Assembly (NCBI GenBank): GCA_964016885.1
Contig: OZ024740.1
Coordinates: 279,682,001-279,746,000, forward strand
Length of the DNA: 64,000 nt
Origin: Eledone cirrhosa
Taxonomy: Eukaryota
Reading direction: 5' to 3'
Shown: one piece after another, positions 1 to 64,000 of the stretch
Numbering within the stretch: the stretch's first letter is position 1
Layout: the number at the start of each line of letters is the position of its first letter
Program-made: the position numbers and the translations under genes
Notes under the pieces: generated by a model
Databases searched by the model: none
The model's input: only the letters and a program-made list of their open reading frames with translations
Told to the model about the DNA's origin: nothing

Positions 1-3000
1 AAAATGGATCCAACAAATAAAAAATGGATCACCCAAATAAAAAATGGATCACCCAAATAAAAAATGGATCACCCAAATAAAAAATGGATCCCCCAAATAA
101 AGAATGGATCACCCAAATAAAAAATGGATACCCCAAATAAAAAATGGATCCACCAAATAAAAAATGGATCACCCAAATAAAAAATGGATTACCCAAATGT
201 AAAATGGATCCCCCAAATAAAAATAGGGTCCCCCAAATAAAAATGGATCCCGCAAATAAAAAATGGATCCAACAAATAAAAAATGAATCACCCAAATAAA
301 AAATGGATCACCCAAATCAAAAATGGATCTCCCAAATAAAAAATGGATCCCCCAAATAAAAAATGGATCACCCAAATAAAAAATGGATCCCCCAAATAAA
401 AAATGGATCACCCAAATCAAAAATGGATCACCCAAATAAAAAATGGATCCCCCAAATAAAAAATGGATCACCCAAATAAAAAATGGATCACCCAAATAAA
501 AAATGGATCACCCAAATAAAAAATTGGATCACCCAAATAAAAAATGGATCCCCCAAATAAAAAATGGATCACACAAATAAAATATGGATCACCCAAATAA
601 AAAATGGATCACCCAAATAAAAAATGGATCCCCCAAATAAAAAATGGATCACCCAAATAAAAAATGGATCCCCCAAATAAAAAATGGATCTGCCAAATAA
701 AAAATGGATCACACAAATAAAAAATGGATCCCCCAAATAAAAATGGATCCGCCAAATAAAAAATGGATCACACAAATAAAAAATGGATCCCCCAAATAAA
801 AATGGATCACCCAACTAAAAAATGGATCAGCTAAATAAAAAATGGATCCCCCAAATAAAAAATGGATCACCCAAATAAAAAATGGATCCCCCAAATAAAA
901 AATGGATCCCCCAAATAAAAAATGGAACCCCAAATAAAAAATGGATCCCCCAAATAAAAAATGGATCCCCCAAATAAAAAATGGATCCAACAAATAAAAA
1001 ATGGATCACCCAAATAAAAAATGGATCCCCCAAATAAAAAATGGATCACCCAAACAAAAACTGGATCACCCAAATAAAAAATGGATCACCCAAATAAAAA
1101 ATGGATCCCCCAAATAAAAAATGGATCACCCAAATAAAAAATGGATCACCCAAATGTAAAATGGATCCCCCAAATAAAAAATGGAACCCCCAAATAAAAA
1201 ATAGATCCCCCAAATAAAAAATGGATCCAACAAATAAAAAATGGATCACCCAAATAAAAAATGGATCACCCAAATAAAAAATGGATCACCCAAATAAAAA
1301 ATGGATCACCCAAATAAAAAATGGATCCCCCAAATAAAAAATGGATCACCCAAATAAAAAATGGATACCCCAAATAAAAAATGGATCCACCAAATAAAAA
1401 ATGGATCACCCAAATAAAAAATGGATCACCCAAATGTAAAATGGATCACCCAAATGTAAAATGGACCCCCCAAATAAAAATAGGTTCCCCCAAATAAAAA
1501 TAGATCCCCCAAATAAAAAATGGATCCAACAAATAAAAAATGGATCACCAAAATAAAAAATGGGTCACCAAAATAAAAAATGGATCTCCCAAATAAAAAA
1601 TGGATCACCCAAATAAAAAATGGATCACCCAAATAAAAAATGGATCCCCCAAATAAAAAATGTATCACCCAAATAAAAAATGGATCCCCCAAATAAAAAA
1701 TGGATCACCCAAATAAAAAATGGTTCCCCCAAATAAAAAATGTATCTGCCAAATAAAAAATGGATCACACAAATAAAAAATGGATCCCCCAAATAAAAAT
1801 GGATCCGCCAAATAAAAAATGGATCACACAAATAAAAAATGGATCCCCCAAATAAAAATGGATCACCCAACTAAAAAATGGATCACCTAAATAAAAAATG
1901 GATCCCCAAATAAAAAATGGATCCCCCAAATAAAAAATGGATCCGCCAAATAAAAAATGGATCACACAAATAAAAAATGGATCCCCCAAATAAAAATGGA
2001 TCACCCAACTAAAAAATGGATCACCTAAATAAAAAATGGATCCCCCAAATAAAAAATGGATCACCCAAATAAAAAATGGAACCCCCAAATAAAAAATGGA
2101 TCCCCCAAATAAAAAATGGATCCCCCAAATAAAAAATGGATCACCCAAATAAAAAATGGATCACCCAAATGTAAAATGGATCCCCCAAATAAAAAATGGA
2201 ACCCCCAAATAAAAAATGGATCCCCCAAATAAAAAATGGATCCAACAAATAAAAAATGGATCACCCAAATAAAAAATGGATCCCCCAAATAAAAAATGGA
2301 TCACCCAAACAAAAACTGGATCACCCAAATAAAAAATGGATCACCCAAATAAAAAATGGATCCCCCAAATAAAAAATGGATCACCCAAATAAAAAATGGA
2401 TCACCCAAATGTAAAATGGATCCCCCAAATAAAAAATGGAACCCCCAAATAAAAAATGGATCCCCCAAATAAAAAATGGATCCAACAAATAAAAAATGGA
2501 TCACCCAAATAAAAAATGGATCACCCAAATAAAAAATGGATCCCCCAAATAAAGAATGGATCACCCAAATAAAAAATGGATACCCCAAATAAAAAATGGA
2601 TCCACCAAATAAAAAATGGATCACCCAAATAAAAAATGGATTACCCAAATGTAAAATGGATCCCCCAAATAAAAATAGGGTCCCCCAAATAAAAATGGAT
2701 CCCGCAAATAAAAAATGGATCCAACAAATAAAAAATGAATCACCCAAATAAAAAAGGGATCACCCAAATCAAAAATGGATCTCCCAAATAAAAAATGGAT
2801 CCCCCAAATAAAAAATGGATCACCCAAATAAAAAATGGATCCCCCAAATAAAAAATGGATCACCCAAATCAAAAATGGATCACCCAAATAAAAAATGGAT
2901 CCCCCAAATAAAAAATGGATCACCCAAATAAAAAATGGATCACCCAAATAAAAAATGGATCACCCAAATAAAAAATTGGATCACCCAAATAAAAAATGGA

Positions 3001-3520
3001 TCCCCCAAATAAAAAATGGATCACCCAACTAAAAAATGGATCAGCTAAATAAAAAATGGATCCCCCAAATAAAAAATGGATCACCCAAATAAAAAATGGA
3101 TCCCCCAAATAAAAAATGGATCCCCCAAATAAAAAATGGATCCCCCAAATAAAAAATGGATCCCCCAAATAAAAAATGGATCCAACAAATAAAAAATGGA
3201 TCACCCAAATAAAAAATGGATCACCCAAATAAAAAATGGATCACCCAAACAAAAACTGGATCACCCAAATAAAAAATGGATCACCCAAATAAAAAATGGA
3301 TCCCCCAAATAAAAAATGTATCACCCTAATAAAAAATGGATACCCCAAATAAAAAATGGATCCCCCAAATAAAAAATGGATCACCCAAATAAAAAATGGA
3401 TCACCCAAATAAAATATGGATCACCCAAATAAAAAATGGATCACCCAAATAAAAAATGGATCCCCCAAATAAAAAATGTATCACCCAAATAAAAAATGGA
3501 TCCCCCAAATAAAAAATGGA

Positions 3521-6500
3521 TCCATTTTTTATTTGAGGGATCCATTTTTTATTTGGGTGATCCATTTTTTATTTGGGTGATCCATTTTTTATTTGATGGA
3601 TCCCCAAATAAAAAATGGCCCCCCAAATAAAAAATGGATCCCCCAAATAAAAAATGGATCACCCAAATAAAAAATGGATCCCCCAAATAAAAAATGGATC
3701 ACCCAAATAAAAAATGGATCCCCCAAATAAAAAATGGATCCCCCAAATAAAAAATGGATCACCCAAATAAAAAATGGATCCCCAAATAAAAAATGGATCA
3801 CCCAAATAAAAAATAGATCCCCCAAATAAAAAATGGATCCAACAAATAAAAAATGGATCACCAAAATAAAAAATCGGTCACGAAAATAAAAAATGGATCT
3901 CCCAAATAAAAAATGGATCACCCAAATAAAAAATGGATCACCCAAATAAAAAATGGATCCCCCAAATAAAAAATGGATCACCCAAATCAAAAATGGATCA
4001 CCCAAATAAAAAATGGATCACCCAAATAAAAAATGGATCACCCAAATAAAAAATGGATCCCCCAAATAAAAAATGCATCACCCTAATAAAAAATGGATAC
4101 CCCAAATAAAAAATGGATCCCCCAAATAAAAAATGGATCACCCAAATAAAAAATGGATCACCCAAATAAAATATGGATCACCCAAATAAAAAATGGATCA
4201 CCCAAATAAAAAATGGATCCCCCAAATAAAAAATGTATCACCCAAATAAAAAATGGATCCCCCAAATAAAAAATGGATCCATTTTTTATTTGAGGGATCC
4301 ATTTTTTATTTGGGTGATCCATATTTTATTTGGGTGATCCATTTTTTATTTGATGGATCCCCAAATAAAAAATGGCCCCCCAAATAAAAAATGGATCCCC
4401 CAAATAAAAAATGGATCACCCAAATAAAAAATGGATCCCCCAAATAAAAAATGGATCACCCAAATAAAAAATGGATCCCCCAAATAAAAAATGGATCCCC
4501 CAAATAAAAAATGGATCACCCAAATAAAAAATGGATCCCCAAATAAAAAATGGATCACCCAAATAAAAAATAGATCCCCAAAATAAAAAATGGATCACCC
4601 AAATAAAGAATGGATCACCCAAATAAAAAATGGATCACCCAAATAAAAAATCGATCCCCTAAATAAAATATGGATCACCCAAATAAAAAATGGATCCCCC
4701 AAATAAAAAATGGATCACCCAAACAAAAACTGGATCAACCAAATAAAAAATGGATCCCCCAAATAAAAAATGGATCCCCCAAATAAAAAATGGATCCATT
4801 TTTTATTTGGGGGATCCATTTTTTATTTGGGTGATCCATTTTTTATTTGGCTGATCCATTTTTTATTTGGGTGATCCATATTTTATTTGATGGATCCCCC
4901 ATATAAAAAATGGAACCCCCAAATAAAAAATGGATCACCCAAATAAAAAATGGATCACCCAAATGTAAAAGGGATCCCCCAAATAAAAAATGGAACCCCC
5001 AAATAAAAAATGGATCCCCCAAATAAAAAATGGATCCAACAAATAAAAAATGGATCACCCAAATAAAAAATGGATCACCCAAATAAAAAATGGATCCCCC
5101 AAATAAAAAATGGATCCCCCAAATAAAAAATGGATCCCCAAAATAAAAAATGGATCCCCCAAATAAAAAATGGATACCCAAATAAAAAATGGATCCCCCA
5201 AATATAAAATGGATCACACAAATAAAAAATGGATCCCCCAAATAAAAAATGGATCACCCAAATAAAAAATGGATCACCCAAATAAAAAATGGATCACCCA
5301 AATAAAAAATGGATCCCCCAAATAAAAAATGGATCACCCAAATAAAAAATGGATCACCCAAATAAAAAATGGATCACCCAAATAAAAAATGGATCCCCAA
5401 AATAAAAAATGGATCACCCAAATAAAAAATGGATCCCCCAAATAGAAAATGGATCACCCAAATAAAAAATGGATCACCCAAATAAAAAATGGATCCATTT
5501 TTTATTTGGGGGATCCATTTTTTATTTGGGTGATCCATTTTTTATTTGATGGATCCCCAAATAAAAAATGGATCCCCCAAATAAAAAATGGATCTCCAAA
5601 ATAAAAAATGGATCCCCCAAATAAAAAATGGATCACCCAAATAAAAAATGGATCACCCAAATGTAAAATGTATCCCCCAAATAAAAAATGGATCCCCCAA
5701 ATAAAAATGGATCCATTTTTTATTTGGGGGATCCATTTTTTATTTGGGGGATCCATTTTTTATTTGGGTGATCCATTTTTTATTTTGGAGATCCATTTTT
5801 TATTTGGGGGATCCATTTTTTATTTGGGTGATCCATTTTTTATTTGGGTGATCCATTTTTTATTTGATGGAACCCCCAAATAAAAAATGGAACACCCAAA
5901 TAAAAAATGGATCCCCCAAATAAAAAATGGATCACCCAAATAAAAAATGGATCCCCCAAATAAAAAATGGATCACCCAAATAAAAAATGGATCCCCCAAA
6001 TAAAAAATGGATCACCCAAATAAAAAATAGATCCCCAAAATAAAAAATAGATCACCCAAATAAAAAATGGATCACCCAAATAAAAAATGGATCACCCAAA
6101 TAAAAAATGGATCCCCTAAATAAAATATGGATCACCCAAATAAAAAATGGATCCCCCAAATAAAAAATGGATCACCCAAACAAAAACTGCATCACCCAAA
6201 TAAAAAATGGATTCCCCAAATAAAAAATGGATCACCCAAATAAAAAATGGATCCATTTTTTATTTGGGGGATCCATTTTTTATTTGGGTGATGCCTTTTT
6301 TATTTGGGTGATCCATTTTTTATTTGATGGATCCCCCAAATAAAAAATGGAACCCCCAAATAAAAATGGATCCCCCAAATAAAAAATGGATCACCCAAAT
6401 AAAAAAGGGATCACCCAAATAAAAAATGGATCACCCAAATAAAAAATGGATCCCCCAAATAAAAAATGGATCACCCAATTACTAAATGGATCACCCAAAT

Positions 6501-9500
6501 GTAAAATGGATCCCCCAAATAAAAAATGGAACCCCCAAATAAAAAATGGTTCCCACAAATAAAAAATGGATCCACAAATAAAAAATGGATCACCCAAATA
6601 AAAAATGGATCACCCAAATAAAAAATGGATCCCCCAAATAAAAAATGGATCCCCAAAATAAAAAATGGATCACCCAAATAAGAAATGGATACCCAAATAA
6701 AAAATGGATCCCCCAAATATAAAATGGATCACACAAATAAAAAATGGATCCCCCAAATAAAAAATGGATCACCAAAATAAAAAATGGATCACCCAAATAA
6801 AAAATGGATCCATTTTTTATTTGGGGGATCCATTTTTTATTTGGGTGATCCATTTTTTATTTGATGGATCCCCCAAATAAAAAATGGAACCCCCAAATAA
6901 AAAATGGATCCCCCAAATAAAAAATGGATCCCCCAAATAAAAAATGGATCACCCAAATAAAAAATGGATCCCCCAAATAAAAAATGGATCACCCAAATCA
7001 AAAATGGATCACCCAAATAAAAAATGGATCCCCCAAATAAAAAATGGATCTCCAAAATAAAAAATGGATCCCCCAAATAAAAAATGGATCACCCAAATAA
7101 AAAATGGATCACCCAAATGTAAAATGGATCCCCCAAATAAAAAATGGATCCCCCAAATAAAAATGGATCCATTTTTTATTTGGGGGATCCATTTTTTATT
7201 TGAGTGATCCATTTTTTATTTGGGTGATCCATTTTTTATTTGATGGAACCCCCAAATAAAAAATGGATCCCCCAAATAAAAAATGGATCACCCAAATAAA
7301 AAATGGATCCCCCAAATAAAAAATGGATCACCCAAATAAAAAATGGATCCCCCAAATAAAAAATGGATCACCCAAATAAAAAATAGATCCCCAAAATAAA
7401 AAATAGATCACCCAAATAAAAAATGGATCACCCAAATAAAAAATGGATCACCCAAATAAAAAATGGATCCCCTAAATAAAATATGGATCACCCAAATAAA
7501 AAATGGATCCCCCAAATAAAAAATGGATCACCCAAACAAAAACTGCATCACCCAAATAAAAAATGGATTCCCCAAATAAAAAATGGATCACCCAAATAAA
7601 AAATGGATCCATTTTTTATTTGGGGGATCCATTTTTTATTTGGGTGATCCCTTTTTTATTTGGGTGATCCATTTTTTATTTGACGGATCCCCCAAATAAA
7701 AAATGGAACCCCCAAATAAAAATGGATCCCCCAAATAAAAAATGGATCACCCAAATAAAAAAGGGATCACCCAAATAAAAAATGGATCACCCAAATAAAA
7801 AATGGATCCCCCAAATAAAAAATGGATCACCCAATTACTAAATGGATCACCCAAATGTAAAATGGATCCCCCAAATAAAAAATGGAACCCCCAAATAAAA
7901 AATGGATCCCACAAATAAAAAATGGATCCACAAATAAAAAATGGATCACCCAAATAAAAAATGGATCACCCAAATAAAAAATGGATCCCCCAAATAAAAA
8001 ATGGATCCCCAAAATAAAAAATGGATCACCCAAATAAGAAATGGATACCCAAATAAAAAATGGATCCCCCAAATATAAAATGGATCACACAAATAAAAAA
8101 TGGATCCCCCAAATAAAAAATGGATCACCCAAATAAAAAATGGATCACCCAAATAAAAAATGGATCACCCAAATAAAAATTGGATCGCCCAAATAAAAAA
8201 TGGATCCCCCAAATAAAAAATGGATCATCCAAATAAAAAATGGATCCCCCAAATAAAAAATGGATCACCCAAATAAAAAATGGATCACCCAAATAAAAAA
8301 TGGATCACCCAAATAAAAAATGGATCCCCCAAATAAAAAATGGATCCCCCAAATAAAAAATGGATCCATTTTTTGTTTGGGGGTCCATTTTTTATTTGGG
8401 TGATCCATTTTTTATTTGGGTGATCCATTTTTTGTTTGATGGATCCCCCAAATAAAAAATGGGACCCCCAAATAAAAAATGGATCCCCCAAATAAAAAAT
8501 GAATACCCAAATAAAAAATGGATCCCCCAAATATAAAATGGATCACACAAATAAAAAATGGATCCCCCAAATAAAAAATGGATCACCCAAATAAAAAATG
8601 GATCATCCAAATAAAAAATGGATCACCCAAATAAAAAATGGATCACCCAAATAAAAAATGGACCACCCAAATAAAAAATGGATCCCTCAAATCAAAAATG
8701 GATCACCCACATAAAAAATGGATCACCCAAATAAAAAATGGATCACCGAAATAAAAAATGGATCCCCCAAATAAAAAATGGATCACCCAAATAAAAAATG
8801 GATCACCCAAATAAAAAATGGATCCCCCGAATAAAAAATGGATCCCCCAAATAAAAAATGGATCACCCAAATAAAAAATGGATCCCCCAAATAAAAAATG
8901 GATCACCCAAATAAAAAATGGATCCCCCAAATAAAAAAATGGATCACCCAAATAAAAAATGGATCCCCAAAATAAAAAATGGATCACCCAAATAAAAAAT
9001 GGATCCCCCAAATAAAAAATGGATCACCCAAATAAAAAATGCATCACCCAAATAAAAAATGGATCACCCAAATAAAAAATGGATCCCCAAAATAAAAAAT
9101 GGATCACCCAAATAAAAAATGGATCACCCAAATAAAAAATGGATCACCCAAATAAAAAATGGATCCCCTAATTAAAATATGGATCACCCAAATAAAAAAT
9201 GGATCCCCCAAATAAAAAATGGATCACCCAAACAAAAACTGCATCACCCAAATAAAAAATGGATTCCCCAAATAAAAAATGGATCACCCAAATAAAAAAT
9301 GGATCCATTTTTTATTTGGGTGATCCATTTTTTATTTGATGGATCCCCCAAATAAAAAATGGAACCCCCAAATAAAAATGGATCACCCAAATAAAAAATG
9401 GATCCCCCAAATAAAAAATGGATCACCCAATTACTAAATGGATCACCCAAATGTAAAATGGATCCCCCAAATAAAAAATGGAACCCCCAAATAAAAAATG

Positions 9501-12500
9501 GATCCCACAAATAAAAAATGGGTCCACAAATAAAAAAATGGATCACCCAAATAAAAAATGGATCACCCAAATAAAAAATGGATCCCCCAAATAAAAAATG
9601 TATCCCCAAAATAAAAAATGGATCACCCAAATAAGAAATGGATACCCAAATAAAAAATGGATCCCCCAAATATAAAATGGATCACACAAATACAAAATGG
9701 ATCCCCCAAATAAAAAATGGATCACCCAAATAAAAAATGGATCACCCAAATAAAAAATGGATCACCCAAATAAAAAATGGATCCCCCAAATAAAAAATGG
9801 ATCCCCAAAATAAAAAATGGATCACCCAAATAAGAGATGGATACCCAAATAAAAAATGGATCCCCCAAATATAAAATGGATCACACAAATAAAAAATGGA
9901 TCCCCCAAATAAAAAATGGATCACCCAAATAAAAAATGGATCACCCAAATAAAAAATGGATCACCCAAATAAAAATTGGATCGCCCAAATAAAAAATGGA
10001 TCCCCCAAATAAAAAATGGATCATCCAAATAAAAAATGGATCCCCCAAATAAAAAATGGATCACCCAAATAAAAAATGGATCACCCAAATAAAAAATGGA
10101 TCACCCAAATAAAAAATGGATCCCCCAAATATAAAATGGATCCCCCAAATAAAAAATGGATCCATTTTTTCTTTGGGGGGTCCATTTTTTATTTGGGTGA
10201 TCCATTTTTTATTTGGGTGATCCATTTTTTATTTGATGGATCCCCCAAATAAAAAATGGGACCCCCAAATAAAAAATGGATCCCCCAAATAAAAAATGAA
10301 TACCCAAATAAAAAATGGATCCCCCAAATATAAAATGGATCACACAAATAAAAAATGGATCCCCCAAATAAAAAATGGATCACCCAAATAAAAAATGGAT
10401 CACCCAAATAAAAAATGGATCACCCAAATAAAAAATGGATCACCCAAATAAAAAATGGACCACCCAAATAAAAAATGGATCCCTCAAATCAAAAATGGAT
10501 CACCCACATAAAAAATGGATCACCCAAATAAAAAATGGATCACCGAAATAAAAAATGGATCCCCCAAATAAAAAATGGATCACCCAAATAAAAAATGGAT
10601 CACCCAAATAAAAAATGGATCCCCCGAATAAAAAATGGATCCCCCAAATAAAAAATGGATCACCCAAATAAAAAATGGATCCCCCAAATAAAAAATGGAT
10701 CACCCAAATAAAAAATGGATCCCCCAAATAAAAAATGGATCACCCAAATAAAAAATGGATCCCCAAAATAAAAAATGGATCACCCAAATAAAAAATGGAT
10801 CCCCCAAATAAAAAATGGATCACCCAAATAAAAAATGCATCACCCAAATAAAAAATGGATCACCCAAATAAAAAATGGATCCCCAAAATAAAAAATGGAT
10901 CACCCAAATAAAAAATGGATCACCCAAATAAAAAATGGATCACCCAAATAAAAAATGGATCCCCTAAATAAAATATGGATCACCCAAATAAAAAATGGAT
11001 CCCCCAAATAAAAAATGGATCACCCAAACAAAAACTGCATCACCCAAATAAAAAATGGATTCCCCAAATAAAAAATGGATCACCCAAATAAAAAATGGAT
11101 CCATTTTTTATTTGGGGGATCCATTTTTTATTTGGGTGATCCCTTTTTTATTTGGGTGATCCATTTTTTATTTGATGGATCCCCCAAATAAAAAATGGAA
11201 CCCCCAAATAAAAATGGATCCCCCAAATAAAAAATGGATCACCCAAATAAAAAAGGGATCACCCAAATAAAAAATGGATCACCCAAATAAAAAATGGATC
11301 CCCCAAATAAAAAATGGATCACCCAATTACTAAATGGATCACCCAAATGTAAAATGGATCCCCCAAATAAAAAATGGAACCCCCAAATAAAAAATGGATC
11401 CCACAAATAAGAAATGGATCCACAAATAAAAAATGGCTCACCCAAATAAAAAATGGATCACCCAAATAAAAAATGGATCCCCCAAATAAAAAATGGATCC
11501 CCAAAATAAAAAATGGATCACCCAAATAAGAAATGGATACCCAAATAAAAAATGGATCCCCCAAATATAAAATGGATCACACAAATAAAAAATGGATCCC
11601 CCAAATAAAAAATGGATCACCCAAATAAAAAATGGATCACCCAAATAAAAAATGGATCACCCAAATAAAAATTGGATCGCCCAAATAAAAAATGGATCCC
11701 CCAAATAAAAAATGGATCATTCAAATAAAAAATGGATCCCCCAAATAAAAAATGGATCACCCAAATAAAAAATGGATCACCCAAATAAAAAATGGATCAC
11801 CCAAATAAAAAATGGATCCCCCAAATAAAAAATGGATCCCCCAAATAAAAAATGGATCCATTTTTTGTTTGGGGGTCCATTTTTTATTTGGGTGATCCAT
11901 TTTTTATTTGGGTGATCCATTTTTTGTTTGATGGATCCCCCAAATAAAAAATGGGACCCCCAAATAAAAAATGGATCCCCCAAATAAAAAATGAATACCC
12001 AAATAAAAAATGGATCCCCCAAATATAAAATGGATCACACAAATAAAAAATGGATCCCCCAAATAAAAAATGGATCACCCAAATAAAAAATGGATCACCC
12101 AAATAAAAAATGGATCACCCAAATAAAAAATGGATCACCCAAATAAAAAATGGACCACCCAAATAAAAAATGGATCCCTCAAATCAAAAATGGATCACCC
12201 ACATAAAAAATGGATCACCCAAATAAAAAATGGATCACCGAAATAAAAAATGGATCCCCAAATAAAAAATGGATCACCCAAATAAAAAATGGATCACCCA
12301 AATAAAAAATGGATCCCCCGAATAAAAAATGGATCCCCTAAATAAAATATGGATCACCCAAATAAAAAATGGATCCCCCAAATAAAAAATGGATCACCCA
12401 AACAAAAACTGCATCACCCAAATAAAAAATGGATTCCCCAAATAAAAAATGGATCACCCAAATAAAAAATGGATCCATTTTTTATTTGGGGGATCCATTT

Positions 12501-15500
12501 TTTATTTGGGTGATCCCTTTTTTATTTGGGTGATCCATTTTTTATTTGATGGATCCCCCAAATAAAAAATGGAACCCCCAAATAAAAATGGATCCCCCAA
12601 ATAAAAAATGGATCACCCAAATAAAAAAGGGATTACCCAAATAAAAAATGGATCACCCAAATAAAAAATGGATCCCCCAAATAAAAAATGGATCACCCAA
12701 TTACTAAATGAATCACCCAAATGTAAAATGGATCCCCCAAATAAAAAATGGAACCCCCAAATAAAAAATGGATCCCACAAACAAAAAATGGATCCACAAA
12801 TAAAAAATGGATCACCCAAATAAAAAATGGATCACCCAAATAAAAAATGGATCCCCCAAATAAAAAATGGATCCCCAAAATAAAAAATGGATCACCCAAA
12901 TAAGAAATGGATACCCAAATAAAAAATGGATCCCCCAAATATAAAATGGATCGCACAAATAAAAAATGGATCCCCCAAATAAAAAATGGATCACCCAAAT
13001 AAAAAATGGATCACCCAAATAAAAAATGGATCCCCCAAATAAAAAATGGATCATCCAAATAAAAAATGGATCCCCCAAATAAAAAATGGATCACCCAAAT
13101 AAAAAATGGATCACCCAAATAAAAAATGGATCACCCAAATAAAAAATGGATCCCCCAAATAAAAAATGGATCCCCCAAATAAAAAATGGATCCATTTTTT
13201 GTTTGGGGGGTCCATTTTTTATTTGGGTGATCCATTTTTTATTTGGGTGATCCATTTTTTATTTGATGGATCCCCCAAATAAAAAATGGGACCCCCAAAT
13301 AAAAAATGGATCCCCCAAATAAAAAATGAATACCCAAATAAAAAATGGATCCCCCAAATATAAAATGGATCACACAAATAAAAAATGGATCCCCCAAATA
13401 AAAAATGGATCACCCAAATAAAAAATGGATCACCCAAATAAAAAATGGATCACCCAAATAAAAAATGGATCACCCAAATAAAAAATGGACCACCCAAATA
13501 AAAAATGGATCCCTCAAATCAAAAATGGATCACCCACATAAAAAATGGATCACCCAAATAAAAAATGGATCACCGAAATAAAAAATGGATCCCCCAAATA
13601 AAAAATGGATCACCCAAATAAAAAATGGATCACCCAAATAAAAAATGGATCCCCCGAATAAAAAATGGATCCCCCAAATAAAAAATGGATCACCCAAATA
13701 AAAAATGGATCCCCCAAATAAAAAATGGATCACCCAAATAAAAAATGTATCCCCCAAATAAAAAAATGGATCACCCAAATAAAAAATGGATCCCCAAAAT
13801 AAAAAATGGATCACCCAAATAAAAAATGGATCCCCCAAATAAAAAATGGATCACCCAAATAAAAAATGCATCACCCAAATAAAAAATGGATCACCCAAAT
13901 AAAAAATGGATCCCCAAAATAAAAAATGGATCACCCAAATAAAAAATGGATCACCCAAATAAAAAATGGATCACCCAAATAAAAAATGGATCCCCTAAAT
14001 AAAATATGGATCACCCAAATAAAAAATGGATCCCCCAAATAAAAAATGGATCACCCAAACAAAAACTGCATCACCCAAATAAAAAATGGATTCCCCAAAT
14101 AAAAAATGGATCACCCAAATAAAAAATGGATCCATTTTTTATTTGGGGGATCCATTTTTTATTTGGGTGATCCCTTTTTTATTTGGGTGATCCATTTTTT
14201 ATTTGATGGATCCCCCAAATAAAAAATGGAACCCCCAAATAAAAATGGATCCCCCAAATAAAAAATGGATCACCCAAATAAAAAAGGGATCACCCAAATA
14301 AAAAATGGATCACCCAAATAAAAAATGGATCCCCCAAATAAAAAATGGATCACCCAATTACTAAATGGATCACCCAAATGTAAAATGGATCCCCCAAATA
14401 AAAAATGGAACCCCCAAATAAAAAATGGATCCCACAAATAAAAAATGGATCCACAAATAAAAAATGGATCACCCAAATAAAAAATGGATCACCCAAATAA
14501 AAAATGGATCCACCAAATAAAAAATGGATCCCCAAAATAAAAAATGGATCACCCAAATAAGAAATGGATACCCAAATAAAAAATGGATCCCCCAAATATA
14601 AAATGGATCACACAAATAAAAAATGGATCCCCCAAATAAAAAATGGATCACCCAAATAAAAAATGGATCACCCAAATAAAAAATGGATCACCCAAATAAA
14701 AATTGGAACGCCCAAATAAAAAATGGATCCCCCAAATAAAAAATGGATCATCCAAATAAAAAATGGATCCCCCAAATAAAAAATGGATCACCCAAATAAA
14801 AAATGGATCACTCAAATAAAAAATGGATCACCCAAATAAAAAATGGATCCCCCAAATAAAAAATGGATCCCCCAAATAAAAAATGGATCCATTTTTTGTT
14901 TGGGGGGTCCATTTTTTATTTGGGTGATCCATTTTTTATTTGGGTGATCCATTTTTTATTTGATGGATCCCCCAAATAAAAAATGGGACCCCCAAATAAA
15001 AAATGGATCCCCCAAATATAAAATGGATCACACAAATAAAAAATGGATCCCCCAAATAAAAAATGGATCACCCAAATAAAAAATGGATCACCCAAATAAA
15101 AAATGGATCCCCCGAATAAAAAATGGATCCCCCAAATAAAAAATGGATCACCCAAATAAAAAATGGATCCCCCAAATAAAAAATGGATCACCCAAATAAA
15201 AAATGGATCCCCCAAATAAAAAATGGATCACCCAAATAAAAAATGGATCCCCAAAATAAAAAATGGATCACCCAAATAAAAAATGGATCCCCCAAATAAA
15301 AAATGGATCACCCAAATAAAAAATGCATCACCCAAATAAAAAATGGATCACCCAAATAAAAAATGGATCCCCAAAATAAAAAATGGATCATCCAAATAAA
15401 AAATGGATCACCCAAATAAAAAATGGATCCTACAAATAAAAAATGGATCACCCAAATAAAAAATGGATCACCCAAATAAAAAATGGATCCATTTTTTACT

Positions 15501-17595
15501 TGGGGGATCCATTTTTTATTTGGGTGATACAGTTTTTATTTGGGTGATCCATTTTTTATTTGATGGATCCCCCAAATAGAAAATGGATACCCAAATAAAA
15601 AATGGATGCCCCAAATATAAAATGGATCACACAAATAAAAAATGGATCCCCCAAATAAAAAATGGATCACCCAAATAAAAAATGGATCAGCCAAATAAAA
15701 AATGGATCACCCAAATAAAAAATGGATCCCCCAAATAAAAAATGGATCCCCAAAATAAAAAATGGATCCCCCAAATAAAAAATGGATACCCAAATAAAAA
15801 ATGGATCCCCCAAATATAAAATGGATCACACAAATAAAAAATGGATCCCCCAAATAAAAAATGGATCACCCAAATAAAAAATGGATCACCCAGATAAAAA
15901 ATGGATCACCCAAATAAAAAATGGATCCCCCAAATAAAAAATGGATCACCCAAATAAAAAATGGATCCCCCAAATAAAAAATGGATCACCCAAATAAAAA
16001 ATGGATCCCCAAAATAAAAAATGGATCACCCAAATAAAAAATGGATCCCCCAAATAAAAAATGGATCACCCAAATAAAAAATGGATCACCCAAATAAAAA
16101 CTGGATCACCCAAATAAAAAATGGATCCCCAAAATAAAAAATGGATCACCCAAATAAAAAATGGATCACCCAAATAAAAAATGGATCCTACAATTAAAAA
16201 ATGGATCACCCTAATAAAAAATGGATCACCCAAATAAAAAATGGATCACCCAAATAAAAAATGGATCCCCCAAATAAAAAATGGATCCCCAAAATAAAAA
16301 ATGGATCCCCCAAATAAAAAATGGATACCCAAATAAAAAATGGATCCCCCAAATATAAAATGGATCACACAAATAAAAAATGGATCCCCCAAATAAAAAA
16401 TGGATCACCCAAATAAAAAATGGATCACCCAAATAAAAAATGGATCCCCCAAATAAAAAATGGATCACCCAAATAAAAAATGGATCCCCCAAATAAAAAA
16501 TGGATCCCCTAAATAAAAAATGGATAACCCAAATAAAAAATGGATCCCCAAAATAAAAAATGGATCACCCAAATAAAAAATGGATCCCCCAAATAAAAAA
16601 TGGATCACCCAAATAAAAAATGGATCCCCAAAATAAAAAATGGATCACCCAAATAAAAAATGGATCCCCCAAATAAAAAATGGATCACCCAAATAAAGAA
16701 TGGATCACCCAAATAAAAAATGGATCCTACAAATAAAAAATGGATCACCCAAATAAAAAATGGATCACCCAAATAAAAAATGGATCACCCAAATAAAAAA
16801 TGGATCCCTCAAATAAAAAATGGACCCCAAAATAAAAAATGGATCCCCCAAATAAAAAATGGATACCCAAATAAAAAATGGATCCCCCAAATATAAAATG
16901 GATCACACAAATAAAAAATGGATCCCCCAAATAAAAAATGGATCACCCAAATAAAAAATGGATCACCCAAATAAAAAATGGACCACCCAAATAAAATATG
17001 GATCGCCCAAATAAAAAATGGATCCCTCAAATAAAAAATGGATCACCCAAATAAAAAATGGATACCCCAAATAAAAAATGGATCACCTAAATAAAAAATG
17101 GATCCCCCAAATAAAAAATGGATCACCCAAATAAAAAATGGATCCCCCAAATAAAAAATGGATCCGCCAAATAAAAAATGGATCACACAAATAAAAAATG
17201 GATCCCCCAAATAAAAATGGATCACCCAACTAAAATATGGATCACCTAAATAAAAAATGGATCCCCCAAATAAAAAATGGATCACCCAAATAAAAAATGG
17301 ATCCCCCAAATAAAAAATGGATCCCCCAAATAAAAAATGGATCACCCAAATAAAAAATGGATCCCCCAAATAAAAAATGGATCACCCAAATAAAAAATAG
17401 ATCCCCAAAATAAAAAATGGATCACCCAAATAAAAAATGGATCACCCAAATAAAAAATGGATAACCAAATAAAAAATGGATCACCCAAACAAAAACTGGT
17501 TCACCCAAATAAAAAATGGATCACCCAAATAAAAAATGGATCCATTTTTTATTTGGGGGATCCATTTTCTATTTGGGTGATCCATTTTTTATTTG
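3521..17595 (-). repeat. 20 short inverted blocks (about 2-8 units) of the 20-bp satellite embedded in the forward array
   Basis: Reverse-complement units (GATCCATTTTTTATTTGGG) at approx. 3521-3595, 4278-4352, 4795-4889, 5494-5548, 5712-5866, 6252-6326, 6809-6863, 7168-7242, 7608-7682, 8365-8438, 9304-9338, 10161-10235, 11100-11174, 11857-11930, 12474-12548, 13191-13265, 14131-14205, 14888-14962, 15488-15562, 17541-17595. Confidence 0.95.
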
Positions 17596-18118
17596 ATGGA
17601 TCCCCCAAATGAAAAATGGAACCCCCAAATAAAAAATGGATCCCCCAAATAAAAAATGGATCACCCAAATAAAAAATGGATCCCCCAAATAAAAAATGGA
17701 TCACCCAAATAAAAAATGGATCCCCCAAATAAAAAATGGATCACCCAAATAAAAAATGGATCACCCAAACAAAAAATGGATCAGCCAAATAAAAAATGAA
17801 TCACCCAAATAAAAATTGGATCGCCCAAATAAAAAATGGATCCCCCAAATAAAAAATGGATCATCCAAATAAAAAATGGATCCCCCAAATAAAAAATGGA
17901 TCACCCAAATAAAAAATGCATCACCCAAATAAAAAATGGATCACCCAAATAAAAAATGGATCACCCAAATAAAAAATGGATCCCCCAAATAAAAAATGGA
18001 TCACCCAAATAAAAAATGGATCCCCCAAATAAAAAATGGATCACCCAAATAAAAAATGGATCACCCAAATAAAAAATGGATCCCCCAAATAAAAAATGGA
18101 TCACCCAAATAAAAAATG

Positions 18119-18122
18119 GATC
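18119..18122. other. Junction between the two satellite arrays at a shared GATC microhomology
   Basis: ...AAAAAATG-GATC-GTGGGCCGGCC...: the GATC fits both the 20-mer (ATGGATC) and the 196-mer (TTCGATCGTGGG), with no intervening sequence. Confidence 0.93.
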
Positions 18123-18347
18123 GTGGGCCGGCCGCCTTTGGTCGGATCGATCTGTAATTACTGGTCCATGTGCAGACACACATTTGCTGTGTGTGGTGTG
18201 ATTTTCAAGAAAAGCTGCCCATGCTAAATGCGGAAGCTGAAGTCCACCAGCGAATGGTGTGCTTCGAAGAAACGAATCACAAAAATGCGAATTTGCAGGC
18301 GGAGTTACCTTTTTCTCGATCGTGGGCCGGCCGCCCGTGGTCGGATC

Positions 18348-18515
18348 GATCTGTACTTACTAGGACTTGTGTAGACACTCATTGGCTATGTGTGGCGTGA
18401 ATTTCAGCAAGATATCTCCGTAAAATCAATAGTTGTGGCTGTGTAACCAAACCGTGTTAAACGTCAACAAAGTTGTTGAGCGTAAGTTTGTTTACATTGA
18501 ACTCCTGGTGGAATC
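18348..18515. repeat. 168-bp chimeric monomer with an unrelated ~97-bp segment (first of 21 copies; higher-order repeat landmark)
   Basis: The distance between successive GATCTGTA anchors is 168 bp. Segment GCAAGATATCTCC...TTTACATTGAACT (18407-18503) replaces ~125 bp of the normal monomer. Its internal TTAAACG occurs at 18457, 19413, 22924, 23684, 26021, 28157, 32062, 33018, 35744, 38469, 40605, 44510, 45466, 48192, 49344, 51482, 52438, 54772, 57498, 60028 and 62361. Confidence 0.95.
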
Positions 18516-21299
18516 GATCTGTAATTACTGGTACATGTGCAGACACACATTGGTCGTGTGTGGTGTGATTTTCAAAAAAAACTGCCCATGCTAAATGCGG
18601 AAGCTGAAGTCCACCAGCGAATGGTGTGCTTCGAAGAAACGAATCACAAAAATGCGAATTTGCTGGCGGAGTTACCTTTTCGATCGTGGGCCGGCCGCCT
18701 ATTGTCGGATCGATCTGTAATTACTGGTCCATATGCAGAGACACGTTTACTGTGTGTGGTGTGATTTTCAAGAAAAGCTGCCCATGCTAAATGAGGAAGC
18801 TGAAGTCCACCAGCGAATTGTGTGCTTCGAAGGAAACGAATCACAAAAATGACGATTTGCCGGCGGAGTTACCTTTTCGATGGTGGGCCGGCCGCCCGTG
18901 GTCGGATCGATCTGTAATTACTGTTCTATGTGCAGACACTCATTGGCTTGTTGTGGTGTGATTTTCAAGAAAAACTGCCCATGCTAAATGAGGAAGCTGA
19001 AGTCCACCAGCGAATGGTGTGCTTCGAAGAAACGAATCACAAAAATGCGAATTTGCCGGCGGAGTTACCTTTTCGATCGTGGGCCGGCCGCCTATGGTCG
19101 GATCGATCTGTAATTACTGGTCCATGTGCATACACACATTTGCTGTGTGTGGTGTGATTTTCAAAAAAAGCTGCCCATGCTAAATGCGGAAGCTGAAGTC
19201 CACCAGCGAATGGTGTGCTTCGAAGAAACGAATCACAAAAATGCGAATTTGCCGGCGGAGTTACCTTTTTCTCGATCGTGGGCCGGCCGCCCGTGGTCGC
19301 ATCGATCTGTACTTACTGGGACTTGTGTAGACACTCATTGGCTATGTGTGGCGTGAATTACAGCAAGATATCTCCGTAAAATCAATAGTTGTGGCTGTGT
19401 AACCAAACCGTGTTAAACGTCAACAAAGTTGTTGAGCGTAAGTTTGTTTACATTGAACTCGTGGTGGAATCGATCTGTAATTACTGGTACATGTGCAGAC
19501 ACACATTGGTCGTGTGTGGTGTGATTTTCAAAAAAAACTGCCCATGCTAAATTAGGCAGCTGAAGTCTACCAGCGAATGGTGTGCTTCGAAGAAAACGAA
19601 TCACAAAAATGACGATTTGCCGGCGGAGTTACATTTTCGATCGTGGGCCGGCCGTCCGTGGTCGGATCGATCTGTAATTACTGGTACCTGTGCAGACATA
19701 CATTTGCTGTGTGTGGTGTGATTTTCAAGAAAAGCTGCCCATGCTAAATGTGGAAGCTGAAGTCCGGCGGCGAATGGTGTGCTTCGAAGAAAACGAATCA
19801 CAAAAATGACTATTTGCCGGCGGAGTTACAATTTTCTCGATCTTGGGCCGGCCGCCCGTGGTCGGATCGATCTGTAATTACTGGTATATGTGCAGACACT
19901 CATTGGCTGTGTGTGGTGTGATTTTCATGAAAAGCTTCCCATGCTAAATGAGGAAGCTGAAGTCCACCAGCGAATGGTGTGCTTCGAAGAAACGAATCAC
20001 AAAAATGCGAATTTGCCGGCGGAGTTACCTTTTCGATCGTGGGCCGGCCGCCCGTGGTAGGATCGATCTGTAATTACTGGTACATGTGCAGACACTCATT
20101 GGCTGTGTGTGGTGTGATTTTCAAGAAAAGCTGCCCATGCTAAATGCGGAAGCTGAAGTCCGGCGGCGAATGGTGTGCTTCGAAGAAAACGAATCACAAA
20201 AATGACTATTTGCCGGCGGAGTTACCTTTTCGATGGTGGGCCGGCCGCCCGTGTTCGGATCGATCTGTAATTACTGTTCTATGTGCAGACATTCATTGGC
20301 TTGTTGTGGTGTGATTTTCAAGAAAAACTGCCCATGCTAAATGAGGAAGCTGAAGTCCACCAGCGAATGGTGTGCTTCGAAGAAACGAATCACAAAAATG
20401 CGAATTTGCCGGCGGAGTTACCTTTTCGATCGTGGGCCGGCCGCCTATGGTCGGATCGATCTGTAATTACTGGTCCATATGCAGACACACATTTGCTGTG
20501 TGTGGTGTGATTTTCAAGAAAAACTGCCCATGCTAAATGAGGAAGCTGAAGTCCGGCGGCGAATGGTGTGCTTCGAAGAAACGAATCACAAAAATGCGAA
20601 TTTGCCTGCGGAGTTATTTTTTCGATCGTGGGCCGGCCGCCCGTGGTCGGATCGATCTGTAATTACTGGTATATGTGCAGACACTCATTGGCTGTGTGTG
20701 GTGTGATTTTCAAGAAAAGCTTCCCATGCTAAATGAGGAAGCTGAAGTCCACCAGCGAATGGTGTGCTTCGAAGAAACGAATCACAAAAATGCGAAATGC
20801 CGGCGGAGTTACCTTTTCGATCGTGGGCCGGCCGCCCGTGGTAGGATCGATCTGTAATTACTGGTACATGTGCAGACAGTCATTGGCTGTGTGTGGTGTG
20901 ATTTTCAAGAAAAGCTGCCCATGCTAAATGCGGAAGCTGAAGTCCGGCGGCGAATGGTGTGCTTCGAAGAAAACGAATCACAAAAATGACTATTTGCCGG
21001 CGGAGTTACCTTTTCGATGGTGGGCCGGCCGCCCGTGGTCGGATCGATCTGTAATTACTGTTCTATGTGCAGACACTCATTGGCTGTGTGTGGTGTGATT
21101 TTCAAGAAAAGCTGCCCATGCTAAATGCGGAAGCTGAAGTCCACCAGCGAATGGTGTGCTTCGAAGAAACGAATCACAAAAATGCGAATTTGCCGGCGGA
21201 GTTACCTTTTCGATCGTGGGCCGGCCGCCCGTGGTCGGATCGATCTGTACTTACTGGTATATGTGCAGACACTCATTGGCTGTGTGTGGTGTGATTTTC

Positions 21300-22500
21300 A
21301 AGAAAAGCCGCCCATGCTAAATGAGGCAGCTGAAGTCCACCAGCGAATGGTGTGCTTCGAAGAAACGAATCACAAAAATGCGAATTTGCCGGCGGAGTTA
21401 CCTTTTCGATCGTGGGCCGGCCGCCTATGGTTGGATCGATCTGTAATTACTGGTCCATATGCAGACACACGTTTGCTGTGTGTGGTGTGATTTTCAAGAA
21501 AAGCTGCCCATGCTAAATGAGGAAGCTGAAGTCCGGCGGCGAATGGTGTGCTTCGAAGAAAACGAATCACAAAAATGCGAATTTGCCGGCGGAGTTACCT
21601 TTTCGATCGTGGGCCGGCCGCCCGTGGTCGGATCGATCTGTAGTTACTGGTATATGTGCAGACACTCATTGGCTGTGTGTGGTGTGACTTTCAAGAAAAG
21701 CTGCCCATGCTAAATGAGGAAGCTGAAGTCCGGCGCTGAATGGTGTGCTTCGAAGAAACGAATCACAAAAATGCGAATTTGCCTGCGGAGTTATTTTTTC
21801 GATCGTGGGCCGGCCGCCCGTGGTCGGATCGATCTGTAATTACTGGTATATGTGCAGACCCTCATTGGCTGTGTGTGGTGTGATTTTCAAGAAAAGCTGC
21901 CCATGCTAAATGAGGAAGCTGAAGTCCACCAGCGAATGGTGTGCTTCGAAGAAACGAATCACAAAAATGCGAATTTGCCGGCGGAGTTACCTTTTCGATC
22001 GTGGGCCGGCCGCCTATGGTTGGATCGATCTGTAATTACTGGTCCATATGCAGACACACGTTTGCTGTGTGTGGTGTGATTTTCAAGAAAAGCTGCCCAT
22101 GCTAAATGAGGAAGCTGAAGTCCGGCGGCGAATGGTGTGCTTCGAAGAAAACGAATCACAAAAATGCGAATTTGCCGGCGGAGTTACCTTTTCGATCGTG
22201 GGCCGGCCGCCCGTGGTCGGATCGATCTGTAGTTACTGGTATATGTGCAGACACTCATTGGCTGTGTGTGGTGTGACTTTCAAGAAAAGCTGCCCATGCT
22301 AAATGAGGAAGCTGAAGTCCGGCGCTGAATGGTGTGCTTCGAAGAAACGAATCACAAAAATGCGAATTTGCCTGCGGAGTTATTTTTTCGATCGTGGGCC
22401 GGCCGCCCGTGGTCGGATCGATCTGTAATTACTGGTATATGTGCAGACCCTCATTGGCTGTGTGTGGTGTGATTTTCAAGAAAAGCTGCCCATGCTAAAT
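21300..22500. repeat. Local tandem duplication of a 3-monomer (589-bp) unit; boundaries approximate
   Basis: Rare variants CGGCGCTGAATGG (~21731, ~22320), GGTTGGATCG (~21430, ~22019) and GCAGACCCTC recur at a 589-bp offset. Identical ORFs start at 21459 and 22048. Confidence 0.85.
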
Positions 22501-24222
22501 GAGGAAGCTGAAGTCCACCAGCGAATGGTGTGCTTCGAAGAAACGAATCACAAAAATGCGAATTTGCCGGCGGAGTTACCTTTTCGATCGTGGGCCGGCC
22601 GCCTATGGTCGGATCGATCTGTAATTACTGGTCCATGTGCAAACACACATTTGCTGTGTGTGGTGTGATTTTCAAAAAAAGCTGCCCATGCTAAATGCGG
22701 AAGCTGAAGTCCACCAGCGAATGGTGTGCTTCGAAGAAACGAATCACAAAAATGCGAATTTGCCGGCGGAGTTACCTTTTTCTCGATCGTGGGCCGGCCG
22801 CCCGTGGTCGCATCGATCTGTACTTACTGGGACTTGTGTAGACACTCATTGGCTATGTGTGGCGTGAATTTCAGCAAGATATCTCCGTAAAATCAATAGT
22901 TGTGGCTGTGTAACCAAACCGTGTTAAACGTCAACAAAGTTGTTGAGCGTAAGTTTGTTTACATTGAACTCGTGGTGGAATCGATCTGTAATTACTGGTA
23001 CATGTGCAGACACACATTGGTCGTGTGTGGTGTGATTTTCAAAAAAAACTGCCCATGCTAAATTAGGCAGCTGAAGTCTACCAACGAATGGTGTGCTTCG
23101 AAGAAAACGAATCACAAAAATGACGATTTGCCGGCGGAGTTACATTTTCGATCGTGGGCCGGCCGTCCGTGGTCGGATCGATCTGTAATTACTGGTACCT
23201 ATGCAGACACACATTTGCTGTGTGTGGTGTGATTTTCAAGAAAAACTGCCCATGCTAAATGAGGAAGCTGAAGTCCGGCGGCGAATGGTGTGCTTCGAAG
23301 AAACGAATCACAAAAATGCGAATTTGCCTGCGGAGTTATTTTTTCGATCGTGGGCCGGCCGCCCGTGGTCGGATCGATCTGTAATTACTGGTCCATGTGC
23401 AGACACACATTTGCTGTGTGTGGTGTGATTTTCAAAAAAAGCTGCCCATGCTAAATGCGGAAGCTGAAGTCCACCAGCGAATGGTGTGCTTCGAAGAAAC
23501 GAATCACAAAAATGCGAATTTGCCGGCGGAGTTACCATTTTCTCGATCGTGGGCCGGCCGCCCGTGGTCGCATCGATCTGTACTTACTGGGACTTGTGTA
23601 GACACTCATTGGCTATGTGTGGCGTGAATTTCAGCAAGATATCTCCGTAAAATCAATAGTTGTGGCTGTGTAACCAAACCGTGTTAAACGTCAACAAAGT
23701 TGTTGAGCGTAAGTTTGTTTACATTGAACTCGTGGTGGAATCGATCTGTAATTACTGGTACATGTGCAGACACACATTGGTCGTGTGTGGTGTGATTTTC
23801 AAAAAAAACTGCCCATGCTAAATTAGGCAGCTGAAGTCTACCAGCGAATGGTGTGCTTCGAAGAAAACGAATCACAAAAATGACGATTTGCCGGCGGAGT
23901 TACATTTTCGATCGTGGGCCGGCCGTCCGTGGTCGGATCGATCTGTAATTACTGGTACCTGTGCAGACATACATTTGCTGTGTGTGGTGTGATTTTCAAG
24001 AAAAGCTGCCCATGCTAAATGAGGAAGCTGAAGTCCGGCGGCGAATGGTGTGCTTCGAAGAAAACGAATCACAAAAATGACTATTTGCCGGCGGAGTTAC
24101 AATTTTCTCGATCTTGGGCCGGCCGCCCGTGGTCGGATCGATCTGTAATTACTGGTATATGTGCAGACACTCATTGGCTGTGTGTGGTGTGATTTTCATG
24201 AAAAGCTTCCCATGCTAAATGA

Positions 24223-27200
24223 GGAAGCTGAAGTCCACCAGCGAATGGTGTGCTTCGAAGAAACGAATCACAAAAATGCGAATTTGCCGGCGGAGTTACC
24301 TTTTCGATCGTGGGCCGGCCGCCCGTGGTAGGATCGATCTGTAATTACTGGTACATGTGCAGACACTCATTGGCTGTGTGTGGTGTGATTTTCAAGAAAA
24401 GCTGCCCATGCTAAATGCGGAAGCTGAAGTCCGGCGGCGAATGGTGTGCTTCGAAGAAAACGAATCACAAAAATGACTATTTGCCGGCGGAGTTACCTTT
24501 TCGATGGTGGGCCGGCCGCCCGTGGTCGGATCGATCTGTAATTACTGTTCTATGTGCAGACATTCATTGGCTTGTTGTGGTGTGATTTTCATGAAAAGCT
24601 TCCCATGCTAAATGAGGAAGCTGAAGTCCGGAGGCGAATGGTGTGCTTCGAAGAAACGAATCACAAAAATGCGAATTTGCCTGCGGAGTTATTTTTTCGA
24701 TCGTGGGCCGGCCGCCCGTGGTCGGATCGATCTGTAATTACTGGTCCATGTGCAGACACACATTTGCTGTGTGTGGTGTGATTTTCAAAAAAAGCTGCCC
24801 ATGCTAAATGCGGAAGCTGAAGTCCACCAGCGAATGGTGTGCTTCGAAGAAACGAATCACAAAAATGCGAATTTGCCGGCGGAGTTACCTTTTCGATCGT
24901 CGGCCGGCCGCCTATGGTCGGATCGATCTGTAATTACTGGTCCATATGCAGACACACGTTTGCTGTGTGTGGTGTAATTTTCAAGAAAAGCTGCCCATGC
25001 TAAATGAGGAAGCTGAAGTCCGGCGGCGAATTGTGTGCTTCGAAGAAAACGAATCACAAAAATGACTATTTGCCGGCGGAGTTACATTTTTCTCGATCTT
25101 GGGCCGGCCGCCCGTGGTCGGATCGATCTGTAATTACTGGTATATGTGCAGACACTCATTGGCTGTGTGTGGTGTGATTTTCAAGAAAAGCTTCCCATGC
25201 TAAATGAGGAAGCTGAAGTCCACCAGCGAATGGTGTGCTTCGAAGAAACGAATCACAAAAATGCGAAATGCCGGCGGAGTTACCTTTTCGATCGTGGGCC
25301 GGCCGACCGTGGTAGGATCGATCTGTAATTACTGGTACATGTGCAGACAGTCATTGGCTGTGTGTGGTGTGATTTTCAAGAAAAGCTGCCCATGCTAAAT
25401 GCGGAAGCTGAAGTCCGGCGGCGAATGGTGTGCTTCGAAGAAAACGAATCACAAAAATGACTATTTGCCGGCGGAGTTACCTTTTCGATGGTGGGCCGGC
25501 CGCCCGTGGTCGGATCGATCTGTAATTACTGTTCTATGTGCAGACACTCATTGGCTGTGTGTGGTGTGATTTTCAAGAAAAGCTGCCCATGCTAAATGCG
25601 GAAGCTAAAGTCCACCAGCGAATGGTGTGCTTCGAAGAAACGAATCACAAAAATGCGAATTTGCTGGCGGAGTTACCTTTTCGATCGTGGGCCGGCCGCC
25701 TATGGTCGGATCGATCTGTAATTACTGGTCCATATGCAGAGACACGTTTACTGTGTGTGGTGTGATTTTCAAGAAAAGCTGCCCATGCTAAATGCGGAAG
25801 CTGAAGTCCACCAGCGAATGGTGTGCTTCGAAGAAACGAATCACAAAAATGCGAATTTGCCGGCGGAGTTACCTTTTTCTCGATCGTGGGCCGGCCGCCC
25901 GTGGTCGCATCGATCTGTACTTACTGGGACTTGTGTAGACACTCATTGGCTATGTGTGGCGTGAATTTCAGCAAGATATCTCCGTAAAATCAATAGTTGT
26001 GGCTGTGTAACCAAACCGTGTTAAACGTCAACAAAGTTGTTGAGCGTAAGTTTGTTTACATTGAACTCGTGGTGGAATCGATCTGTAATTACTGGTACAT
26101 GTGCAGACACACATTGGTCGTGTGTGGTGTGATTTTCAAAAAAAACTGCCCATGCTAAATTAGGCAGCTGAAGTCTAGCAGCGAATGGTGTGCTTCGAAG
26201 AAAACGAATCACAAAAATGACGATTTGCCGGCGGAGTTACATTTTCGATCGTGGGCCGGCCGTCCGTGGTCGGATCGATCTGTAATTACTGGTCCATATG
26301 CAGACACACGTTTGCTGTGTGTGGTGTGATTTTCAAGAAAAGCTGCCCATGCTAAATGAGGAAGCTGAAGTCCACCAGCGAATGGTGTGCTTCGAAGAAA
26401 CGAATCACAAAAATGCGAATTTGCCGGCGGAGTTACCTTTTCGATCGTCGGCCGGCCGCCTATGGTCGGATCGATCTGTAATTACTGGTCCATATGCAGA
26501 CACACGTTTGCTGTGTGTGGTGTAATTTTCAAGAAAAGTTGCCCATGCTAAATGAGGAAGCTGAAGTCCACCAGCGAATGGTGTGCTTCGAAGAAACGAA
26601 TCACAAAAATGCGAATTTGCCGGCGGAGTTACCTTTTCGATTGTGGGCCGGCCGCCCGTGGTCGGATCGATCTGTAATTACTGGTATATGTGAAGACATA
26701 CATTTGCTGTGTGTGGTGTGATTTTCAAGAAAGACTGCCCATGCTAAATGAGGAAGCTGAAGTCCGGCGGCGAATTGTGTGCTTCGAAGAAAACGAATCA
26801 CAAAAATGACTATTTGCCGGCGGAGTTACATTTTTCTCGATCTTGGGCCGGCCGCCCATGGTCGGATCGATCTGTAATTACTGGTATATGTGCAGACACT
26901 CATTGGCTGTGTGTGGTGTGATTTTCAAGAAAAGCTTCCCATGCTAAATGAGGAAGCTGAAGTCCACCAGCGAATGGTGTGCTTCGAAGAAACGAATCAC
27001 AAAAATGCGAAATGCCGGCGGAGTTACCTTTTCGATCGTGGGCCGGCCGCCCGTGGTAGGATCGATCTGTAATTACTGGTACATGTGCAGACAGTCATTG
27101 GCTGTGTGTGGTGTGATTTTCAAGAAAAGCTGCCCATGCTAAATGCGGAAGCTGAAGTCCGGCGGCGAATGGTGTGCTTCGAAGAAAACGAATCACAAAA

Positions 27201-30200
27201 ATGACTATTTGCCGGCGGAGTTACCTTTTCGATGGTGGGCCGGCCGCCCGTGGTCGGATCGATCTGTAATTACTGTTCTATGTGCAGACACTCATTGGCT
27301 GTGTGTGGTGTGATTTTCAAGAAAAGCTGCCCATGCTAAATGCGGAAACTGAAGTCCACCAGCGAATGGTGTGCTTCGAAGAAACGAATCACAAAAATGC
27401 GAATTTGCCGGCGGAGTTACCTTTTCGATCGTGGGCCGGCCGCCCGTGGTCGGATCGATCTGTACTTACTGGTATATGTGCAAACACTCATTGGCTGTGT
27501 GTGGTGTGATTTTCAAGAAAAGCCGCCCATGCTAAATGAGGCAGCTGAAGTCCACCAGCGAATGGTGTGCTTCGAAGAAACGAATCACAAAAATGCGAAT
27601 TTGCCGGCGGAGTTACCTTTTCGATCGTCGGCCGGCCGCCTATGGTCAGATCGATCTGTAATTAGTGGTCCCTGTGCAGACACACATTTGCTGTGTGTGG
27701 TGTGATTTTCAAGAAAAACTGCCCATGCTAAATGAGGAAGCTGAAGTCCGGCGGCGAATGGTGTGCTTCGAAGAAACGAATCACAAAAATGCGAATTTGC
27801 CTGCGGAGTTATTTTTTCGATCGTGGGCCGGCCGCCCGTGGTCGGATCGATCTGTAATTACTGGTCCATGTGCAGACACACATTTGCTGTGTGTGGTGTG
27901 ATTTTCAAAAAAAGCTGCCCATGCTAAATGCGGAAGCTGAAGTCCACCAGCGAATGGTGTGCTTCGAAGAAACGAATCACAAAAATGCGAATTTGCCGGC
28001 GGAGTTACCATTTTCTCGATCGTGGGCCGGCCGCCCGTGGTCGCATCGATCTGTACTTACTGGGACTTGTGTAGACACTCATTGGCTATGTGTGGCGTGA
28101 ATTTCAGCAAGATATCTCCGTAAAATCAATAGTTGTGGCTGTGTAACCAAACCGTGTTAAACGTCAACAAAGTTGTTGAGCGTAAGTTTGTTTACATTGA
28201 ACTCGTGGTGGAATCGATCTGTAATTACTGGTACATGTGCAGACACACATTGGTCGTGTGTGGTGTGATTTTCAAAAAAAACTGCCCATGCTAAATTAGG
28301 CAGCTGAAGTCTAGCAGCGAATGGTGTGCTTCGAAGAAAACGAATCACAAAAATGACGATTTGCCGGCGGAGTTACATTTTCGATCGTGGGCCGGCCGTC
28401 CGTGGTCGGATCGATCTGTAATTACTGGTCCATATGCAGACACACGTTTGCTGTGTGTGGTGTGATTTTCAAGAAAAGCTGCCCATGCTAAATGAGGAAG
28501 CTGAAGTCCACCAGCGAATGGTGTGCTTCGAAGAAACGAATCACAAAAATGCGAATTTGCCGGCGGAGTTACCTTTTCGATCGTCGGCCGGCCGCCTATG
28601 GTCGGATCGATCTGTAATTACTGGTCCATATGCAGACACACGTTTGCTGTGTGTGGTGTAATTTTCAAGAAAAGCTGCCCATGCTAAATGAGGAAGCTGA
28701 AGTCCACCAGCGAATGGTGTGCTTCGAAGAAACGAATCACAAAAATGCGAATTTGCCGGCGGAGTTACCTTTTCGATTGTGGGCCGGCCGCCCGTGGTCG
28801 GATCGATCTGTAATTACTGGTATATGTGAAGACATACATTTGCTGTGTGTGGTGTGATTTTCAAGAAAGACTGCCCATGCTAAATGAGGAAGCTGAAGTC
28901 CGGCGGCGAATTGTGTGCTTCGAAGAAAACGAATCACAAAAATGACTATTTGCCGGCGGAGTTACATTTTTCTCGATCTTGGGCCGGCCGCCCATGGTCG
29001 GATCGATCTGTAATTACTGGTATATGTGCAGACACTCATTGGCTGTGTGTGGTGTGATTTTCAAGAAAAGCTTCCCATGCTAAATGAGGAAGCTGAAGTC
29101 CACCAGCGAATGGTGTGCTTCGAAGAAACGAATCACAAAAATGCGAAATGCCGGCGGAGTTACCTTTTCGATCGTGGGCCGGCCGCCCGTGGTAGGATCG
29201 ATCTGTAATTACTGGTACATGTGCAGACAGTCATTGGCTGTGTGTGGTGTGATTTTCAAGAAACGCTGCCCATGCTAAATGCGGAAGCTGAAGTCCGGCG
29301 GCGAATGGTGTGCTTCGAAGAAAACGAATCACAAAAATGACTATTTGCCGGCGGAGTTACCTTTTCGATGGTGGGCCGGCCGCCCGTGGTCGGATCGATC
29401 TGTAATTACTGTTCTATGTGCAGACACTCATTGGCTGTGTGTGGTGTGATTTTCAAGAAAAGCTGCCCATGCTAAATGCGGAAGCTGAAGTCCACCAGCG
29501 AATGGTGTGCTTCGAAGAAACGAATCACAAAAATGCGAATTTGCCGGCGGAGTTACCTTTTCGATCGTGGGCCGGCCGCCCGTGGTCGGATCGATCTGTA
29601 CTTACTGGTATATGTGCAGACACTCATTGGCTGTGTGTGGTGTGATTTTCAAGAAGAGCCGCCCATGCTAAATGAGGCAGCTGAAGTCCACCAGCGAATG
29701 GTGTGCTTCGAAGAAACGAATCACAAAAATGCGAATTTGCCGGCGGAGTTACCTTTTCGATCGTCGGCCGGCCGCCTATGGTCGGATCGATCTGTAATTA
29801 CTGGTCCATATGCAGACACACGTTTGCTGTGTGTGGTGTAATTTTCAAGAAAAGCTGCCCATGCTAAATGAGGAAGCTGAAGTCCACCAGCGAATGGTGT
29901 GCTTCGAAGAAACGAATCACAAAAATGCGAATTTGCCGGCGGAGTTACCTTTTCGATTGTGGGCCGGCCGCCCGTGGTCGGATCGATCTGTAATTACTGG
30001 TATATGTGCAGACATACATTTGCTGTGTGTGGTGTGATTTTCAAGAAAGACTGCCCATGCTAAATGAGGAAGCTGAAGTCCGGCGGCGAATTGTGTGCTT
30101 CGAAGAAAACGAATCACAAAAATGACTATTTGCCGGCGGAGTTACATTTTTCTCGATCTTGGGCCGGCCGCCCGTGGTCGGATCGATCTGTAATTACTGG

Positions 30201-33200
30201 TATATGTGCAGACACTCATTGGCTGTGTGTGGTGTGATTTTCAAGAAAAGCTTCCCATGCTAAATGAGGAAGCTGAAGTCCACCAGCGAATGGTGTGCTT
30301 CGAAGAAACGAATCACAAAAATGCGAAATGCCGGCGGAGTTACCTTTTCGATCGTGGGCCGGCCGCCCGTGGTAGGATCGATCTGTAATTACTGGTACAT
30401 GTGCAGACAGTCATTGGCTGTGTGTGGTGTGATTTTCAAGAAAAGCTGCCCATGCTAAATGCGGAAGCTGAAGTCCGGCGGCGAATGGTGTGCTTCGAAG
30501 AAAACGAATCACAAAAATGACTATTTGCCGGCGGAGTTACCTTTTCGATGGTGGGCCGGCCGCCCGTGGTCGGATCGATCTGTAATTACTGTTCTATGTG
30601 CAGACACTCATTGGCTGCGTGTGGTGTGATTTTCAAGAAAAGCTGCCCATGCTAAATGCGGAAGCTGAAGTCCACCAGCGAATGGTGTGCTTCGAAGAAA
30701 CGAATCACAAAAATGCGAATTTGCCGGCGGAGTTACCTTTTCGATCGTGGGCCGGCCGCCCGTGGTCGGATCGATCTGTACTTACTGGTATATGTGCAGA
30801 CACTCATTGGCTGTGTGTGGTGTGATTTTCAAGAAAAGCCGCCCATGCTAAATGAGGCAGCTGAAGTCCACCAGCGAATGGTGTGCTTCGAAGAAACGAA
30901 TCACAAAAATGCGAATTTGCCTGCGGAGTTACCTTTTCGATCGTGGGCCGGCCGCCTATGGTTGGATCGATCTGTAATTACTGGTCCATATGCAAACACA
31001 CGTTTGCTGTGTGTGGTGTGATTTTCAAGAAAAGCTGCCCATGCTAAATGAGAAAGCTGAAGTCCACCAGCGAATGGTGTGCTTCGAAGAAACGAATCAC
31101 AAAAATGCGAATTTGCCGGCGGAGTTACCTTTTCGATGGTGGGCCGGCCGCCCGTGGTCGGATCGATCTGTACTTACTGGTATATGTGCAGACACTCACT
31201 GGCTGTGTGTGGTGTGATTTTCAAGAAAAGCTGCCCATGCTAAATGAGGCAGCTGAAGTCCACCAACGAATGGTGTGCTTCGAAGAAACGAATCACAAAA
31301 ATGCGAATTTGCCGGCGGAGTTACCTTATCGATCGTGGGCCGGCCGCCCGTGGTCGGATCGATCTGTACTTACTGGTATATGTGCAGACACGCATTGGCT
31401 GTGTGTGGTGTGATTTTCAAGAAAGGCTGCCCATGCTAAATGAGGCAGCTGAAGTCCACCAGCGAATGGTGTGCTTCGAAGAAACGAATCACAAAAATGC
31501 GAATTTGCCGGCGGAGTTACCTTTTCGATCGTGGGCCGTCCGCCCGTGGTCGGATCGATCTGTAATTAGTGGTACCTGTGCAGACCTACATTTGCTGTGT
31601 GTGGTGTGATTTTCAAGAAAAGCTGCCCATGCTAAATGAGGAAGCTGAAGTCCGGCGGCGAATGGTGTGCTTCGAAGAAAACGAATCACAAAAATGCGAA
31701 TTTGCCGGCGGAGTTACCTTTTCGATCCTGGGCCGGCCGCCCGTGGTCGGATCGATCTGTACTTACTGGTATATGTGCAGACACTCATTGGCTGTGTGTG
31801 GTGTCATTTTCAAGAAAAGCTGCCCATGCTAAATGACGAAGCTGAAGTCCACCATCGAATGGTGTGCTTCGAAGAAACGAATCACAAAAATGCGAATTTG
31901 TCGGCGGAGTTACATTTTTCTCGATCGTGGGCCGGCCGCCCGTGGTCGGATCGATCTGTACTTACTGGGACTTGTGCAGACATTCATTGGCTATGTGTGG
32001 CGTGAATTTCAGCAAGATATCTCCGTAAAATCAATAGTTGTGGCTGTGTAACCAAACCGTGTTAAACGTCAACAAAGTTGTTGAGCGTAAGTTTGTTTAC
32101 ATTGAACTCGTGGTGGGATCGATCTGTAATTACTGGTACATGTGCAGAAACACATTGGTTGTGTGTGGTGTAATTTTCAAAAAGAACTGCCCATGCTAAA
32201 TGAGGCAACTGATGTCCGGCGGCGAATGGTGTGCTTCGAAGAAAAGGAATCACAAAAATGACGATTTGCCGGCGGAGTTACCTTTTCGATCGTGGGCCGG
32301 CCGCCCGTGGTCGGATCGATCTGTAGTTACTGGTATATGTGCAGACACTCATTGGCTGTGTGTGGTGTGACTTTCAAGAAAAGCTGCCCATGCTAAATGC
32401 GGAAGCTGAAGTCCACCAGCGAATGGTGTGCTTCGAAGAAACGAATCACAAAAATGCGAATTTGCCGGCGGAGTTACCTTTTCGATCGTGGGCCGGCCGC
32501 CCTTGGTCGGATCGATCTGTAGTTACTGGTATATGTGCAGACACTCATTGGCTGTGTGTGGTGTGACTTTCAAGAAAAGCTGCCCATGCTAAATGAGGAA
32601 GCTGAAGTCCACCAGCGAATTGTGTGCTTCGAAGAAACGAATCACAAAAATGCGAATTTGCCGGCGGAGTTACCTTTTCGATCGTGGGCCGGCCGCCTAT
32701 GGTCGGATCGATCTGTAATTACTGGTCCATGTGCAGACACACATTTGCTGTGTGTGGTGTGATTTTCAAAAAAAGCTGCCCATGCTAAATGCGGAAGCTG
32801 AAGTCCACCAGCGAATGGTGTGCTTCGAAGAAACGAATCACAAAAATGCGAATTTGCCGGCGGAGTTACCTTTTTCTCGATCGTGGGCCGGCCGCCCGTG
32901 GTCGCATCGATCTGTACTTACTGGGACTTGTGTAGACACTCATTGGCTATGTGTGGCGTGAATTTCAGCAAGATATCTCCGTAAAATCAATAGTTGTGGC
33001 TGTGTAACCAAACCGTGTTAAACGTCAACAAAGTTGTTGAGCGTAAGTTTGTTTACATTGAACTCGTGGTGGAATCGATCTGTAATTACTGGTACATGTG
33101 CAGACACACATTGGTCGTGTGTGGTGTGATTTTCAAAAAAAACTGCCCATGCTAAATTAGGCAGCTGAAGTCTACCAGCGAATGGTGTGCTTCGAAGAAA

Positions 33201-36200
33201 ACGAATCACAAAAATGACGATTTGCCGGCGGAGTTACATTTTCGATTGTGGGCCGGCCGTCCGTGGTCGGATCGATCTGTAATTACTGATACCTATGCAG
33301 ACATACATTTACTGTGTGTGGTGTGATTTTCAAGAAAAGCTGCCCATGATAAATGAGGAAGCTGAAGTCCGGCGGCGAATGGTGTGCTTCGAAGAAAACG
33401 AATCACAAAAATGACTATTTGCCGGCGGAGTTACCTTTTCGATCGTGGGCCGGCCACCCGTGGTCGGATCGATCTGTAATTACTGGTCCATATGCAGACA
33501 CACGTTTGCTGTGTGTGGTGTGATTTTCAAGAAAAGCTGCCCATGCTAAATGAGGAAGCTGAAGTCCACCAGCGAATGGTGTGCTTCGAAGAAACGAATC
33601 ACAAAAATGCGAATTTGCCGGCGGAGTTACCTTTTCGATCGTCGGCCGGCCGCCTATGGTCGGATCGATCTGTAATTACTGGTCCATATGCAGACACACG
33701 TTTGCTGTGTGTGGTGTGATTTTCAAGAAAAGCTGCCCATGCTAAATGAGGAAGCTGAAGTCCACCAGCGAATGGTGTGCTTCGAAGAAACGAATCATAA
33801 AAATGCGAATTTGCCGGCGGAGTTACCTTTTCGATTGTGGGCCGGCCGCCCGTGGTCGGATCGATCTGTAATTACTGGTATATGTGCAGACATACATTTG
33901 CTGTGTGTGGTGTGATTTTCAAGAAAGACTGCCCATGCTAAATGAGGAAGCTGAAGTCCGGCGGCGAATTGTGTGCTTCGAAGAAAACGAATCACAAAAA
34001 TGACTATTTGCCGGCGGAGTTACATTTTTCTCGATCTTGGGCCGGCCGCCCGTGGTCGGATCGATCTGTAATTACTGGTATATGTGCAGACACTCATTGG
34101 CTGTGTGTGGTGTGATTTTCAAGAAAAGCTTCCCATGCTAAATGAGGAAGCTGAAGTCCACCAGCGAATGGTGTGCTTCGAAGAAACGAATCACAAAAAT
34201 GCGAATTTGCCGACGGAGTTACCTTTTCGATCGTGGGCCGGCCGCCCGTGGTAGGATCGATCTGTAATTACTGGTACATGTGCAGACACTCATTGGCTGT
34301 GTGTGGTGTGATTTTCAAGAAAAGCTGCCTATGCTAAATGCGGAAGCTGAAGTCCGGCGGCGAATGGTGTGCTTCGAAGAAAACGAATCACAAAAATGAC
34401 TATTTGCCGGCGGAGTTACCTTTTCGATGGTGGGCCGGCCGCCCGTGGTCGGATCGATCTGTAATTACTGGTATATGTGCAGACGCTCATTGGCTGTGTG
34501 TGGTGTGATTTTCAAGAAAAGCTTCCCATGCTAAATGAGGAAGCTGAAGTCCACCAGCGAATGGTGTGCTTCGAAGAAACGAATCACAAAAATGCGAATT
34601 TGCCGGTGGAGTTACCTTTTCGATCGTGGGCCGGCCGCCCGTGGTCGGATCGATCTGTACTTACTGGTATATGTGCAGACACTCATTGGCTGTGTGTGGT
34701 GTGATTTTCCAGAAAAGCCGCCCATGCTAAATGAGGCAGCTGAAGTCCACCAGCGAATGGTGTGCTTCGAAGAAACGAATCACAAAAATGCGAATTTGCC
34801 GGCGGAGTTACCTTTTCGATCGTGGGCCGGCCGCCTATGGTCGGATCGATCTGTAATTACTGGTCCATATGCAGACACACGTTTGCTGTGTGTGGTGTGA
34901 TTTTCAAGAAAAGCTGCCCATGCTAAATGAGGCAGCTGAAGTCCACCAGCGAATGGTGTGCTTCGAAGAAACGAATCACAAAAATGCGAATTTGCCTGCG
35001 GAGTTACCTTTTCGATCGTGGGCCGGCCGCCTATGGTTGGATCGATCTGTAATTACTGGTCCATATGCAGACACACGTTTGCTGTGTGTGGTGTGATTTT
35101 CAAGAAAAGCTGCCCATGCTAAATGAGGCAGCTGAAGTCCACCAGCGAATGGTGTGCTTCGAAGAAACGAATCACAAAAATGCGAATTTGCCGGCGGAGT
35201 TACCTTATCGATCGTGGGCCGGCCGCCCGTGGTCGGATCGATCTGTACTTACTGGTATATGTGCAGACACGCATTGGCTGTGTGTGGTGTGATTTTCAAG
35301 AAAGGCTGCCCATGCTAAATGAGGCAGCTGAAGTCCACCAGCGAATGGTGTGCTTCGAAGAAACGAATCACAAAAATGCGAATTTGCCGGCGGAGTTACC
35401 TTTTCGATCGTGGGCCGGCCGCCCGTGGTCGGATCGATCTGTAATTAGTGGTACCTGTGCAGACCTACATTTGCTGTGTGTGGTGTGATTTTCAAGAAAA
35501 GCTGCCCATGCTAAATGACGAAGCTGAAGTCCACCATCGAATGGTGTGCTTCGAAGAAACGAATCACAAAAATGCGAATTTGTCGGCGGAGTTACATTTT
35601 TCTCGATCGTGGGCCGGCCGCCCGTGGTCGGATCGATCTGTACTTACTGGGACTTGTGCAGACATTCATTGACTATGTGTGGCGTGAATTTCAGCAAGAT
35701 ATCTCCGTAAAATCAATAGTTGTGGCTGTGTAACCAAACCGTGTTAAACGTCAACAAAGTTGTTGAGCGTAAGTTTGTTTACATTGAACTCGTGGTGGGA
35801 TCGATCTGTAATTACTGGTACATGTGCAGAAACACATTGGTTGTGTGTGGTGTGATTTTCAAAAAGAACTGCCCATGCTAAATGAGGCAACTGATGTCCG
35901 GCGGCGAATGGTGTGCTTCGAAGAAAACGAATCACAAAAATGACGATTTGCCGGCGGAGTTACCTTTTCGATCGTGGGCCGGCCGCCCGTGGTCGGATCG
36001 ATCTGTAGTTACTGGTATATGTGCAGACACTCATTGGCTGTGTGTGGTGTGACTTTCAAGAAAAGCTGCCCATGCTAAATGCGGAAGCTGAAGTCCACCA
36101 GCGAATGGTGTGCTTCGAAGAAACGAATCACAAAAATGCGAATTTGCCGGCGGAGTTACCTTTTCGATCGTGGGCCGGCCGCCCGTGGTCGGATCGATCT

Positions 36201-36670
36201 GTAGTTACTGGTATATGTGCAGACACTCATTGGCTGTGTGTGGTGTGACTTTCAAGAAAAGCTGCCCATGTTAAATGAGGAAGCTGAAGTCCGGCGGTGA
36301 ATGGTGTGCTTCGAAGAAACGAATCACAAAAATGCGAATTTGCCTGCGGAGTTATCTTTTCGATCGTGGGCCGGCCGCCCGTGGTCGGATCGATCTGTAA
36401 TTACTGGTATATGTGCAGACCATCATTGGCTGTGTGTGGTGTGATTTTCAAGAAAAGCTGCCCATGCTAAATGAGGAAGCTGAAGTCCACCAGCGAATGG
36501 TGTGCTTCGAAGAAACGAATCACAAAAATGCGAATTTGCCGGCGGAGTTACCTTTTCGATCGTGGGCCGGCCGCCTATGGTCGGATCGATCTGTAATTAC
36601 TGGTCCATGTGCAGACACACATTTGCTGTGTGTGGTGTGATTTTCAAAAAAAGCTGCCCATGCTAAATGC
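24223..36670. repeat. 12,448-bp (64-monomer) tandem duplication, copy 1
   Basis: ORFs and variants from 24554 to 36413 recur at exactly +12448 (e.g. 24554/37002, 31667/44115, 36413/48861). Confidence 0.93.
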
Positions 36671-39600
36671 GGAAGCTGAAGTCCACCAGCGAATGGTGTG
36701 CTTCGAAGAAACGAATCACAAAAATGCGAATTTGCCGGCGGAGTTACCTTTTCGATCGTGGGCCGGCCGCCCGTGGTAGGATCGATCTGTAATTACTGGT
36801 ACATGTGCAGACACTCATTGGCTGTGTGTGGTGTGATTTTCAAGAAAAGCTGCCCATGCTAAATGCGGAAGCTGAAGTCCGGCGGCGAATGGTGTGCTTC
36901 GAAGAAAACGAATCACAAAAATGACTATTTGCCGGCGGAGTTACCTTTTCGATGGTGGGCCGGCCGCCCGTGGTCGGATCGATCTGTAATTACTGTTCTA
37001 TGTGCAGACATTCATTGGCTTGTTGTGGTGTGATTTTCATGAAAAGCTTCCCATGCTAAATGAGGAAGCTGAAGTCCGGAGGCGAATGGTGTGCTTCGAA
37101 GAAACGAATCACAAAAATGCGAATTTGCCTGCGGAGTTATTTTTTCGATCGTGGGCCGGCCGCCCGTGGTCGGATCGATCTGTAATTACTGGTCCATGTG
37201 CAGACACACATTTGCTGTGTGTGGTGTGATTTTCAAAAAAAGCTGCCCATGCTAAATGCGGAAGCTGAAGTCCACCAGCGAATGGTGTGCTTCGAAGAAA
37301 CGAATCACAAAAATGCGAATTTGCCGGCGGAGTTACCTTTTCGATCGTCGGCCGGCCGCCTATGGTCGGATCGATCTGTAATTACTGGTCCATATGCAGA
37401 CACACGTTTGCTGTGTGTGGTGTAATTTTCAAGAAAAGCTGCCCATGCTAAATGAGGAAGCTGAAGTCCGGCGGCGAATTGTGTGCTTCGAAGAAAACGA
37501 ATCACAAAAATGACTATTTGCCGGCGGAGTTACATTTTTCTCGATCTTGGGCCGGCCGCCCGTGGTCGGATCGATCTGTAATTACTGGTATATGTGCAGA
37601 CACTCATTGGCTGTGTGTGGTGTGATTTTCAAGAAAAGCTTCCCATGCTAAATGAGGAAGCTGAAGTCCACCAGCGAATGGTGTGCTTCGAAGAAACGAA
37701 TCACAAAAATGCGAAATGCCGGCGGAGTTACCTTTTCGATCGTGGGCCGGCCGACCGTGGTAGGATCGATCTGTAATTACTGGTACATGTGCAGACAGTC
37801 ATTGGCTGTGTGTGGTGTGATTTTCAAGAAAAGCTGCCCATGCTAAATGCGGAAGCTGAAGTCCGGCGGCGAATGGTGTGCTTCGAAGAAAACGAATCAC
37901 AAAAATGACTATTTGCCGGCGGAGTTACCTTTTCGATGGTGGGCCGGCCGCCCGTGGTCGGATCGATCTGTAATTACTGTTCTATGTGCAGACACTCATT
38001 GGCTGTGTGTGGTGTGATTTTCAAGAAAAGCTGCCCATGCTAAATGCGGAAGCTGAAGTCCACCAGCGAATGGTGTGCTTCGAAGAAACGAATCACAAAA
38101 ATGCGAATTTGCTGGCGGAGTTACCTTTTCGATCGTGGGCCGGCCGCCTATGGTCGGATCGATCTGTAATTACTGGTCCATATGCAGAGACACGTTTACT
38201 GTGTGTGGTGTGATTTTCAAGAAAAGCTGCCCATGCTAAATGCGGAAGCTGAAGTCCACCAGCGAATGGTGTGCTTCGAAGAAACGAATCACAAAAATGC
38301 GAATTTGCCGGCGGAGTTACCTTTTTCTCGATCGTGGGCCGGCCGCCCGTGGTCGCATCGATCTGTACTTACTGGGACTTGTGTAGACACTCATTGGCTA
38401 TGTGTGGCGTGAATTTCAGCAAGATATCTCCGTAAAATCAATAGTTGTGGCTGTGTAACCAAACCGTGTTAAACGTCAACAAAGTTGTTGAGCGTAAGTT
38501 TGTTTACATTGAACTCGTGGTGGAATCGATCTGTAATTACTGGTACATGTGCAGACACACATTGGTCGTGTGTGGTGTGATTTTCAAAAAAAACTGCCCA
38601 TGCTAAATTAGGCAGCTGAAGTCTAGCAGCGAATGGTGTGCTTCGAAGAAAACGAATCACAAAAATGACGATTTGCCGGCGGAGTTACATTTTCGATCGT
38701 GGGCCGGCCGTCCGTGGTCGGATCGATCTGTAATTACTGGTCCATATGCAGACACACGTTTGCTGTGTGTGGTGTGATTTTCAAGAAAAGCTGCCCATGC
38801 TAAATGAGGAAGCTGAAGTCCACCAGCGAATGGTGTGCTTCGAAGAAACGAATCACAAAAATGCGAATTTGCCGGCGGAGTTACCTTTTCGATCGTCGGC
38901 CGGCCGCCTATGGTCGGATCGATCTGTAATTACTGGTCCATATGCAGACACACGTTTGCTGTGTGTGGTGTAATTTTCAAGAAAAGCTGCCCATGCTAAA
39001 TGAGGAAGCTGAAGTCCACCAGCGAATGGTGTGCTTCGAAGAAACGAATCACAAAAATGCGAATTTGCCGGCGGAGTTACCTTTTCGATTGTGGGCCGGC
39101 CGCCCGTGGTCGGATCGATCTGTAATTACTGGTATATGTGAAGACATACATTTGCTGTGTGTGGTGTGATTTTCAAGAAAGACTGCCCATGCTAAATGAG
39201 GAAGCTGAAGTCCGGCGGCGAATTGTGTGCTTCGAAGAAAACGAATCACAAAAATGACTATTTGCCGGCGGAGTTACATTTTTCTCGATCTTGGGCCGGC
39301 CGCCCATGGTCGGATCGATCTGTAATTACTGGTATATGTGCAGACACTCATTGGCTGTGTGTGGTGTGATTTTCAAGAAAAGCTTCCCATGCTAAATGAG
39401 GAAGCTGAAGTCCACCAGCGAATGGTGTGCTTCGAAGAAACGAATCACAAAAATGCGAAATGCCGGCGGAGTTACCTTTTCGATCGTGGGCCGGCCGCCC
39501 GTGGTAGGATCGATCTGTAATTACTGGTACATGTGCAGACAGTCATTGGCTGTGTGTGGTGTGATTTTCAAGAAAAGCTGCCCATGCTAAATGCGGAAGC

Positions 39601-42600
39601 TGAAGTCCGGCGGCGAATGGTGTGCTTCGAAGAAAACGAATCACAAAAATGACTATTTGCCGGCGGAGTTACCTTTTCGATGGTGGGCCGGCCGCCCGTG
39701 GTCGGATCGATCTGTAATTACTGTTCTATGTGCAGACACTCATTGGCTGTGTGTGGTGTGATTTTCAAGAAAAGCTGCCCATGCTAAATGCGGAAACTGA
39801 AGTCCACCAGCGAATGGTGTGCTTCGAAGAAACGAATCACAAAAATGCGAATTTGCCGGCGGAGTTACCTTTTCGATCGTGGGCCGGCCGCCCGTGGTCG
39901 GATCGATCTGTACTTACTGGTATATGTGCAAACACTCATTGGCTGTGTGTGGTGTGATTTTCAAGAAAAGCCGCCCATGCTAAATGAGGCAGCTGAAGTC
40001 CACCAGCGAATGGTGTGCTTCGAAGAAACGAATCACAAAAATGCGAATTTGCCGGCGGAGTTACCTTTTCGATCGTCGGCCGGCCGCCTATGGTCAGATC
40101 GATCTGTAATTAGTGGTCCCTGTGCAGACACACATTTGCTGTGTGTGGTGTGATTTTCAAGAAAAACTGCCCATGCTAAATGAGGAAGCTGAAGTCCGGC
40201 GGCGAATGGTGTGCTTCGAAGAAACGAATCACAAAAATGCGAATTTGCCTGCGGAGTTATTTTTTCGATCGTGGGCCGGCCGCCCGTGGTCGGATCGATC
40301 TGTAATTACTGGTCCATGTGCAGACACACATTTGCTGTGTGTGGTGTGATTTTCAAAAAAAGCTGCCCATGCTAAATGCGGAAGCTGAAGTCCACCAGCG
40401 AATGGTGTGCTTCGAAGAAACGAATCACAAAAATGCGAATTTGCCGGCGGAGTTACCATTTTCTCGATCGTGGGCCGGCCGCCCGTGGTCGCATCGATCT
40501 GTACTTACTGGGACTTGTGTAGACACTCATTGGCTATGTGTGGCGTGAATTTCAGCAAGATATCTCCGTAAAATCAATAGTTGTGGCTGTGTAACCAAAC
40601 CGTGTTAAACGTCAACAAAGTTGTTGAGCGTAAGTTTGTTTACATTGAACTCGTGGTGGAATCGATCTGTAATTACTGGTACATGTGCAGACACACATTG
40701 GTCGTGTGTGGTGTGATTTTCAAAAAAAACTGCCCATGCTAAATTAGGCAGCTGAAGTCTAGCAGCGAATGGTGTGCTTCGAAGAAAACGAATCACAAAA
40801 ATGACGATTTGCCGGCGGAGTTACATTTTCGATCGTGGGCCGGCCGTCCGTGGTCGGATCGATCTGTAATTACTGGTCCATATGCAGACACACGTTTGCT
40901 GTGTGTGGTGTGATTTTCAAGAAAAGCTGCCCATGCTAAATGAGGAAGCTGAAGTCCACCAGCGAATGGTGTGCTTCGAAGAAACGAATCACAAAAATGC
41001 GAATTTGCCGGCGGAGTTACCTTTTCGATCGTCGGCCGGCCGCCTATGGTCGGATCGATCTGTAATTACTGGTCCATATGCAGACACACGTTTGCTGTGT
41101 GTGGTGTAATTTTCAAGAAAAGCTGCCCATGCTAAATGAGGAAGCTGAAGTCCACCAGCGAATGGTGTGCTTCGAAGAAACGAATCACAAAAATGCGAAT
41201 TTGCCGGCGGAGTTACCTTTTCGATTGTGGGCCGGCCGCCCGTGGTCGGATCGATCTGTAATTACTGGTATATGTGAAGACATACATTTGCTGTGTGTGG
41301 TGTGATTTTCAAGAAAGACTGCCCATGCTAAATGAGGAAGCTGAAGTCCGGCGGCGAATTGTGTGCTTCGAAGAAAACGAATCACAAAAATGACTATTTG
41401 CCGGCGGAGTTACATTTTTCTCGATCTTGGGCCGGCCGCCCATGGTCGGATCGATCTGTAATTACTGGTATATGTGCAGACACTCATTGGCTGTGTGTGG
41501 TGTGATTTTCAAGAAAAGCTTCCCATGCTAAATGAGGAAGCTGAAGTCCACCAGCGAATGGTGTGCTTCGAAGAAACGAATCACAAAAATGCGAAATGCC
41601 GGCGGAGTTACCTTTTCGATCGTGGGCCGGCCGCCCGTGGTAGGATCGATCTGTAATTACTGGTACATGTGCAGACAGTCATTGGCTGTGTGTGGTGTGA
41701 TTTTCAAGAAACGCTGCCCATGCTAAATGCGGAAGCTGAAGTCCGGCGGCGAATGGTGTGCTTCGAAGAAAACGAATCACAAAAATGACTATTTGCCGGC
41801 GGAGTTACCTTTTCGATGGTGGGCCGGCCGCCCGTGGTCGGATCGATCTGTAATTACTGTTCTATGTGCAGACACTCATTGGCTGTGTGTGGTGTGATTT
41901 TCAAGAAAAGCTGCCCATGCTAAATGCGGAAGCTGAAGTCCACCAGCGAATGGTGTGCTTCGAAGAAACGAATCACAAAAATGCGAATTTGCCGGCGGAG
42001 TTACCTTTTCGATCGTGGGCCGGCCGCCCGTGGTCGGATCGATCTGTACTTACTGGTATATGTGCAGACACTCATTGGCTGTGTGTGGTGTGATTTTCAA
42101 GAAGAGCCGCCCATGCTAAATGAGGCAGCTGAAGTCCACCAGCGAATGGTGTGCTTCGAAGAAACGAATCACAAAAATGCGAATTTGCCGGCGGAGTTAC
42201 CTTTTCGATCGTCGGCCGGCCGCCTATGGTCGGATCGATCTGTAATTACTGGTCCATATGCAGACACACGTTTGCTGTGTGTGGTGTAATTTTCAAGAAA
42301 AGCTGCCCATGCTAAATGAGGAAGCTGAAGTCCACCAGCGAATGGTGTGCTTCGAAGAAACGAATCACAAAAATGCGAATTTGCCGGCGGAGTTACCTTT
42401 TCGATTGTGGGCCGGCCGCCCGTGGTCGGATCGATCTGTAATTACTGGTATATGTGCAGACATACATTTGCTGTGTGTGGTGTGATTTTCAAGAAAGACT
42501 GCCCATGCTAAATGAGGAAGCTGAAGTCCGGCGGCGAATTGTGTGCTTCGAAGAAAACGAATCACAAAAATGACTATTTGCCGGCGGAGTTACATTTTTC

Positions 42601-45600
42601 TCGATCTTGGGCCGGCCGCCCGTGGTCGGATCGATCTGTAATTACTGGTATATGTGCAGACACTCATTGGCTGTGTGTGGTGTGATTTTCAAGAAAAGCT
42701 TCCCATGCTAAATGAGGAAGCTGAAGTCCACCAGCGAATGGTGTGCTTCGAAGAAACGAATCACAAAAATGCGAAATGCCGGCGGAGTTACCTTTTCGAT
42801 CGTGGGCCGGCCGCCCGTGGTAGGATCGATCTGTAATTACTGGTACATGTGCAGACAGTCATTGGCTGTGTGTGGTGTGATTTTCAAGAAAAGCTGCCCA
42901 TGCTAAATGCGGAAGCTGAAGTCCGGCGGCGAATGGTGTGCTTCGAAGAAAACGAATCACAAAAATGACTATTTGCCGGCGGAGTTACCTTTTCGATGGT
43001 GGGCCGGCCGCCCGTGGTCGGATCGATCTGTAATTACTGTTCTATGTGCAGACACTCATTGGCTGCGTGTGGTGTGATTTTCAAGAAAAGCTGCCCATGC
43101 TAAATGCGGAAGCTGAAGTCCACCAGCGAATGGTGTGCTTCGAAGAAACGAATCACAAAAATGCGAATTTGCCGGCGGAGTTACCTTTTCGATCGTGGGC
43201 CGGCCGCCCGTGGTCGGATCGATCTGTACTTACTGGTATATGTGCAGACACTCATTGGCTGTGTGTGGTGTGATTTTCAAGAAAAGCCGCCCATGCTAAA
43301 TGAGGCAGCTGAAGTCCACCAGCGAATGGTGTGCTTCGAAGAAACGAATCACAAAAATGCGAATTTGCCTGCGGAGTTACCTTTTCGATCGTGGGCCGGC
43401 CGCCTATGGTTGGATCGATCTGTAATTACTGGTCCATATGCAAACACACGTTTGCTGTGTGTGGTGTGATTTTCAAGAAAAGCTGCCCATGCTAAATGAG
43501 AAAGCTGAAGTCCACCAGCGAATGGTGTGCTTCGAAGAAACGAATCACAAAAATGCGAATTTGCCGGCGGAGTTACCTTTTCGATGGTGGGCCGGCCGCC
43601 CGTGGTCGGATCGATCTGTACTTACTGGTATATGTGCAGACACTCACTGGCTGTGTGTGGTGTGATTTTCAAGAAAAGCTGCCCATGCTAAATGAGGCAG
43701 CTGAAGTCCACCAACGAATGGTGTGCTTCGAAGAAACGAATCACAAAAATGCGAATTTGCCGGCGGAGTTACCTTATCGATCGTGGGCCGGCCGCCCGTG
43801 GTCGGATCGATCTGTACTTACTGGTATATGTGCAGACACGCATTGGCTGTGTGTGGTGTGATTTTCAAGAAAGGCTGCCCATGCTAAATGAGGCAGCTGA
43901 AGTCCACCAGCGAATGGTGTGCTTCGAAGAAACGAATCACAAAAATGCGAATTTGCCGGCGGAGTTACCTTTTCGATCGTGGGCCGTCCGCCCGTGGTCG
44001 GATCGATCTGTAATTAGTGGTACCTGTGCAGACCTACATTTGCTGTGTGTGGTGTGATTTTCAAGAAAAGCTGCCCATGCTAAATGAGGAAGCTGAAGTC
44101 CGGCGGCGAATGGTGTGCTTCGAAGAAAACGAATCACAAAAATGCGAATTTGCCGGCGGAGTTACCTTTTCGATCCTGGGCCGGCCGCCCGTGGTCGGAT
44201 CGATCTGTACTTACTGGTATATGTGCAGACACTCATTGGCTGTGTGTGGTGTCATTTTCAAGAAAAGCTGCCCATGCTAAATGACGAAGCTGAAGTCCAC
44301 CATCGAATGGTGTGCTTCGAAGAAACGAATCACAAAAATGCGAATTTGTCGGCGGAGTTACATTTTTCTCGATCGTGGGCCGGCCGCCCGTGGTCGGATC
44401 GATCTGTACTTACTGGGACTTGTGCAGACATTCATTGGCTATGTGTGGCGTGAATTTCAGCAAGATATCTCCGTAAAATCAATAGTTGTGGCTGTGTAAC
44501 CAAACCGTGTTAAACGTCAACAAAGTTGTTGAGCGTAAGTTTGTTTACATTGAACTCGTGGTGGGATCGATCTGTAATTACTGGTACATGTGCAGAAACA
44601 CATTGGTTGTGTGTGGTGTAATTTTCAAAAAGAACTGCCCATGCTAAATGAGGCAACTGATGTCCGGCGGCGAATGGTGTGCTTCGAAGAAAACGAATCA
44701 CAAAAATGACGATTTGCCGGCGGAGTTACCTTTTCGATCGTGGGCCGGCCGCCCGTGGTCGGATCGATCTGTAGTTACTGGTATATGTGCAGACACTCAT
44801 TGGCTGTGTGTGGTGTGACTTTCAAGAAAAGCTGCCCATGCTAAATGCGGAAGCTGAAGTCCACCAGCGAATGGTGTGCTTCGAAGAAACGAATCACAAA
44901 AATGCGAATTTGCCGGCGGAGTTACCTTTTCGATCGTGGGCCGGCCGCCCTTGGTCGGATCGATCTGTAGTTACTGGTATATGTGCAGACACTCATTGGC
45001 TGTGTGTGGTGTGACTTTCAAGAAAAGCTGCCCATGCTAAATGAGGAAGCTGAAGTCCACCAGCGAATTGTGTGCTTCGAAGAAACGAATCACAAAAATG
45101 CGAATTTGCCGGCGGAGTTACCTTTTCGATCGTGGGCCGGCCGCCTATGGTCGGATCGATCTGTAATTACTGGTCCATGTGCAGACACACATTTGCTGTG
45201 TGTGGTGTGATTTTCAAAAAAAGCTGCCCATGCTAAATGCGGAAGCTGAAGTCCACCAGCGAATGGTGTGCTTCGAAGAAACGAATCACAAAAATGCGAA
45301 TTTGCCGGCGGAGTTACCTTTTTCTCGATCGTGGGCCGGCCGCCCGTGGTCGCATCGATCTGTACTTACTGGGACTTGTGTAGACACTCATTGGCTATGT
45401 GTGGCGTGAATTTCAGCAAGATATCTCCGTAAAATCAATAGTTGTGGCTGTGTAACCAAACCGTGTTAAACGTCAACAAAGTTGTTGAGCGTAAGTTTGT
45501 TTACATTGAACTCGTGGTGGAATCGATCTGTAATTACTGGTACATGTGCAGACACACATTGGTCGTGTGTGGTGTGATTTTCAAAAAAAACTGCCCATGC

Positions 45601-48600
45601 TAAATTAGGCAGCTGAAGTCTACCAGCGAATGGTGTGCTTCGAAGAAAACGAATCACAAAAATGACGATTTGCCGGCGGAGTTACATTTTCGATTGTGGG
45701 CCGGCCGTCCGTGGTCGGATCGATCTGTAATTACTGATACCTATGCAGACATACATTTACTGTGTGTGGTGTGATTTTCAAGAAAAGCTGCCCATGATAA
45801 ATGAGGAAGCTGAAGTCCGGCGGCGAATGGTGTGCTTCGAAGAAAACGAATCACAAAAATGACTATTTGCCGGCGGAGTTACCTTTTCGATCGTGGGCCG
45901 GCCACCCGTGGTCGGATCGATCTGTAATTACTGGTCCATATGCAGACACACGTTTGCTGTGTGTGGTGTGATTTTCAAGAAAAGCTGCCCATGCTAAATG
46001 AGGAAGCTGAAGTCCACCAGCGAATGGTGTGCTTCGAAGAAACGAATCACAAAAATGCGAATTTGCCGGCGGAGTTACCTTTTCGATCGTCGGCCGGCCG
46101 CCTATGGTCGGATCGATCTGTAATTACTGGTCCATATGCAGACACACGTTTGCTGTGTGTGGTGTGATTTTCAAGAAAAGCTGCCCATGCTAAATGAGGA
46201 AGCTGAAGTCCACCAGCGAATGGTGTGCTTCGAAGAAACGAATCATAAAAATGCGAATTTGCCGGCGGAGTTACCTTTTCGATTGTGGGCCGGCCGCCCG
46301 TGGTCGGATCGATCTGTAATTACTGGTATATGTGCAGACATACATTTGCTGTGTGTGGTGTGATTTTCAAGAAAGACTGCCCATGCTAAATGAGGAAGCT
46401 GAAGTCCGGCGGCGAATTGTGTGCTTCGAAGAAAACGAATCACAAAAATGACTATTTGCCGGCGGAGTTACATTTTTCTCGATCTTGGGCCGGCCGCCCG
46501 TGGTCGGATCGATCTGTAATTACTGGTATATGTGCAGACACTCATTGGCTGTGTGTGGTGTGATTTTCAAGAAAAGCTTCCCATGCTAAATGAGGAAGCT
46601 GAAGTCCACCAGCGAATGGTGTGCTTCGAAGAAACGAATCACAAAAATGCGAATTTGCCGACGGAGTTACCTTTTCGATCGTGGGCCGGCCGCCCGTGGT
46701 AGGATCGATCTGTAATTACTGGTACATGTGCAGACACTCATTGGCTGTGTGTGGTGTGATTTTCAAGAAAAGCTGCCTATGCTAAATGCGGAAGCTGAAG
46801 TCCGGCGGCGAATGGTGTGCTTCGAAGAAAACGAATCACAAAAATGACTATTTGCCGGCGGAGTTACCTTTTCGATGGTGGGCCGGCCGCCCGTGGTCGG
46901 ATCGATCTGTAATTACTGGTATATGTGCAGACGCTCATTGGCTGTGTGTGGTGTGATTTTCAAGAAAAGCTTCCCATGCTAAATGAGGAAGCTGAAGTCC
47001 ACCAGCGAATGGTGTGCTTCGAAGAAACGAATCACAAAAATGCGAATTTGCCGGTGGAGTTACCTTTTCGATCGTGGGCCGGCCGCCCGTGGTCGGATCG
47101 ATCTGTACTTACTGGTATATGTGCAGACACTCATTGGCTGTGTGTGGTGTGATTTTCCAGAAAAGCCGCCCATGCTAAATGAGGCAGCTGAAGTCCACCA
47201 GCGAATGGTGTGCTTCGAAGAAACGAATCACAAAAATGCGAATTTGCCGGCGGAGTTACCTTTTCGATCGTGGGCCGGCCGCCTATGGTCGGATCGATCT
47301 GTAATTACTGGTCCATATGCAGACACACGTTTGCTGTGTGTGGTGTGATTTTCAAGAAAAGCTGCCCATGCTAAATGAGGCAGCTGAAGTCCACCAGCGA
47401 ATGGTGTGCTTCGAAGAAACGAATCACAAAAATGCGAATTTGCCTGCGGAGTTACCTTTTCGATCGTGGGCCGGCCGCCTATGGTTGGATCGATCTGTAA
47501 TTACTGGTCCATATGCAGACACACGTTTGCTGTGTGTGGTGTGATTTTCAAGAAAAGCTGCCCATGCTAAATGAGGCAGCTGAAGTCCACCAGCGAATGG
47601 TGTGCTTCGAAGAAACGAATCACAAAAATGCGAATTTGCCGGCGGAGTTACCTTATCGATCGTGGGCCGGCCGCCCGTGGTCGGATCGATCTGTACTTAC
47701 TGGTATATGTGCAGACACGCATTGGCTGTGTGTGGTGTGATTTTCAAGAAAGGCTGCCCATGCTAAATGAGGCAGCTGAAGTCCACCAGCGAATGGTGTG
47801 CTTCGAAGAAACGAATCACAAAAATGCGAATTTGCCGGCGGAGTTACCTTTTCGATCGTGGGCCGGCCGCCCGTGGTCGGATCGATCTGTAATTAGTGGT
47901 ACCTGTGCAGACCTACATTTGCTGTGTGTGGTGTGATTTTCAAGAAAAGCTGCCCATGCTAAATGACGAAGCTGAAGTCCACCATCGAATGGTGTGCTTC
48001 GAAGAAACGAATCACAAAAATGCGAATTTGTCGGCGGAGTTACATTTTTCTCGATCGTGGGCCGGCCGCCCGTGGTCGGATCGATCTGTACTTACTGGGA
48101 CTTGTGCAGACATTCATTGACTATGTGTGGCGTGAATTTCAGCAAGATATCTCCGTAAAATCAATAGTTGTGGCTGTGTAACCAAACCGTGTTAAACGTC
48201 AACAAAGTTGTTGAGCGTAAGTTTGTTTACATTGAACTCGTGGTGGGATCGATCTGTAATTACTGGTACATGTGCAGAAACACATTGGTTGTGTGTGGTG
48301 TGATTTTCAAAAAGAACTGCCCATGCTAAATGAGGCAACTGATGTCCGGCGGCGAATGGTGTGCTTCGAAGAAAACGAATCACAAAAATGACGATTTGCC
48401 GGCGGAGTTACCTTTTCGATCGTGGGCCGGCCGCCCGTGGTCGGATCGATCTGTAGTTACTGGTATATGTGCAGACACTCATTGGCTGTGTGTGGTGTGA
48501 CTTTCAAGAAAAGCTGCCCATGCTAAATGCGGAAGCTGAAGTCCACCAGCGAATGGTGTGCTTCGAAGAAACGAATCACAAAAATGCGAATTTGCCGGCG

Positions 48601-49118
48601 GAGTTACCTTTTCGATCGTGGGCCGGCCGCCCGTGGTCGGATCGATCTGTAGTTACTGGTATATGTGCAGACACTCATTGGCTGTGTGTGGTGTGACTTT
48701 CAAGAAAAGCTGCCCATGTTAAATGAGGAAGCTGAAGTCCGGCGGTGAATGGTGTGCTTCGAAGAAACGAATCACAAAAATGCGAATTTGCCTGCGGAGT
48801 TATCTTTTCGATCGTGGGCCGGCCGCCCGTGGTCGGATCGATCTGTAATTACTGGTATATGTGCAGACCATCATTGGCTGTGTGTGGTGTGATTTTCAAG
48901 AAAAGCTGCCCATGCTAAATGAGGAAGCTGAAGTCCACCAGCGAATGGTGTGCTTCGAAGAAACGAATCACAAAAATGCGAATTTGCCGGCGGAGTTACC
49001 TTTTCGATCGTGGGCCGGCCGCCTATGGTCGGATCGATCTGTAATTACTGGTCCATGTGCAGACACACATTTGCTGTGTGTGGTGTGATTTTCAAAAAAA
49101 GCTGCCCATGCTAAATGC
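36671..49118. repeat. 12,448-bp (64-monomer) tandem duplication, copy 2
   Basis: Same offset. Identity at +12448 starts after the mismatch at 24222/36670 and ends at 36753/49201. Confidence 0.93.
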
Positions 49119-52100
49119 GGAAGCTGAAGTCCACCAGCGAATGGTGTGCTTCGAAGAAACGAATCACAAAAATGCGAATTTGCCGGCGGAGTTACCTTTT
49201 TCTCGATCGTGGGCCGGCCGCCCGTGGTCGCATCGATCTGTACTTACTGGGACTTGTGTAGACACTCATTGGCTATGTGTGGCGTGAATTTCAGCAAGAT
49301 ATCTCCGTAAAATCAATAGTTGTGGCTGTGTAACCAAACCGTGTTAAACGTCAACAAAGTTGTTGAGCGTAAGTTTGTTTACATTGAACTCGTGGTGGAA
49401 TCGATCTGTAATTACTGGTACATGTGCAGACACACATTGGTCGTGTGTGGTGTGATTTTCAAAAAAAACTGCCCATGCTAAATTAGGCAGCTGAAGTCTA
49501 CCAGCGAATGGTGTGCTTCGAAGAAAACGAATCACAAAAATGACGATTTGCCGGCGGAGTTACATTTTCGATCGTGGGCCGGCCGTCCGTGGTCGGATCG
49601 ATCTGTAATTACTGGTACCTATGCAGACATACATTTACTGTGTGTGGTGTGATTTTCAAGAAAAGCTGCCCATGATAAATGAGGAAGCTGAAGTCCGGCG
49701 GCGAATGGTGTGCTTCGAAGAAAACGAATCACAAAAATGACTATTTGCCGGCGGAGTTACCTTTTCGATCGTGGGCCGGCCACCCGTGGTCGGATCGATC
49801 TGTAATTACTGGTCCATATGCAGACACACGTTTGCTGTGTGTGGTGTGATTTTCAAGAAAAGCTGCCCATGCTAAATGAGGAAGCTGAAGTCCACCAACG
49901 AATGGTGTGCTTCGAAGAAACGAATCACAAAAATGCGAATTTGCCGGCGGAGTTACCTTTTCGATCGTCGGCCGGCCGCCTATGGTCGGATCGATCTGTA
50001 ATTACTGGTCCATATGCAGACCCACGTTTGCTGTGTGTGGTGTGATTTTCAAGAAAAGCTGCCCATGCTAAATGAGGAAGCTGAAGTCCACCAGCGAATG
50101 GTGTGCTTCGAAGAAACGAATCATAAAAATGCGAATTTGCCGGCGGAGTTACCTTTTCGATTGTGGGCCGGCCGCCCGTGGTCGGATCGATCTGTAATTA
50201 CTGGTATATGTGCAGACATACATTTGCTGTGTGTGGTGTGATTTTCAAGAAAGACTGCCCATGCTAAATGAGGAAGCTGAAGTCCGGCGGCGAATTGTGT
50301 GCTTCGAAGAAAACGAATCACAAAAATGACTATTTGCCGGCGGAGTTACATTTTTCTCGATCTTGGGCCGGCCGCCCGTGGTCGGATCGATCTGTAATTA
50401 CTGGTATATGTGCAGACACTCATTGGCTGTGTGTGGTGTGATTTTCAAGAAAAGCTTCCCATGCTAAATGAGGAAGCTGAAGTCCACCAGCGAATGGTGT
50501 GCTTCGAAGAAACGAATCACAAAAATGCGAATTTGCCGACGGAGTTACCTTTTCGATCGTGGGCCGGCCGCCCGAGGTAGGATCGATCTGTAATTACTGG
50601 TACATGTGCAGACACTCATTGGCTGTGTGTGGTGTGATTTTCAAGAAAAGCTGCCCATGCTAAATGCGGAAGCTGAAGTCCGGCGGCGAATGGTGTGCTT
50701 CGAAGAAAACGAATCACAAAAATGACTATTTGCCGGCGGAGTTACCTTTTCGATGGTGGGCCGGCCGCCCGTGGTCGGATCGATCTGTAATTACTGTTCT
50801 ATGTGCAGACTCTCATTGGCTGTGTGTGGTGTGATTTTCAAGAAAAGCTGCCCATGCTAAATGCGGAAGCTGAAGTCCACCAGCGAATGGTGTGCTTCGA
50901 AGAAACGAATCACAAAAATGCGAATTTGCCGGCGGAGTTACCTTTTCGATCGTGGGCCGGCCGCCCGTGGTCGGATCGATCTGTACTTACTGGTATATGT
51001 GCAGACACTCATTGGCTGTGTGTGGTGTGATTTTCAAGAAAAGCCGCCCATGCTAAATGAGGCAGCTGAAGTCCACCAGCGAATGGTGTGCTTCGAAGAA
51101 ACGAATCACAAAAATGCGAATTTGCCGGCGGAGTTACCTTTTCGATCGTGGGCCGGCCGCCCGTGGTCGGATCGATCTGTAATTAGTGGTACCTGTGCAG
51201 ACCTACATTTGCTGTGTGTGGTGTGATTTTCAAGAAAAGCTGCCCATGCTAAATGACGAAGCTGAAGTCCACCATCGAATGGTGTGCTTCGAAGAAACGA
51301 ATCACAAAAATGCGAATTTGTCGGCGGAGTTACATTTTTCTCGATCGTGGGCCGGCCGCCCGTGGTCGGATCGATCTGTACTTACTGGGACTTGTGCAGA
51401 CATTCATTGACTATGTGTGGCGTGAATTTCAGCAAGATATCTCCGTAAAATCAATAGTTGTGGCTGTGTAACCAAACCGTGTTAAACGTCAACAAAGTTG
51501 TTGAGCGTAAGTTTGTTTACATTGAACTCGTGGTGGGATCGATCTGTAATTACTGGTACATGTGCAGAAACACATTGGTTGTGTGTGGTGTGATTTTCAA
51601 AAAGAACTGCCCATGCTAAATGAGGCAACTGATGTCCGGCGGCGAATGGTGTGCTTCGAAGAAAACGAATCACAAAAATGACGATTTGCCGGCGGAGTTA
51701 CCTTTTCGATCGTGGGCCGGCCGCCCGTGGTCGGATCGATCTGTAGTTACTGGTATATGTGCAGACACTCATTGGCTGTGTGTGGTGTGACTTTCAAGAA
51801 AAGCTGCCCATGCTAAATGCGGAAGCTGAAGTCCACCAGCGAATGGTGTGCTTCGAAGAAACGAATCACAAAAATGCGAATTTGCCGGCGGAGTTACCTT
51901 TTCGATCGTGGGCCGGCCGCCCGTGGTCGGATCGATCTGTAGTTACTGGTATATGTGCAGACACTCATTGGCTGTGTGTGGTGTGACTTTCAAGAAAAGC
52001 TGCCCATGTTAAATGAGGAAGCTGAAGTCCGGCGGTGAATGGTGTGCTTCGAAGAAACGAATCACAAAAATGCGAATTTGCCTGCGGAGTTATCTTTTCG

Positions 52101-55100
52101 ATCGTGGGCCGGCCGCCTATGGTCGGATCGATCTGTAATTACTGGTCCATGTGCAGACACACATTTGCTGTGTGTGGTGTGATTTTCAAAAAAAGCTGCC
52201 CATGCTAAATGCGGAAGCTGAAGTCCACCAGCGAATGGTGTGCTTCGAAGAAACGAATCACAAAAATGCGAATTTGCCGGCGGAGTTACCTTTTTCTCGA
52301 TCGTGGGCCGGCCGCCCGTGGTCGCATCGATCTGTACTTACTGGGACTTGTGTAGACACTCATTGGCTATGTGTGGCGTGAATTTCAGCAAGATATCTCC
52401 GTAAAATCAATAGTTGTGGCTGTGTAACCAAACCGTGTTAAACGTCAACAAAGTTGTTGAGCGTAAGTTTGTTTACATTGAACTCGTGGTGGAATCGATC
52501 TGTAATTACTGGTACATGTGCAGACACACATTGGTCGTGTGTGGTGTGATTTTCAAAAAAAACTGCCCATGCTAAATTAGGCAGCTGAAGTCTACCAGCG
52601 AATGGTGTGCTTCGAAGAAAACGAATCACAAAAATGACGATTTGCCGGCGGAGTTACATTTTCGATCGTGGGCCGGCCGTCCGTGGTCGGATCGATCTGT
52701 AATTACTGGTACCTATGCAGACATACATTTACTGTGTGTGGTGTGATTTTCAAGAAAAGCTGCCCATGATAAATGAGGAAGCTGAAGTCCGGCGGCGAAT
52801 GGTGTGCTTCGAAGAAAACGAATCACAAAAATGACTATTTGCCGGCGGAGTTACCTTTTCGATCGTGGGCCGGCCACCCGTGGTCGGATCGATCTGTAAT
52901 TACTGGTCCATATGCAGACACACGTTTGCTGTGTGTGGTGTGATTTTCAAGAAAAGCTGCCCATGCTAAATGAGGAAGCTGAAGTCCACCAACGAATGGT
53001 GTGCTTCGAAGAAACGAATCACAAAAATGCGAATTTGCCGGCGGAGTTACCTTTTCGATCGTCGGCCGGCCGCCTATGGTCGGATCGATCTGTAATTACT
53101 GGTCCATATGCAGACCCACGTTTGCTGTGTGTGGTGTGATTTTCAAGAAAAGCTGCCCATGCTAAATGAGGAAGCTGAAGTCCACCAGCGAATGGTGTGC
53201 TTCGAAGAAACGAATCATAAAAATGCGAATTTGCCGGCGGAGTTACCTTTTCGATTGTGGGCCGGCCGCCCGTGGTCGGATCGATCTGTAATTACTGGTA
53301 TATGTGCAGACATACATTTGCTGTGTGTGGTGTGATTTTCAAGAAAGACTGCCCATGCTAAATGAGGAAGCTGAAGTCCGGCGGCGAATTGTGTGCTTCG
53401 AAGAAAACGAATCACAAAAATGACTATTTGCCGGCGGAGTTACATTTTTCTCGATCTTGGGCCGGCCGCCCGTGGTCGGATCGATCTGTAATTACTGGTA
53501 TATGTGCAGACACTCATTGGCTGTGTGTGGTGTGATTTTCAAGAAAAGCTTCCCATGCTAAATGAGGAAGCTGAAGTCCACCAGCGAATGGTGTGCTTCG
53601 AAGAAACGAATCACAAAAATGCGAATTTGCCGACGGAGTTACCTTTTCGATCGTGGGCCGGCCGCCCGAGGTAGGATCGATCTGTAATTACTGGTACATG
53701 TGCAGACACTCATTGGCTGTGTGTGGTGTGATTTTCAAGAAAAGCTGCCCATGCTAAATGCGGAAGCTGAAGTCCGGCGGCGAATGGTGTGCTTCGAAGA
53801 AAACGAATCACAAAAATGACTATTTGCCGGCGGAGTTACCTTTTCGATGGTGGGCCGGCCGCCCGTGGTCGGATCGATCTGTAATTACTGTTCTATGTGC
53901 AGACTCTCATTGGCTGTGTGTGGTGTGATTTTCAAGAAAAGCTGCCCATGCTAAATGCGGAAGCTGAAGTCCACCAGCGAATGGTGTGCTTCGAAGAAAC
54001 GAATCACAAAAATGCGAATTTGCCGGCGGAGTTACCTTTTCGATCGTGGGCCGGCCGCCTATGGTCGGATCGATCTGTAATTACTGGTCCATATGCAGAC
54101 ACACGTTTGCTGTGTGTGGTGTGATTTTCAAGAAAAGCTGCCCATGCTAAATGAGGAAGCTGAAGTCCACCAGCGAATGGTGTGCTTCGAAGAAACGAAT
54201 CACAAAAATGCGAATTTGCCGGCGGAGTTACCTTATCGATCGTGGGCCGGCCGCCCGTGGTCGGATCGATCTGTACTTACTGGTATATGTGCAGACACGC
54301 ATTGGCTGTGTGTGGTGTGATTTTCAAGAAAGGCTGCCCATGCTAAATGAGGCAGCTGAAGTCCACCAGCGAATGGTGTGCTTCGAAGAAACGAATCACA
54401 AAAATGCGAATTTGCCGGCGGAGTTACCTTTTCGATCGTGGGCCGGCCGCCTATGGTCGGATCGATCTGTAATTACTGGTCCATATGCAGACACACGTTT
54501 GCTGTGTGTGGTGTGATTTTCAAGAAAAGCTGCCCATGCTAAATGAGGAAGCTGAAGTCCACCAGCGAATGGTGTGCTTCGAAGAAACGAATCACAAAAA
54601 TGCGAATTTGCCGGCGAAGTTACCTTTTTCTCGATCGTGGGCCGGCGGCCCGTGGTCGCCTCGATCTGTACTTACTGGGACTTGTGTAGACACTCATTGG
54701 CTATGTGTGGCGTGGATTTCAGCAAGATATCTCCGTAAAATCAATAGTTGTGGCTGTGTAACCAAACCGTGTTAAACGTCAACAAAGTTGTTGAGCGTAA
54801 GTTTGTTTACATTGAACTCGTGGTGGAATCGATCTGTAATTACTGGTAGATGTGCAGACACACATTGGTCGTGTGTGGTGTGATTTTCAAAAAAAACTGC
54901 CCATGCTAAATTAGGCAGCTGAAGTCTACCAGCGAATGGTGTGCTTCGAAGAAAACGAATCACAAAAATGACGATTTGCCGGCGGAGTTACATTTTCGAT
55001 CGTGGGCCGGCCGTCCGTGGTCGGATCGATCTGTAATTACTGGTACCTATGCAGACATACATTTACTGTGTGTGGTGTGATTTTCAAGAAAAGCTGCCCA

Positions 55101-58100
55101 TGATAAATGAGGAAGCTGAAGTCCGGCGGCGAATGGTGTGCTTCGAAGAAAACGAATCACAAAAATGACTATTTGCCGGCGGAGTTACCTTTTCGATCGT
55201 GGGCCGGCCACCCGTGGTCGGATCGATCTGTAATTACTGGTCCATATGCAGACACACGTTTGCTGTGTGTGGTGTGATTTTCAAGAAAAGCTGCCCATGC
55301 TAAATGAGGAAGCTGAAGTCCACCAACGAATGGTGTGCTTCGAAGAAACGAATCACAAAAATGCGAATTTGCCGGCGGAGTTACCTTTTCGATCGTCGGC
55401 CGGCCGCCTATGGTCGGATCGATCTGTAATTACTGGTCCATATGCAGACCCACGTTTGCTGTGTGTGGTGTGATTTTCAAGAAAAGCTGCCCATGCTAAA
55501 TGAGGAAGCTGAAGTCCACCAGCGAATGGTGTGCTTCGAAGAAACGAATCATAAAAATGCGAATTTGCCGGCGGAGTTACCTTTTCGATTGTGGGCCGGC
55601 CGCCCGTGGTCGGATCGATCTGTAATTACTGGTATATGTGCAGACATACATTTGCTGTGTGTGGTGTGATTTTCAAGAAAGACTGCCCATGCTAAATGAG
55701 GAAGCTGAAGTCCGGCGGCGAATTGTGTGCTTCGAAGAAAACGAATCACAAAAATGACTATTTGCCGGCGGAGTTACATTTTTCTCGATCTTGGGCCGGC
55801 CGCCCGTGGTCGGATCGATCTGTAATTACTGGTATATGTGCAGACACTCATTGGCTGTGTGTGGTGTGATTTTCAAGAAAAGCTTCCCATGCTAAATGAG
55901 GAAGCTGAAGTCCACCAGCGAATGGTGTGCTTCGAAGAAACGAATCACAAAAATGCGAATTTGCCGACGGAGTTACCTTTTCGATCGTGGGCCGGCCGCC
56001 CGAGGTAGGATCGATCTGTAATTACTGGTACATGTGCAGACACTCATTGGCTGTGTGTGGTGTGATTTTCAAGAAAAGCTGCCCATGCTAAATGCGGAAG
56101 CTGAAGTCCGGCGGCGAATGGTGTGCTTCGAAGAAAACGAATCACAAAAATGACTATTTGCCGGCGGAGTTACCTTTTCGATGGTGGGCCGGCCGCCCGT
56201 GGTCGGATCGATCTGTAATTACTGTTCTATGTGCAGACTCTCATTGGCTGTGTGTGGTGTGATTTTCAAGAAAAGCTGCCCATGCTAAATGCGGAAGCTG
56301 AAGTCCACCAGCGAATGGTGTGCTTCGAAGAAACGAATCACAAAAATGCGAATTTGCCGGCGGAGTTACCTTTTCGATCGTGGGCCGGCCGCCCGTGGTC
56401 GGATCGATCTGTACTTACTGGTATATGTGCAGACACTCATTGGCTGTGTGTGGTGTGATTTTCAAGAAAAGCCGCCCATGCTAAATGAGGCAGCTGAAGT
56501 CCACCAGCGAATGGTGTGCTTCGAAGAAACGAATCACAAAAATGCGAATTTGCCGGCGGAGTTACCTTTTCGATCGTGGGCCGGCCGCCTATGGTCGGAT
56601 CGATCTGTAATTACTGGTCCATATGCAGACACACGTTTGCTGTGTGTGGTGTGATTTTCAAGAAAAGCTGCCCATGCTAAATGAGGAAGCTGAAGTCCAC
56701 CAGCGAATGGTGTGCTTCGAAGAAACGAATCACAAAAATGCGAATTTGCCGGCGGAGTTACCTTTTCGATGGTGGGCCGGCCGCCCGTGGTCGGATCGAT
56801 CTGTACTTACTGCTATATGTGCAGACACTCATTGGCTGTGTGTGGTGTGATTTTCAAGAAAAGCTGCCCATGCTAAATGAGGCAGCTGAAGTCCACCAGC
56901 GAATGGTGTGCTTCGAAGAAACGAATCACAAAAATGCGAATTTGCCGGCGGAGTTACCTTATCGATCGTGGGCCGGCCGCCCGTGGTCGGATCGATCTGT
57001 ACTTACTGGTATATGTGCAGACACGCATTGGCTGTGTGTGGTGTGATTTTCAAGAAAGGCTGCCCATGCTAAATGAGGCAGCTGAAGTCCACCAGCGAAT
57101 GGTGTGCTTCGAAGAAACGAATCACAAAAATGCGAATTTGCCGGCGGAGTTACCTTTTCGATCGTGGGCCGGCCGCCTATGGTCGGATCGATCTGTAATT
57201 ACTGGTCCATATGCAGACACACGTTTGCTGTGTGTGGTGTGATTTTCAAGAAAAGCTGCCCATGCTAAATGAGGAAGCTGAAGTCCACCAGCGAATGGTG
57301 TGCTTCGAAGAAACGAATCACAAAAATGCGAATTTGCCGGCGAAGTTACCTTTTTCTCGATCGTGGGCCGGCGGCCCGTGGTCGCCTCGATCTGTACTTA
57401 CTGGGACTTGTGTAGACACTCATTGGCTATGTGTGGCGTGGATTTCAGCAAGATATCTCCGTAAAATCAATAGTTGTGGCTGTGTAACCAAACCGTGTTA
57501 AACGTCAACAAAGTTGTTGAGCGTAAGTTTGTTTACATTGAACTCGTGGTGGAATCGATCTGTAATTACTGGTAGATGTGCAGACACACATTGGTCGTGT
57601 GTGGTGTGATTTTCAAAAAAAACTGCCCATGCTAAATTAGGCAGCTGAAGTCTACCAGCGAATGGTGTGCTTCGAAGAAAACGAATCACAAAAATGACGA
57701 TTTGCCGGCGGAGTTACATTTTCGATCGTGGGCCGGCCGTCCGTGGTCGGATCGATCTGTAATTACTGGTACCTGTGCAGACATACATTTGCTGTGTGTG
57801 GTGTGATTTTCAAGAAAAGCTGCCCATGATAAATGAGGAAGCTGAAGTCCGGCGGCGAATGGTGTGCTTCGAAGAAAACGAATCACAAAAATGACTATTT
57901 GCCGGCGGAGTTACCTTTTTGATCGTGGGCCGGCCACCCGTGGTCGGATCGATCTGTAATTACTGGTTCATATGCAGACACACGTTTTCTGTGGGTGGTG
58001 TGATTTTCAAGAAAAGCTGCCCATGCTAAATGAGGAAGCTGAAGTCCACCAGCGAATGGTGTGCTTCGAAGAAACGAATCACAAAAATGCGAATTTGCCG

Positions 58101-61100
58101 GCGGAGTTACCTTTTCGATCGTCGGCCGGCCGCCTATGGTCGGATCGATCTGTAATTACTGGTCCATATGCAGACACACGTTTGCTGTGTGTGGTGTGAT
58201 TTTCAAGAAAAGCTGCCCATGCTAAATGAGGAAGCTGAAGTCCACCAGCGAATGGTGTGCTTCGAAGAAACGAATCACAAAAATGCGAATTTGCCGGCGG
58301 AGTTACCTTTTCGATTGTGGGCCGGCCGCCCGTGGTCGGATCGATCTGTAATTACTGGTATATGTGCAGACATACATTTGCTGTGTGTGGTGTGATTTTC
58401 AAGAAAAACTGCCCATGCTAAATGAGGAAGCTGAAGTCCGGCGGCGAATTGTGTGCTTCGAAGAAAACGAATCACAAAAATGACTATTTGCCGGCGGAGT
58501 TACATTTTTCTCGATCTTGGGCCGGCCGCCCGTGGTCGGATCGATCTGTAATTACTGGTATATGTGCAGACACTCATTGGCTGTGTGTGGTGTGATTTTC
58601 AAGAAAAGCTTCCCATGCTAAATGAGGAAGCTGAAGTCCACCAGCGAATGGTGTGTTTCGAAGAAACGAATCACAAAAATGCGAATTTGCCGACGGAGTT
58701 ACCTTTTCGATCGTGGGCCGGCCGCCCGTGGTAGGATCGATCTGTAATTACTGGTACATGTGCAGACACTCATTGGCTGTGTGTGGTGTGATTTTCAAGA
58801 AAAGCTGCCCATGCTAAATGCGGAAGCTGAAGTCCGGCGGCGAATGGTGTGCTTCGAAGAAAACGAATCACAAAAATGACTATTTGCCGGCGGAGTTACC
58901 TTTTCGATGGTGGGCCGGCCGCCCGTGGTCAGATCGATCTGTAATTACTGTTCTATGTGCAGACACTCATTGGCTGTGTGTGGTGTGATTTTCAAGAAAA
59001 GCTGCCCATGCTAAATGCGGAAGCTGAAGTCCACCAGCGAATGGTGTGCTTCGAAGAAACGAATCACAAAAATGCGAATTTGCCGGCGGAGTTACCTTTT
59101 CGATCGTGGGCCGGTCGCCCGTGGTCGGATCGATCTGTACTTACTGGTATATGTGCAGACACTCATTGGCTGTGTGTGGTGTCATTTTCAAGAAAAGCCG
59201 CCCATGCTAAATGAGGCAGCTGAAGTCCACCAGCGAATGGTGTGCTTCGAAGAAACGAATCACAAAAATGCGAATTTGCCGGCGGAGTTACCTTTTCGAT
59301 CGTGGGCCGGCCGCCTATGGTCGGATCGATCTGTAATTACTGGTCCATATGCAGACACACGTTTGCTGTGTGTGGTGTGATTTTCAAGAAAAGCTGCCCA
59401 TGCTAAATGAGGAAGCTGAAGTCCACCAGCGAATGGTGTGCTTCGAAGAAACGAATCACAAAAATGCGAATTTGCCGGCGGAGTTACCTTTTCGATGGTG
59501 GGCCGGCCGCCCGTGGGCGGATCGATCTGTACTTACTGGTATATGTGCAGACACTCATTGGCTGTGTGTGGTGTGATTTTCAAGAAAAGCTGCCCATGCT
59601 AAATGAGGCAGCTGAAGTCCACCAGCGAATGGTGTGCTTCGAAGAAACGAATCACAAAAATGCGAATTTGCCGGCGGAGTTACCTTATCGATCGTGGGCC
59701 GGCCGCCCGTGGTCGGATCGATCTGTACTTACTGCTATATGTGCAGACACGCATTGGCTGTGTGTGGTGTGATTTTCAAGAAAAGCTGCCCATGCTAAAT
59801 GAGGAAGCTGAAGTCCACCAGCGAATGGTGTGCTTCGAAGAAACGAATCACAAAAATGCGAATTTGCCGGCGAAGTTACCTTTTTCTCGATCGTGGGCCG
59901 GCGGCCCGTGGTCGCATCGATCTGTACTTACTGGGACTTGTGTAGACACTCATTGGCTATGTGTGGCGTGAATTTCAGCAAGATATCTCCGTAAAATCAA
60001 TAGTTGTGGCTGTGTAACCAAACCGTGTTAAACGTCAACAAAGTTGTTGAGCGTAAGTTTGTTTACATTGAACTCGTGGTGGAATCGATCTGTAATTACT
60101 GGTAGATGTGCAGACACACATTGGTCGTGTGTGGTGTGATTTTCAAAAAAAACTGCCCATGCTAAATTAGGCAGCTGAAGTCTACCAGCGAATGGTGTGC
60201 TTCGAAGAAAACGAATCACAAAAATGACGATTTGCCGGCGGAGTTACATTTTCGATCGTGGGCCGGCCGTCCGTGGTCGGATCGATCTGTAATTACTGGT
60301 ACCTGTGCAGACATACATTTGCTGTGTGTGGTGTGATTTTCAAGAAAAGCTGCCCATGATAAATGAGGAAGCTGAAGTCCGGCGGCGAATGGTGTGCTTC
60401 GAAGAAAACGAATCACAAAAATGACTATTTGCCGGCGGAGTTACCTTTTCGATCGTCGGCCGGCCGCCTATGGTCGGATCGATCTGTAATTACTGGTCCA
60501 TATGCAGACACACGTTTGCTGTGTGTGGTGTGATTTTCAAGAAAAGCTGCCCATGCTAAATGAGGAAGCTGAAGTCCACCAGCGAATGGTGTGCTTCGAA
60601 GAAACGAATCACAAAAATGCGAATTTGCCGGCGGAGTTACCTTTTCGATTGTGGGCCGGCCGCCCGTGGTCGGATCGATCTGTAATTACTGGTATATGTG
60701 CAGACATACATTTGCTGTGTGTGGTGTGATTTTCAAGAAAAACTGCCCATGCTAAATGAGGAAGCTGAAGTCCGGCGGCGAATTGTGTGCTTCGAAGAAA
60801 ACGAATCACAAAAATGACTATTTGCCGGCGGAGTTACATTTTTCTCGATCTTGGGCCGGCCGCCCGTGGTCGGATCGATCTGTAATTACTGGTATATGTG
60901 CAGACACTCATTGGCTGTGTGTGGTGTGATTTTCAAGAAAAGCTTCCCATGCTAAATGAGGAAGCTGAAGTCCACCAGCGAATGGTGTGTTTCGAAGAAA
61001 CGAATCACAAAAATGCGAATTTGCCGACGGAGTTACCTTTTCGATCGTGGGCCGGCCGCCCGTGGTAGGATCAATCTGTAATTACTGGTACATGTGCAGA

Positions 61101-64000
61101 CACTCATTGGCTGTGTGTGGTGTGATTTTCAAGAAAAGCTGCCCATGCTAAATGCGGAAGCTGAAGTCCACCAGCGAATGGTGTGCTTCGAAGAAACGAA
61201 TCACAAAAATGCGAATTTGCCGGCGGAGTTACCTTTTCGATCGTGGGCCGGTCGCCCGTGGTCGGATCGATCTGTACTTACTGGTATATGTGCAGACACT
61301 CATTGGCTGTGTGTGGTGTCATTTTCAAGAAAAGCCGCCCATGCTAAATGAGGCAGCTGAAGTCCACCAGCGAATGGTGTGCTTCGAAGAAACGAATCAC
61401 AAAAATGCGAATTTGCCGGCGGAGTTACCTTTTCGATCGTGGGCCGGCCGCCTATGGTCGGATCGATCTGTAATTACTGGTCCATATGCAGACACACGTT
61501 TGCTGTGTGTGGTGTGATTTTCAAGAAAAGCTGCCCATGCTAAATGAGGAAGCTGAAGTCCACCAGCGAATGGTGTGCTTCGAAGAAACGAATCACAAAA
61601 ATGCGAATTTGCCGGCGGAGTTACCTTTTCGATGGTGGGCCGGCCGCCCGTGGTCGGATCGATCTGTACTTACTGGTGTATGTGCAGACACTCATTGGCT
61701 GTGTGTGGTGTGATTTTCAAGAAAAGCTGCCCATGCTAAATGAGGCAGCTGAAGTCCACCAGCGAATGGTGTGCTTCGAAGAAACGAATCACAAAAATGC
61801 GAATTTGCCGGCGGAGTTACCTTATCGATCGTGGGCCGGCCGCCCGTGGTCGGATCGATCTGTACTTACTGGTATATGTGCAGACACGCATTGGCTGTGT
61901 GTGGTGTGATTTTCAAGAAAGGCTGCCCATGCTAAATGAGGCAGCTGAAGTCCACCAGCGAATGGTGTGCTTCGAAGAAACGAATCACAAAAATGCGAAT
62001 TTGCCGGCGGAGTTACCTTTTCGATCGTGGGCCGGCCGCCTATGGTCGGATCGATCTGTAATTACTGGTCCATATGCAGACACACGTTTGCTGTGTGTGG
62101 TGTGATTTTCAAGAAAAGCTGCCCATGCTAAATGAGGAAGCTGAAGTCCACCAGCGAATGGTGTGCTTCGAAGAAACGAATCACAAAAATGCGAATTTGC
62201 CGGCGAAGTTACCTTTTTCTCGATCGTGGGCCGGCGGCCCGTGGTCGCATCGATCTGTACTTACTGGGACTTGTGTAGACACTCATTGGCTATGTGTGGC
62301 GTGAATTTCAGCAAGATATCTCCGTAAAATCAATAGTTGTGGCTGTGTAACCAAACCGTGTTAAACGTCAACAAAGTTGTTGAGCGTAAGTTTGTTTACA
62401 TTGAACTCGTGGTGGAATCGATCTGTAATTACTGGTAGATGTGCAGACACACATTGGTCGTGTGTGGTGTGATTTTCAAAAAAAACTGCCCATGCTAAAT
62501 TAGGCAGCTGAAGTCTACCAGCGAATGGTGTGCTTCGAAGAAAACGAATCACAAAAATGACGATTTGCCGGCGGAGTTACATTTTCGATCGTGGGCCGGC
62601 CGTCCGTGGTCGGATCGATCTGTAATTACTGGTACCTGTGCAGACATACATTTGCTGTGTGTGGTGTGATTTTCAAGAAAAGCTGCCCATGATAAATGAG
62701 GAAGCTGAAGTCCGGCGGCGAATGGTGTGCTTCGAAGAAAACGAATCACAAAAATGACTATTTGCCGGCGGAGTTACCTTTTCGATCGTGGGCCGGCCAC
62801 CCGTGGTCGGATCGATCTGTAATTACTGGTTCATATGCAGACACACGTTTTCTGTGGGTGGTGTGATTTTCAAGAAAAGCTGCCCATGCTAAATGAGGAA
62901 GCTGAAGTCCATCAGCGAATGGTGTGCTTCGAAGAAACGAATCACAAAAATGCGAATTTGCCGGCGGAGTTACCTTTTCGATCGTCGGCCGGCCGCCTAT
63001 GGTCGGATCGATCTGTAATTACTGGTCCATATGCAGACACACGTTTGCTGTGTGTGGTGTGATTTTCAAGAAAAGCTGCCCATGCTAAATGAGGAAGCTG
63101 AAGTCCGGCGGCGAATTGTGTGCTTCGAAGAAAACGAATCACAAAAATGACTATTTGCCGGCGGAGTTACATTTTTCTCGATCTTGGGCCGGCCGCCCGT
63201 GGTCGGATCGATCTGTAATTACTGGTATATGTGCAGACACTCATTGGCTGTGTGTGGTGTGATTTTCAAGAAAAGCTTCCCATGCTAAATGAGGAAGCTG
63301 AAGTCCACCAGCGAATGGTGTGTTTCGAAGAAACGAATCACAAAAATGCGAATTTGCCGACGGAGTTACCTTTTCGATCGTGGGCCGGCCGCCCGTGGTA
63401 GGATCGATCTGTAATTACTGGTACATGTGCAGACACTCATTGGCTGTGTGTGGTGTGATTTTCAAGAAAAGCTGCCCATGCTAAATGCGGAAGCTGAAGT
63501 CCGGCGGCGAATGGTGTGCTTCGAAGAAAACGAATCACAAAAATGACTATTTGCCGGCGGAGTTACCTTTTCGATGGTGGGCCGGCCGCCCGTGGTCGGA
63601 TAGATCTGTAATTACTGTTCTATGTGCAGACACTCATTGGCTGTGTGTGGTGTGATTTTCAAGAAAAGCTGCCCATATTAAATGCGGAAGCTGAAGTCCA
63701 CCAGCGAATGGTGTGCTTCGAAGAAACGAATCACAAAAATGCGAATTTGCCGGCGGAGTTACCTTTTCGATGGTGGGCCGGCCGCCCGTGGTCGGATCGA
63801 TCTGTACTTACTGGTATATGTGCAGACATACATTTGCTGTGTGTGGTGTGATTTTCAAGAAAAGCTGCCCATGATAAATGAGGAAGCTGAAGTCCGGCGG
63901 CGAATGGTGTGCTTCGAAGAAAACGAATCACAAAAATGACTATTTGCCGGCGGAGTTACCTTTTCGATCGTCGGCCGGCCGCCTATGGTCGGATCGATCT
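49057..64000. repeat. Variable-length higher-order repeats (mostly 11-14 monomers) of the 196-bp satellite
   Basis: Landmark spacings of 2138, 956, 2334, 2726, 2530 and 2333 bp. Block offsets of 3094 (49818/52912), 2334 (52912/55246) and 2726 (54485/57211), with monomer-variant order conserved. Confidence 0.85.

What the first reader, a model, noticed from the sequence alone, without database searches (positions are those of the whole stretch)
3521..17595. Stereotyped fold-back modules: 20 palindrome-centred strand switches in the 20-bp satellite
Seen: every inversion starts exactly at the centre of the monomer's GGA|TCC, giving a spacer-less palindrome, CAAATAAAAAATGGA|TCCATTTTTTATTTG, whose arms can extend through the inverted block (35-155 bp, imperfect at variant positions). 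Every block returns to forward orientation through the same non-palindromic junction, TATTTG|ATGGA (one copy has TGACGG), always followed by a C-rich unit. Established: spacer-less AT-rich palindromes can extrude cruciforms and are normally unstable. Inference: one template-switch event was amplified as a cassette, or the module is actively retained. About one potential cruciform per 0.7 kb could be a structural signal (dyad/non-B DNA as proposed for centromeric satellites) or a driver of array amplification.
Basis: partly seen in the sequence, partly recalled or inferred. Interest (0 to 1): 0.75.

Follow-up and report, generated by a model that had tools for sequence, protein, structure and literature searches.

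The report
Inherited inversion seams in satellite DNA
A 20-base repeat flips direction 20 times here and 381 times in its whole array, nearly always through the same two seams, which are likely the two ends of one old inversion that was then copied and reshuffled; a larger array of the same repeat shows no flips where sampled, so the seams are probably passengers rather than a needed structural signal.

Summary
Observation confirmed: 20 inverted blocks (40-160 bp) with one entry and one exit seam type. They are the right end of a 224-kb array that switches strand 381 times, 360 through these two seam families, in both polarities; the same seams occur 16 Mb away and on a second chromosome-sized contig. 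The exit is not non-palindromic: it pivots on the same GGA|TCC, and its two odd bases are the right half of a real variant monomer (10-bp palindrome; 52% of units in a sister array). One in-silico inversion between that variant and a normal unit reproduces both seams; between two normal units it gives an exit never found. Blocks resemble each other (1.2% mismatch), not their own mirror (11.7%), so they are inherited, not fresh fold-backs. 215 kb sampled from a ~1.15-Mb array of the same repeat has no switch, and upstream only 11 of 170 entry seams are perfect palindromes, which argues against a required cruciform signal. It works like Tribolium macro-dyad satellites but is far denser. The scan noted this array and similar ones in this genome before. 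Raw-read and chromatin tests were not run.

The parts
1..18122 (+). Right end of a 224-kb array of a 20-bp satellite (two main unit types, GGATCACC and GGATCCCC cores); whole array G000:C1:279,476,340-279,700,125
3521..17600 (.). Field of 20 short inverted blocks, built by tandem duplication of higher-order units (periods 757, 1335-1797, 3030 bp); inverted paralogue at C1:296.30-296.57 Mb with a 1,239-bp exact match
3521..3600 (-). Inverted block 1 (80 bp, entry centre to exit centre)
4278..4357 (-). Inverted block 2 (80 bp; duplicate of block 1 at period 757)
4795..4894 (-). Inverted block 3 (100 bp; longest perfect arm, 37 bp)
5494..5553 (-). Inverted block 4 (60 bp)
5712..5871 (-). Inverted block 5 (160 bp)
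6252..6331 (-). Inverted block 6 (80 bp, class alpha)
6809..6868 (-). Inverted block 7 (60 bp)
7168..7247 (-). Inverted block 8 (80 bp)
7608..7687 (-). Inverted block 9 (80 bp, class alpha; exit variant TGACGG)
8365..8443 (-). Inverted block 10 (79 bp, class beta)
9304..9343 (-). Inverted block 11 (40 bp, shortened class alpha)
10161..10240 (-). Inverted block 12 (80 bp, class beta)
11100..11179 (-). Inverted block 13 (80 bp, class alpha)
11857..11935 (-). Inverted block 14 (79 bp, class beta)
12474..12553 (-). Inverted block 15 (80 bp, class alpha)
13191..13270 (-). Inverted block 16 (80 bp, class beta)
14131..14210 (-). Inverted block 17 (80 bp, class alpha)
14888..14967 (-). Inverted block 18 (80 bp, class beta)
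15488..15567 (-). Inverted block 19 (80 bp)
17541..17600 (-). Inverted block 20 (60 bp)
18123..64000 (+). Neighbouring 196-bp satellite, used only as a control: contains 8-bp palindromes yet 0 strand switches among 215 anchors; its join to the 20-bp array is unique in the genome

Best explanation
The 20 flips are copies of two seams that likely arose together in one old inversion of a few repeat units, and were likely spread by ordinary head-to-tail duplication and by exchange between opposite-facing blocks, probably with no function of their own. Step 1 (shown): the family has a variant unit V in which CC after GGATCC is AT, giving a 10-bp palindrome; V shares 8 bp of inverted homology with a normal C-type unit, against 6 bp for two C units. 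Step 2 (inferred; the sequence fit is shown): one inversion, by two template switches or a crossover in that 8-bp homology, between a V unit and a C unit a few units away made the entry seam (both left halves) and the exit seam (both right halves), leaving no unexplained base and keeping the 20-bp register. Step 3 (shown for the window): tandem duplication of higher-order units multiplied the block. Step 4 (inferred from polarity combinations and a 17-kb palindrome): once both orientations existed, homologous exchange inside ordinary units flipped and resized blocks without making new seam types. Step 5 (inferred): hairpins can form on single strands, but nothing shows that they are selected.
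For: Two seam families make 181 of 190 forward-to-reverse and 179 of 191 reverse-to-forward switches in the array; about 154 of 159 and 174 of 177 in 317 kb sampled at C1:295.2-296.6 Mb (two exit rows that my loose classifier had included were removed by eye); and 8 of 8 modules at the edge of the C5 array, all in the entry-then-exit polarity that the model predicts for the founder (a ninth switch there is of another type). V: 559 exact copies in the genome, 1,445 of 2,757 parsed units in a sister array at C1:295.445-295.536 Mb against 3 in the window's array, and 1 in a dispersed 4-unit copy. In-silico V-to-C inversion of natural stretches: the exit 25-mer is found 11 times in the window in 9 of 9 trials and the entry 30-mer 12 times in 7 of 9; a C-to-C inversion gives an exit found 0 times in the array and 0 times in the genome. 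One clean V-to-V pivot exists in the sister array. 31 entry seams in the array carry a TAAAT half like the commonest left half of V (724 of 1,286), a base seen in 86 of 5,928 ordinary units. Inherited, not fresh: 1.2% mismatch to the best other block against 11.7% to own mirror; mirror unit pairs at 181 seams of the array differ by 2.6 bases against a background of 1.9. Reshuffling: all four polarity pairs occur (34, 63, 27, 21); 8.3-kb arms with about 20 differences around a 1-kb spacer just upstream of the window. Dispensable: 0 switches among 10,666 units and 3,898 GGATCC sites in 215 kb of the C5 core, and all 25 plus-strand hits of a 100-mer are accounted for with none in that core.
Against: The order of events is not shown: V could itself come from a crossover between an entry and an exit seam, and the V array is not more heterogeneous than the others (0.43-0.76 against 0.40-0.62 edits per unit), so no age argument supports V being older. 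The three V units used for the reconstruction lie in the flip-dense array and could be such crossover products. The unit next to the V half of the exit seam is of the main subfamily, not the sister subfamily. At least four other seam types exist (12 + 9 copies in the array; 22 copies in the V array; single ones), so the family has inverted several times. In the window and its paralogue the entry seam is a perfect palindrome (20 of 20; 89 of 159), so perfect centres are tolerated and have expanded there. The 11.7% mirror figure is inflated by two blocks with a 1-bp indel in the flank; unit-wise the window's mirror pairs differ by 1.4 bases against a background of 1.76, a small excess of symmetry among non-independent copies. 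Only about 19% of the C5 core was read. No raw reads were examined.
Confidence: 0.62

Rival explanations
1. Same inheritance and spread, different birth: a template switch on the 6-bp GGATCC dyad copied a few units backwards and returned 3 bases out of register with no homology; V arose later when an entry and an exit seam recombined, and then expanded into the sister array.
For: It gives the same two seams and the same register; V singletons sit inside the flip-dense array (3); the V array is not more diverged; a second seam pair in the array is flanked by a short direct duplication, as template switching would leave. Short-range template switching that inverts spacers is documented (PMC8604942, passages).
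Against: It needs a homology-free return that happens to create the right half of a unit that is 52% of a sister array and also sits in a dispersed copy 236 Mb away; it does not explain the TAAAT half shared by 31 entry seams and most V units.
Confidence: 0.22
2. The seams are retained because the hairpins or cruciforms they can form mark or organise special chromatin (centromere or its border), as proposed for Tribolium macro-dyads.
For: Strong predicted single-strand folding (80-nt windows -34.7 and -26.4 against -3.9 kcal/mol); very high density (one switch per 0.59 kb over 224 kb); the same seams on two contigs; perfect-centre modules expanded in two places 16.6 Mb apart.
Against: The largest array of the repeat has no switch in 215 kb sampled; 159 of 190 entry seams and all main exit seams lack a perfect centre, while central symmetry and AT-rich centres are what favour extrusion (PMC1851657 and PMC4245961, passages) and this centre is GGATCC; spacing is irregular (40 bp to 7.5 kb); conservation of seams is what recent copying gives by itself.
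Confidence: 0.09
3. The monomer's GGATCC dyad makes fold-back inversions recur, each block being a fresh event.
For: Several independent seam types exist and some pivot on GATC; a GATC-poor sister subfamily shows 0 switches in 40 kb.
Against: Recurrent clean pivots would give symmetric exits, found 0 times in the genome; blocks are not mirrors of their flank; 3,898 GGATCC sites on C5 show no switch; the 196-bp satellite has longer dyads and no switch.
Confidence: 0.04
4. Sequencing fold-back chimeras or mis-assembly created the switches.
For: No raw reads were checked; the best public runs hold only about half of the sampled words of 17480-18520 and may be the source sample, which is no support either way.
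Against: Seams carry a hierarchy of shared point variants and higher-order periods, asymmetric marks in both polarities, and recur on two contigs; read fold-backs would give exact mirrors at random places. Local copy number could still be mis-assembled.
Confidence: 0.03

Closest known systems
Macro-dyad symmetries of Tribolium freemani TfSat01/TfSat03 (PMC12581902) and T. madens TmSat1/TmSat2 (PMC13081366); abstracts and passages seen
   Same: Uninterrupted satellite arrays made of opposite-facing subarrays; few conserved inversion-site types with no foreign sequence, shared between chromosomes; proposed hairpins, function untested.
   Different: Tribolium arrays mostly have two multi-kb subarrays (71.8% of TfSat01 arrays, median array 11.8 kb) of dominant satellites on nearly all chromosomes. 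Here one array has 382 blocks of median 329 bp, a 20-bp unit, both seam polarities, a minor satellite (61,096 exact 19-mers in 3.0 Gb), a seam-free megabase array as internal control, and a base-exact account of both seams. PMC13081366 states that such arrays were documented only in Tribolium.
Human HSat3B5 (chr9) and beta-satellite arrays with over 200 inversion breakpoints (10.1101/2021.07.12.452052; passages seen)
   Same: Short-period satellite arrays with hundreds of strand switches.
   Different: The passages seen give no seam-level stereotypy or origin; those arrays are described as large pericentromeric blocks, whereas here 381 switches fall in 224 kb.
Inverted-repeat spacer inversion and arm homogenisation by template switching (PMC8604942; passages) and fold-back inverted duplications with a spacer (PMC3907307; passages)
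   Same: Inversion between short inverted homologies (2-8 bp or about 10 bp); inverted duplication with an uncopied central spacer, like the 17-kb palindrome upstream.
   Different: Those are single events in unique sequence; here the products sit in a tandem array and were copied hundreds of times.
Palindromic AT-rich repeats, PATRR11/17/22 (PMC1851657; abstract and passages)
   Same: Spacer-less inverted repeats in AT-rich DNA.
   Different: PATRRs have 190-600 bp near-perfect palindromes with AT-rich centres; here perfect arms are 9-37 bp and the centre is GGATCC.

Membership tests
Tribolium-type macro-dyad satellite | Opposite-facing subarrays inside one uninterrupted satellite array | tested here: met
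   382 blocks in 224 kb at about 99 units per 2 kb throughout
Tribolium-type macro-dyad satellite | Few conserved inversion-site types without foreign sequence | tested here: met
   360 of 381 switches in two families, the other 21 in two more
Tribolium-type macro-dyad satellite | Same inversion sites on non-homologous chromosomes | tested here: met
   C1 (443 Mb) and C5 (135 Mb) share both seam families; that these contigs are different chromosomes is inferred from their sizes
Tribolium-type macro-dyad satellite | Arrays mostly of two multi-kilobase subarrays forming one large dyad | tested here: not met
   Median block 329 bp, hundreds per array; only one 17-kb palindrome found
Tribolium-type macro-dyad satellite | Dominant satellite in (peri)centromeric regions of nearly all chromosomes | tested here: inconclusive
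   61,096 exact 19-mers genome-wide; arrays located on C1 and C5 only, but listings are truncated; centromere position unknown
Tribolium-type macro-dyad satellite | Organisation confirmed on raw long reads | not testable with these tools
   The read-laying tool does not take long repeats; no reads examined
PATRR-type cruciform element | Long (about 190 bp or more) near-perfect palindrome with AT-rich, symmetric centre | tested here: not met
   Perfect arms 9-37 bp, centre GGATCC
PATRR-type cruciform element | Cruciform extrusion in supercoiled DNA | not testable with these tools
   Only single-strand folding was computed
Fresh fold-back (snap-back) inversion | Inverted block is the mirror copy of the adjacent flank | tested here: not met
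   1 of 20 blocks identical to own mirror, 10 of 20 identical to another block
Centromeric (CENP-A) satellite | CENP-A occupancy | not testable with these tools

The most novel reading that the evidence does not exclude
One 2-base change that lengthened a monomer's dyad licensed a single inversion, and that inversion switched parts of the satellite into a self-perpetuating zigzag state whose dense hairpin lattice is kept because it defines a distinct chromatin domain; the same repeat in a seam-free megabase array on another chromosome would then be a natural control for the long-open question whether DNA shape rather than sequence specifies centromeric chromatin, outside Tribolium.
Probability: 0.1. 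Interest if true: 0.75.

Novelty: new variant of a known kind. Interest (0 to 1): 0.3.

Why it matters
Conserved inversion seams in satellites have been read as a hint of structural function (PMC13081366, PMC12581902). This case shows how such conservation can arise without selection: both seams fit one inversion through a real variant monomer, and copying does the rest. It also offers a clean test system: the same 20-bp repeat exists as a flip-dense 224-kb array and as a ~1.15-Mb array with no switch where sampled, so chromatin or nuclease mapping could separate the effect of dyad structure from that of sequence. As it stands it is a well-resolved record of repeat turnover, not a new functional element.

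Tried and rejected
Mirror-copy (fold-back) test: negative. Symmetric exit seam expected from recurrent clean pivots: 0 in the genome. Age argument for the V array from anchor divergence (8.5% against 2.5%): rejected, because fixed subfamily differences inflate it; internal heterogeneity is similar. The first in-silico reconstruction was out of register and the second printed nothing; the valid one is. The orientation scan also flagged 11 spurious runs beyond 18,120 inside the 196-bp satellite, which were dropped. Read-level test of the seams: not run, so platform independence stays open. Literature: nine searches; 'macro-dyad' occurs in 4 listed papers, two of them only in the reference list; no paper on this satellite was found, but subscription papers are not covered and no supplement was opened (the Tribolium supplements hold the seam alignments and may bear on the comparison). 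A 325-genome centromere atlas (10.64898/2026.09.17.752431; passages) says satellites tend to lie on one strand and gave nothing on seams. Helitron origin of the repeat: a diverged relative lies beside PIF1-like helicase remnants at 2 of 5 dispersed loci, suggestive only. The organism was not established: earlier AI notes call the genome likely octopus, and a dispersed repeat resembled an octopus SINE from my recall (no call); searches with 'octopus' and 'cephalopod' listed nothing on it.
Full report
Observation. The window opens with 18.1 kb of a 20-bp satellite, followed by a 196-bp satellite. Each opens an inverted block of 40-160 bp that closes at TTTGA[TC]GG, 20 of 20. Perfect arms are 9-37 bp and reach 15 bp in 12 of 20. 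The exit seam pivots on the same GGA|TCC as the entry, with two odd bases (AT facing CC) three bases from the centre; it folds nearly as well as the entry as a single strand (-11.4 against -14.4 kcal/mol for 40 nt; uniform array -1.3). Block lengths are multiples of 20 in 18 of 20 cases.

Extent. The window is G000:C1:279,682,001-279,746,000 in a 3.0-Gb assembly. Its array runs from 279.476 to 279.700 Mb between a 19-bp and the 196-bp satellite, with 4,066 forward and 6,955 reverse units in 382 blocks (median 329 bp, range 40 bp-7.5 kb). 181 of 190 forward-to-reverse switches and 179 of 191 reverse-to-forward switches belong to the two seam families of the window; the other 9 and 12 form a second pair. 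The same two families dominate 317 kb sampled at C1:295.2-296.6 Mb (about 154 of 159 and 174 of 177; two rows removed by eye from the exit class), where the window's field has an inverted paralogue with a 1,239-bp exact match. They also form 8 modules at the edge of an array on contig C5. Genome-wide exact counts: 142 perfect entries, 226 and 261 exits of two variant classes.

Inherited, not fresh. A fold-back would copy the flank. Blocks differ from their own mirror by 11.7% (two cases inflated by an indel) and from the best other block by 1.2%; 1 of 20 equals its mirror and 10 of 20 equal another block. Unit by unit, mirror pairs differ by 1.4 bases in the window (background 1.76) and by 2.6 across 181 seams of the array (background 1.9). 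Two module classes with shared flanking variants alternate from 7.6 to 15 kb, and exact direct copies of 250-680 bp recur at periods of 757 to 7,879 bp. So the 20 modules are tandem copies.

Origin of the two seams. A short dispersed copy at C1:43.16 Mb carried a unit in which CC after GGATCC is AT, making a 10-bp palindrome. This unit, V, has 559 exact copies and makes 1,445 of 2,757 parsed units of a sister array at C1:295.445-295.536 Mb, against 3 in the window's array. V and a C-type unit share 8 bp of inverted homology; two C units share 6. Inverting a natural stretch in silico between the centre of a V unit and the centre of a downstream C unit gave an exit 25-mer found 11 times in the window in 9 of 9 trials and an entry 30-mer found 12 times in 7 of 9; the same operation between two C units gave an exit found 0 times in the array, as the genome-wide search for it had shown. 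This accounts for the odd AT, for the C-rich unit that always follows, and for the kept register. 31 entry seams also carry a TAAAT half like most V units (724 of 1,286) and unlike ordinary units (86 of 5,928), and the C5 modules are all in the polarity expected of the founder. The direction is inferred: V could instead be the product of a crossover between the two seams, and heterogeneity gives no age order. The CC-to-AT change itself perfects a dyad, as template-switch arm homogenisation does (PMC8604942, passages); that is inference.

Later reshuffling. Both seams have asymmetric marks, and all four polarity pairs occur in the array (34, 63, 27, 21), which a fixed cassette cannot give. Just upstream of the window lies an inverted duplication with arms of about 8.3 kb, about 20 differences, and a spacer of about 1 kb holding one ordinary entry seam off the axis, like fold-back duplications with a spacer (PMC3907307, passages). 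Exchange between opposite-facing ordinary units would flip and resize blocks without new seam types (inference). The longest exact copies are still head-to-tail (7.3 and 5.3 kb against 2.2 and 1.5 kb inverted).

Function. Most of this satellite lies in a C5 array from about 64.46 to 65.6 Mb. In 215 kb sampled there (about 19%), 10,666 units with 3,898 GGATCC sites show no switch, and none of the 25 plus-strand hits of a 100-mer lies in that core. The 196-bp neighbour has 8-bp dyads and no switch in 46 kb; the 19-bp neighbour none in 14 kb; a GATC-poor sister subfamily none in 40 kb. Perfect centres are the exception: 31 of 190 entry seams, 20 of them in the window. Extrusion is favoured by long arms, central symmetry and AT-rich centres (PMC1851657 and PMC4245961, passages); this centre is GGATCC. 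Against this reading, perfect-centre modules have expanded in the window and in its paralogue, and no chromatin data could be examined, so a role is not excluded.

Comparison. The closest described system is the macro-dyad organisation of Tribolium satellites, with few conserved inversion sites shared between chromosomes and an untested structural role (PMC12581902, PMC13081366; abstracts and passages). Three features are met, one is not (two multi-kb subarrays per array), one is inconclusive and one could not be tested, so this works like that system without being filed as a member. Human HSat3B5 and beta satellites also hold over 200 strand switches (10.1101/2021.07.12.452052, passages). Nine literature searches found no description of this repeat; supplements were not opened. 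Earlier notes of this scan describe the same array in the adjacent window and the C1:296 Mb cluster, and similar seams in other satellites of this genome; they are unchecked AI notes. Their short texts do not mention the V unit or the seam-free C5 array.

Verdict. Real, stereotyped and explained mostly by descent: a new, unusually dense variant of amplified satellite inversion seams. Interest 0.3; the functional reading has about a 1 in 10 chance and would deserve 0.75.

Noticed in passing
L023:4115-6790 (C1:163.63 Mb), L028:2520-5205, L026, L027: A diverged ~20-bp relative of the satellite, joined to an 18/30-bp minisatellite, is dispersed at four loci; at two it lies beside PIF1-like helicase remnants (PF05970, E 3.5e-46 in L028; PF21530 below cut-off in L023), possibly a Helitron-borne source of the repeat. 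At C1:163.63 Mb the whole unit is tandem with a 4.4-kb period.
   Followed up: partly
L026:2535-3005 (C1:145.46 Mb): A dispersed copy of the relative has its own strand switch with a different seam, an independent inversion.
   Followed up: partly
C1:279,479,603 and 11 further places (L013, L014, L019-L022): A second seam pair encloses a ~4-unit inverted block flanked by a direct duplication of about two units, and one of its seams is another spacer-less palindrome; looks like a separate template-switch event.
   Followed up: partly
L032, L040, L085, L088, L089 (C1:295.24-295.37 and 296.155-296.21 Mb): Composite repeat units join flip-containing 20-bp blocks to a ~21-bp minisatellite and a ~14-bp minisatellite; the two clusters 0.9 Mb apart look like copies of each other.
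   Followed up: partly
C1:279.2-280.1 Mb and 295.2-296.64 Mb (L050-L054, L012, L035, L038, L109): Both regions are patchworks of abutting short-period satellites (16, 19, 20, 25-27, 32, 33, 196, 227 bp); the sequence probed between them looks ordinary.
   Followed up: no
L047, L098-L102 (C1:296.57-296.64 Mb) and L110-L112 (C5:64.33-64.36 Mb): A more diverged GATC-poor sister subfamily of the 20-bp repeat flanks the homogeneous arrays on both contigs, a layered pattern.
   Followed up: partly
window 18330-18505 and about every 1-4 kb to 64000: The 196-bp satellite is interrupted at intervals by a longer variant unit (gaps of about 97 bp between the arrays), suggesting a higher-order structure.
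   Followed up: no
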